Shown: piece by piece, positions 1-64,000 of the stretch
How the letters are laid out: each line of letters starts with the position of its first letter
Numbering within the stretch: the stretch's first letter is position 1
Assembly (NCBI GenBank): GCA_038104845.1
Contig: JAYOBJ010000003.1
Span: forward strand, 15,598 to 79,597
Length of the DNA: 64,000 nt
Direction: 5' to 3'
Source of the DNA: Methanobacteriota archaeon
GTDB lineage: Archaea > Thermoplasmatota > Poseidoniia > Poseidoniales > Poseidoniaceae
Notes under the pieces: generated by a model
Databases searched by the model: none
What the model was told of the DNA's origin: nothing
Seen by the model: only the letters and a program-made list of their open reading frames with translations
Program-made: the position numbers and the translations under genes

Positions 1-81
1 GTTCGCACGGACCGGGACCGTGATGCACGGGCGAGCGCTCCAAACGATGCTTTATGTGGGAACGGTTGCCATTTATGCCTT

Positions 82-576
82 ATGAACGATGCACTGGATA
101 ACCACGACGAGGTGGACATGTACGCCTTGCTGGGCGTCGAAGCCAACCCAACACCGAGCACCGGTGGAGCAGTCAATGTCCACGACCCCTTGTCGGCATT
201 CATGGACGAGGAGGAGGAGGCGGTTGCGCCCAACGGTGCGTTTCCAGCCACACCTCACGTGGATGTGGCATCCCTGCTCACCACCTTGGTCCGTGACCTG
301 TTGGACGAAGAACGGCTCGACCACGCAGCGCCCGGCGCTCGCGCAGACATCGGAACCGTGCACGTTCACAAGGACCGTGAAGCGTACCATCTCTCTCTGA
401 TCGTCGACATGGGCGGGACGCCCATACGGCCGTTTGCTACGGTCCTTGACACCGCACAAGGCGTCCTTCCCCTGAACGCTCCCAGCGGCTTGCATCACCG
501 ATGGAAGCCGCTTTACGACACCTTGCAAAACACCTTGGTGCAGGCCCTTCGTCAGCACCGGTTGTCCGTCGCTTGA
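82..576 (+). CDS. hypothetical acidic protein (164 aa)
   Basis: Frame-1 ORF with codon usage typical of the window (GC-rich third positions). I recognise no family. The frame stays open to position 1, so the start could lie upstream. TTTATG at 51-56 sits about 28 nt before ATG 82. Confidence 0.45.
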   Translation: MNDALDNHDEVDMYALLGVEANPTPSTGGAVNVHDPLSAFMDEEEEAVAPNGAFPATPHVDVASLLTTLVRDLLDEERLDHAAPGARADIGTVHVHKDREAYHLSLIVDMGGTPIRPFATVLDTAQGVLPLNAPSGLHHRWKPLYDTLQNTLVQALRQHRLSVA

Positions 577-581
577 GCGCT

Positions 582-977
582 TCATTCCTCTGCGAGGGGG
601 TGGACTTCGACCTTCCAAGTGGTCGTGATGTCCTTGGCCATGGAATGCGAAACAGAACAATATTTTTCGTGGCTCTTGGCCACAATGCGCTCGGCAAGTT
701 TGAGCGGAACATCACCACGAATGTGGTACGTCATCGAGAACCCGATGAACCGGCGCGGGGTCGTTTCGGCCCGTGTTGAATCCAGTTCAACCCAAGCCGC
801 TTCAAGCGGTCGGTCCTTCATTCCGATGACGACGTCCACCAATGAGCATGCACCAACGGCTTGCAGGGCGATTTGCATGGGGGAGGGACCTTCTTTCCAA
901 TCGAGGGAAATCGGCTGCCCTGCTTCGTTCGTCGCCACCATGGACGTGCCGCCGGTCCACTCCACCTTGCTTCGCAT
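582..977 (-). CDS. osmC: OsmC/Ohr family peroxiredoxin-like protein
   Basis: 131 aa with the two-Cys OsmC pattern ('AVGACSLVD' and 'HEKYCSVSHS'). Length and fold pattern are typical of OsmC. Confidence 0.85.
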   Translation of the reverse strand: MRSKVEWTGGTSMVATNEAGQPISLDWKEGPSPMQIALQAVGACSLVDVVIGMKDRPLEAAWVELDSTRAETTPRRFIGFSMTYHIRGDVPLKLAERIVAKSHEKYCSVSHSMAKDITTTWKVEVHPLAEE

Positions 978-1026
978 GGAAGGACCATGAGCGGTTCATT
1001 CTTGAAGGAGCGGTCGGTCGCCGACG

Positions 1027-2262
1027 ATGAGCATCATGTCAGGCACACCCGTCACCATGAACAACGGCGCCCTGGTCGTTCCCAACGACCCGGTGATTCA
1101 CTACATCGAAGGCGACGGCATCGGGGTGGACATCACTCCCGTGATGACCGCCGTCGTTGACGCAGCTGTGGCCAAGGCCTACGGTGGTGAGAAATCCATC
1201 GTGTGGCGCGAGGTGCTCGCCGGTGAAAAGGCGTTCAATGCGACCGGCGAATGGCTGCCGCAAGCCACACTTGACGCCATGAAGTCCGGACTTGTGTCCA
1301 TCAAAGGGCCGTTGACGACCCCCGTCGGTGGCGGCATCCGCTCGCTCAACGTGGCGCTTCGGCAGAAGTTGGACCTGTACGCTTGTGTGCGTCCCGTGCG
1401 GTGGTACGACGGGACGCCTTCGCCCGTCAAGGCGCCCGGCGATGTCGACATGATCATCTTCCGAGAGAACAGCGAAGATGTGTACGCCGGCATCGAGTGG
1501 GAAGCCGGTTCCGAAGGCGTGAAGCGTGTCATTGAATTCCTCCAGAAGGAGATGGGGGTCGACAAAATTCGTTTCCCTGACACCTCGGGCATTGGCATCA
1601 AACCCGTTTCGCAAGAAGGCACCGCCCGCATTGTTCGTGCAGCCATCCAATACGCCATCGACAACGACAAGCCCAGCGTGACCCTCGTCCACAAAGGCAA
1701 CATCATGAAATTCACCGAAGGTGGCTTCCGTGATTGGGGTTACGCCCTCGCTCAGGATGAATTTGGTGCAACACCGCTTGATGGTGGACCTTGGTGCACC
1801 CTCAACAACCCCAAGACGGGCACCACCATCGTGATCAAAGACGTCATCGCCGACGCCATGCTGCAACAAATCATCACCCGTCCAGCCGAATACAGCGTGT
1901 TGGCCACGATGAACCTGAACGGCGATTACATCTCGGACGCTTTGGCCGCACAGGTGGGGGGGATCGGCATTGCCCCCGGTGCCAACATCAACTACGACAC
2001 GGGCATTTCCATCTTTGAAGCGACCCACGGGACCGCCCCCAAATACGCCGGCCAGGACAAAGTCAACCCCGGCTCGCTCATCCTCTCTGCAGAGATGATG
2101 CTGCGTCACATGGGATGGACCGAAGCCGCCGACCTCATCGTCAAGGGCATGGAAGGGGCCATCTCCAACAAAACCGTGACCTACGACTTTGAGCGTTTGA
2201 TGGACGACGCAACATTGCTGTCGTGCAGTGCGTTTGGCGAGGCGATGATCGCCCACATGTGA
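1027..2262 (+). CDS. icd: NADP-dependent isocitrate dehydrogenase
   Basis: 411 aa. Contains '[12 protein letters not shown]', '[18 protein letters not shown]', '[25 protein letters not shown]' and '[13 protein letters not shown]', the classic prokaryotic ICDH motifs. Confidence 0.95.
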
Positions 2263-2282
2263 ACCACCGAGGCGGTGATCGC

Positions 2283-2648
2283 ATGGCGGCTTCGTACGAC
2301 GCCCGCTGGGTCAGCGTGAGAGGTGCTGAACCGCGAAAGTGGTGGGTCCGCATCAAGGCCAAGGTCGACACGGGGGCCAAGCGATGTTCCATCGACGCTG
2401 GGCTGGCTGAAGCGCTGGGCTTGGAACAGGTCGGGAGCGTCAGCGTCCGCAACGCCATGGGCCAGCAGGAACGCCCCCTCGTCGCCGCTCGAGTGCGCAT
2501 CGGACGCACCACGCACGACATCGAGATGACCGTGGCCGACCGGAGCCAACTCAAATGCCCCATGCTGCTGGGCAAAATGTTCCTCGACCGGGTGGAACTT
2601 CAACAACCCAACCTGCCCAAGAGCAAGGATTTCCCTCAATTTGTTTAG
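2283..2648 (+). CDS. retropepsin-like aspartic protease domain protein (RimB / PF05618-like)
   Basis: 'IKAKVDTGAKRCSIDAGLAEAL' (DTGA active-site signature) and C-terminal 'DRSQLKCPMLLGKMFL'. The first ATG after the icd stop is at 2283; the ORF track starts at 2223, inside icd. Confidence 0.6.
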   Translation: MAASYDARWVSVRGAEPRKWWVRIKAKVDTGAKRCSIDAGLAEALGLEQVGSVSVRNAMGQQERPLVAARVRIGRTTHDIEMTVADRSQLKCPMLLGKMFLDRVELQQPNLPKSKDFPQFV

Positions 2649-5600
2649 AGGCGCAACCACGCTTTCAACGTGCGATGGTTCTTGGTCACACTGAAGCCAA
2701 AGCGCTCTTCGATCGCACGGTCAAGGAGGGTGAAATCACCGTCCATGGTGGCCACCAAAATGCTGCCAATGTTGGGCAAGGCTTGTTCCGAAAGATGGAT
2801 GGCCAAACGGTAGATGTCAAGATCGGTTTCTTCAGGGTAGATGGCCCGGTCATCGATGGTCGTTCGGTACGTGATGCCACGGGCGTTCTTGACCTCGGTG
2901 AGGTCCTCGAACACGTCCTCGTGACGCTTGAAGAAGGTGTGCAGTTCTTCGGAGGCGTCCCGCATGTCGGCGAGCATCTCCGGCGATGCCTCCCAAGTGG
3001 CGTATTCATTGAGAACTTGGTCGACCAACGACAACATCACGTCCTCGGACAAGGCGTGGTCGAGCGCTGCCTGGTCCACCATGGCCCCGTGGAAGCGGTA
3101 GCGCAAGCGTTGGTCTTTGGCGAATTGCTTCAGTTCGCCGCGCACATCGATGGGAATCATCAGGTGAAGTTGGTCGGCCTTGGCGTGGTGGAGCAAAATG
3201 CGATGGAACCGGTTCATGCTCATGATATCGGTGTTGGTGCCGGCCACCAACTTGAGTTGCTGGTGCACCTTGTCGACAAGGGCATCCACCAAGACATTGG
3301 TGTCCACGATGACCAACGGATACAGTGGCAAATTGCGCAGGAACCGCCGTTTCTTTGTGGGAATGTCGTCCTTGTGTTGAGCGAAGAGCGTTGATTCCAC
3401 GCCGGCCAATCGCCGACGATCGGGCAGGGTGAATTTCGTGGTGTTCTGCGCCCGCTCGAGGTACATCAAACCTTCAAACGGCGAGGTTTCAGCGGCGTTT
3501 TTGGCGATCTCGTAGATCTCCGACATCGATGGCGAGCTGCCGTGCATCGCTTGTCGGAAGTGCTGCTCGTGCTCCTTCCTGGATCGGCGCAAATCTCGAC
3601 TGATGCGCGTGGAAGCGGCCGTCACCCGGCCGAGGAACGGTTCGGGCGGAAGGAGGTGGGCTTTGTCGAACGGGTAGTTCTTCAGCAGGTCCAATTCTTC
3701 TTCGTTGTACACCGTGCGGTGTTTCACCACGACGTTGCCCTCGTCGTCTTCTTCCTCATACGGCACACGGGTTTGGAGATGGTTTCGAATCAACAACATG
3801 GCCTTGTCGGTGTCGGATCCAACCGTATGGCACACCTTCAGGTAGAGTTTGAAGCGTTCCGTGATCGCCGTCTTGAGCGCCGGCACCCGCTCCATGAGGT
3901 CCACCGCCTCCGACCAGTGTTGGGCATGGGCGAAGTGGATGAGGGATTTGCGGTACAGGGCCAACGGCAGGGCCAACGCTGAATCGTCGTCTTCGGTGTT
4001 GTCCTCGGACTCACCGAAGCCAGCCTTGCTGAAGGCTTCGGCGGCTCGCATGTATTCCCGTGCCGAGTTCAATTCGTCGCCGTTGGCGGCGAACAATGCC
4101 GCCCGAGCCAACGGTGCCCACGACGACAAGGGGGCGTGGTGCTGATACCATTCGACCAAATGCGGCAAACCCAAGTCGTGCTCCAGCACGAGGAACGAGA
4201 ACGAATCGATGAGGCGCATGGGAAGGGCCGGATGCTTCACGATGGCATCGATGACATCAACGGAGCCCCCTTTGGCCATCCCGATTTGATGTTCCTGGAT
4301 GAAGCCGTTCATTCGAAGCGTCAACACAATGACCTCAAACAAACGGCGTTCGATGACATCGAGGTCCAACTCGTCGAGTTGCTTCTCAAGGTTGCGCAGG
4401 TTGGTCGCGCTCACCACCCCGTCACCGGTGAGGGCCCTGCTGATGGGAGAAAACGCACGAAGGGCAGGTAAATTGAGCACTTCGGCAAGTTCCGGGGTTT
4501 CCTTGTAGATGCCTTCCATCAACAGCAGCAGGTGTTCAGACAGCGGCGAGAAGGCGTCGGGCAAGTCGGCCCCGTGTATGGCTTGGATGGCGTGGCGTCG
4601 AACGGTGTTGAGGGGCCTGGACCAGGCGGCGTGCATGGAAGCGGGTGCCAGATGGGCCACCAAAAGCGCAAAGTGAGGAGCCGCGTTGGCCAACTCCTCG
4701 CTGGCGGTGAAGAGGTGGGCCAGACGTTCCAAGTCGAGCGCACCGGTCAACAACGGCAAGGCCACGGTGGCGTCTGAAAGCGAGGCATCGTCACCCGTGT
4801 CCGCCAGACGTTGGGCTGCGGTCAGCCTCAGCGACGAACTGAGGCCTTCGTGCAGGAGGATCGACCGACAGGCGTCGGGTTCCAACGTGCTGAGGTGCTG
4901 GTGCAACCAAGCGTCGGCTCGCTCGTCGTTGAGGTCGACGATCACCGGCAACAAGGCCTCCACATCGGACCCGGCGTCGAGCGAAAGGGACAACAACACC
5001 TCAATCGCTTCGTCTTTCGCACCCTCCCGTCGGAACGCGTTCAACCGCCACCACACCAAACGGTCGTCTTGAAGCGTCACGTCCGCTGATGCCAAACGCT
5101 CGAGCCCTTGGGTCAGCCGTTCAGCCGACAGGTGCTCCGCTTCATCCGGAGCGTGTTGCCAAGCGAGCAGCAGACGAGCGGCGTTCAGACCGTCACCGTC
5201 GTCGAGGGCGAGCACACCGTCCCAGTCCACCACGTCTCCCATCGAGAGACGCTGGTGGTCCATCAGGTCGTCGTGCAACGTGGAATCGCTGGCTTGAGCT
5301 GCGTTCCAGACCGCATCGGGCACGGCATCTCCGCCGTGCAGGAGCAGGTAAAGCGGGACAAACGACAGGTCATCACCGAGGCCCAAGAGCGCCTCGTCCA
5401 CCACCACCTTCCGACCGGCGCTGACTTGGGAGGCCACGCGTTGCAACGCCACCTTGGCATCGGCGGAAGGCGCTGCGTCGACGGCTGCGTTCAGCAATCG
5501 GCCCAGGGCTTCCGCATCGGAGGGATCGAAGCGAAGCAGGGACGCATCGAGGGAGGCTGCAGCCGTTGCTTTGGCGCGCTTGGCTTTCGGGAAGGCAAGG

Positions 5601-6064
5601 AACTGCGCGAGCAACGGAGTCTTCTCACCGATGAGGTGCCACACAGGGTCCACGCCCTCCTCGAGGCACGAGGCGCGCAACGACTGCTCGGTGGCGTTCC
5701 ACGCCTCATCCCAGTTGTCGGCGTCGAGTTGCTTGTGCACCAGCAGGGCCGCCAGTTGGAAGGCCACGCTGTACGGGGCATCTTCGATGATCTCGGCGGG
5801 CGAGGGCAACCAACTCATGTGAGGCGGGCCGGCGTTCCGACCGCTTCGCCGGGTTCGACCTCGAGGACGGGCCATGGCCGGTCGAGCGGGGCTGTCGTCC
5901 TCCTCGGCCGCAGGCGGTTCTTCTTCACGGACGGCGATGATGACCATGGCACGGAGCGGCTTGTGCTTGCTCAACAAGTCCCACTCAGCTGTTTTGCTGA
6001 CCCGTGCCTGACGCACGTTGGGTGAAGCGGGGCGTTCAAACGCCGCGTTGAGGCACGATTCCAT
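2645..6064 (-). CDS. large helical-repeat protein with C-terminal PIN-domain nuclease
   Basis: The last ~230 aa carry PIN acidic motifs: 'LVIVDTNVLVD', 'DVRGELKQF', 'EETDLDIY', 'VATMDGDF'. The ~900-aa N-terminal part is Leu/Ala/Asp-rich and helical. The ORF is open to 6289, but that extension is Arg/Gly/Pro junk facing the divergent gene. ATG 6064 (MESCLN) is chosen. Later Met codons (MARPRG, MSWLPSP) are also possible. Confidence 0.7.
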   Translation of the reverse strand: MESCLNAAFERPASPNVRQARVSKTAEWDLLSKHKPLRAMVIIAVREEEPPAAEEDDSPARPAMARPRGRTRRSGRNAGPPHMSWLPSPAEIIEDAPYSVAFQLAALLVHKQLDADNWDEAWNATEQSLRASCLEEGVDPVWHLIGEKTPLLAQFLAFPKAKRAKATAAASLDASLLRFDPSDAEALGRLLNAAVDAAPSADAKVALQRVASQVSAGRKVVVDEALLGLGDDLSFVPLYLLLHGGDAVPDAVWNAAQASDSTLHDDLMDHQRLSMGDVVDWDGVLALDDGDGLNAARLLLAWQHAPDEAEHLSAERLTQGLERLASADVTLQDDRLVWWRLNAFRREGAKDEAIEVLLSLSLDAGSDVEALLPVIVDLNDERADAWLHQHLSTLEPDACRSILLHEGLSSSLRLTAAQRLADTGDDASLSDATVALPLLTGALDLERLAHLFTASEELANAAPHFALLVAHLAPASMHAAWSRPLNTVRRHAIQAIHGADLPDAFSPLSEHLLLLMEGIYKETPELAEVLNLPALRAFSPISRALTGDGVVSATNLRNLEKQLDELDLDVIERRLFEVIVLTLRMNGFIQEHQIGMAKGGSVDVIDAIVKHPALPMRLIDSFSFLVLEHDLGLPHLVEWYQHHAPLSSWAPLARAALFAANGDELNSAREYMRAAEAFSKAGFGESEDNTEDDDSALALPLALYRKSLIHFAHAQHWSEAVDLMERVPALKTAITERFKLYLKVCHTVGSDTDKAMLLIRNHLQTRVPYEEEDDEGNVVVKHRTVYNEEELDLLKNYPFDKAHLLPPEPFLGRVTAASTRISRDLRRSRKEHEQHFRQAMHGSSPSMSEIYEIAKNAAETSPFEGLMYLERAQNTTKFTLPDRRRLAGVESTLFAQHKDDIPTKKRRFLRNLPLYPLVIVDTNVLVDALVDKVHQQLKLVAGTNTDIMSMNRFHRILLHHAKADQLHLMIPIDVRGELKQFAKDQRLRYRFHGAMVDQAALDHALSEDVMLSLVDQVLNEYATWEASPEMLADMRDASEELHTFFKRHEDVFEDLTEVKNARGITYRTTIDDRAIYPEETDLDIYRLAIHLSEQALPNIGSILVATMDGDFTLLDRAIEERFGFSVTKNHRTLKAWLRL

Positions 6065-6204
6065 GTACGCTTCCACCGTGTCCACCCCCTGCGCATGCTG
6101 TGGCCCCCATCCTGTTGATTTCAACCCACCGATGCGAGGCGTTGGACGGTGAGTCCGACACATACTTCCTTGAACTCCGCCCCTCTTTGCCGACCGTTGG
6201 TCCC

Positions 6205-6678
6205 ATGGAACTCGTGCCCGCCATCGCTCTCCTCCTCCACCCCGTTCTGGCAACGGGGCTCGTGGTTTGGGTGTGGTGGCAGTACACATGGCGGCGAACC
6301 TCGAAGGAATTGAAGGGCGAGGAACGCCTTGCCCACCGGACCCGGCACGAAGTCAACGGCGAGCGGTTGCTGATCGCCACCGGTGCGGTCATCCTCATCG
6401 CCTTCGCCGGCCGCATGGTCAACGGCTGGTACACTGAAGGCAGCGTCTGGGCGGACATTTGGCCGCAATCGCTGCACGGCTACATGGGGCCGCTCGGGTT
6501 TGCCCTGTTGGTGGCGCTCTCGCGGTTTGGGCGCGAGGCAAAGACGCTGCGCGAGGAAGGCGAATCCTACACCTTAGCGAAGACCAAACACGGTCGAGCG
6601 GCTGACCTCGTCGTTTATCTGGTGTTCATTCACGCCTTCATGGGCTTCATCTACACCTTCGACCTGTTCCTGGCATGA
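6205..6678 (+). CDS. hypothetical integral membrane protein (about 4 TM)
   Basis: Hydrophobic helices 'LVPAIALLLHPVLATGLVVWVWW', 'LLIATGAVILIAFAG', 'GPLGFALLVAL' and 'LVVYLVFIHAFMGFIY'. ATG 6205 is preferred over the upstream start at 6100. Confidence 0.55.
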   Translation: MELVPAIALLLHPVLATGLVVWVWWQYTWRRTSKELKGEERLAHRTRHEVNGERLLIATGAVILIAFAGRMVNGWYTEGSVWADIWPQSLHGYMGPLGFALLVALSRFGREAKTLREEGESYTLAKTKHGRAADLVVYLVFIHAFMGFIYTFDLFLA

Positions 6679-6813
6679 TCACGGTTGCATCGCTGTCCTC
6701 CCAAACGGTGGACGAACGGTGTGAAAGCGATATGGGAGAGCGCCTGCGGCCCCTGAAGTCAGGGCCGTCAGGGCTGCCTCGGGTCAAGGCGGGTGCGACC
6801 ATCCAAGACAGTG

Positions 6814-6822
6814 ATATAAAAA
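6814..6822 (+). promoter_or_regulatory. TATA-like box (ATATAAAAA) about 27 nt upstream of ATG 6845
   Basis: This is the only AT-rich block in the 6679-6844 intergenic region. The spacing fits an archaeal promoter producing a leaderless or near-leaderless mRNA. Confidence 0.3.
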
Positions 6823-6844
6823 CGGGAAATTTTTCGGTCAACGC

Positions 6845-9175
6845 ATGGAAGGTGCCACGGACCCCAAAATGCTCGAAGGTCGAGCCTTTTACCGCCTTGG
6901 TGAACTCATCCACGACCGGAAGAACGTCATGATGGCCTTCGGCCTTGTGTCGTGCGTTCTCATGGCGAGCCTCATGACCATCGGCGCCGATTGGGCCGAA
7001 GGGTTCGGCGAGGACGATGTGGAATCCGTGGAAGCGTTTTCACTCATCAACGAACGCTTCACCACCTCGGAAAACGACTCGGGGCAATCCTTCCGCTACG
7101 TCGTTCACCATCCCAGCCTCAACGACACCACGGATGCGTGGCAAGCCGCCGTGCGCGACGCGCTGACGACACTGGAAGCGCATGAGGACGTCAACATCGT
7201 CTATTCGTGGGACGTGGACGACGTGGACCGCGAAGACGTCGCCGCCACCACCGAGGACGGCCACTACGCCATCAACGTGGTTGAATTCCAAACCAACCGG
7301 AAGGAGGCCAAAGCCATCCTCGCCGACCTTCACGAGACGATCGCCATCGAGAACGGGTTCGACGGCTATGCGACCGACGGCATCGCCATCGACTGGACCT
7401 TTGACGACCGGATCAAAAACGACCTCATCAAGGCCGAACTGATTTCGGGACCCTTGTCGCTCTTCATTCTCGGCTTGGTGTTCGGCTCCATCGTTGCGGC
7501 GTTGTTGCCGGTGGGCGTGGGCATCGGTACGGTCATCGCCGCCATCGGCATGACCGTCTGGCTGTCCAACGTCACGGACGTCACGGTGTATGCGACCAAC
7601 ATCATCTCGCTCATCGGCATCGGCGTTTCCATCGATTACTCGCTCTTCCTCGTCAACCGGTTCCGAGAGGAATTGGATCGGGGCCGAGACGTCCGGACCG
7701 CCACCGCCATGAGTTGCGCCACGGCTGGAAAGGCGGTGTTCTACTCGGGCATCACGGTCGCCATCGGCTTGATGGGCATGCTGTTCTTCACCAACACGTC
7801 CCTGCCCTCCTTGGGCATCGGCGGCACCATCGCCGTGTCCATCGCCATGGTGTACTCCACCATCGTTCTCCCGGCGGTCATGGCTCATCTGGGCCATCGC
7901 GTCAACAAGTGGAAAATCCCGTTTGCGCTCGACATGAGCGCCAAAGACGACGGGGTCTGGGCCCGAATCGCCAAGAGCGTCATGGACCGGCCTTGGGCCG
8001 TGCTCATCCCGACCTTGGTGCTGCTCATCGGTGCCGGTGTGCCGTTCGCTTACGCTGAATTTTCTCTCTCTTCGTGGAAAGCGCTTCCGCCAGAGGACGA
8101 ATCGCGCATGGGCATGGAGATCATCGACGAGGTGTGGCCCGACCAGGCCGCCAACTCGGTGTTTTTGGTCATCGACACCGACGGCGCTGACCCCCTCAAC
8201 GAGACAAACCTCCGCCTCCAACACGCCTACATCACCGACCTGTTGGGTGACGAACGGGTGAGCGGGGGCATCGGGGTCGGCTTACCCGACCCGAGCATGA
8301 ACGCGACGCAGGTGGTGCAATTCTGGCAGGCGCCGGACGAGTTCTTGCCGCCAGAACAGGTGGCCATCCGCGAGAGCTTGCGCACGGCACTGGTGGGCAA
8401 CAACGCCACGATGATCTCGTTGCAACTCGAAGGCGCCCAGACCAGCGTGGATTCACGCGAAACCGTCGAAGACATCCGGGACGAACGCGACGCGTTCCTT
8501 GCGTCGTTGACCGGTGACGACGACCGGTTGTTGGTGGCAGGGTTCGCTGCCTACAACGCCGACAACCTCGACGCCATCGCCGACAACCTGCCGCGGGCGC
8601 TGGCCTTCATCCTGATCGCCACCATGCTGCTCATCTTCATCCAAGTTCGCTCGGTCGTCATCCCCGTGAAGGCCATCGCCATGAACATCCTGTCCATCTC
8701 CGCATCCTTCGGCATGCTGGTCTGGGTGTTCCAGTGGGGGTACGGCGCCGACCTGCTCAACTTCACGCCCCAACCCATCGATTCGGGCAACCCCGTCATC
8801 ATGTTCTGCATCGTGTTCGGTCTGTCCATGGACTACGAGGTGCTGATGTTGTCGCGCATCCACGAGGAATGGGAACGAACCGGGGACAACACCGCAGCGG
8901 TGGCGCAGGGTCTGCAAAAAACCGGTGGCCTCATCACGGGAGCAGCGGCGATCATGGTGGTGGTCTTCAGCGCCTTTGGCCTCTCGTCCATCATCATCCT
9001 CAAGCAAATCGGTCTGGGGCTTGCCCTTGCCATCTTCATCGATGCCACCTTGGTCCGTGCTCTGGTGGTCCCCTCCACGATGCGGCTGATGGGCAAGTGG
9101 AACTGGTGGTCGCCGGCCTTCCTCGGGGGGTCGTCGCACCCTCAACCGTTACACGACACCACCGACGACGAATGA
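6845..9175 (+). CDS. MMPL/RND-superfamily membrane transporter
   Basis: 776 aa with two 6-TM bundles, each following a large soluble loop. 'GIGVSIDYSLFLVNRFREEL' and 'GLSMDYEVLMLSRIHEEW' are typical MMPL signatures. Confidence 0.85.
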   Translation: MEGATDPKMLEGRAFYRLGELIHDRKNVMMAFGLVSCVLMASLMTIGADWAEGFGEDDVESVEAFSLINERFTTSENDSGQSFRYVVHHPSLNDTTDAWQAAVRDALTTLEAHEDVNIVYSWDVDDVDREDVAATTEDGHYAINVVEFQTNRKEAKAILADLHETIAIENGFDGYATDGIAIDWTFDDRIKNDLIKAELISGPLSLFILGLVFGSIVAALLPVGVGIGTVIAAIGMTVWLSNVTDVTVYATNIISLIGIGVSIDYSLFLVNRFREELDRGRDVRTATAMSCATAGKAVFYSGITVAIGLMGMLFFTNTSLPSLGIGGTIAVSIAMVYSTIVLPAVMAHLGHRVNKWKIPFALDMSAKDDGVWARIAKSVMDRPWAVLIPTLVLLIGAGVPFAYAEFSLSSWKALPPEDESRMGMEIIDEVWPDQAANSVFLVIDTDGADPLNETNLRLQHAYITDLLGDERVSGGIGVGLPDPSMNATQVVQFWQAPDEFLPPEQVAIRESLRTALVGNNATMISLQLEGAQTSVDSRETVEDIRDERDAFLASLTGDDDRLLVAGFAAYNADNLDAIADNLPRALAFILIATMLLIFIQVRSVVIPVKAIAMNILSISASFGMLVWVFQWGYGADLLNFTPQPIDSGNPVIMFCIVFGLSMDYEVLMLSRIHEEWERTGDNTAAVAQGLQKTGGLITGAAAIMVVVFSAFGLSSIIILKQIGLGLALAIFIDATLVRALVVPSTMRLMGKWNWWSPAFLGGSSHPQPLHDTTDDE

Positions 9176-9224
9176 GCATCGGTGAGGACCGAACACTCAA
9201 AAGGAAACGGCACGAGGATGATTC

Positions 9225-9491
9225 ATGTCCGATGCTCGAACGCTCAAGAAGATGAAGAAGCTTCTTACTCGCGTTGAAAAGCACATCGAGACCTCTCGGG
9301 ACGCCCTCGAGGACCTCGAAATTGAGTTTGAAGTCCTCAAGGCGACCGTGAACCGGCTCAAACCGAAGAACGTCACCGTTCAACCCGAAGCCGAGGCCGA
9401 CGAAGAAGCCGGCGACATCGAAACGGTGGAGGCCGAGGAAATGACCATTGAACACTCCTCGTCCAACACCACGTCGGTACCGAAGTTCTGA
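9225..9491 (+). CDS. small coiled-coil/acidic hypothetical protein (88 aa)
   Basis: GAGGA lies 6 nt upstream of the ATG. The basic-helical N-terminus is followed by an acidic tail. No family recognised. Confidence 0.45.
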   Translation: MSDARTLKKMKKLLTRVEKHIETSRDALEDLEIEFEVLKATVNRLKPKNVTVQPEAEADEEAGDIETVEAEEMTIEHSSSNTTSVPKF

Positions 9492-9499
9492 ACAAGGCC

Positions 9500-10498
9500 T
9501 CAGCGCAGCAGCCGGTCACGGTCGTACCACATGCCCAACCAGTGTTTGAGGTTGTTCTCCAAACCCGGCGGTTGGACCCTGCACCCGCATGCGTTTCGAT
9601 GACCGCCTCCTGTGGGGTCCAACGACATGGCCATCCGAGACAGGTCGTAGGTGCCTTGGGCGCCGGGCAGGAAGGAATTGGCATAGAAACTGGCACCCAA
9701 CGGCGGCCGCTCGCGGTTGGAGGCGTCGCCGTCGGTGTACCCGTGCACCACGCAGCATGCGTCGGCTCGCTCGCCGGCCCAGGCCGTCACGATGTAGCCG
9801 TTGATGCGCAGATCGGTGTCCTCCAAACGGCACACAGCGAGGCGGTCGTGCAGCGTGGTGTGTGCGGCAACCGCCGCTTCGGCCACCCGCCGTTCATCCA
9901 CTTTGACGGCGACGAGGGACGCCACCTCAGGGTCGGCCATGACGGTCTCAAAATCAGCACCTTGGGAAAACATGCTCACGATGCGGTGCATGGTGGCTTC
10001 GTGACGCAAGGAACAACACCGGGAAAATTGGAGCGCAGGGCCGTCGGCGCGAAAATCATCCAGTGAAATGCCGCCGGAATCAAGCGCGTCGACCCACGGC
10101 ATGAGATCGGTGAGGTGGTCCACCGGTGTGACGTTCTGAAGCAGGTCGTGAACCACGCGAGCGGCGGAGGGAGCCGGGGCCCAATCCACCGCGCCACCGG
10201 CTTGGACAAACGCCGTTTCTTCCTCTTGAGTTGGACGGTTGGTGGCGTGGTGATCGATGTACCAACCGCATGCAGGGTCAAACGGCAGGTCCACCATGAC
10301 GGTGGAGGCGTTGATGTACGCCGATTCTAGGCCTCCGCGAACCGCAGCAGCGTGTGAAAATTTGACGGTGGCTTCGGGACGAAACGCCTTGAGCAGGGCG
10401 GCGCCCATCAACCCGTCGAGGTCGGCGTCGGCGAGGATCCGCGTGTACATGGGGACCTCATCGGCCTCAAGCGGTACCACGGCCATGAGGTGACCCAT
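9500..10498 (-). CDS. DHH/DHHA1-family phosphoesterase
   Basis: Motif I 'ADADLDGLMGAA', motif III 'YIDHHATN', and DHHA1 'GGGHRNACG'. Confidence 0.75.
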   Translation of the reverse strand: MGHLMAVVPLEADEVPMYTRILADADLDGLMGAALLKAFRPEATVKFSHAAAVRGGLESAYINASTVMVDLPFDPACGWYIDHHATNRPTQEEETAFVQAGGAVDWAPAPSAARVVHDLLQNVTPVDHLTDLMPWVDALDSGGISLDDFRADGPALQFSRCCSLRHEATMHRIVSMFSQGADFETVMADPEVASLVAVKVDERRVAEAAVAAHTTLHDRLAVCRLEDTDLRINGYIVTAWAGERADACCVVHGYTDGDASNRERPPLGASFYANSFLPGAQGTYDLSRMAMSLDPTGGGHRNACGCRVQPPGLENNLKHWLGMWYDRDRLLR

Positions 10499-10550
10499 GA
10501 GGGAATCGGCATCAACGTTCGCCTCCAGCCGTTAGGCCCTTCAAGGAAGG

Positions 10551-10970
10551 GTGAGTGGCGGCATTATGGAAACATCCTGCGGCGTGGTGCTCGTCAACTG
10601 CGGTACGGTGTTGCTGCTGCAGTACCCCCAGGGACATTGGGACCTGCCCAAAGGACACGTCGAGCCCGACGATGCGACCCATGAGGCCACGGTTCGCCGC
10701 GAATTGCTGGAGGAAACCGGCATCGACGACCTCAGCCTGCACCCTGGATTCACCCAACGGACCGTCTACACCTACCGCTACAAGGGACGGGTGAGGGAAA
10801 AAGAAGTCCACTGGTACCTTGGGGAGACCGACACCCTCACCGTCACGCTTTCCCATGAACATCGGGGCCATCTGTGGCTGCCATGGGACCAAGCCATCGA
10901 GTTCGTGACCCACGACGAAACCCGGAGCGTCTTGACGGCTGCCTTGCAGGCTGCACCGCATTTGGCGTGA
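10551..10970 (+). CDS. NUDIX hydrolase (Ap4A-hydrolase-like)
   Basis: Nudix box 'GHWDLPKGHVEPDDATHEATVRRELLEETGI'. The start may be the Met at 10566. Confidence 0.85.
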   Translation: MSGGIMETSCGVVLVNCGTVLLLQYPQGHWDLPKGHVEPDDATHEATVRRELLEETGIDDLSLHPGFTQRTVYTYRYKGRVREKEVHWYLGETDTLTVTLSHEHRGHLWLPWDQAIEFVTHDETRSVLTAALQAAPHLA

Positions 10971-10973
10971 CCG

Positions 10974-11669
10974 TCACAAGGAAGCCAAATCGTCGTCGTT
11001 GGCCTGCATTTGACGGATACGGGCTGCCACGCCGTGTTCGGCCGCCCGTTTCCCCAGCGGAACCCAAAGCGCTTCGTCCGATTGAAGTTGCAACCCTGTC
11101 CAACGGCCCATCACAAACAGCCAGTCCGACAGACGGTTCACATAGGCCAGCACCAACGGTCGGACGGCGCCCGAACCTTCGTGGTCGATCAAACGAACCA
11201 CCGCACGTTCAAGCCGACGAACGGCCGATCGAGCCACGTGCATCAACGCCACGGGGGCGTCGCCCGAAGGCAAGATGAAACTGGTCAGTGGCGCCAAAGA
11301 CGCCAGCCAAGCGTCCATCTCCTCGACCAGAATGCTCGCTTGCGTTTCGCTGATGAGCGCCATGTATTCCGGCAGCGCATCGGGAGGGCACGCCAGTTCG
11401 GCACCCAAATCGAACATCTCGTGCTGGGTCCGCGACAACGCCGGACTCACCACCGCGTGGACCCGGCGAACGCCGGTGCGTTGCCCGCCGTCCTCGTGGG
11501 GAGGCAAGCGGTTGATCTCCATCAACACGGCGCCGATCAAACTGTTCACCTCGTCGCAGAGCCCGACCACTTCGAACCGGGGGTCGCTTTTGGACCGTCG
11601 GGAACCGTCCACCAGCGAGGATTCGCCTCCGTCACCACCGCCGGTGTACACACGCGTGATCTTGACCAT
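10974..11669 (-). CDS. ATP:cob(I)alamin adenosyltransferase, PduO type
   Basis: N-terminus 'KITRVYTGGGDGGESSLVDGSRRSKSDPRFEVVGLCDEVNSLIG', and the helical bundle continues to the end. This is the classic PduO/MMAB pattern. Confidence 0.9.
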   Translation of the reverse strand: MVKITRVYTGGGDGGESSLVDGSRRSKSDPRFEVVGLCDEVNSLIGAVLMEINRLPPHEDGGQRTGVRRVHAVVSPALSRTQHEMFDLGAELACPPDALPEYMALISETQASILVEEMDAWLASLAPLTSFILPSGDAPVALMHVARSAVRRLERAVVRLIDHEGSGAVRPLVLAYVNRLSDWLFVMGRWTGLQLQSDEALWVPLGKRAAEHGVAARIRQMQANDDDLASL

Positions 11670-11694
11670 GATGTTCGCCCCGAGGACGGGGACA

Positions 11695-12180
11695 TCACGC
11701 TTCTATGAGGGGTTTGCGGGAAGGGAAGCCTTCCTCCATCCAGTAGTACCACTCGATGTCCGCTTCACCCACAGCCCACGAAAACAACGCCACCTGCCGG
11801 TCGACCACACCGAACCACTCCAGTCGGCCAGGGTCCATCGACACGATGCGCGCCCCCATGGTCTTCAACTCGTCCACCAACCCTTGCCACTGACGCACCA
11901 ACCGGCCGAGGTGTTCAGCCACCTGAACCACGTGGGGGTGGTTCATCTCGTACCGGTCGAGCAACAATTCCAATTCGCTGGTTAAATCGTGAGCTTCATC
12001 GCCCATCGCCTGAAGCACCATGAGCAAATCACAAGCGCGTGGAAGCTGAGCACGGGCCTCGTCGATGGTGACGATGCGGGCGTCGTCCGGAAGGGCATAC
12101 GGCGGTTCAAACCCTTCGTCCAACGCCTCAACCTCCATGGGGTGTCCAGCAAACATCGGTCCGTCCGTAGGTGGATTCAC
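11695..12180 (-). CDS. DUF2203-family protein
   Basis: The C-terminal 'GRLEWFGVVDRQVALFSWAVGEADIEWYYWMEEGFPSRKPL' matches my remembered DUF2203 signature (GLvDFp...LCW..GE..i.yWH...GF.gR.P). Confidence 0.7.
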   Translation of the reverse strand: MNPPTDGPMFAGHPMEVEALDEGFEPPYALPDDARIVTIDEARAQLPRACDLLMVLQAMGDEAHDLTSELELLLDRYEMNHPHVVQVAEHLGRLVRQWQGLVDELKTMGARIVSMDPGRLEWFGVVDRQVALFSWAVGEADIEWYYWMEEGFPSRKPLIEA

Positions 12181-12407
12181 GAGAAACGCTTGTCATGGCG
12201 ACTCTTTATGTCATCGGCGTTTGATCACGGCTAACCTCAGTTTTTAACCCAAAATGGCCACTCCGAGGCACCGTGGTGGTGCACCCTGCTCCGGCCCGAT
12301 TGAGCGACCGTGAGAAAAATGAACATCCCTGTTCACGGCGTGACCTCGGTTTCCGTGAAACCGCTGTCAATCAATGCGCAACGACGATGTCAAGCCTTTG
12401 ACATTAA

Positions 12408-13631
12408 ATGATGGTGGAACAATTGGCATTCATGGCGGGCGAACACGGTGATGCGCACCTCCTCACGAGCTTTCCTGTGATTTTCTTTGGTTCGCTCTTG
12501 CTGGCCGCCGTCATCGCTGGCGTACTTCATAGGAAGCTGAACGGACTGCCAAGATTGGGCGAGACATTCTACGACCCGATCGTCCTTGTGCTTGGCCTGT
12601 GGTGCCTTGCTGGTCTGCTCATCGATGCGTTTGCTCACATCGCCGGCTCGGTCGATGACACCTTCTTCACGCCCTGGCATGCCGTGTGGTATTCCGGCTC
12701 TGCGGCGTATGGAGCCTACATCGTCTACGCCATCATGCCCGATGGGGGCATGCGCCAACTCGTTTCGCAGCCCTTCAAGACGCTCAAAGAGGTTGAGCCG
12801 CATCACAAACCCGGCGTCTACGGCATCGTTGTGTTCGCCGTTTCTGGATTTGGCGACCTCATATGGCACGAAACGTTGGGCGTCGAAGAAAACACCGACA
12901 TCCTCCTTTCGCCCACCCACATCGGGTTGTTCGTTGGGTTGATCATGTCGGTGACTGCTCCCGTCTGGTCGGCGTGGGCCAATTCGTCATCGGGTCGTAA
13001 CGGCCTTCGTTCGCAAGCCCTGATCGTGTTTGGCCTCGGCGCGGCGTGGACCGTGTCGTTGTTGATGATCCGTTATGCCAACCTTTGGATTGCACCGTTG
13101 CAAAACTACTGCTACTCGCCTATCAATTCGTTCTGTGGGAATCCAAGTTACAACACGGCGCTTGAAATCGGATTGCAATCGCTCTTTTTGCAGGCGGGGC
13201 TCACCTCGGTGGTGCTGGCCTTGTTCCTGAAACGCTGGCGGCCTGAACGTGGTGCGATGTTCCTGTTGTTCATGTTCCATGCCGTGGGCGTGTGGGTGTA
13301 TTCCGAGTTTGATGCACGGCTGCTCTGGATGGGGGTGACCCTCGCCCTGTTGGCGGAAATCGGCATGTTGGCGTACAAGAAGGCGGGACCTCACGTGTAC
13401 ATCTCGCTCGCAGCTGCGATTCAAGTGGTGGTGTTGCTCTTGTTTTCACTGGCTGACGCCGCTCGACTGACGAACACGCGGTACTGGATTGAGGGCGTCA
13501 ACATCCACGTGGTTCCGTTTGGATGGAGCGTTCATTCAACGTTTGGTGCCATCGTTGTGTGCGCGCTGATCGGCTGGATCACCAGTGTGGTCGCGATGTC
13601 GCCCGCCGTCCCCGAGGTTGATGATGCCTGA
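12408..13631 (+). CDS. hypothetical polytopic membrane protein (about 10 TM)
   Basis: Long ORF made of repeated hydrophobic helices. Conserved-looking His residues occur in 'DAFAHIAG', 'TPWHAVWY', 'LIWHETLG' and 'LSPTHIGL'. No family recognised. Confidence 0.65.
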   Translation: MMVEQLAFMAGEHGDAHLLTSFPVIFFGSLLLAAVIAGVLHRKLNGLPRLGETFYDPIVLVLGLWCLAGLLIDAFAHIAGSVDDTFFTPWHAVWYSGSAAYGAYIVYAIMPDGGMRQLVSQPFKTLKEVEPHHKPGVYGIVVFAVSGFGDLIWHETLGVEENTDILLSPTHIGLFVGLIMSVTAPVWSAWANSSSGRNGLRSQALIVFGLGAAWTVSLLMIRYANLWIAPLQNYCYSPINSFCGNPSYNTALEIGLQSLFLQAGLTSVVLALFLKRWRPERGAMFLLFMFHAVGVWVYSEFDARLLWMGVTLALLAEIGMLAYKKAGPHVYISLAAAIQVVVLLLFSLADAARLTNTRYWIEGVNIHVVPFGWSVHSTFGAIVVCALIGWITSVVAMSPAVPEVDDA

Positions 13632-13697
13632 ACGATTGGCTGCAGTGCATTGAAGCACCCTCACCCATCAGCACAACCGCATCAAACCGATGTCGCA

Positions 13698-13967
13698 TCA
13701 AAGGGCAAGCTGACGTTCGCGTCGTCGGTTCATCCACCGATGACCGCCGTACCCCAGCACGGCCAGCCACATACCGAGTTCGAGCACCACCACGACATAG
13801 TACACGGGACCCAGGGTCTTGAGCATCGCCACGGCATCGTAGGGCAGACCGTGAATGGCCATGAACGCGGATTGCGAAAGCAGGCTTGAGGAAAACCACA
13901 CGACAACGGCGAACCAGAGCAGGGTCCCTAAGGGCCAATCTTCTGCGGGTGTTGTTGGTTTTCCCAT
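13698..13967 (-). CDS. small membrane protein (about 89 aa)
   Basis: Two or three hydrophobic helices ('LLWFAVVVWFSS', 'VYYVVVVLELGMWLAVLGY'). ATG 13967 is chosen; the ORF is open to 13991. Confidence 0.45.
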   Translation of the reverse strand: MGKPTTPAEDWPLGTLLWFAVVVWFSSSLLSQSAFMAIHGLPYDAVAMLKTLGPVYYVVVVLELGMWLAVLGYGGHRWMNRRRERQLAL

Positions 13968-14039
13968 GATGTTACATCGGTTTTGAACCATATAAGGCCT
14001 TTTGTTCGGTGCTTCATGGACATGCGCTTCGGCTTTCGA

Positions 14040-14789
14040 TCATGCCGGCGGGGACGTGGACGCTTCGATGGCGCTCAAGGCCGATTCAATGGCATCGATC
14101 CACTCCGGTGCCACCGCTTCCGGCCCGCCAGCGTCCTCGAACGCCTCTTGCCATGTGGCGGCTTCATCGACCTGACCGAGGAACGTGTGGATGCGTTGCA
14201 AGGCCACGTACGCCATGGGGTTGAGGTGTTCTTCATCAGCGTCCCATCCCTTCTCAAAACAGGCAATGGCCCCGTGGGTGCCGTCCAAACTGCCGCGTTG
14301 GAGCGCCACCATCCCGGCTTGGCTCCAGGAGAGGGGCAGGCGGCCGATGAGGAGCCCACGAAACACCAACCAGGTTTGACCGCCACCCAGCAGCACCAGC
14401 ATGAGGAACCCCGACCAATGTTCCAAGGTGTTCAACGATGGCCACGTTAACACCATCAGCCCACCCGCACCGGTGCACAGCAGAAAACCGGCCATCGGTG
14501 CGATGAGCACATCGTGGCGTGTCCTCACCATGTGGTGAACACCGGCCAGCACGCCGTAGCTGCCCACCGCCAAGGTGAGGGTCAGCAAGGCACCGAGGCC
14601 CATGGGCCGGGGCGCCTGCTCGCCGACCAACACCAGCACCGTCAGGACAGCCAACACGGTGCCAAACCGGCGGGACAATTCAGGAAACGGTTGACTCCGA
14701 CTGCCGCGAATCAGCACGGCGGCGACCACCCCAAGCAGGAGGTACACCATCCATTTGCCCGTGGATTCATCGAGGATCATGCTGTTCAA
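14040..14789 (-). CDS. membrane protein with C-terminal TPR-like soluble domain
   Basis: Five or six TM helices, then a helical tail 'ACFEKGWDADEEHLNPMAYVALQRIHTFLGQVDEAATWQEAFE'. Confidence 0.55.
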   Translation of the reverse strand: MNSMILDESTGKWMVYLLLGVVAAVLIRGSRSQPFPELSRRFGTVLAVLTVLVLVGEQAPRPMGLGALLTLTLAVGSYGVLAGVHHMVRTRHDVLIAPMAGFLLCTGAGGLMVLTWPSLNTLEHWSGFLMLVLLGGGQTWLVFRGLLIGRLPLSWSQAGMVALQRGSLDGTHGAIACFEKGWDADEEHLNPMAYVALQRIHTFLGQVDEAATWQEAFEDAGGPEAVAPEWIDAIESALSAIEASTSPPA

Positions 14790-14813
14790 CCACCTCTCGT
14801 TCGCCGGCCAATA

Positions 14814-15248
14814 TCATGCTTTGTGATAGGCTGAACCGCGCAGAATTTCCATCGAGCGGTAGAGCTGTTCCACCAACATCACCGCTGCCAACTCGTGTGG
14901 GAAGGTCATCTCGGAAAGCGACAACCGAAGGTGCGAGGTCCCTTTGGATGCCTCGGGCCACCCCTCCGCAGGGCCAATGGCCAAGTGGACGTCCTCGGTG
15001 CTCAACCGCCACCCTTTGACACGGCGGGCAAACCCTTCGGAGGTGGATGTTTCACCAAATTCATCCATGAGCACCAGTGTGCCTGAAAGGGACAACACAT
15101 GCTCGAAATACGCCGCTGGACGCATTTTGTCGCTGTGCTTCACGCACGCCACACCGTGGTTGCGAAGTCGGTCAAGGTACATCGTCATCAACGCAGCCGC
15201 GTGACGGTCCTTGGGCGCACCGTGCACGTGCACCGAGATGCGCCCCAT
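14814..15248 (-). CDS. rlmH: 23S rRNA (pseudouridine-N3)-methyltransferase RlmH (SPOUT)
   Basis: 144 aa. 'LVLMDEFGETSTSEGFA', 'HLAIGPAEGW' and 'LSLSEMTFPHELAAVMLVEQLYRSMEILRGSAYHK' fit the RlmH C-terminal knot motif. Confidence 0.85.
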   Translation of the reverse strand: MGRISVHVHGAPKDRHAAALMTMYLDRLRNHGVACVKHSDKMRPAAYFEHVLSLSGTLVLMDEFGETSTSEGFARRVKGWRLSTEDVHLAIGPAEGWPEASKGTSHLRLSLSEMTFPHELAAVMLVEQLYRSMEILRGSAYHKA

Positions 15249-15259
15249 GTGCTTGGCTT

Positions 15260-15664
15260 ATGGCGAGCAACCTTGAAGCCTTGGCCCAACAAGTCAAAAG
15301 GCCCCGCGGCCACCATTCCCCCATGGGATGGTGGCCGTTTGGGAAAAAACGAGCCACCCGCTACAGCGGATCCAACGACCCGATGCTGAAGGACACCCGA
15401 ACGTGGCTCAGCGACCTCAGGGATGCGTGCGAGATGAACTTTGACGCGCCCGAAGAAGCCCGTCGCCGCATCCGCCACATGCAGGTGGAGTGGCACGACG
15501 CCGTTGAAAACGGCACCATGAGCGCGACCTTGCGGGAAGGTTTGGAGTCGAGGGCGTTTCGGTTGTTGACCTGCAGCGATGAGGCGTGGTTGGCGTGGTT
15601 GGACAACCTGGCGTTCTGGAAACCGGGTTGGAAACCCCCTGAATCCACGGAAGACGAGGGTTGA
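15260..15664 (+). CDS. hypothetical protein
   Basis: Plausible composition ('DLRDACEMNFDAPEEARRRIRHMQVEWHDAVENG'). It is divergent from rlmH. ATG 15323 (MGWWPFGKK) is an alternative start that would leave room for promoters. Confidence 0.4.
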   Translation: MASNLEALAQQVKRPRGHHSPMGWWPFGKKRATRYSGSNDPMLKDTRTWLSDLRDACEMNFDAPEEARRRIRHMQVEWHDAVENGTMSATLREGLESRAFRLLTCSDEAWLAWLDNLAFWKPGWKPPESTEDEG

Positions 15665-15689
15665 AGAAGGTACCACTGGTGCTTTGCTC

Positions 15690-16382
15690 ATGGGACAACA
15701 ACCCACCTTGCACCTGCTGAACACCTGCCCGTTTTGCTGGAAGGTGCGCGGCGTGATCGAGCACCTCAACCTCGATGTGAAGCACGTGCCGGTCAACGGC
15801 ATGCGGCTGAAGAAGCAGTTGGCCTTTGCAGGCGACTGGGGCAAAGTACCGGTCTACACCACGTCCACCGGCGAGCACGTGGTTGACTCCACGCCGCTGA
15901 TGATGCACCTTGACGAGCACCACAACAACGGGCAACTGTCCCGAAACCTCAGCGATGAGCGCAGCCAAACCTGGCTGAATTGGGCCGACACCACCCTTTC
16001 CAAAGCCACCGTACCCATCCTCTACGGCAGTCTGGGCTCGGCCCTCAAGACCACAACCCGCATCTCCAAACTTGAGGCGTTCGGCTTTTTCTCGAAACGC
16101 CTCTACGCATGGGCAGGGTTTCCCATCATGTGGGGCATCATCGCTCGAAAACGGGTCAAATCCGACGGTCGCGCCCCCAAGCAACTCTGGCATGACCTGC
16201 TGACTGAATTCACCGACGCCCACGAGGGCCAACCGTTCTTTGGCGGCGGGCAACCCGATCTGGTCGACTTTGCTGCCTTCGGCTACATGCGCTCGGTCTC
16301 GCCCTTCCCCCAATTCAAGTTGCTTGAAGACCACGCCAATGGCATGGCCTGGTACAACCGCATGATGGCAAGCCTTGCGTGA
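15690..16382 (+). CDS. glutaredoxin/GST-fold protein with CPFC motif (PGES2/Grx2-like)
   Basis: 'LHLLNTCPFCWKVRGVIEHL...WGKVPVY...VVDSTPLMMHLDE' is a Grx-like N-domain. It is followed by a helical GST-C-like domain ('FFGGGQPDLVDFAAFGYM'). Confidence 0.7.
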   Translation: MGQQPTLHLLNTCPFCWKVRGVIEHLNLDVKHVPVNGMRLKKQLAFAGDWGKVPVYTTSTGEHVVDSTPLMMHLDEHHNNGQLSRNLSDERSQTWLNWADTTLSKATVPILYGSLGSALKTTTRISKLEAFGFFSKRLYAWAGFPIMWGIIARKRVKSDGRAPKQLWHDLLTEFTDAHEGQPFFGGGQPDLVDFAAFGYMRSVSPFPQFKLLEDHANGMAWYNRMMASLA

Positions 16383-17250
16383 CGGGCGTGATGGCATCGA
16401 ACTGAACGGGCTCCACTTCCATCGCGTCGAAGCCACCGAGGTGGTCATGGGAACAACGCGTGGTGGCTGGGTGTACGCGTCGCAACGCCCGAGCTACCGG
16501 GCACGGTTGCCCACCTTTTTCGTTCTCAACGACCCGTTGAGCGACGCCCAGGTCAAACGGGCGTTCGGTTTGGCGGGCTTCGATGAGGACGAAGCGGTGT
16601 GGATGACGCTGACCACGGTCGAGGTGGACGAATTGTCGGCTCACCTGATGGCTTCACCGGCCTGGCAGGCCTCCGAATACAACGCAGGATGGGAGATCCG
16701 TGCACCCACCGAAGCCGAATGGCGAGCGGCCTTGGCCGCTGGGGTCGTACGCATGCACGCCGGGACCACCGAGCGTCTGGCCGATGCCCCCGCCACCAAT
16801 TACCGCGGCGCCATGATGGACGGACGGCCACGCCCCAACGAGTGGCAGGGCCCGGCCGCGATGCAGCGCGCCGCCCTCGCCGTTCATCCAAGCCGCCCCA
16901 ACATCACGGCGCTGACCAGCGTCCCCGTTGACCGCCCGTTGCCCAACGTTGTGGCCCGGTTGGTGATGGCCCCCATTCGAACCGATGCGCCGCGACGCGT
17001 GCCGGAGACGACGGACCGATGGAGCAACCTGCGTTCAGAGATGCTGTGGACCACGGTCTTGGGCATCGTCCCATCGTTCACGATCCCCGTGCTGCGCGGC
17101 ATGGGCGATTACGCCCTTGAGGGCTGGCTGAACCTGCTGGTGGGCGGACTGTGCGCTGGCTTCTTCACCGGCGCCTTCTGGCGCCCGAGCCGGCCCGTCT
17201 TGGATTACGACGACGTGGAGCCTCAATCGTCGTTGAGCGATTCCCAATAG
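16375..17250 (+). CDS. FGE-sulfatase (SUMF1)-like domain protein with C-terminal TM helices
   Basis: 'LHFHRVEATEVVMGTT' resembles the F..IP.G.F.MG start of the domain. 'WEIRAPTEAEWRAALAAG' matches the RLPTEAEWE.AA motif. There are two C-terminal TM segments. The domain begins before the first ATG (16447), so a TTG start at 16375 is implied. Confidence 0.5.
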   Translation: MRDGRDGIELNGLHFHRVEATEVVMGTTRGGWVYASQRPSYRARLPTFFVLNDPLSDAQVKRAFGLAGFDEDEAVWMTLTTVEVDELSAHLMASPAWQASEYNAGWEIRAPTEAEWRAALAAGVVRMHAGTTERLADAPATNYRGAMMDGRPRPNEWQGPAAMQRAALAVHPSRPNITALTSVPVDRPLPNVVARLVMAPIRTDAPRRVPETTDRWSNLRSEMLWTTVLGIVPSFTIPVLRGMGDYALEGWLNLLVGGLCAGFFTGAFWRPSRPVLDYDDVEPQSSLSDSQ

Positions 17251-19532
17251 GACGCTTGACGGATGGCATCGGCAGCACAAATCGTGGCCATGTTCACGAT
17301 GTGACGAACCCCGTCCTGCCGGGCCACCAACTGCACGGGGCGACCCATCCCTTCGAGGATGGGGCCGGTCATCTCAGCGTCGCCCAGTTCTTCCAGCAAC
17401 TTGTAGGCGATGTTGGCTGCAGCAAGGTTGGGGAGCACCAACACGTTGGCCGATCCCACCAGTTCCATGAACGGGTATTCCGACTGCACTTTGGTGTTGA
17501 GGGCCGTGTCGCCCTGCATCGGTCCGTCGATCATCAGACTCGGGTCAAGGGTTTTGGCGATGGCGACAGCGTCCTCAATGCGATCGCTTCGCTGGGCGCG
17601 TGTGGAACCAAAATTGGAGAACGACAGCATGGCCACGCGAGGCGCCACACCGAACCGGCGGGCCACACGGGCGGTTTGAACAGCGATTTCCGCAAGGGTG
17701 CGGCTGTCGGGGTACACGTTCACGGTCGCATCGGCCAAGAAAATCGTCCGACCCTTGACGTTCATCATGTAGCAACCGATGACGCAATGGCTGTCTTCAG
17801 CGGTGCCGATGAGTTCCAGCGTGGGGCGCAAGACATCGGCGTAATGACGGCTCACGCCACCAACAAATCCGTCGGCATGGCCCATGGCCACCATTTGGGA
17901 AGCGAAGTACGGTCGACTCTTGAGCAAACGGGAGGCGTCGGGGGCGGTCACGCCCTTGCGGCAACGTCGTGCCACCAACGCCTCGGTGTAGGTGGTCTTT
18001 CGACGCTCATCGTAGCGAGGGTCGTAACGTTCGTACTCGAATTCAAGTCCCAAATCCTCAACCATCCGATCGATGCGTTCAACGGGCCCCAGCAGAATGG
18101 GGAAACAAATGCGTTGCTCCCACAACTGAGCTGCTGCGCGAAGCACCGATTCGTGATCGCCCTCGGGGAACACGATGCGCTTGCCTTTGCCTTTGACTTG
18201 GTTGATGACCTGGCGCATGACCGAGTACGATTCCCCCAGTCGTGCCTCCAACTCTTCTTTGTACGCCACCATGTCAAAATCGGCCTCGCTGACCGCAGCG
18301 ACGCCTTCCTCAACGGCGGCCTGTGCAACGGCGGCAGCCTCCCAAATGAGCACACGGCGGTCGAACGGTTTGGGGATGATGTACTCTGGACCGTATTGCA
18401 TGGTGACACCGTCGTAGGCTTCGGAAATGTAATCGGGAACGGGTTCCTTGGCCAAGGCAGCCAGCGCTTTGGTGGCGGCCATCTTCATGTTCTGCGTGAT
18501 GTCGCGAGCGCGCACGTCCAACGCCCCGCGGAAGATGTAAGGGAACCCGAGAACGTTGTTCACCTGATTGGGGTAATCCGAGCGTCCTGTGGCGATGATG
18601 GCGTCCTGGCGAACGCTCAACACCTCTTCGGGGAGAATTTCGGGTGTGGGATTGGCCAAGGCGAACACGATGGGTTTGGGCGCCATCGTGGCCACCATGT
18701 CCTTGGAGACCAAGCCGCCACGAGAAAGCCCGAGCATGACATCTGCACCGTTCAGTGCATCGGCGAGGTCGCCCGGTTCCCGGTCCTTGGCGAAGGGGGC
18801 CTTGTAGGCGTTGATTTCGCCAGCTTCCAGACGACGCTTCGTCACGATGCCCTGGCTGTCGACCAGCGTGATGTTGGCCATGTCCACGCCGATGGCGACG
18901 TAGTGGTTGGCGCACGCGATGGCCGAGGCACCTGCTCCGATGACCACCACCTTGAGGTCGCTCAGCGCCTTTCCTTGCAACTCCGCAGCGTTGATGAGGG
19001 CGGCAGCGGAGATGATGGCGGTGCCGTGCTGGTCATCGTGCATCACCGGGACATCGGTGGCCTCGGCGATGCGGCGTTCGATCTCAAAGCACTCGGGGGC
19101 TTTGATGTCCTCGAGGTTGATGCCACCAAAGGTCTTGGAGATGTTCACCACGGTGTCGATGAAGGCCTCAGGGTCCTCGGTGTCGACCTCGATGTCGAAC
19201 ACATCGATGCCAGCGAAGGTCTTGAGCAGCAAGCCTTTCCCTTCCATCACGGGCTTGCTGGCCAAGGCCCCGATGTTGCCCAGCCCCAACACGGCCGTTC
19301 CGTTCGAAATCACGGCCACCAGGTTGCCTTTGGACGTGTACCGGTAGGCATCTTCGGGGCGCTCAGCGATCTCCAAACAGGGGTACGCCACGCCAGGAGA
19401 ATAGGCTAAACTGAGTTCATGAGCGGTCGCGTGTGGCTTCGTGGGCACGACCTTGATTTTTCCTTGGGGTTCGGCTTCGTGGTAGGCCAAGGCTTCGCGA
19501 CGAAGTTGCTCCTCCTTGGCATCCCGTTCCAA
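17223..19532 (-). CDS. maeB: NADP-dependent malic enzyme, hybrid type with PTA-like C-domain
   Basis: 769 aa. 'ALAYHEAEPQGKIKVVPTKP', 'LAYSPGVA', 'VISNGTAVLGLGNIGALASKPVMEGK' and 'VVIGAGASAIA', followed by a phosphate-acetyltransferase-like half. Confidence 0.95.
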   Translation of the reverse strand: MERDAKEEQLRREALAYHEAEPQGKIKVVPTKPHATAHELSLAYSPGVAYPCLEIAERPEDAYRYTSKGNLVAVISNGTAVLGLGNIGALASKPVMEGKGLLLKTFAGIDVFDIEVDTEDPEAFIDTVVNISKTFGGINLEDIKAPECFEIERRIAEATDVPVMHDDQHGTAIISAAALINAAELQGKALSDLKVVVIGAGASAIACANHYVAIGVDMANITLVDSQGIVTKRRLEAGEINAYKAPFAKDREPGDLADALNGADVMLGLSRGGLVSKDMVATMAPKPIVFALANPTPEILPEEVLSVRQDAIIATGRSDYPNQVNNVLGFPYIFRGALDVRARDITQNMKMAATKALAALAKEPVPDYISEAYDGVTMQYGPEYIIPKPFDRRVLIWEAAAVAQAAVEEGVAAVSEADFDMVAYKEELEARLGESYSVMRQVINQVKGKGKRIVFPEGDHESVLRAAAQLWEQRICFPILLGPVERIDRMVEDLGLEFEYERYDPRYDERRKTTYTEALVARRCRKGVTAPDASRLLKSRPYFASQMVAMGHADGFVGGVSRHYADVLRPTLELIGTAEDSHCVIGCYMMNVKGRTIFLADATVNVYPDSRTLAEIAVQTARVARRFGVAPRVAMLSFSNFGSTRAQRSDRIEDAVAIAKTLDPSLMIDGPMQGDTALNTKVQSEYPFMELVGSANVLVLPNLAAANIAYKLLEELGDAEMTGPILEGMGRPVQLVARQDGVRHIVNMATICAADAIRQASYWESLNDD

Positions 19533-19668
19533 ATCAACCCCTCAAGCCGCGGTGTCAAGCCGAGTGTTTCAGTCTTGTGACCCGTCATCACCACTCGCCA
19601 CGATTCTCCCCTACGCGGTTTGAAAACCGACGCTGCCTGACGCAGGTTTCGTTCATGAAAGGACCGCG

Positions 19669-19678
19669 TTCAAATATG
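19669..19678 (+). promoter_or_regulatory. TATA-like box (TTCAAATATG) about 25 nt upstream of ATG 19699
   Basis: AT-rich hexamer AAATAT at 19672-19677. No Shine-Dalgarno lies between it and the ATG. This is consistent with a leaderless transcript for the giant gene. Confidence 0.3.
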
Positions 19679-19698
19679 TTGAATCCCGCCTGTTTCAC

Positions 19699-22600
19699 AT
19701 GGGTCTGCTTCCCTCGGCCGAACAACCACCCCGCAGGGCTCGCCGCGCCGTTCAGATGGTGCTCCTGATGCTGATGATGTCGGCCTCACCCATCCTGACG
19801 GTGAATCCAGTCTCGGCCCACGCCGAACCCAGTGGGGTGACTTGGCCGCTGGCCGGCACCAACGACACCGGCTGGGTGACGCTGGACGCCGTAGGTGCTG
19901 ACCCTGCGACGGGTGGGCAAGCCAGCGCTCTGTGGAACCTCTCGTTCGCCCCCGGAGCCGAATTGGGGAATGTCACGCTCCAAATTCGAGCGAGCGGCCA
20001 GGACGGTACAACCATCGAAGAGCCGCTCTTGACCGTCGACGGTCTCGGCGTGAACCTCCTTGATTGGCGCGGGCTTGGCGTGCTGGGCGAAGCGGAGGGT
20101 TTTGCCAATGGACCGACCTACAGCGGCCGACTCAACCCCAACTCCAACGGTGCCGCGGGTTGGGACCTGCCCTCGGGTGCCGACATCACCGATTTGGTCA
20201 TCCAAGCCCTCGCACCGGTGGACCCTGCGGTGTCCCTGCGGCCCTTGCCCACCGAACTGATGGATGCCGATGTGCACCCCGACTCGGGGCTGCTCTTCCT
20301 CGCCATGAACGACGATTTGATGGTGCTTCATGCCAACACCGACCCCCATGTGCTCGATATGGTGGACCTCGAGGCCAACGAAGGACCCGCCGATTTGGCC
20401 GTGGACACCACCAACGGGGTGCTTCACGTGGTGGCCGGTGATGGGTCACTCCATGCCTTTGACCTGAACGATTTGAGCGCCCAATCGGCCCTGACCAGCC
20501 CACCGAGCAGCGTGGACATCATCCACGTGGCCAGCAACGGCGATGTCTACGCCGCCAACCGAGGCGGTCTGATGATGCACGATGGGACCTCATGGACGAC
20601 GGTGGCGACCCCATCGGGTTCGAACGCCGGAACGGCGCATGCGCTGCACGAAGCGAACGGGGTGGTGTACGCTGCGCTCGAGAACGCCGGCGTTCTTCGC
20701 TACGACACCATCACGGGTCAAGCCCTCTCCACGTGGTCCACCGCCAACGTGCTTCATTCCGATGATGTTCGCACGATCATCACGGCCGGCAACCAACTGC
20801 TGTTCGGGTCATCCGACAACGGGGTTGGACGGTTCAACCTCAACGCTGGGTTCTGGCTGTCGAGTTGGAACGATGCCAACTGGCTGGACGACAACGCCAT
20901 TGCCGGCATGGCGACGGTGGGCAACACGCTGATGATCGCCAATGGTCCTTCCGTGCACCTTTACAACCTCACAGCCGGTGTTTTTGACAGCCCGATGACG
21001 TTGACCGATGCCGGTCTGGTGAACGATGCCAAGATGGCGTTCCTTTGGCCGGCCTCCGGCGACGCCGGACCCGACCACCACACGTTCATGGTCAGCGATG
21101 GCAGCGGCCTTCTGGCCCGGTTTGCTCCTGACCAAACGCCCGTCCATCAAGGCAACCTCCTGCTTTCCAGCGGCCCCGCCACCGATGAAATGGGCGCAGC
21201 GGCCGAACTCGATGGCGTCCTCTACATCGCGACTCAGGACGGCACCGGCATCCTGCGCTACGATGTCGGAAACGCCGTGTGGCTGGCCCCGTGGACCACC
21301 AACGGCCTAGCCGTGGAGCACCTGTCCACGGACGGAACGGACCTCTTCATCGCCACCGAAGCCTTGACCGTCGACCAAATGACCACGGCCGGCACGGTGG
21401 TCACCACGTTCACCGGCCAGAATTGCTTCAGCACCAACGGCGCCATGCTGAGCATGGCCGTGGACGCTTCGACCCTCCTGCTGAGCCTTGAACCGCAGAC
21501 AGTGGTCACGTTCGACCGCGCCACTGGCACGTGCACGGCGACCGGCAGCGGTGACCTGCCCAACACCAACGTCGGCGACGTGGCCCTCCACAACGGCATC
21601 GCTTACGTGGCCTCCGACGACGAGGGCGTGCTGCGTTACGACATCGGTAACGACACGTGGCTGGCACCCTGGGTCTCCACCGGCGTCAACGGGGTGAACT
21701 TCGCTCCAGTTGCCACCATCGGCAACGAATTGTTCCTCGGCTTGCCCGGATACGGCGTGGTTCGCAAGGACCTGTCCACCGGTGAATTGCTCACACCGTT
21801 CACCGCCAATCGACAAGGGACGCAGTTGCCGAGCAACCAAATCTACGCGCTCGAATCCGACGGTTCCAACCTCTACATCGGGACCCAACAGGGCGCTCGA
21901 CGCTGGGACGGCAGTCAATTTTCCTCCTTTGGCCAAGGACAGACCTGGGACACACGACCCAACCAGTTCTTCGACTTCATCGCCGACGGCAACGACCTGT
22001 ATGCCGCCACCAACCTCGGTTTGTGCAAGTACGTCCGAACCACCTTGGCGATCGACGAGTGCGTGAATGTGTACGACGGCATGCCCAACTGGGCCGTCTA
22101 CGCCGTGGGCGTGAACGCCAACTACGTCTTTGGTGGCACCACCACTGGCGTGGGCGTGATCAACAAGACCACGTTCCAACACGCGTTCAATTGGGGCGAA
22201 GCCTCCCAAACCGGCAACGCAGTGGTGGAAACGATCGGTGACATCGCCTACATCGGCACCGATGGATTGGGCGTGCTCCGCTACAACCTCTCCTCGGGCG
22301 AATGGTTGCCATCCTTCTCCGAAGCCAACGGGGAGCTCGACGGCGGCAACGACGACATCACGGGCTTGGTGGCCGACGTGCGCCCCAACCATTTGTGGGT
22401 GGGCGGCAACGACGGGTTCCAACTGCTCAACGCAACGACCGGTGCGGAAGTGGCCGACATCGAAACGACCGATGCCATCTACGACGCTCAAGGGTCGGCC
22501 TACCAGATGATGATTCACAACAACATCCTCTACTACCATTCGAGCATCAACAGCGACGAAGTGGGGCGTCTGGATGTGGTCAACTTCACCAACCCCGGTG

Positions 22601-25600
22601 TGCTTGACATTGGGGCAGAACTCGGTGAAACCAACGGCGACGTGTACAGCATGCACTTCCACGGCGATCTGCTGATGGTGGCGCTTGCGTCCGGCCAATG
22701 GTGGAACGCCGACGGCTCGGGCGGCATCGCCGTGTGGAACACCTCCAGTGGCACTTACGAGAACAGCATCGAGCCCACCGGTGCCGTTGAACGCGTGACG
22801 GCGTACACCAGCAGCAACGGTAACACATGGGTTGCATGGGGCGAACTTCGACTGGATCTCTACGACGCCACCGGCACCCTGACGGGCTCATGGGAAACGT
22901 TTGAGCTTCCCATCCGTGGCATTGTGGAATACGGCGGCCACACCCTCTTGGCTGCCAACAGCGAGATCCTTCGCTACAACGAATCGACCAACCAATGGGC
23001 CACATCATGGTCCGAAGGCAGCACGTTGCCCAGCAACGCCGGCGACCAGTTCCTCGACCTGTGGACCGACGGCACCGACCTTGTGATCGGCGGTGCGCGC
23101 CTGCAAACCTGGGGAGGATTCGCTGAGGGGATGATTACGCACCTCGACAGCAGTGGCACGTGGACCACGTATGCCGCCAACGCCAACAACAACATTCCCA
23201 ACGGCTACCCCATCGCCATGAGTGAATGCGGTGGTCTGGTCAACATCGCCATGTACCAAAGCCAAGGCGGCATCGCTCGCTATGACGTGCAAAATCAGAC
23301 CTTTGTGTCGGAGTTTGACCGGTTTGACTTGGACGGTTTCCTTCCCGCGTCGGTGGCTTGCGACGCTGCCGACACGCTCTACGTCGGTTACTACCAGGAC
23401 AATCAACCCATTTCCAAATACAGTTACACCACGGGGACCTGGCTCACGAGCCTCGACCAAACCACCCACAACCTCCCCTCCGACCGAGTGTGGTACGACG
23501 GTTTGGCTCACGCCAACGGCCAGCTCATCGTTGGCCATGGGATCGGCTTCGGTGCTGACGCCATCGGTGGAGGGTATTCCATCATCGCTTCCAACGGTGC
23601 GTCCAGCGGTCAAGCCAACGTCATGAGCAGCGGCTCGTCGGTCACGTCGTTGCAATGGATGGGCAGTGGCACCGGATGGATGTACGGTCAAGCCGGCGGC
23701 ACCTCGGGTTACAGCCACGTGTCCACCGTATCGTCGTTGGGCACGCAAAAGGTGGTCGACCTGCCAGGTTTGGTCAGCGGTCAAGTCACGGCGATGACAT
23801 CCAACACCACCCACATCTGGGCCGCTACGGGCGTGCTCAACGCTGGAGCCACCGGAAATTTCGGCAGCGCAGCTGGCCTGTTGCAGGGCACGTTCCTTCC
23901 CAACGGTTCGGTGGATTGGGCCTACGGTTGGACGTTGAGCGCCAACTCGGTGGCCAACAGCCTGCACTTGGATGGAACCGACCTCTACATCTCGACCAAC
24001 CCCACCGGCCTGATGAAGATCGACACGATCACGAAGGCCGTGACTCAGATCTCCGGTGCACTTCACGACAAGATGGACACGATGGTGATGAACGGGTCGG
24101 AGTTGATCATCGGCCTCGCTGGCGAGTCAGGAAGCCCCCCCGGCATCCAATTCTTCGACATGGGCACCGGCCAATTCACCGGCGGTCGACTCATCGGTGG
24201 GCTGCCATCAAGTGTCATCAACGGGTTCGATGAAACCAACGACATTCTCTACATCGCCACCGACGGTGGCGTGGGCCGGTGGAACCACTCCGAAGCCGAC
24301 TGGATGGACGCCATCACCACCGGCAACGGTCTGCCCAGCAGCATCGTCGAAGATGTGCTCGTGCTCAGCGGAACGGTGTACTTTGCCACACCCCAAGGAC
24401 TTGTAGCCTGGGACGAAACCACAGCCACGGCATCGGTCATTGACACCAGCGACGGACTGCTGGGCGACTCGGCATGGGGGTTGACCGTCCAGAACCCCAG
24501 CGGCATCAATCCCATGCTCGTCATTGGCCACGATGGAAGGGGCGTTGAGCGTCCTGGCGTGAGTTTGGTCGACCCCGCCACGAATGCTGTCGATTCGACG
24601 CACCGCTTTGACCAACTCCCCTCCAACACCGTGACGGCCCTCACCAGCGACTGGTGGGGCGTGCACATCGCGACCGACTTCGGCACGTTGACCCATTGGA
24701 ATGCGAGCAGCGGTGAGTTTGAGGACGGCAGCAGCGCCGTTCAAGCGTTCTCAACCGTCACGGCGATGATGAGCAACGGTGACGACCTGCTGGCGATGAC
24801 CGACGGGCAGCGCGCCCTCGTCATCGAATCACGAACCCCCAGCCACGGCGTGTTGACCTCCTTCCAACCCGGAACCGTTCTCGACGGAGCGCTGGGTGCC
24901 AACCATTTGTGGATCACGGCCGAAGAAGGCCTGTTCGGATGGGAAAACAACGGCCAGTACACGCCACTGGATGACTACAGCATGCGACGTGCCCACCCGC
25001 TCACGGTGCGTGCCCTCGGCAACGGTGGGGGCCTCAACATCACCTCCATGACCCGCCCCGGCACCGACATCGTGCTGGTCGACCCCAGCGACCCCTACAC
25101 GTTGGATCCCTCCATGGGAACGGCCGGAGCACACGGCCTCCTCTTCCAAAACGTCCCGCTGGTGTTCACCTCACCGGTGAACGGTGCGGCCATTTGGGCG
25201 TCGTCGCAACGGTTGCTCTACGATGTGACCCTGGATTTGAGTGACGACCCGGCCTTGAGCATGAACCTCCAATCGGCGGTTGACGTGGCTCCGCTTTTCG
25301 ACAACACCCGACACGTGACCCTCCGGCTGCTGTCGCCATCGAACGGCTCGCTGGAAGCGCGTTTGGTGTACGATTACGTCCGCAACGACACACCCGTGGT
25401 GCTCGAAGACCTGGTCGATCGCCCCGACGACGGCGGCGGTGCCCTCACCGCCTCGTGGTCCTTGGTGCACGACGAAGACTTCGCCCGCTACCTCATCTTC
25501 CTCAACGAAGGCCCTTGGTCGTCGCTGCCCACCGAAGCCTCCCTCATGAGTCAAACGCCCGACAAAGCCATCTCGCTTCACAGCCGGCTGTCCTCTGAAG

Positions 25601-27960
25601 TGGAAACCGCCAACGGAGTCCCCCTTCAGAACGGTGTCGATTACTACGGCGTGGTGGTTGTCGAATACACCGACGGCCGCTGGGGCGAAGTGTCCACACC
25701 GTTCGGACCGGCCTCACCGAGCAACGAGGTCCCGCGTCCACCCGCATGGGCCACCGCAACGCCTGCTGAGGGCGATGACAACGACGGTGACCTCGACCTC
25801 GAGTGGGCTCGATGCACGGCGTTGGATTTGGCGAGCACGAACGTCTACGTGGCCACCACACCCTTCACCGATGTCTACGGCATGAGTCCGGTCGCCAGTT
25901 ACCAACCCAACCAAGGCAACCTCAGCACGTTGACCTTGACGCCCGGCGTCCCCGTGTGGCTGGGGTGGACCTGTGTGGATGCTTCGGGTCAGGAAAACCT
26001 CTCCGATGTGACGGTGGTCGGACCGGTGGTGCCCACCGGCGAGCTGAACGATAACCAAGCGCCCGACCCCATCGAAGGCACCCGAGCGTTGGACGTGCCC
26101 GACGATGAGGGTGGACGCATCCGTGTGGAATGGAACGCCAGCACGGCCGAGGATTGCGCCTTCTACACCGTGTACATGATTCCGTGGGACAACGCACCCG
26201 ATGACCTCGACAACCCCATGTCCGTGGCCTACTTCTCTCAAGCCACCGTGATCAACGCTTGTGACACCACCAGCGCCGTCATCAATCAACTCGACGGGTT
26301 GCCGCTGACCGATGGTCGCACCTATGCCGTTGGTGTTGTGGCGTTTGATGCGTGGTTGAACGGAGACATCGACACGGTCAACATCGTCCTGGCCACGCCC
26401 ATGCAGAACATCATTGGACAGGGCAGCACGCCCGAGCGCATCAGCAACCTCCTGGCGTTTGACCACGGCAACGACGACGGTACCGCCATCGACGTCGTGT
26501 GGGAACCGAGCCAAGTGGACGATTTCGCCTCCTACACCGTTTGGGTGGCCGACCGGGCCGTGACCGACCTCCGTGCCCTGCACGCCATCACCGGCACCGA
26601 CGACAGCACATGCGGTTGTTTTTCGTTCAACAAGCAGTGGATCGACGAGCAGACCAACCCCATCGAACTGACCGTGTCCACGGCGTTGTACACCGACGGA
26701 AACGCCCTTACGGAGGGCGAACCCGGCCTCATCCGACCCGGTATCGAACTGTATGTGGCCGTCACCGTTCACGACCTGAAGGGCAACGTGCACCTTGACG
26801 ACTTGACGCAAGCGACGGTCACACCGGTGGACAACCTGAACGACATCGAAGCCCCTGAGCGCTTGAGCACCCTCTCCCTCGTGGACCGTCCCAACGATGA
26901 CGGGAGCGCGTTGCTGTTGTCCTTTGACCTCTCTGAAGCCAGCGACCTGGACCACTATCTGGTGTATGCAGCGACCTACGATTTCAACGGCGACATCACC
27001 CCGGCCCTCCCCGTCCTTCACACCCTTGAACGCAACCCGACCCTCCCCGTGGTCATCGACGTCGTGGCAGGCGATGCCCCCGTCGTACCGGGCCAGACCG
27101 TTTGGGCCGCCGTCGTTGCTGTTGACGCGGCTGGAAACGCTCACACCGACATGCTGACCATGGTGAACGGGGCATCCACCAACGAAGGCATCACGGACCC
27201 GGGCGCTCACCTCCCGGACCTCGAAAATGTCCGTGCATCATGGTTCGAAGACGACAGCATCCTCGTGGAATGGGACCACTCAACCGACGCGCGGGTTCGC
27301 GGCTACCGGATCTACATCCACAACGAGGCCTTCGACACGACCGACGATGCCCAACTTGTGGGTGAGGTCCGAGCTTCCAACACCTTCCTCATCACCAACG
27401 ATCTGTTCGCGGACTTGACCAACCAAAGTCCGTGGCATGTGGCGGCCGTTCCGTTCGATGAGAGCGTGAGCAAAACCACGGTGGCGTCGGTGCTCTTGGC
27501 TTCGATCGACGGCGAGGACGGCAGCACCCCAGCGACGGTTGAGGAAGGCGACGGGTTGCAACTCGAATCCCTGTTGACCGGACCCAACTTGATCGCTGCG
27601 GGCATGGTCCTGATCATCATGCTGCTGTTGGTCATTGTGGTTCGCGGACGCCGTGGTCAAACCGACAAACGCTGGGAGCTGCAAGAGGCGACGTGGGGCA
27701 TTGAAGGCGGCAACTGGAGTGCCCCAAGCGCTCCCCCCATGCCCGCACCCGCCCCGCCACCCGGCATCTCCTCCAGCGACGCCGGCGACCTTTACGCGGC
27801 TGCTGAACGCATCCAAGCTGCCGAAACCGGACGAAGCCCCTACCAGACGCCCATGCCGGTTCTTCAGCCCCAAGTTGACCCTGCATTGCTCGACGGACTG
27901 GTCGACCAACCGCCCCAAATGCCCAACATCGATACCTCCTTCCTTGACGATTTGCTGTGA
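19699..27960 (+). CDS. giant (2753 aa) secreted surface protein: beta-propeller repeats, six FN3-like modules, TM anchor, cytoplasmic tail
   Basis: Signal peptide 'RRAVQMVLLMLMMSASPILTVNPVSAHA'. Many propeller-blade repeats ('GVLRYDTITGQ', 'GILRYDVGNAVW', 'GVLRYDIGNDTW', 'GVLRYNLSSGEW', 'GIARYDVQNQTF', 'GVGRWNHSEADW'). Six modules start with DDGG..W. TM helix 'LIAAGMVLIIMLLLVIVV' followed by RGRRG. Confidence 0.9.
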   Translation: MGLLPSAEQPPRRARRAVQMVLLMLMMSASPILTVNPVSAHAEPSGVTWPLAGTNDTGWVTLDAVGADPATGGQASALWNLSFAPGAELGNVTLQIRASGQDGTTIEEPLLTVDGLGVNLLDWRGLGVLGEAEGFANGPTYSGRLNPNSNGAAGWDLPSGADITDLVIQALAPVDPAVSLRPLPTELMDADVHPDSGLLFLAMNDDLMVLHANTDPHVLDMVDLEANEGPADLAVDTTNGVLHVVAGDGSLHAFDLNDLSAQSALTSPPSSVDIIHVASNGDVYAANRGGLMMHDGTSWTTVATPSGSNAGTAHALHEANGVVYAALENAGVLRYDTITGQALSTWSTANVLHSDDVRTIITAGNQLLFGSSDNGVGRFNLNAGFWLSSWNDANWLDDNAIAGMATVGNTLMIANGPSVHLYNLTAGVFDSPMTLTDAGLVNDAKMAFLWPASGDAGPDHHTFMVSDGSGLLARFAPDQTPVHQGNLLLSSGPATDEMGAAAELDGVLYIATQDGTGILRYDVGNAVWLAPWTTNGLAVEHLSTDGTDLFIATEALTVDQMTTAGTVVTTFTGQNCFSTNGAMLSMAVDASTLLLSLEPQTVVTFDRATGTCTATGSGDLPNTNVGDVALHNGIAYVASDDEGVLRYDIGNDTWLAPWVSTGVNGVNFAPVATIGNELFLGLPGYGVVRKDLSTGELLTPFTANRQGTQLPSNQIYALESDGSNLYIGTQQGARRWDGSQFSSFGQGQTWDTRPNQFFDFIADGNDLYAATNLGLCKYVRTTLAIDECVNVYDGMPNWAVYAVGVNANYVFGGTTTGVGVINKTTFQHAFNWGEASQTGNAVVETIGDIAYIGTDGLGVLRYNLSSGEWLPSFSEANGELDGGNDDITGLVADVRPNHLWVGGNDGFQLLNATTGAEVADIETTDAIYDAQGSAYQMMIHNNILYYHSSINSDEVGRLDVVNFTNPGVLDIGAELGETNGDVYSMHFHGDLLMVALASGQWWNADGSGGIAVWNTSSGTYENSIEPTGAVERVTAYTSSNGNTWVAWGELRLDLYDATGTLTGSWETFELPIRGIVEYGGHTLLAANSEILRYNESTNQWATSWSEGSTLPSNAGDQFLDLWTDGTDLVIGGARLQTWGGFAEGMITHLDSSGTWTTYAANANNNIPNGYPIAMSECGGLVNIAMYQSQGGIARYDVQNQTFVSEFDRFDLDGFLPASVACDAADTLYVGYYQDNQPISKYSYTTGTWLTSLDQTTHNLPSDRVWYDGLAHANGQLIVGHGIGFGADAIGGGYSIIASNGASSGQANVMSSGSSVTSLQWMGSGTGWMYGQAGGTSGYSHVSTVSSLGTQKVVDLPGLVSGQVTAMTSNTTHIWAATGVLNAGATGNFGSAAGLLQGTFLPNGSVDWAYGWTLSANSVANSLHLDGTDLYISTNPTGLMKIDTITKAVTQISGALHDKMDTMVMNGSELIIGLAGESGSPPGIQFFDMGTGQFTGGRLIGGLPSSVINGFDETNDILYIATDGGVGRWNHSEADWMDAITTGNGLPSSIVEDVLVLSGTVYFATPQGLVAWDETTATASVIDTSDGLLGDSAWGLTVQNPSGINPMLVIGHDGRGVERPGVSLVDPATNAVDSTHRFDQLPSNTVTALTSDWWGVHIATDFGTLTHWNASSGEFEDGSSAVQAFSTVTAMMSNGDDLLAMTDGQRALVIESRTPSHGVLTSFQPGTVLDGALGANHLWITAEEGLFGWENNGQYTPLDDYSMRRAHPLTVRALGNGGGLNITSMTRPGTDIVLVDPSDPYTLDPSMGTAGAHGLLFQNVPLVFTSPVNGAAIWASSQRLLYDVTLDLSDDPALSMNLQSAVDVAPLFDNTRHVTLRLLSPSNGSLEARLVYDYVRNDTPVVLEDLVDRPDDGGGALTASWSLVHDEDFARYLIFLNEGPWSSLPTEASLMSQTPDKAISLHSRLSSEVETANGVPLQNGVDYYGVVVVEYTDGRWGEVSTPFGPASPSNEVPRPPAWATATPAEGDDNDGDLDLEWARCTALDLASTNVYVATTPFTDVYGMSPVASYQPNQGNLSTLTLTPGVPVWLGWTCVDASGQENLSDVTVVGPVVPTGELNDNQAPDPIEGTRALDVPDDEGGRIRVEWNASTAEDCAFYTVYMIPWDNAPDDLDNPMSVAYFSQATVINACDTTSAVINQLDGLPLTDGRTYAVGVVAFDAWLNGDIDTVNIVLATPMQNIIGQGSTPERISNLLAFDHGNDDGTAIDVVWEPSQVDDFASYTVWVADRAVTDLRALHAITGTDDSTCGCFSFNKQWIDEQTNPIELTVSTALYTDGNALTEGEPGLIRPGIELYVAVTVHDLKGNVHLDDLTQATVTPVDNLNDIEAPERLSTLSLVDRPNDDGSALLLSFDLSEASDLDHYLVYAATYDFNGDITPALPVLHTLERNPTLPVVIDVVAGDAPVVPGQTVWAAVVAVDAAGNAHTDMLTMVNGASTNEGITDPGAHLPDLENVRASWFEDDSILVEWDHSTDARVRGYRIYIHNEAFDTTDDAQLVGEVRASNTFLITNDLFADLTNQSPWHVAAVPFDESVSKTTVASVLLASIDGEDGSTPATVEEGDGLQLESLLTGPNLIAAGMVLIIMLLLVIVVRGRRGQTDKRWELQEATWGIEGGNWSAPSAPPMPAPAPPPGISSSDAGDLYAAAERIQAAETGRSPYQTPMPVLQPQVDPALLDGLVDQPPQMPNIDTSFLDDLL

Positions 27961-27969
27961 GGGCCAACG

Positions 27970-28728
27970 ATGGTCGACGGCCCGAGGAGCGAAGTGTTCA
28001 CCACGATGTTGGTCGACGCGCAGGGCCGCGTAGCGGACTGGATGGCGCATTGGAACCGCCTCCAACGGCACGGTCGACGCCTGAGGATGGACCTTACTGA
28101 GCCGAACTGGGAGCACCTGAAACCGCACGGCGGTCCCGAAGCAACGCTGGGAAGGTTGAGTTTCAACGCTGCAGAGGGGACGTGGTCCTGGGCGCAGCGC
28201 CAGCGGGGCTGGTTCAACGAACCCGTGGAAGCCATCACTCATCCAGCGCCGCGTTGGACGCCCAAGGTCAACGGCACCAAACACGGCGATTGGGCGCCAT
28301 ACCGGTCAGCGAAGGCCGCTGCTGAATCAGCCGGTTGCGACGTGGCGTTGCTGATTCACAACCACGCCATTGTGGACGCAGACCGTGCCACACCCATGCT
28401 GCTGGACGAGGACGGTACCGTCTGGCTGCCGTCGAGTGACGAAGGCGGGGTGCAAGGCATCGTCGCTGAACATCTGGCCGAACGGTTACCTTCTGCCGGG
28501 TACCCTGTGCAGCGTGGGCGCCTGAACGAACGCTTGGTCGCACGATGCCGTGAACTCGTCGTGGTCGGGACCGGGTTGGGGGTGGCCAGGGTGGACGCCG
28601 TTGACGGTGAACCGATGGGGTCGTTCAATGCCTTTTCAGCCCACTTGCAAACGGTGTTGAGCGAACATTATTCTCAGCCTGCCACATGGGAATCCATGAG
28701 GCCCAACGATGAGCAAACGGTTCACTGA
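27970..28728 (+). CDS. pabC: class-IV aminotransferase-fold protein, aminodeoxychorismate lyase-like
   Basis: 'NGTKHGDWAPYRSAKAAAESAGCDVALLIHNHAIVDADRATPMLL...GGVQGIVAEHL' follows the fold-type IV pattern (TK...y..a...A...G.de.l). It sits directly upstream of pabB-pabA and overlaps it. Confidence 0.6.
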   Translation: MVDGPRSEVFTTMLVDAQGRVADWMAHWNRLQRHGRRLRMDLTEPNWEHLKPHGGPEATLGRLSFNAAEGTWSWAQRQRGWFNEPVEAITHPAPRWTPKVNGTKHGDWAPYRSAKAAAESAGCDVALLIHNHAIVDADRATPMLLDEDGTVWLPSSDEGGVQGIVAEHLAERLPSAGYPVQRGRLNERLVARCRELVVVGTGLGVARVDAVDGEPMGSFNAFSAHLQTVLSEHYSQPATWESMRPNDEQTVH

Positions 28729-30961
28729 GGTTGAACAAGCCCTCCGGGCGCAGGGTTTGGTCGGTTCAAGTGCCGTGCGTTACGGTGCGCCCGACCGTGC
28801 GTGTCTGGTTTCAGGAGGACCTGCCTCTCACCTCGCACGGTGGTCACTCGTGTCGGCACCACCAACGTTGAGGGTGGTCGTACGTCAACCCGACCGTTCG
28901 GCGCTCCCCGCCGCTCAACCGCACCGACCCACACAAGGCGAGATCCAACTGCATGAACGAAACCCGCCCCTGCGTGCAGAGGTGGAGGAGTGGAAGCACG
29001 GTTCGTGGTACCATCGGGACTCGATCATGGCCAACCACCCTGGCGATTTGTTTCGCAAATTGGCCGACATGACGCCGGTGACTGGTTTTGACGCACACGC
29101 ACACGGCTCAGCGCCACAGCGTCCGTTTTGGTGCGGCGCCCTGGCGTACGACCTTGTTTCCTGGACCCAGCCGCTTCGGCTCCAACATCCACCCGAACCC
29201 GGGACTGTGCTGACGGTCCTGTGGCGCGTGGACAACGGGTTGCTGATCGATGCAGCATCGGACGGCATCACGGCCCTCGTGAACGACCCATGGGGGCGTG
29301 CTGCCCTCGAAGCGGTGGAACGCTGGAGTGCGGATGCTTCATCGACCAACGATGCGCTGCAGCTCGGCAATGAGGCCACCGTTTCCATGAGCGACACGCA
29401 CCACAAAGCGCTGATCGACAGCATTCGGGAGGGCATCAAGGATGGACGGTTTTACCAAGCCAACCTCGGAAAACACTGGTCTGGACCCATTGATCACCCA
29501 TGGTCGGTGTTCAAGCGGCTTCAGGCCACCAACCCTGCCCCCTATGCGGCCTATATGGAGGCCGACGACCTCGGCTTGGCGCTGGTCAGTTCATCACCTG
29601 AATGCCTGATCGAAACCACCGACGCCACCGTTCGGACCGCCCCCATCAAAGGTACGGCCCCGCAAGGTGCCAACGAAGACGAGTCGGACCGTCTTCGTGA
29701 CGCTATGCTGTCCGACGACAAGGAACGAGCGGAACACCGCATGCTCGTGGATTTGATGCGGCACGATTTGGGGACGGTGTGCAAGGTGGGCAGCGTTCAT
29801 GTCGCCCGTTTCGACGTTGAAGCGTACGCCAACGTTCAGCACCTCGTCAGCCATGTCGAAGGTGAATTCAGCCAAGGGCGCGACGGCATCGATGCCTTGC
29901 AAGCCGTCTTTCCCGGAGGCTCCATCACCGGTTGCCCCCGCACCGTGGTGTGTGCAGCCATCGATGAGTTGGAACAACGGCCACGCTCGTTCTGGACCGG
30001 TTCCGCAGGTTGGGTGGACGTCCACACGGGCCACAGCACGTGGAACATCCTGATCCGTACGCTGGAAGCCCATCGCACGGGCAAGCGCTGGACCGGACAT
30101 GTTGGCGCTGGCGGTGGCATCACCATCGGCTCCGTACCCGATTCAGAAGTGACTGAAAGCGAATGGAAAGCCGAAGCCTTGCTCGGTGCGGCGGGTTGGA
30201 TTCAGAACGGTGTTGACCGGCTTCCCCGACAACCGCTGAGGGTCCACCCGGTGGAACACCCCCCCGAACGGCTCGTGTTGAACGGCTCCGCCGGTCGAGT
30301 CGTGCCGTTCGCCGAGGCATTGCTCAATCGTGTCGCCAATGCTGTCATGTTCGTGGACAACCTTGACTCCTTCAGCAACAACATCGTTCATGCCATTGCC
30401 GCCTTGGGCCACGATGTGGTCGTGGTCCACGGCCGTTCCAGGTCCATGGACGACCTCCATGAACCGGCAGTCCTGTTCGATGTGCTTGACCGGCTGGAAC
30501 CCTCTCACATCGTGCTGGGTCCAGGACCAGGGCATCCGTCCGAAGCCGACCTGACGATGGCCATCGCTCATCACGCCGTAGCGGAACAAGTGAAGTGCCC
30601 CGTGTTGGGGATTTGTTTGGGTCATCAGGCCCTGGGGTTGGCCAGCGGTATGCGGGTGGAGCGATCACCCTCCGGGCCCGTTCACGGGATTCCGGTCAAG
30701 GTGAAGCACGATGGCACCGGCCTGTTCGCCGAATCGGAGGCAACGATGGTGCACACACGGTACAATTCACTGACCGTCGTGCCCCAGCACGACGCCCACC
30801 CGCTGTTGGTCAATGCCGTGCAAGACGCCACATCGTTGGTGATGGGGCTCACGCATCGCAACGGATTGGTGCACGGTGTTCAGTTCCATCCCGAATCCGT
30901 CGGCTCGCCGGGCGGTGTTCAACTCCTGGACCAATTTCTATCGTATGCATCGGATGGTTGA
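28709..30961 (+). CDS. pabB: aminodeoxychorismate synthase, fused component I (N-terminal) and glutamine amidotransferase (C-terminal)
   Basis: Chorismate-binding 'APIKGTAPQG', 'DKERAEHRMLVDLMRHDLG', 'FPGGSITGCPRTVVCAAIDELE'. C-terminal GATase 'VMFVDNLDSFSNNIV', 'ICLGHQAL', 'GVQFHPES'. The Lys in PIKGT argues for PabB rather than TrpE. Confidence 0.85.
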   Translation: MSKRFTEVEQALRAQGLVGSSAVRYGAPDRACLVSGGPASHLARWSLVSAPPTLRVVVRQPDRSALPAAQPHRPTQGEIQLHERNPPLRAEVEEWKHGSWYHRDSIMANHPGDLFRKLADMTPVTGFDAHAHGSAPQRPFWCGALAYDLVSWTQPLRLQHPPEPGTVLTVLWRVDNGLLIDAASDGITALVNDPWGRAALEAVERWSADASSTNDALQLGNEATVSMSDTHHKALIDSIREGIKDGRFYQANLGKHWSGPIDHPWSVFKRLQATNPAPYAAYMEADDLGLALVSSSPECLIETTDATVRTAPIKGTAPQGANEDESDRLRDAMLSDDKERAEHRMLVDLMRHDLGTVCKVGSVHVARFDVEAYANVQHLVSHVEGEFSQGRDGIDALQAVFPGGSITGCPRTVVCAAIDELEQRPRSFWTGSAGWVDVHTGHSTWNILIRTLEAHRTGKRWTGHVGAGGGITIGSVPDSEVTESEWKAEALLGAAGWIQNGVDRLPRQPLRVHPVEHPPERLVLNGSAGRVVPFAEALLNRVANAVMFVDNLDSFSNNIVHAIAALGHDVVVVHGRSRSMDDLHEPAVLFDVLDRLEPSHIVLGPGPGHPSEADLTMAIAHHAVAEQVKCPVLGICLGHQALGLASGMRVERSPSGPVHGIPVKVKHDGTGLFAESEATMVHTRYNSLTVVPQHDAHPLLVNAVQDATSLVMGLTHRNGLVHGVQFHPESVGSPGGVQLLDQFLSYASDG

Positions 30962-30998
30962 AAAATCTCATCACAGTGGCCAACCATGAGGAAGGGCC

Positions 30999-31385
30999 AT
31001 GCCAACCTGTCGACACTGTGGAAGCACCTACCCTCGCGAGTTTTTCATCCACGGCAACGGCCCGAAAACGCAAGTTTGCGTTCGGTGCGGCGTGGACCAC
31101 GGATTGGTCACCCAAGACGAAGTCCCCGTGCTCTTTGACAAAAACACATCCAGCGCCCGGTTTTCAACCGTAGCCCGACGCTACAGCATCTTCCTGTACA
31201 TCCCGTTCCTCTGGACGCTTTGGGGAATGTTCCTTTCGGATGTGGAGCCCTGGGGCGTGTTTTTCCTCGGCCTTTTGTTGCTGTTGACCCTGCTCGCACC
31301 CGTCCTGTTCCTTTACCGAGGCGGTCGTTTTTCCGGCCAGATGGCTCGGCTCACACCGGCTTACGATCGACCCAAAGGCCACTGA
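30999..31385 (+). CDS. zinc-ribbon membrane protein (128 aa)
   Basis: N-terminal 'CRHCGS...CVRCG' (CxxC...CxxC) followed by two TM helices. Confidence 0.5.
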   Translation: MPTCRHCGSTYPREFFIHGNGPKTQVCVRCGVDHGLVTQDEVPVLFDKNTSSARFSTVARRYSIFLYIPFLWTLWGMFLSDVEPWGVFFLGLLLLLTLLAPVLFLYRGGRFSGQMARLTPAYDRPKGH

Positions 31386-32675
31386 TCACGATTTGGCGTG
31401 GATTTTGAGCACATCACCGTCCTGCAGGACGTGATCGGCCCCGACCACGCGTTTGGTCCGACCGTCCACCCCACGGATGAAACCGTCACCCAAGTCGCTG
31501 TGAACCCGATACGCCAGCGGTTTTGCCTGCGTCCCAGCGGGGACCACCAACGCATCGGGGAGGACCCGCCCATCCCCGTCCACCCAGCGCTGTTCGTCCT
31601 GCACCGGGTAGACCACCACGCGTTCGAGCATGTCGAACAGGACGTGGTCGAACAGCGGTGCCAAACCGGTCCCGTTGAGCCGGTTCAGACGAGCGCCCAT
31701 GTGTGCCAACGCCTTGGTCTGGGCCTCGTTCAAACGGTCCGATGAGGGGACCTCAAACCGAGCATCGCCCGGTCGATAGTGGATGAGGCCGGCTTCGTTG
31801 GCCCTGTTCAACGCCAACTCAACGTCCGCCATGCACGGATGAAGTCGATGCCCGTCAAGCAGGGGGGCAGAGCCCTCAGGCGCCACGTCCCATTTGTTGG
31901 CAGCGTAGGCGACCGGGAACAGGCTCGCACGAACGTGATGACCCAACACACGCAGTGTCCCATCGTCCCAATCCCACGGTTGAGCCTCCGTCGGATGCAC
32001 CTCCTTGAACGCAGAAAAAGCACCGGCCACCAACGCTGGCGTGGCGCCCAGCCCACTCAGTTTTTCATGGATGAAGGAAAGAAGTCCCTTTTCACCCTCA
32101 GCCTGCACACGGCGAACACCGCGTTGCCAGCCCTCCGTGAGCAGGTTGCCCACCCAAGCGTCCAACTCGGCTTGCAAAAAATCGATTTCTTCTCGCATGC
32201 GTTGTTGAGCCACCTCCAAGGAAGTTCCCGTCCCGTGAAACTGGCCCTCGAGGTCCGTGGTGCCAGCGGCGTCCACGACGTGAATGAGCACGTCGCAGTT
32301 GGCCAGATCGGCGAGGAACGCATTGCCTCGGCCCTTGCCTTCGCTCGCACCGGGCACCAATCCCGCCACGTCGATGAGCGCCACAGGGACCCTTCGACGA
32401 TGCCCGATGCACGAGCCCGTTCGGGGTTCGCACAGACTGCCCTTGCGCGGGTCATCGTCCGATACGGGCGCCAAGCGACCGTCCGCTTCGAGCCGATGCC
32501 GAAGGTCGCGGCATGGGCAGTCCAGACGAGCTTCAACGAACGCTACGCCCACGTTGGGGTCAATGGTGCAGAACGGGTAATTGGCGATGTCGACGGCGGC
32601 CATCGTCGTTGCAGCAAACAGCGTGGATTTACCGACATTGGGTTTGCCAACCAGCCCGATGCGCATCAGGACCAC
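31386..32675 (-). CDS. Obg-like GTPase, Ygr210 subfamily, with C-terminal TGS domain
   Basis: G1 'GLVGKPNVGKST', G2 'YPFCTIDPN', G3 'DVAGLV', G4 'NKWD'. TGS-like end 'RVVGADHVLQDGDVLKI'. Confidence 0.85.
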   Translation of the reverse strand: MVLMRIGLVGKPNVGKSTLFAATTMAAVDIANYPFCTIDPNVGVAFVEARLDCPCRDLRHRLEADGRLAPVSDDDPRKGSLCEPRTGSCIGHRRRVPVALIDVAGLVPGASEGKGRGNAFLADLANCDVLIHVVDAAGTTDLEGQFHGTGTSLEVAQQRMREEIDFLQAELDAWVGNLLTEGWQRGVRRVQAEGEKGLLSFIHEKLSGLGATPALVAGAFSAFKEVHPTEAQPWDWDDGTLRVLGHHVRASLFPVAYAANKWDVAPEGSAPLLDGHRLHPCMADVELALNRANEAGLIHYRPGDARFEVPSSDRLNEAQTKALAHMGARLNRLNGTGLAPLFDHVLFDMLERVVVYPVQDEQRWVDGDGRVLPDALVVPAGTQAKPLAYRVHSDLGDGFIRGVDGRTKRVVGADHVLQDGDVLKIHAKS

Positions 32676-32687
32676 GTCCGAGCGGCA

Positions 32688-34667
32688 TCACTCTTCTTCT
32701 TGTGGCGTGATGTTGTGATCGCGCTTGATTAGGGCGATGGCGATGTCCAGTTCAGGCAGGTTCAGCTGGCCGTCACCGTCCAAATCCATGCCGGCGACCA
32801 AAGCTTCGGCGTCCATGGCCGTGAGTTCCTTGATGTCGGATTTCACCAGCGCTGAAAGGAATTCGTCGCTGTCCACGCGACCGGAGTGGTCAATGTCCAT
32901 GGCCATGAACACGTCCATGACGCTTTGCCCCGAGTTGGTGAGGTACTGAACAAAGGAGACGAGGGCGTCGCTGGCTTTAACGGGGAATTCCTTCACCTCG
33001 TCGTTGTGCAGGGCGGCATCAACGGCGATGACGGTGGAGCCGCCAATCTTCGTCGCCGTCTCGCTGACCACCAGTTCGGTGTCCACACCGACGCCGCGCC
33101 CGATGAGGTTGCGGATCGTGGTGGTGGAACCTGCCGTCAAGGTGTAGGAGGTTATGGCTTGGGCCGAGGTCATGTCCATGCTCTTCTTGGCAGGAGCGAT
33201 GCCCGTGCGGATGATGGTCATCGAAGCGAGGATGGCACCGATCCCAACGAGGTAGAACAAGGCTGATCCGGTGAGATAGAATCCACCGTCTGCGGACACA
33301 GCGTCCTCAACACCGCTGTTCATGACGGCGTTCTTGGTGAAGTCACCGATGAGGTAAGCCACGGTGGCGCTGACGCCACCCACTGCAACGAACCAGGTCG
33401 ACAAGCTGGACGTGTTGGCCAGCGGCTTGCCAACAGCGAGTGGATAATTGGCGTACACACCCGCCAGGGTGAGCAAGCCACCCACGGTGAACAGCAACCC
33501 CATGTTGACCGTGTGGGCGATTGAACCGAGCTCGCCGGTGCCAACGAAAGCGTCCATACCGGTGAAGTAGGTCCCGACGACGAAGAACGGGAGCAACAGG
33601 AAGGCAAAGAGGCCGGCGATGGCCCCTGGGTGTTCAACCACGGAGGCCAGCCCTTTCATGCCCGTCATCACGATGTTCACTGAACCTGCGAGCACGGGAA
33701 GGATGCCGAGGGTGACGAGGATGGCTGCCAGGTTCGTCATGAAACCGGAGGCGTCCACCGAGGTCAGCGAGAGCGCTGGAACGGTCAAAAACAGGAAGAA
33801 CATGCTGGCTGAGCGAAGGGTGCCGGACCAAATGGGCACCTGAGCGGCCATGGGAACCACGTGGTAGCCCACGGCGAACATCAACGCCAGTGGCACCCAC
33901 CCGGTGGCGACCCGCTCGCCGAACCAGGCGACCTGATCGGCATCCGCAAGTTCCCCGAAGAACACGGCCATCATGGCCATGATGTGCACGAGAACGCCCA
34001 TGATGAGGAACCATGAGGAGGTGGAGAGGTCCTCTTGACCCCGCGTCGAGGCGGTCAACAGCACGTTGATCAGCACGGGGATGAACAGCAAGCCCAACAC
34101 CAACGTCTCGAGACTCAGCAAGATCGTCCGGAAGGGATTGGCCCCGGTATCGATGTCGGCAAACCCGAGGATGGCGGGCAGCAAATACTGCGCCGCCAGG
34201 ACGGCGGACAACAACACGGCCACCAACGAAGCGTTGGCTTCACTGGCGAGGCGACCGTCACCGTTGCGGGCAACGGCCACCATGGAGGCGCCAACCAACC
34301 CGAACAGAAGAGCCATGCGCAGCACGTTGCCGGTGGCGTCGCGCAGCGCCGAGCCATCCTCATAGGACCAGCCGACGCTGGCCAACGAATCGAGGGCGCT
34401 CGGGTCGTAACGGTGCCATCCGTCGAGGAAGCCGAGAATCCCGGCGAGTGTCAGCCAAACCATGCCGAAGTTCATCCAGGTTCGAGCACCGCTGCCGGCG
34501 CGGTCGTCGAACACGTCGACCAGGCCGGGAGGGTTCTTCTTCAACACGAACAAACCGATTTGGCGCAGGGCACCGCCCAAGGACCCAACGCCGTTTTCCA
34601 CGGCACGGGACATGAGGTAGACCGACCCAATGAACAAGGCTGCGAGAATCAGAATCGTTTCCATCAT
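32688..34667 (-). CDS. polytopic membrane protein (>=10 TM) with C-terminal EF-hand pair
   Basis: About 520 aa of TM helices. Then two canonical 12-residue Ca-binding loops: 'DIDHSGRVDSDE' (32862-32897) and 'DLDGDGQLNLPE' (32751-32786). Confidence 0.75.
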   Translation of the reverse strand: MMETILILAALFIGSVYLMSRAVENGVGSLGGALRQIGLFVLKKNPPGLVDVFDDRAGSGARTWMNFGMVWLTLAGILGFLDGWHRYDPSALDSLASVGWSYEDGSALRDATGNVLRMALLFGLVGASMVAVARNGDGRLASEANASLVAVLLSAVLAAQYLLPAILGFADIDTGANPFRTILLSLETLVLGLLFIPVLINVLLTASTRGQEDLSTSSWFLIMGVLVHIMAMMAVFFGELADADQVAWFGERVATGWVPLALMFAVGYHVVPMAAQVPIWSGTLRSASMFFLFLTVPALSLTSVDASGFMTNLAAILVTLGILPVLAGSVNIVMTGMKGLASVVEHPGAIAGLFAFLLLPFFVVGTYFTGMDAFVGTGELGSIAHTVNMGLLFTVGGLLTLAGVYANYPLAVGKPLANTSSLSTWFVAVGGVSATVAYLIGDFTKNAVMNSGVEDAVSADGGFYLTGSALFYLVGIGAILASMTIIRTGIAPAKKSMDMTSAQAITSYTLTAGSTTTIRNLIGRGVGVDTELVVSETATKIGGSTVIAVDAALHNDEVKEFPVKASDALVSFVQYLTNSGQSVMDVFMAMDIDHSGRVDSDEFLSALVKSDIKELTAMDAEALVAGMDLDGDGQLNLPELDIAIALIKRDHNITPQEEE

Positions 34668-34676
34668 GACACCTCC

Positions 34677-35024
34677 TTACTCTGCGAGCACCTCGCCCAC
34701 CAAGGTGGCCACGATGGCACCGACCCCCACGAGGAAGCCGATGAGGTAGTACCAGATGCCGCCCGTGCCAAGGTTCTCAACGAGTGGCACGAGGTCACCC
34801 AAGACCGGGAGGTTGTCCCACCCGAACACGTTTGAAAACAAGGAATAGAGACCAAAAATGCCGATGAACAGCAGGGACAGCACCACCCTGCTGGTGGTGG
34901 GTTCACCGGTTCCAACCATCGTATCGGGAAGCGCAGAAGATTTCGACATGCCAACACCAACAGATGCCCCATAGGGGCAATCTTCTCCACTTGCGGGGCG
35001 GTGATAAAGATTCACCACCGACAT
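34677..35024 (-). CDS. small membrane protein, probable partner of the downstream EF-hand membrane protein
   Basis: Two TM helices ('VVLSLLFIGIFGLYSLF', 'IWYYLIGFLVGVGAIVATLV'). It ends 10 nt before the next gene. The start is ambiguous (35024, 34949 or 34919). Confidence 0.45.
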   Translation of the reverse strand: MSVVNLYHRPASGEDCPYGASVGVGMSKSSALPDTMVGTGEPTTSRVVLSLLFIGIFGLYSLFSNVFGWDNLPVLGDLVPLVENLGTGGIWYYLIGFLVGVGAIVATLVGEVLAE

Positions 35025-35051
35025 GGACGAGAAACGCCCACTGAATGGTCA

Positions 35052-36206
35052 TTATGGAGCTCGTAAGATATCAAGCGCGGCGCCGCGACGAGGTTTCGAA
35101 GTGCCCAGCGGAACCGGGAGGCTCCGATCGCGCTGAAGTTCAGCCTGCCACGTGCGTTCACAATCGCATGAAAGCCCCTCAAATTCCATCAAATCAGCTG
35201 AAACGGCGTAGCGTTCGATCGCCGCCACGACTTCAGCGTCGCAAGCACCGCAATTGTGCGACCCTCGAATCTTCCCACCTGCCGTCGGATGAACGATGAG
35301 CCGGGTTCGTGCAGCACCGTTGGCATGAATCAGGGCATGACTCGAGCGAATCATGGCCACCAACGACCACAGCCAGGGTGGACGGTACTCTTGGTGACGG
35401 TGAAGGCGGTCGATGATCGTCCCGCGCTGGATGTTCATCGGATTGACCGAGATTTCATCGGATCGGTCGGCCACGGCGTCAATCCACTTCACGCAATGGT
35501 CCAGTGCATCGGCCTCCGACATGAACGGGGGTTTGAACATCAGGTAAGTTTTGACCCTCAAGCCGAAGGCGTTGAGGTTGTCAACAGCCCGCTCCCAGGA
35601 CGACGTGGTGAACCCTTTGTTCACGTGAAAACGAAGCACCTCGTCGTCGTACGCCTCCAAACCGATGGCCACCGTGAAGTTGGGATTGATGTCGGTGGCC
35701 CACGCCAGTTTGGATTTGGTGAGTTGCTCGCAGCGGCTTTCCACGACCAATTCCTTGCCCAACCGAGCGCAGTCACCCAGCACGGTGGCCTGGAAGTCGA
35801 CGGGAATTTCCCGGTCTTCGAGGAGACTGCCCGACGTGTAAACCTTCACCATGTCATGGCCTTCAAACCCGTCGAACCGGTCAAGGGCTTGCTGCCACTG
35901 GGCATGCAGGTCTTCGCTGGTCACGTCGTCCCGGGTGTCGTTGAAGTATCCGCAAAAGGTGCACCCCGACGACCACCACCAGTGACACCCTTTCGTCCGA
36001 AGGATCACGGTCACGGCCGAACAAGGTTCGCCGTCCCATCGAACTTCGGGTGTGGAATACACGGTAGCGGGTTCAGAAGCGTCCCAAGATTGCTGCTTCG
36101 CCACCGCCCATGGCGTGTTCGCTGGTGCCTTGACGAGATCGTGGATGCGGAGGCCTTTTCCTCCATTCCCAAGCATTCGGTCGTCGGCGTTGAGCGTCAT
36201 CTTCAA
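35052..36206 (-). CDS. radical SAM protein, TIGR01210 family (archaeosine synthase beta-subunit RaSEA-like)
   Basis: 'ILRTKGCHWWWSSGCTFCGYFND', 'VKVYTSGSLLEDREIP', 'VAIGLEAYDDEVLRFHVNKGFT', 'YLMFKPPFMSE', 'SVNPMNIQRGTIIDRL...YRPPWLWSLV' match my remembered family pattern. Confidence 0.65.
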   Translation of the reverse strand: MKMTLNADDRMLGNGGKGLRIHDLVKAPANTPWAVAKQQSWDASEPATVYSTPEVRWDGEPCSAVTVILRTKGCHWWWSSGCTFCGYFNDTRDDVTSEDLHAQWQQALDRFDGFEGHDMVKVYTSGSLLEDREIPVDFQATVLGDCARLGKELVVESRCEQLTKSKLAWATDINPNFTVAIGLEAYDDEVLRFHVNKGFTTSSWERAVDNLNAFGLRVKTYLMFKPPFMSEADALDHCVKWIDAVADRSDEISVNPMNIQRGTIIDRLHRHQEYRPPWLWSLVAMIRSSHALIHANGAARTRLIVHPTAGGKIRGSHNCGACDAEVVAAIERYAVSADLMEFEGLSCDCERTWQAELQRDRSLPVPLGTSKPRRGAALDILRAP

Positions 36207-36233
36207 CCGTCCTGTCCGTCCGAGTCAAGTGTT

Positions 36234-37307
36234 TCAAACCACCGCTTGAGTGGAGCCCAAGGCTTGTTCAAAGAAATTGACCATCTTGCTGCGGTAGGTT
36301 TCGGGATGCGTGAGCATCAAGGTCACGTGGGAAAGGACGCCGGATTCATTGCGGTCGTTGTGCGCCACAGCCGATGATTCAAACCAACAATCGACCGACC
36401 CGTTGTCACCAACGTGCGCAGTGGCGACGTCGCACATCGCTCGCCCGTGGTGGATGTTGATGCGCACATCTTCCAAGCTTTGCGTGATGAACACGGACCG
36501 GTCGCCTGTTCGCTTCAGGGCTTCAATGGGCTCCCGTTTGACCAAATCATCGCCTGAGGAGACCTTGCCCGCAAACACGGCGGCGTCCTTGAGGAACGGC
36601 GGGAACCCCGCAAACGCCAGCTCTTCTTCGATGATCGACCCCATGGAGGAAAACGGCGACTCAAGGAACACGGCTTGGAGGCCGGATTCCTCCCCAAAGG
36701 CGATGGCCGCAGTGCCGGCTCCCATGGACACGCCGAGCACCCCGATGCGCTCGGGCGAGGCGTTGCGTTCATCCTGGAGCCATTGCCACACGGCGAGAAG
36801 ATCTCGGTATTCACGCTGGCCGGCGGAGACCAAGCCGTCCTCCACCGTGCTGTCACCGTGGTCGCGCATGTCAAACAGCACCACGTTGAACCCCGCTTGA
36901 TGCAACCACGCCGCCGGGATCAGCACCTCATGATTGGCTTTGCAGGAACGGATGCCGTGAACAAGGATGACCCAAGGTTGGGAAGCGTTGTGCTCCATGA
37001 CCCAACCAGCGAGTTCGATGGCTTCGCCGGGAACCCCAACGGTGACGTTCTCCCAGGAGGTGAACCACAACCCGTCGAGGTTGGCAGCAAGGGTTTCGTT
37101 CTTCTGATGCGTGACGTTGCTCACGTCCTCGTGCCAGAGTTCCACACTGAACGCATCCGGTGAATTGCGTTCAGCATGACCGGAACATGCCGGGTTGGAT
37201 GCCGCAGCCTGCGTGTACACCAAGTTGCCGGCTTGATAGTACACCAACGGTGAGCCGATGACCATCAGGAGCAAGACGGCAGGAAGGGTCCGTTTCCACA
37301 TGGTCAC
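36234..37307 (-). CDS. alpha/beta hydrolase with N-terminal membrane anchor
   Basis: N-terminal TM 'LPAVLLLMVIGSPLVYY'. 'WVILVHGIRS', nucleophile elbow 'GVSMGAG', and a late 'D...H' ('SAVAHND'). Confidence 0.8.
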   Translation of the reverse strand: MTMWKRTLPAVLLLMVIGSPLVYYQAGNLVYTQAAASNPACSGHAERNSPDAFSVELWHEDVSNVTHQKNETLAANLDGLWFTSWENVTVGVPGEAIELAGWVMEHNASQPWVILVHGIRSCKANHEVLIPAAWLHQAGFNVVLFDMRDHGDSTVEDGLVSAGQREYRDLLAVWQWLQDERNASPERIGVLGVSMGAGTAAIAFGEESGLQAVFLESPFSSMGSIIEEELAFAGFPPFLKDAAVFAGKVSSGDDLVKREPIEALKRTGDRSVFITQSLEDVRINIHHGRAMCDVATAHVGDNGSVDCWFESSAVAHNDRNESGVLSHVTLMLTHPETYRSKMVNFFEQALGSTQAVV

Positions 37308-38170
37308 TCATCCTCTCCCGGTTGGACCGAACGGAAAAGCGTTGTTCGGCCGGCAAAGACCTGCTGGCCCTTTGGATGTTCAGGGTGGTTGTCCGATGCT
37401 GCCGCAAGACCAGCAGGGCCGTAGTGAATCGCTGGAACGCGCACGTCGACCCTTGAACCCAGCCGAATCATGCCGATGCGTTGACCCCGGCGAACGGGTT
37501 CGTCGAGGTACAGGTAGGGCACGATGCTTCGGGCAAGGGCGCCAGCGATCTGCGTGACCTCTATCCGAACACCGTCCTTCAGCATGAACACGGCGCGCAC
37601 GCGTTCGTTCCATTCGCTTTCCTTCCGCATCGCTGGACGGAACGGACCGCGACGCCGCCCTTTGCCTCGCCGAAGTTCCAGTCGCTCGAGGCGGCCGGCT
37701 TCGGGAGCACGGTTCACGTGAACGTCCAACGGCGACATGAACACCGCCGCCCGCCACACATCCGTGGGATGCTCCTCGCCTGTGGGAACAGGTTCGAACC
37801 GCTGTTCGGTCGAGAAGGTCAACGGATGGTCGAGGGGTTGGGGCCACCAATCGCCCGTGAACGGGTCAACCTCAACCGAGCCGGAGGTCATCTCGGATTC
37901 ACTGGGCCGGCGTCCGATGGCACGCTCACGGACCACAAACATGAGGCGCCCATCCGCAGGGGAAAGCAGGATTCCGTTGGTTTTTGGAATCGGTCGGTCA
38001 GGGTCGCGCCAGAAATACGCCACGAAGGTGGCCATCATCAAACACAACATGCCGATGAGCGGAACAATCCCCGCCACGGGGTCAATGACGGCTCCCACCA
38101 GCAAAGCCGAGACGCCCATGATGGTCAGCATCATCACGTGAACTTGGCCACCCGGGGCCAACAGACCCAT
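37304..38170 (-). CDS. psd: phosphatidylserine (archaetidylserine) decarboxylase proenzyme
   Basis: 'LLSPADGRL', 'VFMSPLDVHVNRAP' and the self-cleavage-type 'IRLGSRVDV' (GS[TR] motif). N-terminal TM helices are present. Confidence 0.8.
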   Translation of the reverse strand: MGLLAPGGQVHVMMLTIMGVSALLVGAVIDPVAGIVPLIGMLCLMMATFVAYFWRDPDRPIPKTNGILLSPADGRLMFVVRERAIGRRPSESEMTSGSVEVDPFTGDWWPQPLDHPLTFSTEQRFEPVPTGEEHPTDVWRAAVFMSPLDVHVNRAPEAGRLERLELRRGKGRRRGPFRPAMRKESEWNERVRAVFMLKDGVRIEVTQIAGALARSIVPYLYLDEPVRRGQRIGMIRLGSRVDVRVPAIHYGPAGLAAASDNHPEHPKGQQVFAGRTTLFRSVQPGEDE

Positions 38171-38180
38171 CGGTGCTCAC

Positions 38181-38978
38181 CTAGGCGTCGGAGGACCATG
38201 GGTCGGATTCATCGCCCCATGAAGCAGGAGCTTCCTCGCCTTCGCCGACGGTGCCTTCGGTGTCCTCCGGTTCACCGTCCGGGGACGCATCGTCCGAGGG
38301 CGCTTCCTCAACGGAGGGTTCATCCTCGGCGGCAGCGTCATCCGAAGCCTCGGTCGTTGCCTCAACGGCTGGTTCTGAGGTCGCTGGCTCGGCGTCCTCA
38401 TCCTGAGCTTCTTGGGAGCGTGCTTCCACCATTTCCTCCAGGCGTTCAGCGAACACGCGCGTCATGTGCTGCGATTTTCGTTCGGCCTCAACGGCGCGCT
38501 CGATCATGTCGTAGCGTTCCTTGATGGCCTTGTTCAGGTCCTCGAAGATTTGCATGTGATCGACGTACCAATCGTCTCGTGCCTTCATCTCCGTGACGGC
38601 CATGCGAAGGTCGTTGTCCAGTTCCTCGGCAATGCCGAAGACCTTCCCCAAGCGGTCCTTTTCACGGGAGTACTTCTCCTCCATCTTGTCCAGTTCAGGT
38701 TCCAGGTGTTCAACGCGCTTGGAGGCTTTGGTGGCCCGCATCTCCAACTCTCGAGCGCGAACGTCCTTCTCTGCGATGATGGATTCCAAGGATTCCTTTT
38801 CGATTTCTCGATCGATGATCTCTTTCTCGAGCACCTCGATTTCAGCGCGAGCGTCCACCAGTTCTTTCTCCTGGGTTTCATAGGCAGCGAACAATTTCTG
38901 CAGGCGGTCGGTTTCGGTCGCCAACGCCTCTTCGAGTTGCTTGATGCGCACATCCGGCGTGAGGGTCCCTTCCGTCAT
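38181..38978 (-). CDS. coiled-coil protein with long acidic C-terminal tail
   Basis: Heptad-rich 'IKQLEEALATETDRLQKLFAAYETQEKELVDARAEIEVLEKEIIDREIEKESLE...'. The tail is D/E/A/P-rich and ends in 'WGDESDPWSSDA'. ATG 38978 is chosen; the ORF is open to 39068. Confidence 0.6.
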   Translation of the reverse strand: MTEGTLTPDVRIKQLEEALATETDRLQKLFAAYETQEKELVDARAEIEVLEKEIIDREIEKESLESIIAEKDVRARELEMRATKASKRVEHLEPELDKMEEKYSREKDRLGKVFGIAEELDNDLRMAVTEMKARDDWYVDHMQIFEDLNKAIKERYDMIERAVEAERKSQHMTRVFAERLEEMVEARSQEAQDEDAEPATSEPAVEATTEASDDAAAEDEPSVEEAPSDDASPDGEPEDTEGTVGEGEEAPASWGDESDPWSSDA

Positions 38979-39074
38979 TGAATCACCTGAGCCCAAGGCT
39001 CCGCTTCTCGCGAGTGGTTCCCTCCCTATCAAGCCGACGCTTGACTGGACCGGATGGGGGCTCAACACGGTGCT

Positions 39075-40037
39075 TCATCGGAGGTCGTCGGTGGCTTTGA
39101 CCAGTTCCCTGGCGATGCTGACCTCCCCCATCGAATGGCCAGCATCGGGCACCATCACCAACCGGCTGTCAGGGAGCGCTTGATGGAGTTCCCAGGCGCT
39201 GCGTGGCGGGCAGACCACATCGTAACGACCCTGCACGATGACCGTCGGGATGTCCGCCAACCGTTCCGCTCGGTTGAGGATGTAAGCTTCCTCAACGAAA
39301 ATAGCGTTGATGAAGTAGTGGCATTCTATCCGAGCAAAGGCGACGGCGAAATCAAGGTCTTCGGCTTTGTCGAGGTAAGTCGGGTCGGGAAACAAACGGC
39401 TCGTGGCCATTTCCCACCGTGTCCATTCCTTCGCTGCTGCTCGACGAACCTCCACGTCCTCGCTGGTGAGACGGCGGTAATACGCCGTGATCAGGTCGCC
39501 CTGTTCTTCAGGCGGGATGTGGTTGCGGTACGGCGCAAACGCATCGGGGAAGATGTGGCTGGCACCGTCTTGATAGAACCAGTGGAGTTCGCTCTTCCTG
39601 CACATGAAAATGCCGCGAAGCACCAGCGAGCGAACGCGCTCGGGATGGTGAAGGGCATACATCATGGAAAGGGTGGAGCCCCACGACCCGCCGAACACAT
39701 GCCAGGTCTCGATGCCAAGGTGGGTGCGGAGTGTTTCGATGTCCTCCACCAAACGATGCGTTGTGTTGTCCGTCAACTCGGCGTGGGGCGTTGATGCGCC
39801 GCAGCCCCGCTGATCGAATTGGATGATGTTGAACGCTGCAGGATCGAAATAGCGACGGTACGATGGCTGAGCGCCCCCGCCCGGACCTCCGTGAAGCACC
39901 ACAACGGGAACGCCATCGGGGTTGCCGCTCGCCTCCCAAGCCACGGTGTGAAGGTCGCTCACCACCAATCGACCGGTCGTGTAGGGTTCGTGCGGCGCAT
40001 AAAGAACATCGTCCAAGGTGGTGGTCATGTCAAGCAT
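39075..40037 (-). CDS. pip: proline iminopeptidase
   Basis: 'VVVLHGGPGGG', 'FDQRGCGAS', 'HVFGGSWGSTLSMMYALHHPERV', C-terminal 'VPDAGHS'. The upstream 110 codons of the ORF look non-coding, so the MLDMTTT start at 40037 is chosen. Confidence 0.9.
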   Translation of the reverse strand: MLDMTTTLDDVLYAPHEPYTTGRLVVSDLHTVAWEASGNPDGVPVVVLHGGPGGGAQPSYRRYFDPAAFNIIQFDQRGCGASTPHAELTDNTTHRLVEDIETLRTHLGIETWHVFGGSWGSTLSMMYALHHPERVRSLVLRGIFMCRKSELHWFYQDGASHIFPDAFAPYRNHIPPEEQGDLITAYYRRLTSEDVEVRRAAAKEWTRWEMATSRLFPDPTYLDKAEDLDFAVAFARIECHYFINAIFVEEAYILNRAERLADIPTVIVQGRYDVVCPPRSAWELHQALPDSRLVMVPDAGHSMGEVSIARELVKATDDLR

Positions 40038-40113
40038 GAGCGGAGGCGTGCGCTGAGCCACCATGTGCCTTTCCCATCCACACGTTGATGGAGAACCTGC
40101 GCTTGGACCAACC

Positions 40114-40728
40114 ATGGCACAACGTGCAGCGACCGATTTGTTCAGCGATTGGGCGGCATCAGGCCGGGACGAGGGCATGGAAAAAGGCCACGCGGCCAGC
40201 GTCGAAGCGATGTTGGAAGCGGTGCTTCCCAAGCTTAACTCGGAATTCACGGCCATCGATGTTGGGTGCGGGAACGGTTGGGTCGTGCGGCGACTCAACG
40301 CCCTTGATGCATGCAAGCATGCCTCGGGGGTCGACGGGGCCGAGACGATGATCGACAAAGCCCACACGCTCGACCCCGAAGGCGATTATACACTGGCGAT
40401 GCTCCCCGAATGGCGCCCTGAAGCACCCGTTGACCTGGTGCACACGATGGAAGTCCTGTACTACCTTGAGGATCCCATGGGCTTCCTCGAAACGCTTCGC
40501 GAAGCGTGGCTGAACGACGGCGGTTGGGCGGTGATCGGTGTGGACCACTACGAAGAAAACGAAGCGTGTCACGATTGGTCAAGTTCGCTCAACGTTCACA
40601 TGGCCATGCACAGCATGGATGCCTGGGTCGAAGGCATGAACAAAGCGGGTTTCCGCCACGTCAAGGCGTTCCAAACCGGTGCAAAGGACGGTTGGGCAGG
40701 CACGCTCGTCCTCATGGGTCAGAAGTGA
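40114..40728 (+). CDS. class I SAM-dependent methyltransferase
   Basis: Motif I 'AIDVGCGNGWVV', and post-I/II elements 'VDLVHTMEVLYYLEDP'. Confidence 0.75.
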   Translation: MAQRAATDLFSDWAASGRDEGMEKGHAASVEAMLEAVLPKLNSEFTAIDVGCGNGWVVRRLNALDACKHASGVDGAETMIDKAHTLDPEGDYTLAMLPEWRPEAPVDLVHTMEVLYYLEDPMGFLETLREAWLNDGGWAVIGVDHYEENEACHDWSSSLNVHMAMHSMDAWVEGMNKAGFRHVKAFQTGAKDGWAGTLVLMGQK

Positions 40729-43700
40729 ACGGACCCACACCCAGCGGCTCGCCCTCCGGCCCGCAGCGACGGACATGCCCTCGATGGTAGGGGCACGATT
40801 CACACGCTCCGGCGGCCATGGGCAAGCGGCGCGGCGCTTCCGTGGCGGGGTTGAGGTGCACATGGGCGCGCCAAACCAAATGGGCATCGAGGTCGGCTTT
40901 GGCACGCTCAAACTGGGCGTCGTCAAGCGCCACCGTCCGGCCGTTGGCACCGACCAGCACCGCCGGTGGAAGGACGGTACGTCGCTGTGCCTCGGGCTTG
41001 TTTCGTTCCATGGCCTCCAACGCCAACGAGTAAAGCGATAGTTGCAAGCGGTGCTTCATCAGCAGGTCGGCTTCCGCCTGGTTCTGCGGGGACAGATCAA
41101 CGGTTTCTGGACCGCAGGCTTGCAACGGGTGACCGGCGGCGGGTGTTGAAGGGTTGAAGCCGCCCAAACAACCGGTTGTCTTCAGGTCGACCACGCGCAG
41201 GTAACCCGGCCCGGAACCGTCGGTCAATGCCAGCACCAGGTCGGCACGACCGCTGAAGTCCATCGTCACCGAGGTCACGTGCAGCGGGGAGGTGAACGCT
41301 GCTGTGTTGCGATGCTCAACCGGCAACCCGTGGCGATGGAAAAACGGCAATTCTGTGCGAACGGCTTCGACCCTGAGCCCGTCCATGGTTTCCCCGTTGA
41401 GCATGCGACCGAGTCGCCCGCGTTGGACCAAGGATGACAGGTGGGTCAGCCGGGCGCGCCATGTTGCTTCGTCGGACCCTTCTGCCTGTTTCGTTCCGAA
41501 GCCAAATTCGTGCATGACTTCCCCAAGCGCCTCATCGTCGGTCAGGCGGTCCTCGCCAGCGTGCAACCAGTCTCGGGACAAGGGCGAAGACGTGGCGTGG
41601 ATGGAACACGGGTTTCTCAAGCCGATTTCGAGCAAGCGGTGCATCATGAGACCAAACGTGGTCGCCTCGGGCCAGCCTCGCTGGTGGGCGGGGGGGCGGG
41701 GTCGTCCAGGCAACCACAGCGGTTCCGTTGGCCAACCTTTGACGTGTTCAAGCCAATAGCGACGTGGGCATGTTGACGTGGTGTCCAAGTGGTGAGCTGC
41801 ACCTTTCATCACCGCCACCGTTGGGGGGGGCGAACGTGGACCCGCTGGTTCGGACGGTGCAGTGGACGCAAGCCGGGCAGCGAGCTCGCGCAACTGGGCT
41901 TGGGGGGAGGAAGGGATGGGCTGGATGAAGCACGCTGGGTGGTGGTAAACACGGAGGCCTTGAACGCCGGTTGGACCAAGCGCAGCGGTGGAGAGCATGG
42001 AGGCAGGGTTGAACGCGACCGTCTCGCGCCTGGGCGAGAACGGCGGCAACTCATCCGCCTCCAATGCTTCTGTTTCAACGAGCAACGGATGAGCGGTGTT
42101 GGCCAGCCAGGCTGCGCGACGGAGCCCTTGCATCAACATGGAGCCCATCGTTCGAGGGTCCGGCTTGACGTTCACCGCCAGGCGCCCGTTGGTCTCGTCC
42201 CACTCACTGCGATCACCTGGCACCCCTGAAACCACAAGACGGTCCTTCACTCGTGTCAATGCGACGTAGAATTTCCGTCGCAACTCCGCTTTGTCTTGGG
42301 CTTTGTTCATCTCGCTGGCGAACGCCCAAAGCCCGTCTTGAGGCCGCTGGGCGCCCAACCACGGTTGGACTCGCCCGGCCACCGCCTGTGGGGTCACGAG
42401 CACGTTGTCCTGGATGGAGACCGTAGCATCGGCTTTGCCCGCCGTGAACAGCCCCGTCACCACCACCACGGGCGATTGAAGGCCTTTGGACCCGTGAATG
42501 GTCATGATTTGGATCGCTTCCGTTGCCGCCGGGCTGATGGCTTTCGGCCCCTGTTGACCCAATTGCCTCAATCCTGCCATGTTGGCTTGGACCGCACCCA
42601 CGTCGTGACCGTGTTGCGCACCGATGTCATGGAGCATGGCGTACCATGCTTCAGCGAACTGCCGATCGGCATCGCCGGGGTAAGCAGCCAGCAAATCCGA
42701 GTGGTCAAGCACGTCCTCAAACACCTCGTAGAGGGCACCGGCGTTGGCCCGCTGCCAGAGGTGGGTCATGAGGGCCTGCGTGCCGGGCGTGGGAGCGTGT
42801 GCGATCAGGTGCGACCAAGCATCTTCACCGTCACCCAACCCCGAAAGGCACGCATGGACTTCGTCCTCCGACATCCCCATCACCGGTGACCGAGCGAGTT
42901 GGAAGGCAGCGAGCCTGGACGTGGGGTGGGCCATCAACGTGAGCAGGGCTTGCAACGGTTGGACCACCGGTTGGGTCATCAACAAACCCAATCGGTCTGC
43001 CATGACGGGTAAACCGCGTTCACGCAATCGACGAACGAGATCGGGAAGATGGCGCCTGGAATTGACGAGGATCATCACGTCTGAGGGACGTACCTCGGAG
43101 CCAACTTCGGTCACGTGGGTCCACGAGACTCGGTCGGCGTCCCACACGCGTGTGGCACCACCGCCGATCAGGGATGCCAAGCGTTGGGCCACCAACTCAT
43201 GCTCCAAGTGCACCGCAGCGGCGTGAGGATCCGAAAACGTGTCAAGCGGTTCATCAAGGGATTCGGGGACGGTGTCCAATGTCCCCTGAACGGGGAGCAG
43301 CCATTCGAACACGCCACCTTCATCGGTCATTCGCGCTGGCCTCAAGCGTTGTGGCTCGGCGTGCCAATCCCCCGGTAAGTCGTGATGGTGGGGGTCGAAC
43401 ACCTCGTCAAACATGTCGTTCATGGTCTCCATCACATCGGCACGGGTTCGATGGTTGGAGGCCAGGTCGATGTGGCCTTCCCGTCGGCGTTGAAGGCGTT
43501 CACCGTCAAGGATGGCCCCTTCATCACCGTCCTCTTGGTTCAAGGGGACGAAACTGTGCGGAGCCGAGGCCCGTGTTTCATGTGCATTGCTGAAGGAACC
43601 GCCTTCACCGCCCGCACCCACCGGCCGAGGGTCCCGGCCGTGGCCCTCCTGTCGCAAATGGTCCAGCCTTGCATCATCGGCCTCGTCGATGTTGCAGCGC

Positions 43701-45643
43701 CGAATCATCGCCACTGCACGGCGCATGACCGAAACCTCGGCTTGGCGGAATCGGTAGATGCTCTGTTTCATGTCACCGACGATGCAGACCGTGGGGTCCC
43801 ACGCCCCGCGAGGACGCTGAGGGTCGTCGGCACGTTGATGGCGCCGCCCCCAAAGCCTGGCCAGCAGGCGAAAGTGTGCAGGGTTGGTGTCTTGGTATTC
43901 GTCGATGATGAACGCACGGAACTGCCGTCGGATGTCGCCCAGCACCGCCACGCGTTGGTGCAGGTCGGCCTGCAACTCGGGACGATCGTTGAGCAGTGTT
44001 AGGGCGCGCGTGATGTGATGATCGCTCCACGGTTCATCGCCCAAGCCGTCCAATGCATCGATGACCTCAGGAGGATAGCGATGACGGCACACATCGGGGC
44101 ACCGCGCGAGCAACACGTCCGCTGCAAACCGTTGCAAATCATCGAAATCGTGGAGCCCATCCAGTGATTTTCGTCGTGCGAGGATTTGGTGGGTCGCTCG
44201 ATGAACTTCAATCAAGTCGCTGAGGACCTGGGCCTGCAATTCACCGTCCACGAAGGTCCCCGCTGAGGGCGGTTCGTTGGGCAAGGGGTGGGTTAACGGC
44301 GCCAATCGCAACGGTGAATCGAGCGGCATCCCGTCAAATCCATCGCCCGGCTCGATGAGGAAGGCCGCCTTGGCCAAGAGGTTCACCAACGATCCAAACG
44401 GTGCGTGAAGACGCCGAACGAGGCGATCCTGAAGGACACCCGCTTGATCGTACAGTGCCGCACGCCCATCCTTGCCAATCCCGGCCGTGCTCGCCTTGGA
44501 TTTCGTCAGCAATCCAGCGGGCCAGCCATCCGACTGAGGCAGTGCGCTCCGTGGGAAGAACGTCGGAGGTTTGGCGGCCAAACCGGAGGTTGAAGCGAGG
44601 GCCATGTTGAGTTTCCAAGCCCACGAAAGGCCTGCACCGGTTGATTCGGGGAGGTCGCCGTGGGCCATCCGAACCAAGTGGTTGAACCGGGTCAAGTGCG
44701 TGTCACCCTCCGCTGGAGCCACGCAGCGCTCGTGATGCTGGAGAAACAGATCCACCCAGTCCCGCAGATCAGCGTGAAGTGCACTGAGGTGCCCTTGAAG
44801 GTCGTGGCGAACCGGTTCTGCGATGAGATCGAGCAACACCGCCACCGGAACCGGTCCGCGTCCGTTCCAATCAAGACCGAGGTCTTCGGACCGTTGAATC
44901 ATGGCACGGTGCGATTGCTCAACGAACAGCGACCGGTTCATCAATCCGTTCAGCACCACCTCGGCGGGCCCTTGACCGCCCATCATCGCAACAAGTCGAT
45001 CCCTGGCGCCGATGAAGGCCTCGTGGTGATGGAGCACACCCGCTTCGTGGGCGTCTTCAACCGAACGAATGCGCCACACTGTGTGAAGGGCATCGTTGAG
45101 CATCACGGGTGTTTGCGCTTCGGCTACGAACGTGTAGGATGGGTACAACGTGACCCGGTCGATGTGGGGTTGAATCAACCGGTTCAGGAAGGCATCGATG
45201 GTCGAGATCGGTGCCTCATCGAGCGAGGACAACAGCATCTCCACGTCGGCGTCCGAGCGAAGCCGTGGGTCAAACACACCTTCTGCATCGTCGGCAGCAA
45301 CGGCGGTGGCTCGCGATTGACCAAGACGCTGCCGAATGCGCGCCTTGAGTTCGGCTGCTGCCTTTTTGGTGAACGTGATGGCCACCACTTCGGAGGGAAG
45401 CAACCCGGGCCACGCCTCCAAGTCGGTTCGTTCACGTGCTGGAGCTCGCAACGCCCCGTGACCGGAAAGCGGTGTGCGAGGGCCTTGAGGCGTGACGTGC
45501 GTGGCGCGTTGGTCGTGCGCGATCAAGTGCTGAACGTAACGTTCGGCCATGACCGTGGTCTTGCCGGTGCCTGCACCGGCGTCGAGCGCAATGTGGCGAT
45601 CGAGGTCCAGCCCCAACCGTTGGCTGTTGTTGAAGTTGATCAT
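40712..45643 (-). CDS. addA: AddA-like UvrD-family helicase fused to a PD-(D/E)XK nuclease (1643 aa)
   Basis: Walker A 'DAGAGTGKTTV', motif II 'IIDEYQDTNPAHF', 'MTIHGSKGLQSPVV', 'FYVALTRVKDRLVVSG'. C-terminal nuclease 'GRADLVLAL...LRVVDLKT' and 'QLSLYSLAL'. Cys residues at 'STCPRRYW' and 'CESCPYHRGHVRRC'. The start overlaps the addB stop by 4 nt. Confidence 0.85.
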   Translation of the reverse strand: MINFNNSQRLGLDLDRHIALDAGAGTGKTTVMAERYVQHLIAHDQRATHVTPQGPRTPLSGHGALRAPARERTDLEAWPGLLPSEVVAITFTKKAAAELKARIRQRLGQSRATAVAADDAEGVFDPRLRSDADVEMLLSSLDEAPISTIDAFLNRLIQPHIDRVTLYPSYTFVAEAQTPVMLNDALHTVWRIRSVEDAHEAGVLHHHEAFIGARDRLVAMMGGQGPAEVVLNGLMNRSLFVEQSHRAMIQRSEDLGLDWNGRGPVPVAVLLDLIAEPVRHDLQGHLSALHADLRDWVDLFLQHHERCVAPAEGDTHLTRFNHLVRMAHGDLPESTGAGLSWAWKLNMALASTSGLAAKPPTFFPRSALPQSDGWPAGLLTKSKASTAGIGKDGRAALYDQAGVLQDRLVRRLHAPFGSLVNLLAKAAFLIEPGDGFDGMPLDSPLRLAPLTHPLPNEPPSAGTFVDGELQAQVLSDLIEVHRATHQILARRKSLDGLHDFDDLQRFAADVLLARCPDVCRHRYPPEVIDALDGLGDEPWSDHHITRALTLLNDRPELQADLHQRVAVLGDIRRQFRAFIIDEYQDTNPAHFRLLARLWGRRHQRADDPQRPRGAWDPTVCIVGDMKQSIYRFRQAEVSVMRRAVAMIRRCNIDEADDARLDHLRQEGHGRDPRPVGAGGEGGSFSNAHETRASAPHSFVPLNQEDGDEGAILDGERLQRRREGHIDLASNHRTRADVMETMNDMFDEVFDPHHHDLPGDWHAEPQRLRPARMTDEGGVFEWLLPVQGTLDTVPESLDEPLDTFSDPHAAAVHLEHELVAQRLASLIGGGATRVWDADRVSWTHVTEVGSEVRPSDVMILVNSRRHLPDLVRRLRERGLPVMADRLGLLMTQPVVQPLQALLTLMAHPTSRLAAFQLARSPVMGMSEDEVHACLSGLGDGEDAWSHLIAHAPTPGTQALMTHLWQRANAGALYEVFEDVLDHSDLLAAYPGDADRQFAEAWYAMLHDIGAQHGHDVGAVQANMAGLRQLGQQGPKAISPAATEAIQIMTIHGSKGLQSPVVVVTGLFTAGKADATVSIQDNVLVTPQAVAGRVQPWLGAQRPQDGLWAFASEMNKAQDKAELRRKFYVALTRVKDRLVVSGVPGDRSEWDETNGRLAVNVKPDPRTMGSMLMQGLRRAAWLANTAHPLLVETEALEADELPPFSPRRETVAFNPASMLSTAALGPTGVQGLRVYHHPACFIQPIPSSPQAQLRELAARLASTAPSEPAGPRSPPPTVAVMKGAAHHLDTTSTCPRRYWLEHVKGWPTEPLWLPGRPRPPAHQRGWPEATTFGLMMHRLLEIGLRNPCSIHATSSPLSRDWLHAGEDRLTDDEALGEVMHEFGFGTKQAEGSDEATWRARLTHLSSLVQRGRLGRMLNGETMDGLRVEAVRTELPFFHRHGLPVEHRNTAAFTSPLHVTSVTMDFSGRADLVLALTDGSGPGYLRVVDLKTTGCLGGFNPSTPAAGHPLQACGPETVDLSPQNQAEADLLMKHRLQLSLYSLALEAMERNKPEAQRRTVLPPAVLVGANGRTVALDDAQFERAKADLDAHLVWRAHVHLNPATEAPRRLPMAAGACESCPYHRGHVRRCGPEGEPLGVGPFTSDP

Positions 45644-48600
45644 CCTTCATCACCTCCAAGGGACGCAACATCGCATCCGTCCCGCACCGCACAGTACGTG
45701 CAATGACGGCCCGGTGTGGGGTTGATGTGACCGGCACCGAAAGCATCGATGGCCCGTTGCGCCACGCGTAACCGCTCCTCCATCCAGCGACGAAAGGCGG
45801 TCTGGCCGGAATCAGCAGGGTTGGTCCTCGGGAAGTGATGGCGAAGATGTTGCGTGATGTTGCCAACCATGAGCCCGTCGGCGACGGGGTCCATGGCTTC
45901 ATCGAGTTCAACGTAGTGCACCGTGCGTTCACCGATTTCGGACGCACCAACGCCAACCACACGGTCGTTGGGATGCGATTGCTCCCAAGCACGGGCGTAG
46001 AGCGCCAGCTGCACGTCCTCAAACATGCAACGAGCGTGACGCAATCCCAAGCGGTCTGCTTTCGGACCGTTGACGGTTTTCAGGTCACGTACAACGACCA
46101 ACCGTTGAACGGGACGCTGCGACCCGTTGAGTGGGTAGGGCGCCGCATGTGAAGCGTCGCCCAACACACCCGCTTCGATCAGAACGGCGCGTTGCGCTTC
46201 GGTGAGGTGCACCTCATCGATTCGGTCGGCGAACCCTGACATGTGGAACCCCCGTTCCGTATCATCGCTTGACGGTGCGTCGATGAAAACCGGTGAACCA
46301 TCGAGGTTCGATGCGGGCCATTCGGCCACCAACGGGGCAGCGTGACGCAGCGCCCATGTGGCTTCGAGCATGGAGCCCACTTGACCCCCCATGGGTAGGG
46401 GGGCAGCGCCTTCGACGTGAGCGGCCCATGCGTCCGGTGAAGCGTTGAGCAAGGCACGCGTGCGGTGCACGGAGACAGCGTTGGAGCGCCCCAGCCAAGT
46501 GGCATGTTCTGCGAGATACGTCAACACCGCACCCCAAGCGTCCGTGACGGTTCCAAGCACACCGAGATGCAACGGCAAGGCCGGCGCTTCACCGACTTTG
46601 CTGACCCTCAAACCATGCGCCTCAAGCAGGGCCACCGACACGTCGTGCATAAGTTGGCCCCGCGTGCGGTTGTCGATGTCTTCAGAGGGGGCTTCACCGT
46701 CGCTCCGAACGCCCAGCCAACCCTCCGACCACGCCCGACGTGGGCAGCGCAGAACGGCTTCGATCCGGCTTGGCGACCAACGCGTTCGATGGAGGGATGT
46801 GGAGAGGTGCCCGAACCGATCGTTGAGATGATCGGGGCCGGAACCGTAGGGTGGAAGGGGGCGCGGGTCAGCAGCGATGCTGTGGGAGCGCCCCGGCCGA
46901 TGCCCCAAATGGGGCCACAGCGGGGCATCTGCACTCGGTGTCTTGAGGTGATTGAGTTCACCGACACCAAAGCGAAGCGCATCCACAGAGAGGAGATGTG
47001 TGCGCGCATCCCAAGGCAAGCATTCACCTTCCTCCAGCCGTTTCGCCATCGGTTGACGGCGGTAGCGGTCTTCCTGTACAGCGGCGACGTGCGTGCGAAC
47101 CACACCCATGGGATGGAGCAGAGTATGGTCGCCTTCATCCCTCATGGCAAGCGCCCGTTGGCCCGCACGCTGACGTCCCGACCTGGGAAGCAAGCCATCC
47201 TCGGATCCAGTGCCTTCGTGAGCAACGGTGGAAACTGGGCCCAATTGGGGCGTCATCCAGGCCCCATGGCCCCGCTCTCGAACCGACCACGCCCAACGAC
47301 GTTCGGCCCCTTCACCTTGATGACGGGAGGGGGGGATGAACGGGGGTGGCTGGCGCATGGCATCCCATGTGCGGGATCGACGAACGTCGGTGAGCCATTC
47401 GGCCAGAGGGGCGCTGGGACCGTTGTCCTCCACAGATGAGGTGTCCATCACCGCCACATACCGGCCGGCGTTGAGCAAGTGACGGAGGTGATGGCGCCCC
47501 TGGCGAACCAAGACGTCGTTGTGGAACATGCCCAACTCCAACTGAGCGGTGGCGTCCAGCCACGGAAGCGTCGGTCGTTTCATGGGCCACGATTGAACAT
47601 CAAGGCCTGCCAGAACGACCAAATCAGCGTTGCATCCGTGGGCCTCTTCGGGCGTCAGCACCGTGACATGAGGCGATTGCGGTTCAGTTGACGGGATACG
47701 GAGGGCCTCACCGACCATGTGAAGCACGTCGATCATCCCTTGGCCTTGGAGCAGTTCGGTGCCTTCCTGCTTCACCACGCGATCCAACGCCTCGAGCACA
47801 TCCTGCAGGTCGCCCCAGCCTCGGTTGTGACGTCCGACGGTCCGAGCCATGCGTTCCATGTCAAGTCGGCCGACGGATTCACTCAGCCATTCAAGACCGT
47901 CGGCCGGTGCCTTTGGCGTTGGCAACACCTGTCCAGAGCTGCACCCAATCCGTTCGCGCCCAACATGGTGACGGTCCTCCGGCATCAACAACGGTGCCCA
48001 CGTCGCCACAACGCATGCCAGCCACCACTGCGTTTCCTCCAAACGTTGCTTGCGCTCGTCAGGACGGCGCTCAAGCAACGAGGGGCGTGCTTGACTCAAT
48101 GCTCCCATCCAACGAGCGATGGCGCCGGGCCCACCCAAGACGTGGAAATGCTGACCAATGTCGGCCAAAACCTCCAGATGCGGCCTGGGCCGCCAGCTGG
48201 GTTGGCTGGGATGCTCGAGCGCAGGGAACATGTCGGTCGACCAGGGCAGGGCGCTTGAGGTGACCAGGGTGCGCAATCCTTCGAGCGACCAAGCGTTCAT
48301 GCCCTGTCCGATGGAAGCAGCGTGAACGACGGCGGCGAAAACGGGTTGTTCACGCATCGACCGGGTCTGCGAGGGCGCAACGACCCCCCATTGTTTCAAC
48401 CATTGATGCCATGCCGCACGGCGTTGGTGGGCTTGACCGTCCACCACCAAAACACAACCGCCCTCGTGCGTCAAGAAATCACCGACGAGGTGGGCCGTTG
48501 CGGGGAGGGCGTCGTCACCGTGGTCCAAGGCGATGCGCGTCAACACCCTCCCGCGGTCCTCGCCTGCAGGCGTGGACCAAGCGGTTCCGTCGGAGGCCCA

Positions 48601-49434
48601 CACGGGGTGAGGCGGAAGCCAGGCCGGCAGCGTTTCCTCCGTGCACGGTGGCTCGTCGAGCACGTACGCGCCGTGATGACCCAATCGGAACGAACCGGGG
48701 TGAACCAGTTGGTGAACGGGGCAATGGACGGACAGGTGCGTGAGCAGATCCTGCTCGATCTCGTTGAAATCGGGCGCCGTGTCCAGCAACACGATGCCGT
48801 TGAGCCCAGCGAAGTGGAAGGGGGGGTGCTCAGCACGCTTCAGGGCGTTGAGCACATGGTGTTGCAACAACATCGGCAGCGTTCCACCTGCTTCCCGCTC
48901 ATGGGCCAGCATCAAATCGTGCAGCATGTCCACCCCGGGATTGGACGACCAAGCGAACGGTGAACGCAAACCGCTGACCTCGGCATAGAGGCTCAAGAGG
49001 CGTTTGGTTTTCTGAACCGTCCACGAACCCGCCCCCGGCGTGTGAAGCAAGGGAAAGCCATGCGCTTCGGCGGCCGTCGCACACCGACGATGGAGCGCCA
49101 TGAACGAGGTGACGTCGTCATTGAGCATGACAGGAAGGCGGAAATCAACGTGGAGCAAACGCCACAGCTGATTGAGGGTGGTGTGGGCCTGCGGGGCATG
49201 GGTGTAGCCTTGTTCGTGGAGATTGACCAGCGTTTGTTGACGGTGGTGCTCGTTGGGGTGCACCACGAGCAGGCCAGGGTCTTCATCCCTGAACGCTTCG
49301 AACAACCACGGCGGCAGGCCCTGACCGGCAGGGACATGTTCCGACGTGATCTGAGGCTGGACCATGACGTTCATTCCTGAGATGACCGGCGAGCGTTCTT
49401 GAAGATGCGCGAAGCAAACGGTGGAACATTTCAT
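45640..49434 (-). CDS. addB: AddB-like nuclease subunit (inactive-helicase scaffold plus Cas4/AddB-type PD-(D/E)XK nuclease, 1264 aa)
   Basis: I found no Walker A. C-terminal 'WSPSRIEAVLRCPRRAW', 'GFADRIDEV', 'VVVRDLKT', 'VQLALYARAW', 'HCTYCAVRDGC'. The start is ambiguous (49434 or ATG 49374, MNVMVQ). Confidence 0.75.
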   Translation of the reverse strand: MKCSTVCFAHLQERSPVISGMNVMVQPQITSEHVPAGQGLPPWLFEAFRDEDPGLLVVHPNEHHRQQTLVNLHEQGYTHAPQAHTTLNQLWRLLHVDFRLPVMLNDDVTSFMALHRRCATAAEAHGFPLLHTPGAGSWTVQKTKRLLSLYAEVSGLRSPFAWSSNPGVDMLHDLMLAHEREAGGTLPMLLQHHVLNALKRAEHPPFHFAGLNGIVLLDTAPDFNEIEQDLLTHLSVHCPVHQLVHPGSFRLGHHGAYVLDEPPCTEETLPAWLPPHPVWASDGTAWSTPAGEDRGRVLTRIALDHGDDALPATAHLVGDFLTHEGGCVLVVDGQAHQRRAAWHQWLKQWGVVAPSQTRSMREQPVFAAVVHAASIGQGMNAWSLEGLRTLVTSSALPWSTDMFPALEHPSQPSWRPRPHLEVLADIGQHFHVLGGPGAIARWMGALSQARPSLLERRPDERKQRLEETQWWLACVVATWAPLLMPEDRHHVGRERIGCSSGQVLPTPKAPADGLEWLSESVGRLDMERMARTVGRHNRGWGDLQDVLEALDRVVKQEGTELLQGQGMIDVLHMVGEALRIPSTEPQSPHVTVLTPEEAHGCNADLVVLAGLDVQSWPMKRPTLPWLDATAQLELGMFHNDVLVRQGRHHLRHLLNAGRYVAVMDTSSVEDNGPSAPLAEWLTDVRRSRTWDAMRQPPPFIPPSRHQGEGAERRWAWSVRERGHGAWMTPQLGPVSTVAHEGTGSEDGLLPRSGRQRAGQRALAMRDEGDHTLLHPMGVVRTHVAAVQEDRYRRQPMAKRLEEGECLPWDARTHLLSVDALRFGVGELNHLKTPSADAPLWPHLGHRPGRSHSIAADPRPLPPYGSGPDHLNDRFGHLSTSLHRTRWSPSRIEAVLRCPRRAWSEGWLGVRSDGEAPSEDIDNRTRGQLMHDVSVALLEAHGLRVSKVGEAPALPLHLGVLGTVTDAWGAVLTYLAEHATWLGRSNAVSVHRTRALLNASPDAWAAHVEGAAPLPMGGQVGSMLEATWALRHAAPLVAEWPASNLDGSPVFIDAPSSDDTERGFHMSGFADRIDEVHLTEAQRAVLIEAGVLGDASHAAPYPLNGSQRPVQRLVVVRDLKTVNGPKADRLGLRHARCMFEDVQLALYARAWEQSHPNDRVVGVGASEIGERTVHYVELDEAMDPVADGLMVGNITQHLRHHFPRTNPADSGQTAFRRWMEERLRVAQRAIDAFGAGHINPTPGRHCTYCAVRDGCDVASLGGDEG

Positions 49435-49449
49435 GTAGTTGTTTCATGT
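49429..49449. repeat. direct repeat TTTCATGT-N5-TTTCATGT
   Basis: Read directly: 49429-49436 and 49442-49449 are identical octamers. The first overlaps the longest-ORF start codon of addB. Confidence 0.9.
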
Positions 49450-49587
49450 TGGTTGGTTGCTTGAGGTGCGGTGTGTCGGTGACCGGAAATGGCGGACCTG
49501 TTTTTTCGCCAAATGGGGCAGCGTCGGGTTGGGATTCAGGAATTTGTGGGGGCTTCTCCGTAAGTTTCAAATAGTGTATGCTCATAA

Positions 49588-49602
49588 CATGAAGTGTTCA
49601 TG
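49588..49602. repeat. perfect inverted repeat CATGAA-gtg-TTCATG
   Basis: Read directly in the AT-richer addB/tfb intergenic region. It shares the TTCATG core with the direct repeats at 49429-49449. Confidence 0.9.
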
Positions 49603-49687
49603 TTTGAGTGTGCGCACAACCTGCAAGCGGCCAACAACCGCACGGTGAGCAAGGAGGTTCAGTCCGCCCAAGGCGGATTTGAATCCC

Positions 49688-49694
49688 TTAAAAA
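49688..49694 (+). promoter_or_regulatory. TATA-like box (TTAAAAA), with Shine-Dalgarno GAGGTG at 49715-49720, upstream of tfb
   Basis: TTAAAAA is centred about 37 nt before ATG 49728. GAGGTG lies 7 nt before the ATG. Confidence 0.35.
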
Positions 49695-49727
49695 CACTCA
49701 AGGAACAACCAACAGAGGTGAACGACG

Positions 49728-50969
49728 ATGAAGCGATTTTGTGAAGAATGTGGTGTGGAACAGCAGTGGGAATTGGACAGCGTGCGTGGCGAGATGTGCT
49801 GCGAAGGATGCGGGCTGACGCTCGATTACATCCCGAACGATGCGGATACGAACAGCTCCATTTCCGCCGGTGATGAACGCCAGAATGAACGGGTGAACGC
49901 CCTTGAGGGACGTGGCCCTGGAACCGTGATGAACGCCATGGGCGACCGGTTTGATGCCCAAGGAAACCGACTTTCGGCCGATGCGTTTCGCTTGTACCGA
50001 CGGTTGGGTCGCGTGAACCGCTCCACCCACCGTGAGAAAGACCCGATGTACCGTCAACTCGTTGCAACGTTGCGCGAACTCTTCGGCGAAAACCTCGCCC
50101 TCACGGTGGAGTTCCTGACGCGCGCCACCGCCCAGAAACTCACCCCCATGCAGGAGGCGATCCGCCGCACCCTGTCGCCCAGCGAACAGAAACTGCTGGC
50201 CTGCCCCAAAACCAGCATCACGCGCAAGCCCTCGGGCGTTAAGGGCGAGTCGGACCGTCAAAACCTCGTTTTGATGGCCATTGCCATCGCCGAGTTGGCC
50301 CACGAATGGTTCGGCGCCCTCCACATTGACCGAGCGGCCTTGCTCGCTGAACACGGCCTGACGCAGACCCAATTCAAGAACGCCAAGCGAACCATTTCGC
50401 AGCATTACAAAGCCCGCTGCCGTCAGAAATTCGCACCCATCCCACGACCCGACATGGATGCCGAGATGAAGGCGTACATCAAAAACGGCATCCGTCACGA
50501 CAAGGTGGACGTTCACACCGACCGGTTGTTCAACGAACTGGACAGCCGCCTGACCGATGCACAACACAATGCATTGAACAAGGTGTACGACGGCATGCTG
50601 ACCGCCATTGGCGAGCCCTCCACCGACGCATACACCGCCAACATGGATGAATCCATGCTCTGCTCGGTGGTGATGTTGGCAGCGTTGACGGCCCTGGATC
50701 TCGAGCATCAAAACCTGGCGGCCTTGGGCCGCGCGGTCGGCGACCGCTCCGGTGCCGGCATCAAGAGCCGCTTGGCGCAGCTCCGCTATGAGGTGGAGCG
50801 CGGCATCTTCCCACAGGGTGCTGCCTTGTTCGAGAAGCACCGTTCGCCGCACGGGCGGGAAGGCCAAGCCGACGAGACCCAGACGGATGCTTCAGACGAG
50901 GCCGAACGGACGGACCGTTCCAGCGACCGAAACGGTTCCTCGGACGAGACGAGCGGCTCGGGGCAGTGA
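49728..50969 (+). CDS. tfb: divergent transcription initiation factor TFB/TFIIB paralog (413 aa)
   Basis: N-terminal zinc ribbon 'CEECGVEQQWELDSVRGEMCCEGCGLTL'. Helical cyclin-like region ('NLVLMAIAIAELAHEWFGALHIDRAALLAEHGLTQTQFKNAKRTI'). Unusually long, with an acidic/Ser-rich tail. Confidence 0.7.
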   Translation: MKRFCEECGVEQQWELDSVRGEMCCEGCGLTLDYIPNDADTNSSISAGDERQNERVNALEGRGPGTVMNAMGDRFDAQGNRLSADAFRLYRRLGRVNRSTHREKDPMYRQLVATLRELFGENLALTVEFLTRATAQKLTPMQEAIRRTLSPSEQKLLACPKTSITRKPSGVKGESDRQNLVLMAIAIAELAHEWFGALHIDRAALLAEHGLTQTQFKNAKRTISQHYKARCRQKFAPIPRPDMDAEMKAYIKNGIRHDKVDVHTDRLFNELDSRLTDAQHNALNKVYDGMLTAIGEPSTDAYTANMDESMLCSVVMLAALTALDLEHQNLAALGRAVGDRSGAGIKSRLAQLRYEVERGIFPQGAALFEKHRSPHGREGQADETQTDASDEAERTDRSSDRNGSSDETSGSGQ

Positions 50970-51008
50970 GTCCGCGAGGTTGAAAGGCGCCCCTTCCGTG
51001 GGAGTGTC

Positions 51009-51908
51009 ATGAAGCGCACGCTCACCGTCCTTCTCTCCGTTGCCGTGATGGTCTCGATGATCAACACGGCAGCGGCCTTGCCCGCAGAACCGACCGAGGC
51101 CGGCACCATGTTTGGTGGTCAATGGACCTCGGCGAACAACACATCAGCGCAGGTCACCGAACTTGGCCAACTGAAGGCCGTAGTGGAGGTGTTCACGGCC
51201 ACATGGTGCGAGAATTGCGTTGATGTTGAGCACGCCTTGGAGGACGTTCAAGCAGCAGGATTGCTCCAACAGTACCACATCCATCGGTCCATCGGGGAAA
51301 CCCAAGACCCGTTCGGCACGGATGAACTCGACCAGCGTTGGAAGGACAAATATGGGTACGACTCACCCCCGACCGTGGTGCTCAACGGCTCCATGAAGAA
51401 AATCGGCAGTGTAGCAGACGACGGCACGTTGGTGAATGAATTCACCAACCTTGCCAACACCGACCTCGAACTCGGGAACGGCACGACCGCGTTCTCCTGG
51501 ACACCAACCGACACGCAAACCGGCACCGTCGCTTGGAACCTTGACATCGAAGAGCAGGTGTTGGAAGGCCACGACCTTCACGTCACGGTGTGGTGGGTGG
51601 AAGCCCATGCCGATTTCGAGGAAGGGACCAACGGACTGGGCACCTACCCGCACATCGTACACGCCATCGTTGACCTCGGCGATGCACTGAACGGAAGCGC
51701 CTCGTTGACCCTGCCCGAAGCGCACGATGGGAACGACATGGAGATCCACCTCATCTACGAACTGTCCCCCGCTGAAATGATGGTCAACCCCGCCCCCCCG
51801 GTCGTGGTCGAGGACGAAGCCATGCCGTGGATGAGTGCATGGTCGAGTCTGGCCGCTGTGGTGGCGGTCGCCCTCACGCGTCGTCCACTTGATCCTCGGC
51901 AGGGATGA
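51009..51908 (+). CDS. secreted, C-terminally anchored thioredoxin-fold CxxC protein
   Basis: Signal peptide 'LLSVAVMVSMINTAAALPA'. 'VEVFTATWCENCVDVEHAL' (WCxxC). Beta-rich middle section. C-terminal TM 'WSSLAAVVAVAL' followed by TRR. Confidence 0.6.
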   Translation: MKRTLTVLLSVAVMVSMINTAAALPAEPTEAGTMFGGQWTSANNTSAQVTELGQLKAVVEVFTATWCENCVDVEHALEDVQAAGLLQQYHIHRSIGETQDPFGTDELDQRWKDKYGYDSPPTVVLNGSMKKIGSVADDGTLVNEFTNLANTDLELGNGTTAFSWTPTDTQTGTVAWNLDIEEQVLEGHDLHVTVWWVEAHADFEEGTNGLGTYPHIVHAIVDLGDALNGSASLTLPEAHDGNDMEIHLIYELSPAEMMVNPAPPVVVEDEAMPWMSAWSSLAAVVAVALTRRPLDPRQG

Positions 51909-54333
51909 ACGGCAGCGCATCCTCCCCTCGCTGCTTGTGCCGTGCCGACGGTGCATCCGTCAAATCCTCGTGGTACGGCCACCGAAGGTCTGCCATCTCA
52001 TCGGGTACAGCGAACGGTTCAACGTAATTCCACCAGCGAGGCGGTGCCCCTCGAACACCCTGATCCTGTTGGATCTTCCCCAGAAGTTCACTGAGTTTCA
52101 TCCGAGCGTTGGGAGAGGGGTGGTCGCGACGGACCAGACGAACACTGCGTTCGTGTTCCGTGTCCAACACGTAGCCGGCCAAGCGGGCCATGCGCCGCAT
52201 GAATTTGCGTTCTTGCTGATTGCGCACCGTGACCCTCAGTTCGGTTCGCTCCAGCGAAAGCGCGCCACCGTTGTTCATCGGCAACGAGACCCAAGCGCCA
52301 AGCGGCTGGCGAAGAAGAACATGCCAGATCCGAGCAAACGCCTCACACCATCGGCGTTCACCGTCCCGAACATCCCCCACTTCGTGAACGTCCTCGCGTT
52401 GCCGGTACGGCATCCCGCGAAACCACCGGTGCTCCAAACGGAACATGCGATGGCGGTCCCTGAGCCCGTGACGCACACGGCGATGACGTTGCTCATCGTA
52501 TGGAGGAACCGATGAACGCCAGGCGTTGACCACGTCGTCGTAGGGCAGGTCCGCTCCACATTCCATGGCGGCGCTGAACCGTTCCCGCCACCGACCGTGA
52601 CGTGACGACCCACGTCGGCGATCACGACGGCGGTGTTCCGCCTCGATGTAGCCATGCATCTCCATCTCATGGAAACGATGACGTTGGTCGTCCGGGAAGG
52701 CCCGGCCACCGAACCAAGGACGCCGTTCACCCATCAGTGGCCGCAGCAAACCACGCTCAGCCAATCGATCCAAGCTGGCAACGGCCTCTTGATTGAGCAG
52801 CCCACGCCATCGGTCGTCGGGTTCCTCGGGGAAACCCAAGGGTGTGGCGTTCATCATCATCGATGCGAGGCTGTCGATGTTGATCGCGGCGGTGGCATCG
52901 TTGTAGAGCGAAAGAAACACCGAGCCAAGGGTGTCCCCGATGGGCACCGTGTTCGTGCGCTGACCGCTGTGGATGCACAAGTCCCTCCCTGCGTGGGGTT
53001 TGAACGACGTCCGATGTTGGATGCAATACGGCGCACCGTGCTGGCCCTCCCCCACGCTCACTTCATACACATGCCCAAGTTGACCGATGATGAGCACCCG
53101 GTCGTGTTGGACAGCCACACGAGCACCCAAGATGCCGTTCAAAATGTCGTGGCAAAATTCCAGCGAACGCACCACCTCAGGGGCGTCGATGTTGCGTTTG
53201 AAGTACGGTCGAGACCAGTTGTGTTGCAAACCGAGGAGCAGCTTCCCCGGCCTGGAATCCAATGGGCTCATGGTCAGCGAAATCAAGAGTGCCCACAGGT
53301 CGGGTCGGTTTGGCACCTGCACCAATCGAGTTCGGTTGATGGGCGAACGCACACGAAATTTGATCCGTGACCCACCCATTTGCAAAGGGTGGTCGAGGTT
53401 GTCGACATCGTCCATGGTGGAGACGTGGTCGCGGTAATGTTGCATCCATGGCTCATCGTGATGATCAAACAACCCCGTCGGCCGGTGAGCGAACGCCTCG
53501 TCCACCATGCGTTGGTGCGGAATGTTCCGCACGGTATCGGTGGTGCAGGTTTTGAAATCGTAGGCCCATGCCAGTGCACTCATCGCTTCCTTTGGTGCAC
53601 CCTCACGGGTGCGGTTCACGCGAATCTTCAGTGACAGCCACGACAGCATGGTGCCAATGGGGCGGTGATGGGGGTGAATCAAACGGTGGTAGCGTCCACG
53701 AAAGAAAAAATGGGGGACGTCGGCGTTTTCGTGTTCATCGGGAGCGATGTGCAGCGCTCCCAAACCCGTGTACAATTTGGTCAGATCCCAACCTTCTCGA
53801 ACGGTGGGGTTGCCCAGCACCTCCAGCACCATCGGGTCGGTCACGCGAGCGCCCAAAGGAACGTCGTTCAGGTACCACACGCCGTTCATGCGACGCATCC
53901 ACACGCCGTCGCGAAGCTCAACACCGACGTTCAACCAGTGTTGTTGGTCCGGGCTCAAATCCCGACCCGCCAAGGCATCGCTCATCAAGGCAGCAAACGC
54001 TTCGTCCGAACAAGGCAGCGTGACGACGGGATCGCCACCGTCCGCCAAGCGCGCCCAATTGACGTGGAAGGAATCCTTCATGCGTTGAGCGAGGTGTTTC
54101 CATCGTCGCTGGCTGGACAACGATGAACCGCCAAACAGCGAGATGGCTTCTTCATGTTCCTCATCGCTCAACGGGACATGCCAACCCTCTCGTGGGCGGT
54201 GATTCAGCATGGATCGGCACAGTTCACACACCATCACGCCTTCTTCCGAAGCACGGTTGTGAACGCATGGCAAAGGGTCAACCTTGTTGTCACTCATGAC
54301 CTCATGGTTGTTTGAGGCGATATAAATCTCCAT
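51874..54333 (-). CDS. large hypothetical protein (819 aa from ATG), Arg/His/Trp-rich, no family recognised
   Basis: Uninterrupted ORF with no credible competing ORF on the other strand. The ATG (54331-54333) overlaps the ltaE stop TGA (54333-54335). N-terminal Cys/His cluster 'CVHN...CELCRSMLNH'. Confidence 0.65.
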   Translation of the reverse strand: MEIYIASNNHEVMSDNKVDPLPCVHNRASEEGVMVCELCRSMLNHRPREGWHVPLSDEEHEEAISLFGGSSLSSQRRWKHLAQRMKDSFHVNWARLADGGDPVVTLPCSDEAFAALMSDALAGRDLSPDQQHWLNVGVELRDGVWMRRMNGVWYLNDVPLGARVTDPMVLEVLGNPTVREGWDLTKLYTGLGALHIAPDEHENADVPHFFFRGRYHRLIHPHHRPIGTMLSWLSLKIRVNRTREGAPKEAMSALAWAYDFKTCTTDTVRNIPHQRMVDEAFAHRPTGLFDHHDEPWMQHYRDHVSTMDDVDNLDHPLQMGGSRIKFRVRSPINRTRLVQVPNRPDLWALLISLTMSPLDSRPGKLLLGLQHNWSRPYFKRNIDAPEVVRSLEFCHDILNGILGARVAVQHDRVLIIGQLGHVYEVSVGEGQHGAPYCIQHRTSFKPHAGRDLCIHSGQRTNTVPIGDTLGSVFLSLYNDATAAINIDSLASMMMNATPLGFPEEPDDRWRGLLNQEAVASLDRLAERGLLRPLMGERRPWFGGRAFPDDQRHRFHEMEMHGYIEAEHRRRDRRRGSSRHGRWRERFSAAMECGADLPYDDVVNAWRSSVPPYDEQRHRRVRHGLRDRHRMFRLEHRWFRGMPYRQREDVHEVGDVRDGERRWCEAFARIWHVLLRQPLGAWVSLPMNNGGALSLERTELRVTVRNQQERKFMRRMARLAGYVLDTEHERSVRLVRRDHPSPNARMKLSELLGKIQQDQGVRGAPPRWWNYVEPFAVPDEMADLRWPYHEDLTDAPSARHKQRGEDALPFIPAEDQVDDA

Positions 54334-55376
54334 CAAAATGCGGACCGCATGACCTCGAGAAACCGGTCCACGTCCTCGTCCGTGATGTGCAGGTGAACGA
54401 CGATTCGGACCTTTGTTGGCGCGATGTCGAACACGTCCACACCGTGGCTCGCGAGGGTGGCGGCAACCTCAGACGCTGGTCGTTCGCACGAAACGTACAC
54501 CATGTTCGTTTGAACCGTGTCGAGGTCAACCGAAAAACCGGGCATGCTGTCGACAGCCTGAGCCAATCGGCGTGCCCGTGCATGGTCCTCTGCCAAGCGC
54601 CCCACGTGATGGTCGAGGGCGTGGTGGGCGGCGGCCGCAAGAAGGCCGGCTTGGCGCCAGCCACCTCCAAACATCTTGCGCCAGCGATGGGCTTGTGCAA
54701 TGAAGGCCTTTGAACCCACCAACACGGAGCCCACCGGCGCACCCAACCCCTTGGAGAAGCAGATGGACACCGAGTCGTAAGCCGCACACATGTCCGCAAC
54801 CGAAACACCGGTGGCTTCACTGGCGTTGAAGATGCGGGCACCGTCGATGTGCGTCGCACATCCGTGCGCTCTTGCCACGGCGGCGATGCCGTCCAACGTC
54901 GCCTGATCGTAGCACGCGCCACCGCCAAGGTTGGAGGTGTTCTCAACGCACACCAGTGTACTGTTTGGGTAGTGGCTGCCTGAGCCATCCGCCTTTCGAA
55001 TTGCCGCATGAACTTGTTCGGGGGTCATCAACCCCTTGTGCCCGTCGACCAACGCAATGGACGCACCGCACAGGGCAGCGTACCCGCCGCCCTCGTACCG
55101 GTAGATGTGGGCGGTTCGGTCGCACACGATCTCATCGCCCGGCACGGTGTGGGTTCGAAGGGCAACAGCGTTGGCCATCGTGCCCGAGGCAAGGAACAGG
55201 CCGGCCTCTTTGCCGAACAGCGCCGCAACTCGGGATTCGAGGGACATCACCGTGGGATCGTCGCCGAGCACATCGTCACCAACGTCCGCTTCCATCATGG
55301 CCCGCCGCATCGCAGCGGTGGGTTGGGTGACGGTGTCGGAGCGAAAATCAACGCGGTCCGAGGGGTGTTCGCGCAT
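54333..55376 (-). CDS. ltaE: low-specificity L-threonine aldolase
   Basis: 'DFRSDTVTQPT', 'VGDDVLGDDPT', 'GTMANAVAL', 'VSICFSKGLGAPVGS' (PLP lysine context). Confidence 0.9.
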   Translation of the reverse strand: MREHPSDRVDFRSDTVTQPTAAMRRAMMEADVGDDVLGDDPTVMSLESRVAALFGKEAGLFLASGTMANAVALRTHTVPGDEIVCDRTAHIYRYEGGGYAALCGASIALVDGHKGLMTPEQVHAAIRKADGSGSHYPNSTLVCVENTSNLGGGACYDQATLDGIAAVARAHGCATHIDGARIFNASEATGVSVADMCAAYDSVSICFSKGLGAPVGSVLVGSKAFIAQAHRWRKMFGGGWRQAGLLAAAAHHALDHHVGRLAEDHARARRLAQAVDSMPGFSVDLDTVQTNMVYVSCERPASEVAATLASHGVDVFDIAPTKVRIVVHLHITDEDVDRFLEVMRSAF

Positions 55377-55412
55377 GGCACCCCTTGCGTCCTCCCCTTC
55401 ATCAAGGCGGTG

Positions 55413-55829
55413 TCAAAGAAGTTTGAGTTCGCCCGTCAGGCGGTCAAGGGTTTCGCTCTCAAAAGGACCGAGGGCCAACACGGTCTTCGAACCGGCCGGA
55501 ATCTGGGTGTGACCGGCATCTCGTACCAAATGAAAGGGGACGTTGAGCGTTTTGGCTTCGGTCATCAAACGGTCGAATGCTGCCTCATCGGGCACCTTCA
55601 CACAGATTTTCTTCTGACCGGTGGCCAACCATGCCTCCACATGACCGGCGTGGGTGGGTCCTGCACCGAGGAACGCACCCACGGATGCATGGCCCACCTG
55701 CGCTGCCATCTTTCCCTTGCCCATTTTGAGCGACTGGTTAACCACGCACACCAGCTTCACCGGTCCACGAATGCGGTCCACACCACCGCTTGGGGCCGTG
55801 ATTCGGTGCAACCATGAACGAAGACCCAT
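55413..55829 (-). CDS. pth2: peptidyl-tRNA hydrolase, archaeal type (Pth2), copy B
   Basis: 'KMGKGKMAAQVGHASVGAF', 'GQKKICVKV', 'LVRDAGHTQIPAGSKTVLALGP'. The ORF is open to 55955, but ATG 55829 lies 4 nt after the stop of copy A. Confidence 0.85.
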   Translation of the reverse strand: MGLRSWLHRITAPSGGVDRIRGPVKLVCVVNQSLKMGKGKMAAQVGHASVGAFLGAGPTHAGHVEAWLATGQKKICVKVPDEAAFDRLMTEAKTLNVPFHLVRDAGHTQIPAGSKTVLALGPFESETLDRLTGELKLL

Positions 55830-55833
55830 GCCA

Positions 55834-56217
55834 TCACCACGATGCGAGCGAACCCGTGATGGCGTCCAACGCACGCCGTGGCGCGGGGCCCAACCCGAGG
55901 ACCGTGACCGTACCCGGAGGCAGTTCGGTGCGTCCGGCGTCCTTAATGAGCGCATGCACCACTTGATGCGCTTCTGCCATGGCCAGCAATTCGTTCAGGT
56001 GCGCTTCGTCTTCGGCCGCCAGGCAGACCTTGCGGGCACCGCTTTCCAACCATCGGTCGTACAGGCGGCCATGTTGGCGGGCGCGGCGGGTGCAGGTCAC
56101 CGCTGCATGCGCGCACTGCACAGCCATTTTGCCTGCGGACATCACCACATCTCGGCGAACGATCAGCGCCATGCTGGGCGCATCATCCATCGATGGCATG
56201 GCGTTCAACGACCTCAA
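55834..56217 (-). CDS. pth2: peptidyl-tRNA hydrolase, archaeal type (Pth2), copy A
   Basis: 'MSAGKMAVQCAHAAV', 'GARKVCLAA', 'LIKDAGRTELPPGTVTVLGLGP'. The start may be the Met at 56172 (MALIVRR), which removes the overlap with the upstream gene. Confidence 0.85.
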   Translation of the reverse strand: MRSLNAMPSMDDAPSMALIVRRDVVMSAGKMAVQCAHAAVTCTRRARQHGRLYDRWLESGARKVCLAAEDEAHLNELLAMAEAHQVVHALIKDAGRTELPPGTVTVLGLGPAPRRALDAITGSLASW

Positions 56218-56842
56218 TCACGTGTTCCAAGGAGGTGTCGATTCGGTCCAGGAAACGCATCAACATGGGTGCGCACCAAACCACAACAGCGACGTTGCCG
56301 ATGGCGTGGACGACGTCAAACGGCAAACCCTGAACGAGCAACGAGGTGAACGATGCCGCCGTCGTGCTGCCGTCCACCAGCGAGAACGTTGTGATGAGGC
56401 CGAACAGGAAGGCGGCCACCACCGAGGCCCCCGCCAGCCGAGGGAGGGGTACCGACTCGGATGAGCCCACGTCAAGACGGCTGCCCAACACGGCGATGAC
56501 CGACCACCCCATGGCTTGGAACAACGTCCACCAACCGTCACCAATGACGGCGTTGGAGAGCAACGCCACCAGAACGGCAAACGCCACGCCTCGAGCAGCG
56601 CCGAGCCGTGCACCAACGAGCAGGGCGACCACGGTGACGGGTTGGACGTTGGGCAACGGAACCATCACGACGCGCACAGCAGAACACGCCAACACGAGCG
56701 TGCCCAACAGCGCCATATCGTTCGTTTTCTGGCGTGCGGACGCCACCAACAAGGTGAACACCGAAGCCGCCAGCACCGCATCAAGGACCAACGCAGCGGT
56801 TGGGCTCAATTCCGGCCCGTGGACGCCAACGGCCTCGAACAT
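56183..56842 (-). CDS. 6-TM membrane protein, ECF-transporter S-component-like
   Basis: 'VVMVPLPNVQPVTVVALLVGARLGAARG' resembles the substrate-capture (S) component pattern. Size (219 aa) and TM count fit. The assignment is weak. Confidence 0.45.
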   Translation of the reverse strand: MFEAVGVHGPELSPTAALVLDAVLAASVFTLLVASARQKTNDMALLGTLVLACSAVRVVMVPLPNVQPVTVVALLVGARLGAARGVAFAVLVALLSNAVIGDGWWTLFQAMGWSVIAVLGSRLDVGSSESVPLPRLAGASVVAAFLFGLITTFSLVDGSTTAASFTSLLVQGLPFDVVHAIGNVAVVVWCAPMLMRFLDRIDTSLEHVIEVVERHAIDG

Positions 56843-56873
56843 GGCCCGCCCAGCGAGCGGGTCCCCTTAGGCC

Positions 56874-58529
56874 TTACCTCGCCGAAGCCAGTCGCCAATG
56901 GACGATGGAGGGTTCGGTCAACTCGGCGTCGGCGATGGAGAGGGGCACGCGCTCGCCGTTGACGAAGTACTCCCAACCGTACCCCTCTTGACCGTCGAAG
57001 GCGGTGAGGTAGGGTCCCAAGACGGTGTTTTGAATTTCGAAGGGCAGCCCCATGTCCCCTGCCCCTTCACGGGTCAGCGCTTCAACCGTGGTTTCGCCTG
57101 TATACCCTCCTTCCATCAGGGTCCGATCTTCAAATTCAACGATGAGGACGTGCCCGTCCCGCCAACCCTCAGGCCAGGTTTCGTTCCAGGCAGTGACTGG
57201 TCCTTGGACCACCGGGGCTTCAGCACTCCATTCGCGTACGGCATCGGGCAGCATCACGAGCACCAGAACAAGGGCCACGGCGCTCAACCCGCGCCAACCC
57301 CAAAGCGGGGATGTTCGACGAACGAGCACGGCCAAGCCCACCATGAACGTGGCCAGCACCGCTCCGCCCACGGTTGCCATGGGGTCGTACACAAACGGGG
57401 GCGGGTCAGCGTAGTACACTTCGTGAGCCAACAACACCCCTGCATCGTTGCCCAAGTACATCCGCTCGCCGATGAACAGGGGCGCCGCTGTGCCGTAGGT
57501 GTCGAAGGACGTCACGAGTTTTGAGGCTGTGCCGAAGGTCAGGTTGGACGACACGTCGACGCTGGTCCAACCCCCTTCGGGCGTGTTGATGGGGAACCAC
57601 ACCGATCCCGATCGGTCGCGTTTCATGGCACCGTTGGTGGTGGCGTTCATTCGGTCTTGTACCCTGCACGTTGCCTCGCACAGGACGCTCGTGAGGTGGT
57701 CGCCGTCACCAAACAAGGCGCCTCCGGACACGCGCAGCGGAAGCGCAGGCGAAGGACCCGAGGAAGCGATGAAATCGGTCGAATTGGTGGAGCGATTGAA
57801 CGCCACCAGCGTGCTGTTCGTTGCATGTTGGACGTGCAGCAAGAGGTGGTCGCCGGCCACCACGGGTGGGTGGCGAAGGTGACCCGACAGGTTGGCTCGA
57901 ACCGTTGCTGTGCCGTTTCGGTCGACGTGCCACAACCGCCCCGACTCGTCGCCTTGCCAGAACCCTTCGTCGGTCACGGTCGGCCCGTTGCGCCATCCCA
58001 GCCCGGTTGAGGCGCTGAGGTTCACCTCCCCGGTCGCAATGCACACGCGCAACAAACCGGTTCGGGTGGACACGATCACATGGTCCCCGTCCTTGGCCAA
58101 GGAACCCGTGATGCCCCAAACGTCGACCTCGGTGGCGATGGACCACATGGATGTCCCGTTGCTGGGGTCCAAACGTTCCAAACGACCGTCGGACCAGCCA
58201 GCCAGCAACGAAGGACCTGCATCGCCGCACTCCCCCGCCGTCCGCTTGATGTAGAGCAACGGCGACATGTCGTGCTGGGTGGCGTTGGGGTTCTCGGTTC
58301 GCCACTGCACCTCACCTTGACCGTTGAGCGCCACCACCTCAGGCCGAGCCTCGTCGACCCAGAACCCGGATGAACGAAGGAAAATGTCGGTGCCGTCGGT
58401 TTGGGGTGTCGTGGTGATGTATCCGTCATCCAGGGCGAAGGACCACGAAGCTGTCCAACCTGCAGAAGACAACGGTGCTGCGCCGGCCAAGAGAAACAGC
58501 CCGAGGATGGCGATGGATGCACGGCGCAT
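56874..58529 (-). CDS. secreted PQQ-like beta-propeller protein with two TM helices and a C-terminal DUF4430-like domain
   Basis: Signal peptide 'ASIAILGLFLLAGAAPLSSAG'. Propeller blades with W/G repeats ('EVQWRTE', 'TSMWSIAT', 'GRLWHVD'). TM pair. C-terminal 'GPYLTAFDGQEGYGWEYFVNGERVPLSIADAELTEPSIVHWRL' matches my remembered DUF4430 signature (gW.y.vNg......dgD.i.w). Confidence 0.65.
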   Translation of the reverse strand: MRRASIAILGLFLLAGAAPLSSAGWTASWSFALDDGYITTTPQTDGTDIFLRSSGFWVDEARPEVVALNGQGEVQWRTENPNATQHDMSPLLYIKRTAGECGDAGPSLLAGWSDGRLERLDPSNGTSMWSIATEVDVWGITGSLAKDGDHVIVSTRTGLLRVCIATGEVNLSASTGLGWRNGPTVTDEGFWQGDESGRLWHVDRNGTATVRANLSGHLRHPPVVAGDHLLLHVQHATNSTLVAFNRSTNSTDFIASSGPSPALPLRVSGGALFGDGDHLTSVLCEATCRVQDRMNATTNGAMKRDRSGSVWFPINTPEGGWTSVDVSSNLTFGTASKLVTSFDTYGTAAPLFIGERMYLGNDAGVLLAHEVYYADPPPFVYDPMATVGGAVLATFMVGLAVLVRRTSPLWGWRGLSAVALVLVLVMLPDAVREWSAEAPVVQGPVTAWNETWPEGWRDGHVLIVEFEDRTLMEGGYTGETTVEALTREGAGDMGLPFEIQNTVLGPYLTAFDGQEGYGWEYFVNGERVPLSIADAELTEPSIVHWRLASAR

Positions 58530-58533
58530 GGTT

Positions 58534-60552
58534 TCACTCCATCACGGCTTGGATGGCAGCTCGCAGCAGCGCACTCACCGCTTTGCCGTCGGCGCCTTGG
58601 GCTGCTTGCATCACGACGCCCATCAACGGGCCCATGGCACCCATCCCACGTTCGCGAACAAAGTCGATGCGTTCCGTGACGATTCCGTTGACGATGGCCG
58701 ACAAATCACCCACATCCACCGGGCCGAGGCCGTTCGCCTCGACGTAGGTTTGCAACGCCTCGAAGGTCGGGGATTGCCCTCGGAAGGCTTCCACCAGGGT
58801 GTCCACGTGGTCGCGGGCAACAACCTCCTCGTTGCGCAACATCAACACGTTGACCAAAAGAAGCGGGTCTTCGTCGTCGTGGGTCAACAGGAGGGAAGCC
58901 CACGCTTTGTGAGGCACGGCGTCGACGTGTTCCATGTACACGTCGTCCAGTTCGCGAGCCAGCAACTGCTGGGCTTGATCGCTGGAAGCATCGGTGGTGG
59001 ACAAACGGTCGGCACGGGCTTGGTCGTCCATCGGTAAGCGAGCAAGCACATCGGCCCATTGCTCGGCCGTGACGGCATGGGGCGGGACATCTGTTTCAGG
59101 GTACATCCGTGACCCACCCGGCAAAGGTCGCATGGGGGCCGTGGTCCCGTCTTCGGGAGCGCCTTTCTTCACCACAACGTTGCGAACTTCCTTCTGCACG
59201 CGGTGGAACGCTTGGCGGGCTCGGTTCAGCACCGCTTCCAACGCCAGCGAGGCCTGCCACTTCGGAGCGCAACACAGCACGAACGCATCGTCGGGGGCGA
59301 GGTCAAGCTGCTCACGAACGGTGTTGACCTCGTTGGACGTCAGGCCGTACGCTGGCAATTCATCGCTGTGGAAGATGCCTTTTACGCCGGCCAATTTAGC
59401 GGCTCCAGCGAGTTCTCGACCCAAGCGTGGAAGCTGGGCGCCTTGCTCGTCGAGCGTTTTGGTGCCCAGCAAACCGTGCATGCCGGGCAACGCCAACGCC
59501 AACATCACGGCGCCGTTCGCCAGCGCTTGCTCGACCATCCCAGAGGACGTGGCGTTGAAGTGTGGCGTTACATCGTGAAGGTTCAGAACGTACCGACCGG
59601 TCACCGCTGCCGCCACCTCGACTTCCACGGTGTCATCGTCTTGTCGACGGTCCTCAGGAAGGGGTGGGAGGTCCAACGCCGTTCGGAGTTGATTGGCCAA
59701 CCGGTAGAAGTGAAGTTGTCGAACCATTTCAAGACGAACGATGGTGGGGATCCAGCCCAAGTCCTGACATCCCTTGATTTCGACACGGTCACCGCAGGCG
59801 ATGGAGACGTTGAGATCCTGACGAATGCTGCCGAGACCGCGACGAACACGGCGGGTCTGACGCAACACGCGGCCCAAAGCAATGGCGGTGGTCTTGGCGT
59901 GTTCCGGTGATTGAACGTCCGGGGCAGTGGCAATTTCGATGAGCGGCAAGCCGAGCCGGTCGAGGTTGTAGACGACGGTCTGGCCCGTGGCGTGGTCGAC
60001 CGTGTCAAGTTTCCGTGCGCTGTCCTCCTCCAAACACAACACATCCACCCCCACCGGGCCGCCGTCCGTCTGGAGCGTGCCTGCCGTGGCCATCAACGAC
60101 GTGCGTTGGAAGCCGCTCGTGTTGGATCCGTCCACGACGGTTTTTCGCATGGTTTGGACCAACGGCACCGGCCGAGCGTCGAGCAAAGCGGCAACGGTGA
60201 GCGCGATGTCTACGGCATTGGCGTCCATCGCCACTGGTGGTTGTTCATCCAGCTCCACGAGGCCCGCATTGGGTGTTTGAACGTACACAAACGAGCGGTT
60301 TCGTTTGGCTTCAAATCGAGCAGCCACATCGACGGCACCGCCCTCACCGCGCGCCGCTCGTAATTTCCGGGCAAAGCGAGGCCACGCCTCGGGCACCGTA
60401 TCGATGGTCACATCGTAAAGGATCCCGGGTTGCCTTGAGTGCAATTTCCCTGTGGCCAGTTGCTGGTGCACCTCCAGCCCGCACATGAAGCCGAGGGTCT
60501 CTGGATTGAGTGCATCCGGCCGAGTGAGGTCCGCCGTCATCGCATCGTCCAT
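58534..60552 (-). CDS. gatE: Glu-tRNA(Gln) amidotransferase subunit E
   Basis: 'GFMCGLEVHQQL', 'DEQPP', 'VVDGSNTSGFQRT', 'LPLIEIATAPD', 'IRQDLNVSI', and a C-terminal GatB/YqeY-like tail. Confidence 0.95.
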   Translation of the reverse strand: MDDAMTADLTRPDALNPETLGFMCGLEVHQQLATGKLHSRQPGILYDVTIDTVPEAWPRFARKLRAARGEGGAVDVAARFEAKRNRSFVYVQTPNAGLVELDEQPPVAMDANAVDIALTVAALLDARPVPLVQTMRKTVVDGSNTSGFQRTSLMATAGTLQTDGGPVGVDVLCLEEDSARKLDTVDHATGQTVVYNLDRLGLPLIEIATAPDVQSPEHAKTTAIALGRVLRQTRRVRRGLGSIRQDLNVSIACGDRVEIKGCQDLGWIPTIVRLEMVRQLHFYRLANQLRTALDLPPLPEDRRQDDDTVEVEVAAAVTGRYVLNLHDVTPHFNATSSGMVEQALANGAVMLALALPGMHGLLGTKTLDEQGAQLPRLGRELAGAAKLAGVKGIFHSDELPAYGLTSNEVNTVREQLDLAPDDAFVLCCAPKWQASLALEAVLNRARQAFHRVQKEVRNVVVKKGAPEDGTTAPMRPLPGGSRMYPETDVPPHAVTAEQWADVLARLPMDDQARADRLSTTDASSDQAQQLLARELDDVYMEHVDAVPHKAWASLLLTHDDEDPLLLVNVLMLRNEEVVARDHVDTLVEAFRGQSPTFEALQTYVEANGLGPVDVGDLSAIVNGIVTERIDFVRERGMGAMGPLMGVVMQAAQGADGKAVSALLRAAIQAVME

Positions 60553-60598
60553 GGTTTACCCACGGGGTCGCCCTTCATGAGCACCACGCTTGTTCAAG

Positions 60599-62728
60599 TT
60601 AGATCATCTGCAGTGTGTCGTAGCCTTTCGGTCGCATCAAACGACCGCCGCGAACCAACTTCTCAAGAATGTCTTCGGCCTTGCTCCGAGGGATGTCGTC
60701 CCGCTCGGCTTCGTTGAGCACGTCAAGCAACGTTGCGTGCGTGCCGGATTGGTTCTGAAGCATGGACACGATGTCGAGCATCTGCCGTTCTTGGTTGCGA
60801 ACCGCCGTTTTCTTTCCGGAATGCACCGAGGTTTCGTCAAAGTTCTCCCCCATCAATTCAAAGCGCCATGTTTTGGTCAGCCGAATCGCTCGCTCCGCAT
60901 CCGTCAACGTTGCTTCATCCGACAAACGAATGCGGGCGCTGGCCTCGGTCAAACGGGACAAGGCCTCAAGAGCACGAGCCGTGATGGCGACGCTGTCGTT
61001 GGCCTCTCCACCTGCCTTTCGGGTTTTGACGTAAAAGTCCACGATCGCCTGCTGGGCTTGGTCGTTCAATTTGGGACGAACGGTTCGCTTGGCGTACGCC
61101 ACGTACTTGCGAAGCAAGTCTTTGGGCAGTTGGGTGTACATCCCGTCGGTGCGGGTCCCTGCTGTTTTGGCCTGCTGATTTTTCGTTGGGTCAGGCATGC
61201 TCCCTTCGTTGACGAGCAACTCGCTCGAACCCTTGAGGCGGGTTTGAACGATGTGAGAGGCAATCTTTGCATCGTGTTCTTCGTCGGCGTCGTCGGTCAT
61301 CAGCCAAATGACGTCAAATCTTGAGAGCAGCGGCGGTGCGAGGTTGATTTGTGAGGTGAACGGCACGTCACTGACCGGTTGAAAGCGTCCCTCCTTGGGG
61401 TTGGCGGCCGCCAAGATAGCGCACCGCGTTCGGAGGCTGGCGTTGATGCCGGCTTTCGAGATGGAGATGCGCTGCTGCTCCATGGCCTCGTGCATGCTCG
61501 AACGGTCAGCGGCGTTCATTTTGTCGAATTCGTCAATGGCTGCCAGCCCGAGGTCGGCCAGCACGAGAGCCCCGGCTTCCAACGTCCAACGGCCGTCGGC
61601 CGTGGCGTCTTGGACGGCTGCAGCCGTCAGGCCGGCTGCTGAAGCCGATTGACCGGAAGTGAAACGGCCCCTCGGCGAAATGGTGGACATGTAGTTGAGC
61701 ATCTGCGATTTGGCCACACCCGGATCGCCCATCAACAGAATGTGAATGTCGCCGCGGCTGCGGGTTCCGTCGGGGTTGAGTTGGGCTTCCCCGCCAAACA
61801 ATTGGAGCATGAGCGATTCCTTGATGCGTGGCCATCCGAAGATGGACGGTGCGATGCTCGTTGTCAGCACATCGTATACGTTGGTCTGGCGAGCGATGGA
61901 TTTGATTTCGTTCTCTTCCTCCTCGGTGATGATGATTTCCTCGAGTGGGACGTTTTGCCGCTCCAGGGAATGGATGCGAAGGAAAATGTCGAACACGGGC
62001 GTGTCCTTCCCGCTCTTTCGCTGCGAACGGATGAACAGCACCCCGTTGGCTTTGACCCGGTCACCGGGGTTGAGTTGTCCGGCGAGATCCTGCTCGCCGA
62101 TGCAGACGATGCGCTCGGGTTGAATGCCACCCTTCACCTGTTCGGGAAGTTCCTGCAACTCGACGAATTGAGAGTTGATCAGTTGGGATAGATGCTGCTG
62201 CAATTGGAAACGCGTCTGACGTTTCGGACGCCCGCAACCGCCATCGATTTGTGAACATTCAAGGGGCTCGATGAGTTCCTGTTCGTTGGGTTGAGCGATT
62301 TCCATGGTGTGGCCGCACGCCACGCACTCAAACACGGCGAGATACAACCGGGGCCGCACACCTGAGATTTTGGTGGTCACGGCGTCGATGGCGATCATCA
62401 TCCCGATGTCGTCCGCCCGAAGCTGCGACACCGTACGAACCTGGTCGCTGGGCAGGTGTTCAATGCGCAAAAACGGCACTTTGTTGCCCTCACCTGCATC
62501 CAACAGGAACTGTTGAAGGGCCTGGTTGGCCGCTCGAAAGTGGTGCTCGGGATGCGCAAGGATGTCTTGTGCGAACTCAGGGTCGTACCCTTCGATCACG
62601 CGGTAGGACACCTTGAGCGATTGCTCTTCAGGCCACATCCGAGCAATGTTATGGATGGCCTCGGAGAAGGTGTCCTGAAGCAAGGAGGTCCAGCGGGCAG
62701 GCAGGTCGAACTCTTGTATCGCAGCCAT
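60599..62728 (-). CDS. mcm: MCM replicative helicase
   Basis: Zn motif 'CVACGH...C...CG', Walker A 'ILLMGDPGVAKSQ', Walker B 'AAIDEFDKM', arginine finger 'SRFD', C-terminal winged helix. Confidence 0.95.
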   Translation of the reverse strand: MAAIQEFDLPARWTSLLQDTFSEAIHNIARMWPEEQSLKVSYRVIEGYDPEFAQDILAHPEHHFRAANQALQQFLLDAGEGNKVPFLRIEHLPSDQVRTVSQLRADDIGMMIAIDAVTTKISGVRPRLYLAVFECVACGHTMEIAQPNEQELIEPLECSQIDGGCGRPKRQTRFQLQQHLSQLINSQFVELQELPEQVKGGIQPERIVCIGEQDLAGQLNPGDRVKANGVLFIRSQRKSGKDTPVFDIFLRIHSLERQNVPLEEIIITEEEENEIKSIARQTNVYDVLTTSIAPSIFGWPRIKESLMLQLFGGEAQLNPDGTRSRGDIHILLMGDPGVAKSQMLNYMSTISPRGRFTSGQSASAAGLTAAAVQDATADGRWTLEAGALVLADLGLAAIDEFDKMNAADRSSMHEAMEQQRISISKAGINASLRTRCAILAAANPKEGRFQPVSDVPFTSQINLAPPLLSRFDVIWLMTDDADEEHDAKIASHIVQTRLKGSSELLVNEGSMPDPTKNQQAKTAGTRTDGMYTQLPKDLLRKYVAYAKRTVRPKLNDQAQQAIVDFYVKTRKAGGEANDSVAITARALEALSRLTEASARIRLSDEATLTDAERAIRLTKTWRFELMGENFDETSVHSGKKTAVRNQERQMLDIVSMLQNQSGTHATLLDVLNEAERDDIPRSKAEDILEKLVRGGRLMRPKGYDTLQMI

Positions 62729-62732
62729 CGCA

Positions 62733-62776
62733 TCACCTCCGGGCGTTGGGCATCATTGGCTTCAGTTCATAAAAAT
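62733..62776 (-). promoter_or_regulatory. Shine-Dalgarno GGAGGTGA (62733-62740) and TATA-like TTTTTATG (62768-62776, minus strand) upstream of mcm
   Basis: The reverse complement of 62721-62740 reads GGAGGTGATGCGATGGCTGC. The AT-rich block is centred about 44 nt upstream of the ATG. Confidence 0.35.
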
Positions 62777-62907
62777 GGTTGATGCTCGACGACCCCCCTC
62801 CATTTCCACTGGAAAACCGGCACCGTTGCCGCATCGTTTCGGGCCAGAAAGGTGTTTCAACTCCAAAACCCCCGAGCCTTCATGACCCCTGGCGTGGTGA
62901 GGCCACC

Positions 62908-63537
62908 ATGCGAGTGACCTTCGCTCATGGATTGTGGAGCAGCACGGACAGCAGCAAAGCGGACTACATGCGGTCGTTGGGCTGGGACGTGATGGCGCTT
63001 GACATGCGAGCCCACGGATGGAATCAACAGCAACAGACCCAGGTGGTGCTGGACGCGATCGACCAGCACGGGCCGTTTGACCTTCTGGTGGGGTCCTCGT
63101 TTGGGGGCTTAGCCACGGCGAACGCTGCGGCACAACGTCCTGAGCTCAACCTCAAGCTCGTTCTCCTCGCCCCCGCCTTTGGCTACCACGACCTGGTTCA
63201 CGACCAATTGGGCCCCGAGGGGATGGGGGCATGGAAAACCAAAGGAACGCACACCTTTGAGCCCCACGGGTGGGACGAACCCGTGGTCCTGCCGTACGGC
63301 TTTGTTGAGGATGCGGCTTCGGTGTCGTGGCCTGAATTGCTCCACCCCACCGCCATCCTCCACGGCATCAAGGACGACGTTGTGCCCTTGGTGAACAGCG
63401 AACGAGCAACCAAAGGACGGTCGAACGTCCACCTTGAGGTGGTGGACGACGACCACCGCTTGCACGGCAGTTTGGACCGCTTGGCCGACATGGCTGCCTT
63501 TGTGCTGGATGGACCACCGCACCCGCCCCAAGGATGA
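62908..63537 (+). CDS. small alpha/beta hydrolase (YqiA/esterase-like)
   Basis: '[10 protein letters not shown]', nucleophile elbow 'LVGSSFGG', 'HGIKDDVVP', 'DDDHRL'. ATG 62908 is chosen; the ORF-track start at 62779 adds 43 Pro/Arg-rich codons. Confidence 0.7.
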
Positions 63538-63593
63538 ACACGGTGGTTCGGGCCAAGCGGTTCCTTCATCAAACGCCTGCCGCTGGACGGAGC

Positions 63594-64000
63594 ATGGACG
63601 AACCGATGGATTACGCCAGCGCTGGTGTCGACATCGACCTTGAAGGTTCAGCCGTGGCGTCCCTCATTGGCGCCCTGTCCAAGAGCGTGCGCCCTCAAGG
63701 CACGCCAGGGGCGCCGGTGGACTTGCCGGGTGGCTTTGGCGGGCTCATTGAATTCGGCAACAACCTGCTGGCGCTGGCCACCGACGGCGTGGGCAGCAAA
63801 CTCTCCATCGCCACATCGCTCGGACAGTGGGGCGGCGTGGGCATCGACTGCATGGCCATGAACGTCAATGACCTCCTGTGCGTTGGTGCCGAGCCTCTGG
63901 CGTTCGTCGATTACGTCGCTGTGCCCAAACCTGACCCTGAGGTGCACGCCGCCTTGGGTGCGTCGCTCGCAGAGGCTTGCCGCCTGGCGCGCGTGACCCT
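63594..64000 (+). CDS. purM: phosphoribosylformylglycinamidine cyclo-ligase (AIR synthase), 5' part, truncated by the window end
   Basis: My own translation from ATG 63594: '[21 protein letters not shown]...[11 protein letters not shown]...[13 protein letters not shown]...[27 protein letters not shown]'. It is not in the ORF track because no stop codon is reached. Confidence 0.9.

What the first reader, a model, noticed from the sequence alone, without database searches (positions are those of the whole stretch)
40712..49434. Bacterial-style AddB/AddA helicase-nuclease operon in an archaeal genome
Two very large genes (1264 and 1643 aa) overlap by 4 nt (45640-45643) in addB-addA order. The second has full UvrD/Rep helicase motifs plus a RecB-type nuclease. 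The first has no Walker A that I could find, but it has an AddB-type nuclease end.

Archaeal double-strand-break resection is canonically done by Mre11-Rad50 with HerA-NurA. AddAB and RecBCD are regarded as bacterial machines. The pair lies on one contiguous sequence with MCM, GatE, TFB and Pth2, so it is not a binning artefact unless the assembly is chimeric. The AddA-like protein is also ~400 aa longer than typical AddA proteins, which implies extra domains.
Basis: partly seen in the sequence, partly recalled or inferred. Interest (0 to 1): 0.7.

Follow-up and report, generated by a model that had tools for sequence, protein, structure and literature searches.

The report
Divergent AddAB helicase-nuclease in marine archaea
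Two overlapping giant genes in this Marine Group II archaeon (order Poseidoniales) encode a very divergent version of AddAB, the bacterial machine that trims broken DNA ends, and the pair is conserved across the order, although DNA-repair papers still state that archaea lack this machine.

Summary
ORFs 45640-49434(-) (1264 aa) and 40712-45643(-) (1643 aa) overlap by ATGA.

- **Downstream protein (A-like):** it has every UvrD/SF1A helicase motif and an intact RecB-type nuclease. By sequence profile and by fold, its closest relative is AddA.
- **Upstream protein (B-like):** it has no Walker A. It has an intact nuclease with an AddB-style 4-Cys pattern. Its N-terminal 700 residues fold as a helicase scaffold whose five best PDB matches are all B. 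subtilis AddB.
- **Host and inheritance:** the host is a Marine Group II archaeon (Poseidoniales). The pair lies in the same housekeeping neighbourhood in 35 independent genomes and on contigs up to 3.0 Mb. It is therefore neither an assembly chimera, nor a defence island, nor a recent transfer.
- **Divergence:** similarity to bacterial AddA drops abruptly (at least 518 bits within the archaeal family, at most 94 bits to bacteria). The B subunit is undetectable by pairwise search and is annotated "hypothetical".

Best reading: a one-motor, two-nuclease AddAB-type end-resection enzyme, acquired anciently and then inherited vertically.

Not tested: complex formation, activity, Chi-like control, and whether Mre11-Rad50 and HerA-NurA are retained. 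Archaeal addAB genes were apparently first noted in 2009, so I rate this a new variant of a known kind, of moderate interest.

The parts
45640..49434 (-). addB-like gene (maximal ORF, 1264 aa). The true start may be 49374 or 49365.
   Evidence: ORF. It has 118 full-length archaeal homologues of 1180-1300 aa. A 98%-identical homologue is called at 1241 aa.
47275..49374 (-). B-like residues ~21-720: an inactivated UvrD-like (SF1) helicase scaffold. By analogy with AddB, this is the candidate channel that scans the 3' strand for a Chi-like sequence.
   Evidence: AlphaFold2 model with pLDDT 82.6 and pTM 0.72. The top five Foldseek PDB hits are AddB chain B, E 1.3e-14 to 1e-12, TMq about 0.5.
49240..49260 (-). 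Degenerate Walker-A position (residues 59-65, H-P-N-E-H-H-R). There is no GK[T/S], so no ATPase is predicted.
   Evidence: Column counts over 119 family members. Regex scans of the first 120 residues of the L036 and L037 B-like proteins also find no Walker A.
47533..48546 (-). B-like residues 297-634: the segment with collinear sequence homology to bacterial AddB, outside the nuclease domain.
   Evidence: hhalign of the B-like profile against Anaerolineae AddB: probability 96.2%, E 2.3e-9, columns 281-621 against 288-636. The window protein's NCBIfam addB_alphas match lies at residues 544-636. 18 of 32 members match addB_alphas or TIGR03623.
45643..46785 (-). B-like C-terminal RecB-family (PD-(D/E)XK) nuclease domain with a 4-Cys 'iron-staple' pattern: C897 plus C1245-x2-C1248-x5-C1254 (the latter at 45673-45702).
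   Evidence: Pfam PDDEXK_1 at E 9.9e-15. D1070, K1119, Q1142 and Y1146 are 100% conserved, D1117 is 97%, and the Cys residues are 90-100% conserved over 119 sequences.
45640..45657 (-). Gene junction: the B stop and A start overlap (ATGA, 45640-45643), with an SD-like GGAGGTGA at 45650-45657. This suggests translational coupling.
   Evidence: Sequence read. The same 4-nt overlap occurs in the divergent loci L036 and L037.
40712..45643 (-). addA-like gene (1643 aa).
   Evidence: ORF. Homologues of 1480-1690 aa occur across Poseidoniales.
42212..45643 (-). A-like residues 1-1144: an SF1A UvrD-type helicase motor with all motifs. The Walker A motif G23-T29 lies at 45557-45577.
   Evidence: Pfam UvrD-helicase and UvrD_C. 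Motifs I-VI are invariant in 118-119 of 119 sequences. hhalign against a bacterial AddA gives probability 99.95%, E 1.3e-37, over 797 columns.
43469..43726 (-). A-like residues ~640-725: a family-specific insertion between helicase motifs III and IV, with an invariant G669-R-D-P-R-P-x-G-x-G678 motif. Its function is unknown.
   Evidence: Invariant columns. The segment has no counterpart in bacterial AddA in the hhalign or PDB alignments.
40715..41794 (-). A-like C-terminal RecB-family nuclease domain, also with a 4-Cys pattern: C1292 plus C1614-x2-C1617-x9-C1627 (the latter at 40763-40804).
   Evidence: Pfam PDDEXK_1. D1468, D1486, K1488, Q1534 and Y1538 are 100% conserved and the Cys residues 91-99%. 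The model has pLDDT 85.6. The best folds are AddA at 2.7e-6 and RecB at 9.6e-6, then Cas4-family proteins.
49435..49727 (.). Intergenic region shared with the divergently transcribed TFIIB-Zn-ribbon gene. It is the presumed promoter region of the operon, but it was not analysed.
   Evidence: Position only. No promoter test was run.

Best explanation
The two genes encode the subunits of an AddAB-type helicase-nuclease belonging to a Marine Group II (Poseidoniales) archaeon.

By homology with B. subtilis AddAB, the likely mechanism is as follows. The two proteins form a heterodimer that binds a double-stranded DNA end. The A subunit's single SF1A motor pulls the 3'-ended strand through and unwinds the duplex. 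The A nuclease cuts the 3' strand and the B nuclease cuts the 5' strand. The ATPase-dead helicase scaffold of the B subunit threads the 3' strand and may recognise a Chi-like sequence that stops 3'-strand cutting. This would leave a 3' single-stranded tail for the recombinase, which in an archaeon would be RadA.

Shown here: domain architecture, conservation of catalytic motifs, fold matches, operon structure, order-wide vertical conservation, and the large sequence gap to bacteria.

Inferred: complex formation, end resection, iron-sulfur cluster binding, Chi-like control, and hand-off to RadA.

On origin, the most likely scenario is one ancient acquisition of a bacterial addBA operon at or before the base of Poseidoniales, followed by vertical descent and strong divergence.
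For: Architecture:
- The A subunit combines a UvrD helicase with PDDEXK_1. The B subunit has a C-terminal PDDEXK_1.
- All helicase motifs and both nuclease active sites are invariant across about 119 homologues each.

Identity of the A subunit:
- A profile search of PDB sequences gives AddA at E 1.2e-32, far ahead of AdnB, UvrD1 and RecB.
- All 19 members tested hit addA_Gpos (best 5.9e-59) and addA_alphas.
- hhalign against an Anaerolineae AddA gives E 1.3e-37.
- The nuclease fold is closest to AddA and RecB.

Identity of the B subunit:
- The top five Foldseek hits are AddB chain B, E about 1e-14.
- hhalign against bacterial AddB gives E 2.3e-9, and E 7e-7 over 736 columns against a second bacterial B subunit.
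- 18 of 32 members hit addB_alphas or TIGR03623.
- The 4-Cys pattern is arranged as described for AddB, with one Cys N-terminal and three C-terminal to the nuclease domain (PMC3378879; counts).

Operon:
- The order is B then A with a 4-nt overlap, as in the bacterial addB-addA loci L038, L040 and L041.

Lineage and context:
- All 35 genome loci are Poseidoniales.
- About 25 kb of synteny with housekeeping genes is identical across them.
- The pair is also present in Thalassarchaeaceae and in a 71%-GC lineage on a 3.0-Mb contig.
- GC content is uniform across the window.
Against: - Both proteins score far below the curated equivalog cut-offs: A at 144 bits against 708, B at 25 bits against 486.
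- The B subunit does not hit Pfam ADDB_N. It also gives no phmmer hit at all to three genuine bacterial AddB proteins.
- The B subunit lacks the Walker A motif of B. subtilis AddB. That motif is, however, also absent from two of the three bacterial B subunits examined.
- TM-scores are moderate (about 0.5), and UvrD, AdnAB and RecC are also significant structural hits.
- No multimer model, no biochemistry and no genetics exist.
- RadA, Mre11, Rad50, HerA and NurA could not be checked in these genomes. The cellular role, and how it divides labour with the canonical archaeal pathway, is therefore unknown.
Confidence: 0.82

Rival explanations
1. The pair is an anti-phage or anti-plasmid defence module. 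In this reading a UvrD-Cas4-type helicase-nuclease, as described by Hudaiberdiev et al. 2017, works with an accessory nuclease to degrade foreign DNA rather than to repair the chromosome.
For: UvrD-Cas4-like fusions occur in 'many bacteria and mesophilic archaea' and are often found in defence contexts (PMC5704561). The A nuclease carries a Cas4-like 4-Cys pattern and gives Cas4-family fold hits at E 3e-4. Generic GajB (UvrD) models in PADLOC match the A subunit at 60 bits or less.
Against: The locus is fixed in a conserved housekeeping neighbourhood in 35 genomes and in two deep lineages. No Mod/Res, Dcm/Vsr, GajA or other defence gene lies nearby. The adjacent methyltransferase is of the small-molecule or tRNA type. 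PADLOC finds nothing for the B subunit. AddA outscores every other helicase family. The partner has an AddB fold. Note also that bacterial AddAB and RecBCD degrade foreign linear DNA as a side-function, so this rival partly overlaps the main explanation.
Confidence: 0.06
2. The pair is a RecBC-like or AdnAB-like enzyme rather than AddAB. In that case the B subunit would be either a RecC-type protein with a dead nuclease or an AdnA-type second motor.
For: RecC (1w36_F at E 4.5e-11) and AdnA/AdnB (about 1e-11) are significant structural matches to the B scaffold. The recB NCBIfam model scores nearly as well as the addA models for the A subunit (121 against 134-144 bits).
Against: The B subunit keeps every nuclease catalytic residue and a 4-Cys pattern, unlike RecC, which is 'not an active nuclease' (PMC3321194). 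The B subunit has no Walker A, unlike AdnA, which retains Walker A and B (PMC3321194). No recD-like gene is adjacent. AddB ranks first by fold and AddA first by profile.
Confidence: 0.05
3. The pair reflects bacterial contamination, a chimeric join, or a recent horizontal transfer from a bacterium, rather than a native archaeal feature.
For: AddAB is overwhelmingly a bacterial system. The nearest non-family relatives are bacterial AddA proteins from Pyrinomonadaceae, Anaerolineae and Bacillota.
Against: The same junctions on both sides recur in 35 independently assembled Poseidoniales genomes. One of them (L022, isolate AH-287-P07) looks like a single-cell genome. They also recur on contigs of 440 kb, 736 kb and 3.0 Mb. 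GC content is flat at about 0.61 across the window. There is a score cliff: at least 518 bits to the most divergent archaeal members against at most 94 bits to any bacterial AddA in hand. Divergence of the pair tracks that of its neighbours.
Confidence: 0.02

Closest known systems
Bacillus subtilis AddAB (PDB 3U44, 3U4Q, 4CEH, 4CEI, 4CEJ)
   Same: Two subunits encoded in the order addB then addA. One active SF1A motor, in the A subunit. Two RecB-family nucleases. A B subunit made of an inactivated UvrD-like helicase scaffold plus a nuclease with a 4-Cys iron staple. It is the best structural match for both the B scaffold and the A nuclease, and the best sequence match in PDB for the A subunit.
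   Different: The host is an archaeon. The A subunit is about 400 aa longer, with expansions between Walker A and motif Ia, in the 1B region, between motifs III and IV, and in the linker and nuclease. The A subunit also has a 4-Cys pattern, whereas the reviews read describe the cluster only in AddB. The B subunit lacks the Walker A motif that B. subtilis AddB retains. Identity in the fold alignments is about 10-17%.
Proteobacterial-type AddB (NCBIfam TIGR02786 addB_alphas) and TIGR03623 'probable DNA repair protein'
   Same: These are the only curated families the B subunit touches outside the nuclease domain. 18 of 32 members match, with best E-values of 3.5e-12 and 6.7e-13.
   Different: Scores are roughly 20-fold below the equivalog cut-off (25 against 486 bits for the window protein).
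Bacterial addB-addA operons in which the AddA also carries 4 Cys (Pyrinomonadaceae locus L040; metagenomic locus L041)
   Same: The gene order is B then A, and L041 has the same 4-nt overlap. The A subunit has the C-P-R-x-Y...CxxCx5C pattern. The Pyrinomonadaceae AddB, like the archaeal B subunit, has no Walker A and does have CxxCx5C. The L041 B subunit, like the archaeal one, has no Pfam ADDB_N hit.
   Different: They are only remotely similar. The A subunit scores at most 94 bits by phmmer. The B-like profile aligns with the L041 B subunit at E 7e-7, and with the L040 AddB only over the first-Cys motif. The bacterial proteins are 150-650 aa shorter.
E. coli RecBCD and mycobacterial AdnAB
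   Same: They have the same overall logic: an SF1 helicase-nuclease plus a helicase-like partner that processes DNA ends. Both give significant fold matches.
   Different: RecC has a dead nuclease and RecBCD needs RecD. AdnA keeps ATPase motifs. Here the B subunit has a live nuclease and no ATPase site, and there is no third gene (PMC3321194).
UvrD-Cas4-like fusion proteins (Hudaiberdiev et al. 2017, PMC5704561)
   Same: A UvrD-type helicase fused to a PD-(D/E)XK (pfam12705) nuclease of Cas4-like type. They are reported in mesophilic archaea.
   Different: Those genes are stand-alone or sit next to Type III restriction-modification or Dcm/Vsr genes. This one is always paired with an AddB-fold partner in a housekeeping context. 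I did not test whether the A subunit falls inside or outside that clade.

Membership tests
AddAB (A subunit = AddA) | N-terminal SF1A UvrD/PcrA-type helicase with intact motifs I-VI | tested here: met
   Pfam UvrD-helicase and UvrD_C. Walker A, motifs II, III, IV, V and VI are invariant in 118-119 of 119 homologues.
AddAB (A subunit = AddA) | C-terminal RecB-family nuclease with catalytic D, D-x-K and Q-x3-Y | tested here: met
   PDDEXK_1. D1468, D1486, K1488, Q1534 and Y1538 are 100% conserved. The best folds are the AddA and RecB nucleases.
AddAB (A subunit = AddA) | Closer to AddA than to other helicase-nucleases or helicases | tested here: met
   PDB profile search: AddA at 1.2e-32, AdnB at 1e-16, RecB at 5e-13. 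All 19 members have addA_Gpos as best family. hhalign against a bacterial AddA gives E 1.3e-37.
AddAB (A subunit = AddA) | Reaches the curated NCBIfam equivalog score for AddA | tested here: not met
   144 bits against a cut-off of 707.65 (addA_Gpos), and 134 against 860.75 (addA_alphas).
AddAB (B subunit = AddB) | N-terminal region with a UvrD-like four-subdomain helicase fold that has lost the helicase motifs | tested here: met
   Model with pLDDT 82.6. The top five Foldseek hits are AddB chain B at 1.3e-14 to 1e-12. No helicase Pfam hit.
AddAB (B subunit = AddB) | C-terminal active RecB-family nuclease | tested here: met
   PDDEXK_1 at E 9.9e-15. D1070, K1119, Q1142 and Y1146 are 100% conserved and D1117 is 97%.
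AddAB (B subunit = AddB) | Iron-staple 4Fe-4S site: one Cys N-terminal and three Cys C-terminal to the nuclease domain | tested here: met
   The pattern C897...C1245-x2-C1248-x5-C1254 is 90-100% conserved. The arrangement matches PMC3378879. Actual cluster binding cannot be tested here.
AddAB (B subunit = AddB) | Sequence membership: Pfam ADDB_N, or an NCBIfam AddB equivalog score | tested here: not met
   No ADDB_N hit. addB_alphas scores 25 bits against a cut-off of 486.5. phmmer against three bacterial AddB proteins gives no hit. Profile-level homology does exist.
AddAB (B subunit = AddB) | Walker A nucleotide-binding motif near the N-terminus (B. subtilis type) | tested here: not met
   The position reads [H/Y]-P-[N/T/S]-E-x-x-R family-wide. 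This feature is not universal: two of the three bacterial B subunits examined also lack it.
AddAB (operon) | addB immediately upstream of addA on the same strand | tested here: met
   for the window. Every one of the 35 loci that extends upstream, plus L036 and L037, shows the same arrangement. Bacterial comparators.
AddAB (function) | Heterodimer with ATP-dependent helicase-nuclease activity on dsDNA ends, regulated by Chi | not testable with these tools
   No multimer prediction or biochemistry was available. A Chi search needs complete genomes with known replication direction.
RecBCD | Partner (RecC) has a catalytically dead nuclease-like domain, and a third subunit (RecD) is present | tested here: not met
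   The B nuclease motifs are intact. No recD-like gene occurs in the conserved neighbourhood.
AdnAB | Both subunits retain Walker A/B ATPase motifs (dual motor) | tested here: not met
   The B subunit has no Walker A. The description of AdnA comes from PMC3321194.
Defence-associated UvrD-Cas4 fusion / Gabija GajB | Stand-alone gene, or adjacent to Type III RM, Dcm/Vsr or GajA genes, in variable defence-island contexts | tested here: not met
   Fixed housekeeping synteny. The neighbours are hydrolases, PSD and a small-molecule methyltransferase. PADLOC gives only generic UvrD matches and none for the B subunit.

The most novel reading that the evidence does not exclude
Poseidoniales, the most abundant planktonic archaea of the surface ocean, use an AddAB-type enzyme as their main double-strand-break resection machine. 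In this reading it feeds RadA and is controlled by an archaeal Chi-like sequence, and it may have replaced HerA-NurA and/or Mre11-Rad50. That would be the first Chi-regulated recombination pathway, and the first AddAB-to-RadA hand-off, in the Archaea.
Probability: 0.2. Interest if true: 0.8.

Novelty: new variant of a known kind. Interest (0 to 1): 0.55.

Why it matters
Current DNA-repair papers still state that RecBCD and AddAB 'are not present in archaea' (2026 preprint). The Marine Group II comparative-genomics paper I checked does not mention the pair, and no paper in the searchable library pairs Marine Group II with RecBCD.

Here an AddAB-type pair is a conserved, vertically inherited core feature of a whole archaeal order of global ecological importance. 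It is so divergent that the B subunit is annotated as hypothetical.

This opens several testable questions:
- Can an AddAB-type resection enzyme work with RadA instead of RecA?
- Do Chi-like sequences exist in an archaeal genome?
- Has the canonical archaeal resection machinery been kept or lost in these sunlit, UV-exposed organisms?

It also supplies a deeply divergent AddAB for structure-function comparison. Its distinctive features are 4-Cys sites in both subunits, an ATPase-dead B subunit, and conserved insertions.

Tried and rejected
- **Pairwise and profile sequence searches of the B subunit against PDB** gave nothing useful. Only a Cas4 match at E 0.035 and an AdnA match at E 0.9 appeared. 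The fold comparison was needed instead.
It was rerun with shorter family members. Its top 150 hits were all family members or fragments of them, so it bounded the family (about 35 full-length 50%-identity clusters) but did not reveal the bacterial tail.
- **Identifying a bacterial donor** failed. The search seeded with the most divergent archaeal A subunit shows a cliff to bacterial AddA proteins from several phyla with similar low scores. The Pyrinomonadaceae AddB shares the 'no Walker A, 4-Cys' states, yet aligns with the archaeal B-like profile only at the first-Cys motif. I did not build a tree, because no outgroup sequences or maximum-likelihood tools were available.
- **Cromie 2009 (PMC2725590)** is not held. 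Its claim about archaeal addAB is known to me only through the citation in PMC2887965 and from memory.
- **Whether Poseidoniales keep Mre11, Rad50, HerA and NurA** could not be determined.
- **tRNA and Rfam scans** of the window found nothing.
- **A Chi-motif search** was considered and dropped. 64 kb with unknown replication direction has no statistical power.
- **The 'single extra domain' idea** for the long A subunit was rejected, because the excess length is spread over at least four regions.

Full report
**1. Observation**

The window contains two long minus-strand ORFs: 45640..49434 (1264 aa) and 40712..45643 (1643 aa). They overlap by ATGA (45640-45643). A GGAGGTGA sequence lies 6 nt upstream of the second start codon, an arrangement typical of translational coupling. 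GC content is uniform at 0.59-0.63 across all 64 kb.

Pfam assigns UvrD-helicase, UvrD_C and PDDEXK_1 to the 1643-aa protein, which I call A-like. It assigns only a C-terminal PDDEXK_1 to the 1264-aa protein, which I call B-like.

The same sequence carries three archaeal markers:
- MCM at 60599-62728(-);
- GatE at 58534-60552(-);
- two tandem PTH2 genes at 55422-56175(-).

Apart from that, the description is accurate.

**2. Whose genome, and is the join real?**

The A-like protein has hundreds of full-length homologues of 1480-1690 aa, ranging from 98% down to about 26% identity. Wherever they are named, the source is Candidatus Poseidoniales, Poseidoniaceae or 'Euryarchaeota archaeon'.

A scan of one genome per species returned 35 loci. 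All are Poseidoniales (Marine Group II) genomes, with contigs up to 440 kb. One of them, isolate AH-287-P07, appears from its name to be a single-cell genome.

In every locus that extends upstream, B-like lies immediately upstream of A-like. The whole ~25-kb neighbourhood is collinear: beta-eliminating lyase, two unknown genes, the Zn-ribbon gene, B, A, a convergent methyltransferase, an alpha/beta hydrolase, a coiled-coil protein, phosphatidylserine decarboxylase and further genes.

The B-like family includes proteins labelled Thalassarchaeaceae (MGIIb) as well as Poseidoniaceae (MGIIa).

Two deep branches carry the same overlapping pair near GatE, PTH2 and other shared neighbours:
- a 736-kb contig, which also carries archaeal ribosomal P1 and L10 genes (L037);
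- a 3.0-Mb contig with 71% GC, which also carries MCM (L036).

Chimeric assembly, contamination and a mobile island are therefore excluded.

**3. The A subunit**

Helicase motifs I, II, III, IV, V and VI are invariant in 118-119 of 119 sequences. So are the nuclease residues D1468, D1486-x-K1488 and Q1534...Y1538.

AddA is the nearest relative by every measure used:

| Test | Result |
|---|---|
| Profile search of PDB sequences | B. subtilis AddA E 1.2e-32; AdnB 1e-16; UvrD1 4e-15; RecB 5e-13 |
| NCBIfam, all 19 members | addA_Gpos best (5.9e-59), then addA_alphas and recB |
| hhalign against an Anaerolineae AddA | 797 aligned columns, E 1.3e-37 |
| C-terminal domain model (pLDDT 85.6) against PDB folds | AddA 2.7e-6, RecB 9.6e-6, then Cas4-family nucleases |

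The extra ~400 aa are distributed, not a single inserted domain:
- about 35 aa between Walker A and motif Ia;
- about 130 aa in the 1B region;
- about 70 aa between motifs III and IV;
- about 155 aa in the linker and nuclease.

The insertion between motifs III and IV carries an invariant GRDPRPxGxG motif with no bacterial counterpart.

The A nuclease also has a conserved 4-Cys pattern: C1292, C1614, C1617 and C1627, at 91-99% conservation. The reviews I read describe the cluster only in AddB. However, 12 of the 28 nearest bacterial AddA-type proteins have the same pattern, so this is a subtype feature and not an archaeal invention.

**4. The B subunit**

Pairwise methods see only the nuclease domain. 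Three independent lines identify the rest as AddB-like.

1. *Fold.* An AlphaFold2 model of residues 21-880 is confident over the first ~700 residues (pLDDT 82.6, pTM 0.72). Its five best PDB matches are all AddB chain B of the B. subtilis AddAB structures (E 1.3e-14 to 1e-12, TMq about 0.5). These rank ahead of UvrD, AdnB, RecC and AdnA.
2. *Profile comparison.* The family profile aligns collinearly with the AddB of a genuine Anaerolineae addB-addA operon, outside the nuclease domain (columns 281-621 against 288-636, probability 96%, E 2.3e-9). It also aligns over 736 columns with a second bacterial B subunit (E 7e-7).
3. *Curated families.* 18 of 32 members hit NCBIfam addB_alphas (best 3.5e-12) and TIGR03623 (best 6.7e-13).

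The nuclease residues D1070, D1117-x-K1119 and Q1142...Y1146 are essentially invariant, as is the AddB-style Cys arrangement C897...C1245-x2-C1248-x5-C1254.

The Walker-A position is degenerate throughout the family, so no ATPase activity is expected. Of the three bacterial B subunits I examined, one has Walker A and two do not. This feature therefore does not exclude membership.

The intact nuclease argues against a RecC-like protein. The missing ATPase site argues against an AdnA-like one (PMC3321194).

**5. How far from bacteria?**

- The A-like protein scores at least 518 bits against the most divergent archaeal members, but at most 94 bits against any bacterial AddA recovered.
- The B-like protein scores 278-399 bits within the family and gives no phmmer hit to three bacterial AddB proteins.
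- An exhaustive profile search of 1.84 billion representative proteins found only about 35 full-length B-like clusters. The rest of the listed hits were fragments.
- Both proteins fall far below the NCBIfam equivalog cut-offs.
- Within MGIIa, the B subunit diverges faster (47-50% identity) than the A subunit (60-62%) or most neighbours.

No donor lineage can be named. The data fit one old acquisition followed by vertical descent.

**6. Mechanism**

These steps are inferred from B. subtilis AddAB (PMC3321194; PMC3378879):
1. The heterodimer binds a DNA end.
2. The A motor translocates 3'-to-5' on the 3'-ended strand.
3. The A nuclease cuts that strand and the B nuclease cuts the 5' strand.
4. 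The dead helicase scaffold of the B subunit scans the 3' strand for a hotspot sequence.
5. Recognition of that sequence spares the 3' strand and yields a 3' tail.

In an archaeon the recipient recombinase would be RadA. That point is my inference and was not tested. Complex formation, Fe-S binding, Chi-like control and the physiological role also remain untested.

**7. Rivals**

- *Defence module of the UvrD-Cas4 type* (PMC5704561). This is disfavoured by the fixed housekeeping context, the absence of restriction-modification or defence neighbours, the PADLOC result and the AddB-fold partner.
- *RecBC-like or AdnAB-like enzyme.* These identities fail on their defining features (section 4).
- *Contamination or recent transfer.* This is excluded (sections 2 and 5).

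**8. Novelty**

A 2026 preprint states that RecBCD and AddAB 'are not present in archaea'. The Marine Group II phylogenomics paper I checked does not mention RecB, AddA, helicase or DNA repair. No paper in the searchable library combines Marine Group II with RecBCD, or Poseidoniales with Rad50.

However, PMC2887965 cites Cromie 2009 for addAB transfer 'even into the archaea'. I could not read that paper. From memory, its abstract mentions an unexpected identification of archaeal addAB genes.

The concept is therefore not new. What appears undescribed is an order-wide, vertically inherited, strongly divergent and enlarged AddAB in Poseidoniales, whose B subunit is annotated as hypothetical. I rate it a new variant of a known kind, with moderate interest (0.55).

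The more exciting reading could not be tested here: that it has replaced HerA-NurA and/or Mre11-Rad50, and that it implies archaeal Chi sites.

Noticed in passing
window 55422-55766(-) and 55840-56175(-): Two tandem, full-length PTH2 (peptidyl-tRNA hydrolase 2) genes, each matching PF01981 at E about 1e-36. The divergent relatives L036 and L037 have a single copy at the equivalent place.
   Followed up: partly
window 19699-27960(+) and 2645-6289(-): Two giant ORFs of 2753 aa and 1214 aa with no Pfam hit at E <= 0.01. The 1214-aa ORF also has no NCBIfam hit. They may be large surface or secreted proteins, but their nature is unknown.
   Followed up: no
It has no cyclin-fold repeats and no NCBIfam hit. 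It is transcribed divergently from the addB-like gene and kept in synteny in the MGIIa loci.
   Followed up: partly
window 38181-39068(-): A 295-aa protein with weak SMC-like coiled-coil similarity is 88-92% identical in most of the MGIIa loci, where neighbouring genes are 60-80% identical. It is unusually strongly conserved for a gene of unknown function.
   Followed up: no
window 43469-43726(-) (A-like residues ~640-725): A family-specific insertion between helicase motifs III and IV carries an invariant G-R-D-P-R-P-x-G-x-G motif that is absent from bacterial AddA. Its function is unknown.
   Followed up: partly
L036 (ENA ERZ26167216 ctg495766, 3.0-Mb contig), 1-23495: A lineage with 71% GC carries the same overlapping B/A pair near MCM, GatE, PTH2 and PSD. 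It is only 29-33% identical in B and A, and 51% in GatE. It is probably a deep or non-marine relative of Poseidoniales, with a large genome on a single contig.
   Followed up: partly
L038, L040, L041 (bacterial addB-addA loci): Bacterial AddB proteins mix and match features. The Anaerolineae AddB has Walker A but no terminal CxxC. The Pyrinomonadaceae AddB has no Walker A but has CxxCx5C. The L041 B subunit has neither, and also no Pfam ADDB_N hit. About 40% of the nearest bacterial AddA proteins carry a 4-Cys nuclease, which is not the textbook AddA.
   Followed up: partly
window 40712-40728: The 3' end of the addA-like gene overlaps by 17 nt the 3' end of a convergent class-I SAM methyltransferase (40063-40728, +) of small-molecule or tRNA type. 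The arrangement is conserved in the MGIIa loci.
   Followed up: no

What the first reader, a model, noticed from the sequence alone, without database searches (positions are those of the whole stretch)
51874..54333. 819-aa orphan protein translationally coupled to threonine aldolase
On the minus strand the ltaE stop and this ORF's start overlap as TGATG (54331-54335), implying co-translation. I recognise no domain in the product. It has:
- an N-terminal Cys/His cluster ('CVHN...CELCRSMLNH')
- very high Arg/His/Trp content
- Arg-rich stretches ('EHRRRDRRRGSSRHGRWRERF', 'QRHRRVRHGLRDRHRMFRLEHRWFRG')
- a segment 'LIIGQLGHVYEVSVGEGQHGAPYCIQH...RDLCIHSGQ...VPIGDTLGSVFLSLYNDATAAINIDSL'

The last segment faintly reminds me of the C-terminal module of DUF4132/MolR-type proteins. 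That resemblance is from memory only and is not verifiable here. This is a large conserved-looking ORF of unknown function at the end of an 11-kb co-directional gene string.
Basis: partly seen in the sequence, partly recalled or inferred. Interest (0 to 1): 0.6.

Follow-up and report, generated by a model that had tools for sequence, protein, structure and literature searches.

The report
Conserved Poseidoniales protein of unknown function
This is a real, strongly conserved gene of about 800 codons found only in Marine Group II archaea (Poseidoniales); it matches no known family, is probably not co-translated with the neighbouring threonine aldolase, and many of its relatives end in a copy of the ribosomal stalk's factor-binding tail, which hints at a role in translation.

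Summary
The ORF at 51874-54333 (-) and the TGATG overlap with ltaE exist. The gene is genuine: dN/dS is 0.08 against an 85%-identical orthologue, there are 141 cluster representatives, metatranscriptome contigs cover it, and gene order is the same in all 58 related loci fetched. It is not an orphan, but every relative that carries a taxon name is from Poseidoniales or an unresolved marine archaeal label.

Translational coupling is not supported. The conserved start is Met13 (ATG 54297). It is preceded at -30..-22 by a TATA-like box (CTTCAWAWA) in 46 of 47 distinct orthologous upstream regions. That fits an own promoter and a leaderless mRNA. The 11-codon extension evolves neutrally.

The DUF4132/MolR resemblance fails. 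There is no significant hit in Pfam, NCBIfam, PADLOC, PHROGs, PDB sequences, or Foldseek against PDB and BFVD.

The anatomy is a zinc ribbon, an N-terminal domain, a conserved alpha+beta core with invariant Cys453/Asp467/Asp479, an Arg/His-rich disordered linker, a C-terminal domain and a flexible tail. The core's best fold matches are E2/UEV proteins, but the scores are not significant.

In 25 of 56 species the tail ends in LFG, and in 15 it is GLGDLFG-type. That matches the P-stalk tail of this order's own ribosome (F-x-GLG[DS]LFG). The window's copy lacks this tail.

Best guess, at low confidence: a translation-associated factor.

The parts
51874..54297 (-). Most likely coding sequence: 807 aa from Met13 plus the stop codon at 51874-51876.
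   Evidence: The conserved start Met is seen in alignments A1 and A2. The same start applies in 56 related loci. Omega is 0.08 over codons 13-819. Coordinates were checked by translation.
54298..54333 (-). Upstream extension of 12 codons, including the ATG of the TGATG overlap. It is probably an untranslated promoter region.
   Evidence: It is open in frame only in the window and L010 clade. Many orthologues have in-frame stops here. Omega is 0.98 on 11 codons, a small sample.
54320..54326 (-). TATA-like box TTTATAT at -29..-23 from the Met13 ATG. The family consensus is C-T-T-C-A-W-A-W-A at -30..-22.
   Evidence: T at -29/-28 and A at -26 occur in 46 of 47 distinct orthologous upstream regions, and A at -24 in all 47. 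Similar A/T boxes at about -30 precede ltaE, gatE, the 299-aa gene and the 2753-aa ORF in this window. The transcription start itself was not mapped.
54148..54273 (-). N-terminal zinc-ribbon-like module, residues 21-62 in Met1 numbering: Cys23, Cys36, Cys39 and possibly His60.
   Evidence: Cys23/36/39 and His60 are nearly invariant. Thalassarchaeaceae homologues have a canonical CxxC-x(8-12)-WCxxC. pLDDT is about 88. Metal binding was not tested.
53749..54165 (-). N-terminal alpha/beta domain, residues 57-195. Its helix-helix-hairpin arrangement could be a winged helix.
   Evidence: pLDDT is 88-95. Invariant residues include W78, W93, G137 and W182. No significant structural match was found. 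The winged-helix reading is inference from the order of secondary-structure elements only.
53203..53673 (-). Helical region (residues 221-302) and beta-plus-helix region (317-377). It carries the motifs PW..RW, FRVRT..G..RLV.VP and WALLISL.LSPL.S.AGKLLLGLQHNW.
   Evidence: Alignments A1 and A2 and the full-length model.
52738..53202 (-). Most conserved core, residues 378-532. The predicted order is a1-b1-b2-b3-b4-(Cys strand)-a2-a3-a4. Motifs are LEFCH, LGHxYEV, GQHGAPY, ICIHSG and PLGDTMGSVLLSMxND.
   Evidence: It has the lowest omega, 0.035. The domain model has pLDDT 83.8 and pTM 0.80. Nine of the 12 best Foldseek PDB hits are UBC-fold proteins (Rad6, UEV1, Mms2, UBE2N, Atg10, UBE2S), but E is 0.075-0.6 and TM about 0.3, so none is significant.
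52975..52977 (-). Codon of Cys453, the only Cys invariant across all aligned family members including the tandem paralogue. It is a candidate active-site or ligand residue.
   Evidence: It is invariant in A2 and A4, together with Asp467 and Asp479, and is kept in the 573-aa paralogue. Two hhalign runs place it opposite the E2 catalytic Cys, but at probability 0.2-0.4%.
52372..52737 (-). Arg/His-rich linker of variable length, residues 533-654.
   Evidence: pLDDT is below 50 over 545-560, 571-577 and 619-653. The segment is poorly aligned and much shorter in Thalassarchaeaceae homologues. Omega is 0.11.
51949..52371 (-). C-terminal alpha/beta domain, residues 655-795. Motifs are GDxRDGERRWCE.FAR.W, RRDHPxPNAR, RGAPPRWWNY and W..H.DLTD.
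   Evidence: These blocks are invariant in A1. pLDDT is 79-92. Omega is 0.063. The domain is absent from the short paralogues.
51877..51948 (-). Flexible C-terminal tail, residues 796-819: ...EDALPFIPAEDQVDDA. In many orthologues this position carries a P-stalk-like F-x-GLGDLFG end. The window copy does not.
   Evidence: pLDDT is below 50. Omega is 0.39. Tails were surveyed.
51874..51908 (.). Convergent 35-nt overlap of the 3' ends of this gene and the 299-aa gene (51009..51908, +).
   Evidence: Called genes overlap in the same arrangement in all homologous loci examined, by 17-47 nt.

Best explanation
SHOWN
- This is a genuine, single-copy gene under strong purifying selection. It is found only in Poseidoniales (Marine Group II archaea) and always sits between ltaE and a convergent pair made of a 299-aa gene and a TFB-like gene.
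- The product is a multidomain protein of about 800 aa. It has a zinc-ribbon-like N-terminus, an alpha/beta N-domain, a highly conserved alpha+beta core with invariant Cys453/Asp467/Asp479, an Arg/His-rich disordered linker, a conserved C-terminal alpha/beta domain and a flexible tail.
- No known sequence family or solved structure matches it significantly.

INFERRED WITH GOOD SUPPORT
- Translation starts at Met13 (ATG 54297) on a leaderless mRNA made from the gene's own TATA-like promoter, which lies in the 35-nt spacer after the ltaE stop. The gene is therefore not translationally coupled to ltaE.

INFERRED WITH WEAK SUPPORT (the mechanism I commit to)
- The protein belongs to the translation apparatus rather than to amino-acid metabolism.
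- Its unusually basic composition, together with the Arg-rich linker and zinc ribbon, would bind RNA or the ribosome.
- The flexible C-terminal tail would dock onto a partner's hydrophobic groove.
- In about 45% of orthologous species that tail ends as the ribosomal P-stalk tail of this order does (F-x-G-L-G-[DES]-L-F-G). In Pyrococcus that peptide is what binds aEF1A, aEF2 and aIF5B. The partners are therefore most likely translational GTPases.
- The conserved Cys-containing core, which is possibly UBC/E2/UEV-like, would provide either a second protein-binding surface or thiol chemistry.
- The window's own copy has a diverged tail, so for this particular copy the docking step is the least certain.
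For: Gene reality and distribution:
- 42 full-length homologues at 39-97% identity and 141 representatives.
- Every named relative is from Poseidoniaceae, Thalassarchaeaceae, Poseidoniales or an unresolved marine Euryarchaeota/Thermoplasmatota label.
- Omega is 0.08.
- Metatranscriptome contigs from four runs cover most of the gene.
- The order PTH2-ltaE-X-<299aa holds in every locus with enough flank, and the TFB-like gene follows in 54 of 58.

Start and promoter:
- The conserved Met lies 8-10 residues before the first Cys.
- The CTTCAWAWA box sits at -30..-22 in 46 of 47 distinct upstream regions.
- Similar boxes precede other window genes at the same spacing, while SD-led genes show GGAGGTGA instead.
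- The extension has omega of about 1.
- Contig depth is about zero at 54340-54506 in all four RNA runs.

Architecture:
- Full-length model, pLDDT 75, and core-domain model, pLDDT 84 and pTM 0.80.
- Invariant residues.
- Composition and pI: 7.5 for this protein and 6.4-8.9 for the family. Nine of eleven other window proteins tested have pI below 6.3; the two PTH2 are basic.

Stalk-like tail:
- 15 of 56 species orthologues end in G[LI]G[DE][LI]FG and 10 more end in x-LFG.
- Nearly all ORFs ending in GLG[AD]LFG in a metagenome scan are ribosomal P0 or P1, and none is an X homologue.
- Poseidoniales P1 and P0 end in GF[EG]GLG[SD]LFG.
- The P. horikoshii aP1 C-terminal peptide EALAGLSALFG binds aEF2. 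Conserved C-terminal residues of aP1 recognise aEF2, aEF1A and aIF5B (PMC5887453). The stalk C-terminal domain binds aEF1A (PMC4267659).
- Neighbouring genes include two PTH2 and GatE, which are translation-related.
Against: - No experiment or homology ties the family to translation.
- The stalk-like tail is absent from the window's own protein (...LPFIPAEDQVDDA) and from 31 of 56 species. More divergent homologues lack any tail.
- Gene order here is conserved across the whole order, so neighbours may reflect genome synteny rather than function.
- The same synteny also places the gene near a TFB-like gene, AddAB-like genes and MCM. That fits a DNA-related role equally well.
- UBC-fold similarity is not significant: Foldseek E>=0.075 and TM about 0.3, and hhalign probability <=0.4%. 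There is no HPN motif.
- One metatranscriptome contig (X26, 53923-54347) runs 50 nt upstream of the proposed transcription start. Read-through from ltaE, or a start further upstream, is therefore not excluded.
- The runs are stored as assembled contigs, which cannot map 5' ends.
Confidence: 0.4

Rival explanations
1. It is a DNA-binding chromosome factor for transcription, replication or repair. The zinc ribbon, a possible winged helix and the Arg-rich linker would bind DNA, and it would work with the neighbouring TFB-like protein, the AddAB-like helicase-nuclease or MCM.
For: - In both Poseidoniaceae and Thalassarchaeaceae the gene lies within one gene of a TFB-like zinc-ribbon protein and next to AddB/AddA-like genes.
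- The N-terminal zinc ribbon and the helix-helix-hairpin order in residues 103-155 fit a DNA binder.
- The composition is basic.
Against: - No winged-helix or other DNA-binding fold was recovered by Foldseek or Pfam.
- The neighbours are convergent or divergent, not co-transcribed.
- Order-wide synteny weakens any guilt by association.
- This reading does not explain the stalk-like tail.
Confidence: 0.2
2. The conserved core is a true E2-like (UBC-fold) enzyme. It would form a thioester on Cys453 and transfer a ubiquitin-like or SAMP-like modifier.
For: - The predicted topology a1-b1-4-Cys loop-a2-a4 matches the UBC fold.
- Nine of the 12 best PDB fold matches are E2, UEV or Atg10 proteins, and E2s also appeared in the full-length search.
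- Cys453 is the only invariant Cys and lies between b4 and a2.
- Two independent hhalign runs choose the register Cys453 = E2 catalytic Cys, with a2 aligned to a2.
Against: - Every score is non-significant: Foldseek E 0.075-0.6, TM 0.26-0.36, rmsd 5-12 A, and hhalign probability 0.2-0.4%. A third hhalign run gave no such alignment.
- There is no HPN motif.
- No UQ_con or prokaryotic-E2 Pfam family hits any of the 31 members.
- No Pfam match to an E1-like, ubiquitin-like or JAB domain was found in the 29 window proteins scanned.
- Frataxin-type alpha/beta sandwiches score similarly.
Confidence: 0.12
3. One reading: the protein is co-translated with threonine aldolase through the TGATG overlap and works with it in amino-acid metabolism.
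For: TGATG is present at 54335-54331. ltaE lies immediately upstream in all Poseidoniaceae-type loci that have an upstream flank.
Against: - The overlap is confined to the window and L010 clade. Elsewhere there is a spacer, often with in-frame stops.
- A conserved TATA-like box sits inside the would-be extension.
- The extension has omega of about 1.
- In Thalassarchaeaceae another gene, a paralogue of X, separates ltaE from X.
- The protein evolves far faster (27-56% identity) than ltaE (67-91%).
Confidence: 0.03
4. It is a distant member of the DUF4132/MolR family.
Against: No PF13569 hit in any of 31 members at E<=1. hhalign of the family profile against E. coli YehI aligns nothing to its DUF4132 region, residues 954-1138. 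There is no WGR, MoxR or vWA context like that of yehI.
Confidence: 0.02
5. It is a spurious long ORF in GC-rich DNA.
For: Long chance ORFs of 200-390 aa do occur on other frames and strands here.
Against: Omega is 0.08. There are more than 100 invariant columns across sequences of 39-97% identity. Synteny is conserved, RNA contigs cover the gene, and the structure models are confident.
Confidence: 0.005

Closest known systems
UBC-fold superfamily: E2 ubiquitin-conjugating enzymes, UEV/Mms2, Atg10, RWD
   Same: The predicted order of elements is the same: an N-terminal helix, a four-stranded antiparallel meander, a loop bearing a conserved Cys, then three or four helices. The best, though weak, PDB fold matches belong to this superfamily. 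There is local motif likeness: ICIHSG...LPLGDTMGSVLLSM.ND against G.ICLDIL..WSPA..I..VLLSI.SLL..PN.
   Different: No significant sequence or structure score was obtained. There is no HPN motif and no E1, Ubl or deubiquitinase partner nearby. The domain is embedded in an 800-aa protein with a zinc ribbon, a basic linker and an unrelated C-terminal domain. Membership is not established.
C-terminal tail of archaeal ribosomal stalk proteins aP1 and P0 (P. horikoshii ...EALAGLSALFG; Poseidoniales ...GF[EG]GLG[SD]LFG)
   Same: In 15 of 56 species the orthologue ends in F-x-G-L-G-[DE]-L-F-G after a flexible charged linker. That is the lineage's own stalk tail, down to the upstream Phe. Ten further species end in x-LFG.
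   Different: The rest of the protein is unrelated to P0 or P1: it has no Ribosomal_60s domain and is 800 aa rather than about 104 or 300-340 aa. The window's own copy and many others have diverged tails. Binding to translational GTPases is inferred, not tested.
Zinc ribbons of the CxxC...CxxC type, as in TFIIB/TFB N-termini
   Same: Thalassarchaeaceae relatives have CxxC-x(8-12)-WCxxC at the extreme N-terminus. The window protein keeps three of the four Cys.
   Different: No Pfam zinc-ribbon model is matched. The second ligand of the first knuckle is lost in Poseidoniaceae-type sequences. No cyclin or TFIIB core follows.
DUF4132 / MolR (E. coli YehI, YehH)
   Same: Both are large bacterial or archaeal proteins of unknown function. 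Nothing else is shared.
   Different: No HMM or profile similarity. The taxonomy and gene context are different.

Membership tests
DUF4132 / MolR (PF13569) | Match to the PF13569 profile at or above its gathering score | tested here: not met
   No hit at E<=0.01 for the window protein and none at E<=1 for any of 31 family members. The positive control YehI scores E 2e-47.
DUF4132 / MolR (PF13569) | Profile-level similarity to a bona fide member (E. coli YehI, residues 954-1138) | tested here: not met
   hhalign of A1 against YehI gives a best alignment of probability 0.17%, to YehI residues 475-510, outside DUF4132.
UBC fold (E2/UEV/RWD) | Match to UQ_con or prokaryotic E2 profiles | tested here: not met
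   No such Pfam family among the hits for 31 members at E<=1. hhalign against a verified E2 profile gives probability 0.4%.
UBC fold (E2/UEV/RWD) | Alpha/beta sandwich with the order a1, four-stranded meander, a2-a4, superposable on solved E2s | tested here: inconclusive
   The predicted order of elements fits. Nine of the top 12 Foldseek PDB hits are UBC-fold, but E is 0.075-0.6 and TM 0.26-0.36.
UBC fold (E2/UEV/RWD) | Catalytic Cys in the loop between b4 and a2 | tested here: inconclusive
   An invariant Cys453 lies at that position in the predicted topology. Its equivalence to the E2 Cys rests on non-significant alignments.
UBC fold (E2/UEV/RWD) | HPN motif upstream of the catalytic Cys (canonical E2s) | tested here: not met
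   No HPN is present. The nearest conserved element is HGAPY, 21 residues before the Cys.
UBC fold (E2/UEV/RWD) | Thioester formation with a Ubl, supplied by an E1-like enzyme | not testable with these tools
   No Pfam match to an E1-like, Ubl or JAB domain was found in the 29 window proteins scanned. Biochemistry is required.
Translationally coupled gene pair | Stop/start overlap conserved among orthologues, with the overlapping start used | tested here: not met
   The overlap occurs only in the window and L010. Elsewhere there is a spacer, often with in-frame stops. The extension has omega of about 1.
Archaeal leaderless gene with its own promoter | TATA box centred about 26-27 nt upstream of the start codon, which then coincides with the transcription start (the spacing rule is from my own knowledge of archaeal promoters) | tested here: met
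   CTTCAWAWA lies at -30..-22 in 46 of 47 distinct orthologous upstream regions. The window has TTTATAT at 54326-54320.
Archaeal leaderless gene with its own promoter | Mapped 5' end of the mRNA at the start codon | not testable with these tools
   Only assembled metatranscriptome contigs are available. Depth is about zero at 54340-54506 in four runs, but one contig reaches 54347.
Zinc ribbon | Two CxxC knuckles separated by a short hairpin | tested here: inconclusive
   The motif is canonical in Thalassarchaeaceae relatives. The window protein has C23-x12-C36-x2-C39 plus a conserved His60. Metal binding was not tested.
P-stalk-type C-terminal docking tail | Extreme C-terminus G-L-x-x-L-F-G after an acidic flexible linker | tested here: not met
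   The window protein ends ...LPFIPAEDQVDDA. The feature is met by 15 of 56 orthologous species exactly, and by 10 more as x-LFG.

The most novel reading that the evidence does not exclude
The family is a previously unrecognised, Poseidoniales-specific translation factor or regulator. It would carry a copy of the ribosome's own P-stalk tail to capture or deliver translational GTPases (aEF1A, aEF2, aIF5B) away from, or in competition with, the ribosomal stalk. It would couple this to a UBC/RWD-like Cys-containing core. That arrangement would be an archaeal parallel to the eukaryotic RWD/E2-type proteins that act on the P-stalk and eEF1A. I know of no non-ribosomal protein bearing a stalk tail; this rests on my own knowledge, and no literature search was made for one.
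Probability: 0.2. Interest if true: 0.8.

Novelty: categorically new. Interest (0 to 1): 0.5.

Why it matters
Marine Group II archaea are among the most abundant planktonic archaea, and no pure culture exists (both points from my own knowledge). Their biology is therefore read almost entirely from genomes. This gene is present in every relative examined, is always at the same chromosomal place, is expressed in situ and is under strong constraint. Yet it matches nothing known.

If the stalk-tail lead holds, it would identify a lineage-specific player in archaeal translation control. It would also be the first non-ribosomal carrier of the P-stalk docking peptide that I know of.

If the E2-like reading holds, it would add a new prokaryotic UBC-like family.

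'Categorically new' here means only that the family cannot be placed in any known kind. New biology has not been shown, and conserved hypothetical proteins are common in these genomes.

There is also a practical result. Annotations that start this gene at the TGATG overlap, or further upstream as in several database entries, are probably about 12 to 27 codons too long.

Tried and rejected
Searches that found nothing:
- Pfam on the window protein and on all 31 aligned members, and on 20 remote homologues.
- NCBIfam, PADLOC and PHROGs.
- PDB sequences by phmmer and by profile.
- Foldseek of the full-length model against PDB and BFVD. All E values were at least 0.1.
- Rfam on the whole window and tRNA search.
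- Literature searches for Poseidoniales plus 'leaderless', and Poseidoniales plus 'ubiquitin'. Nothing relevant was found.

DUF4132 was tested directly against E. coli YehI and rejected.

E2 homology by sequence:
- hhalign of A1 and A4 against UBE2D2, and against a five-member E2 profile whose identity I verified against PDB. Probabilities were 0.1-0.4%.
- It is kept only as a weak lead because the fold search of the isolated domain points the same way.

Other checks:
- An HMM search of all window ORFs found no paralogue of the gene in the window.
- A defence or mobile-element origin is unlikely: the gene is single-copy, its synteny is fixed and there are no PADLOC or PHROG hits.
- I first read the His/Cys-rich motifs (LEFCH, LGH, GQHGAPY, ICIH) as a metal cluster. 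Most of those His residues are not conserved in Thalassarchaeaceae relatives, and only Cys453, Asp467 and Asp479 are invariant. I dropped that idea as the main reading.
- The percentages printed were partly mis-scaled by my script.

Full report
OBSERVATION

The minus-strand ORF 51874..54333 exists. It is 819 aa from the ATG, or 820 aa from a TTG one codon upstream. The sequence reads ...GCATTTTGATGGAG..., so the ltaE stop (54335-54333) and an ATG (54333-54331) do overlap as TGATG. The upstream gene is an unambiguous Beta_elim_lyase/threonine aldolase (E 3e-105).

Arg, His and Trp are enriched: 11.8/5.5/2.9% against 6.9/3.5/1.9% in 18 other window proteins. The whole family shares this, with means of 10.3/5.1/3.05% and pI of 6.4-8.9.

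IS IT A GENE?

Yes.
- A protein search returned 42 full-length relatives of 39-97% identity.
- An exhaustive profile search of 1.84 billion representatives returned 141.
- Against the 85%-identical orthologue in L010, codons 13-819 give dN/dS = 0.08 at dS of about 1. The lowest value, 0.035, is in residues 378-505.
- Metatranscriptome contigs from four runs (salt marsh and seawater) cover most of the gene at 90-99% identity.
- AlphaFold2 with the family alignment gives confident domains. Mean pLDDT is 75, with 559 of 819 residues at or above 70.

WHO HAS IT?

Only Poseidoniales, as far as the labels show.
- A scan of one genome per GTDB species found 58 loci. All but one were labelled Poseidoniales, Poseidoniaceae, Poseidonia, or unresolved Euryarchaeota, Methanobacteriota or Thermoplasmatota MAGs.
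- The single exception is labelled Verrucomicrobiales. It has the same archaeal synteny and is most likely a mis-binned contig.
- Remote hits of 410-870 aa are hypothetical proteins. Every one that carries a taxon name is from Thalassarchaeaceae, Poseidoniales or an unresolved marine archaeal label, and none has a Pfam domain.

The protein is therefore not an orphan. It is an uncharacterised family specific to one order.

CONTEXT

In every Poseidoniaceae-type locus the order is MCM - GatE - ~550 aa (weak PQQ_2 and DUF4430 hits in some copies) - DUF6580 - PTH2 - PTH2 - ltaE - X - <299 aa - <TFB-like - AddB-like> AddA-like>. ltaE and PTH2 were found in 53 of 53 loci with enough upstream flank, and the 299-aa gene in 58 of 58.

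In a Thalassarchaeaceae contig the order is MMPL - ltaE - 573 aa - X (659 aa) - 332 aa - <TFB-like - AddB> AddA>. The 573-aa gene is a paralogue of X (hhalign probability 99.4%, E 3e-21). It keeps the zinc ribbon and the Cys core but lacks the C-terminal domain. No paralogue exists in this window.

X evolves much faster (27-56% identity) than ltaE (67-91%) or PTH2 (52-90%).

START CODON AND COUPLING

- In the alignment, orthologues begin at the Met that aligns with window Met13, which lies 8-10 residues before the first conserved Cys. Longer database entries have unrelated N-terminal extensions.
- Many orthologues have in-frame stop codons between the ltaE stop and that Met. The spacer is 32-40 nt in the three loci where I measured it directly.
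- Aligning 47 distinct upstream regions on the conserved ATG reveals a sharply conserved box C-T-T-C-A-W-A-W-A at -30..-22. T at -29 and -28 and A at -26 occur in 46 of 47, and A at -24 in 47 of 47. There is also a T at -18.
- In the window the box is TTTATAT at 54326-54320, six bases after the ltaE stop and inside the supposed N-terminal extension.
- From my own knowledge, a TATA box centred about 26 nt upstream of a start codon is the signature of an archaeal promoter driving a leaderless mRNA.
- Similar A/T boxes at about -30 precede ltaE, gatE, the 299-aa gene, the MMPL gene and the 2753-aa ORF in this window. Other genes (MCM, TFB-like, AddA-like, the EF-hand protein) instead have GGAGGTGA 5-7 nt upstream.
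- Neither candidate ATG of X has a well-spaced Shine-Dalgarno sequence.
- Between the window and L010, the 11 extra codons differ only by amino-acid-changing substitutions outside the TATA box (omega 0.98, a small sample), against omega 0.08 downstream.
- Contig depth in all four RNA runs is about zero over 54340-54506. That fits separate transcripts. However, one contig reaches 54347, 50 nt upstream of Met13, and contigs cannot map ends.

I conclude that the TGATG overlap is a local accident of an open frame across the promoter. The protein is most likely 807 aa (54297..51877), and the 11-kb string is not a single translationally coupled unit.

COMPARISON WITH KNOWN FAMILIES

There is no hit in any of the following:
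- Pfam, for the window protein, 31 members and 20 remote relatives.
- NCBIfam, PADLOC and PHROGs.
- PDB sequences, by phmmer or profile, even at E<=10.
- Foldseek of the full model. The best E values were 0.76 against PDB and 0.12 against BFVD.

The DUF4132 idea fails. The control protein YehI matches PF13569 at 2e-47 over residues 954-1138. The family profile aligns nothing there, and no member hits PF13569.

ANATOMY (Met1 numbering)

(i) Residues 21-62 hold Cys23, Cys36, Cys39 and His60. Thalassarchaeaceae relatives show a canonical CxxC...WCxxC zinc ribbon.

(ii) Residues 57-195 form a confident alpha/beta domain (pLDDT 88-95). It could contain a winged helix, but that is inference only.

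(iii) Residues 221-377 are helical and beta-containing regions with strongly conserved motifs.

(iv) Residues 378-532 are the most constrained core.
- Modelled alone, it gives pLDDT 84 and pTM 0.80, with the order a1-b1-b2-b3-b4-short Cys strand-a2-a3-a4.
- Across Poseidoniaceae, Thalassarchaeaceae and the paralogue, only Gly417, Cys453, Asp467 and Asp479 are invariant in this block.
- Foldseek of this domain lists UBC-fold proteins in 9 of the top 12 places: Rad6, UEV1, Mms2, UBE2N, Atg10, PfUev1a, UBE2S, Leishmania UEV1 and Mms2 again. E2 J2 and the inner-kinetochore subunit CENP-P, which I recall has an RWD-type fold, appear further down.
- However, E is 0.075-0.6, TM 0.26-0.36 and rmsd 5-12 A, and frataxins score similarly.
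- hhalign against UBE2D2, and against an E2 profile I verified against PDB, twice picked the register Cys453 = catalytic Cys with a2 on a2, at probabilities of only 0.2-0.4%. Once it picked nothing.
- There is no HPN motif, and no Pfam match to an E1, Ubl or JAB domain in the window proteins scanned.
- The UBC-like reading is therefore a consistent but statistically unsupported lead.

(v) Residues 533-654 are an Arg/His-rich, low-confidence linker of variable length. It holds both Arg-rich strings.

(vi) Residues 655-795 form a conserved alpha/beta domain with the motifs GDxRDGERRW, RRDHPxPNAR and RGAPPRWWNY.

(vii) Residues 796-819 are a flexible tail.

THE TAIL

In the alignment many orthologues end in ...F-S-G-L-G-D-L-F-G. 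Among 56 species-level loci:
- 15 end in G[LI]G[DE][LI]FG.
- 10 more end in x-LFG.
- 17 end in a hydrophobic cluster plus acid (WVFLE, FVFDE, GLGEFVE).
- 14 end otherwise, including the window's clade with ...LPFIPAEDQVDDA.

GLxxLFG at the extreme C-terminus is the hallmark of archaeal ribosomal stalk proteins.
- The P. horikoshii aP1 C-terminal peptide is EALAGLSALFG and binds aEF2. [quoted passage not shown]
- The stalk C-terminal domain binds aEF1A (PMC4267659).
- A marine subgroup ends ...EEEE-GG-F-[GAD]-G-L-G-D-L-F-G. Exact look-up names these as 50S ribosomal protein P1/L10 of Thalassarchaeaceae and of Euryarchaeota or Thermoplasmatota MAGs.
- Of 122 P1 sequences related to one of them, 84 end FEGLGSLFG and 27 end FGGLGDLFG. 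Some are labelled Poseidoniales, Thalassarchaeum betae, or marine group II/III.

So a large fraction of X orthologues carry the stalk tail of their own order, including the upstream Phe, on an otherwise unrelated 800-aa protein. The P1 and P0 sequences I could name are mostly Thalassarchaeaceae. I did not separately confirm the tail for Poseidoniaceae P1.

MECHANISM

Shown:
- A constrained, expressed, order-specific multidomain protein.
- Its own conserved upstream promoter-like box.
- No coupling signal conserved among orthologues.

Inferred:
- Leaderless translation from Met13.
- A zinc-binding N-terminus.
- A basic disordered linker suited to nucleic-acid binding.

Most likely function (about 0.3-0.4): a translation-associated factor. 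Its tail docks onto the hydrophobic grooves of translational GTPases as the stalk tail does. Its basic regions bind RNA or the ribosome. The Cys453/Asp467/Asp479 core supplies partner binding or thiol chemistry. The PTH2 x2 and GatE neighbours fit this weakly.

Rivals:
- A DNA-related factor linked to the TFB-like, AddAB or MCM neighbours (about 0.2).
- A bona fide E2-like enzyme (about 0.12, and not exclusive of the main reading).
- DUF4132 (about 0.02).
- A spurious ORF (below 0.01).

The chief weakness is that the window's own protein lacks the stalk-like tail. In addition, order-wide synteny makes neighbour-based inference weak.

NOVELTY AND VERDICT

The family is present in databases only as 'hypothetical protein'. 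My two keyword searches for the order (Poseidoniales with 'leaderless', and with 'ubiquitin') turned up nothing relevant. It cannot be placed in any known family by sequence or by significant structural similarity, so I rate it as lying outside known kinds. New biology is not demonstrated, and conserved hypothetical proteins are common in these genomes.

Interest is moderate, at 0.5. The underlying object is real, and the stalk-tail mimicry in its orthologues is an unexpected and directly testable lead.

Noticed in passing
window 55377-55410, 60553-60590, 50975-51008, 19665-19698, 6810-6844 (regions upstream of ltaE, gatE, the 299-aa gene, the 2753-aa ORF and the MMPL gene): Several genes have an A/T-rich TATA-like box about 26-32 nt before their ATG and no Shine-Dalgarno sequence. 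Others (MCM 62728, TFB-like 49728, AddA-like 45643, EF-hand protein 34667) have GGAGGTGA 5-7 nt upstream. The genome seems to mix leaderless and SD-led genes, so the 11-kb co-directional string is probably several transcription units.
   Followed up: partly
L069:6244-7965, and short homologues such as P0161, P0143 and P0165: In a Thalassarchaeaceae contig a 573-aa paralogue of the gene sits immediately upstream of it, between ltaE and X. It keeps the zinc ribbon and the Cys core, lacks the C-terminal domain, and has an acidic tail. Other short homologues of 410-570 aa from named Thalassarchaeaceae or Poseidoniales genomes look like the same type. A heterodimer is possible.
   Followed up: partly
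Orthologue C-termini in L014-L017, L021, L032, L035, L037, L042-L044, L050, L053, L054 and L065: The orthologues end in F-x-GLGDLFG, the same tail as this order's ribosomal stalk proteins P0 and P1. The order's P1 tails come in two variants, FEGLGSLFG and FGGLGDLFG. Most other archaea in the scan have GLGALFG, and a few GC-rich contigs have GLGELFG.
   Followed up: yes
window 55413-55955 and 55834-56217 (-): Two tandem PTH2 (peptidyl-tRNA hydrolase) genes, conserved as a pair in the related loci whose upstream flank was read. The first ORF as listed (180 aa) is probably over-extended, because homologues are 138 aa, which would start at about 55829.
   Followed up: partly
window 49728-50969 (+): A 413-aa protein whose only Pfam signal is a weak TFIIB zinc ribbon (E 3.6e-4, below the cut-off), with no cyclin-fold hits. 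It is a fast-evolving (21-86% identity) and constant neighbour of the gene in both Poseidoniales families.
   Followed up: partly
window 40712-45643 and 45640-49434 (-): A very large AddA-like protein (1643 aa, UvrD helicase plus PD-(D/E)XK) and an AddB-like protein (1264 aa, PD-(D/E)XK). This is a bacterial-type helicase-nuclease pair in an archaeon, conserved next to the locus in most of the homologous loci whose gene calls I read.
   Followed up: no
window 19699-27960 (+) and 2645-6289 (-): Two further giant ORFs (2753 aa and 1214 aa) have no Pfam match at E<=1e-4. The first has a TTCAAATA box 30 nt before its ATG.
   Followed up: no
window 51009-51908 (+): A 299-aa protein with no Pfam hit, a hydrophobic N-terminal stretch, a WCENC (CxxC) motif and a hydrophobic C-terminal stretch. 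Its 3' end overlaps the 3' end of the studied gene by 35 nt, and the homologous loci examined show similar overlaps of 17-47 nt.
   Followed up: no
L053 (NZEQ01000040.1): A contig labelled 'Verrucomicrobiales bacterium' carries the complete archaeal PTH2-ltaE-X-299aa-TFB-like block. It is most likely a mis-binned Poseidoniales contig.
   Followed up: partly
window 32688-34667 (-) and 31386-32675 (-): A 659-aa protein whose only Pfam hits are a C-terminal EF-hand pair lies next to an Obg/DRG-type GTPase with a TGS domain.
   Followed up: no
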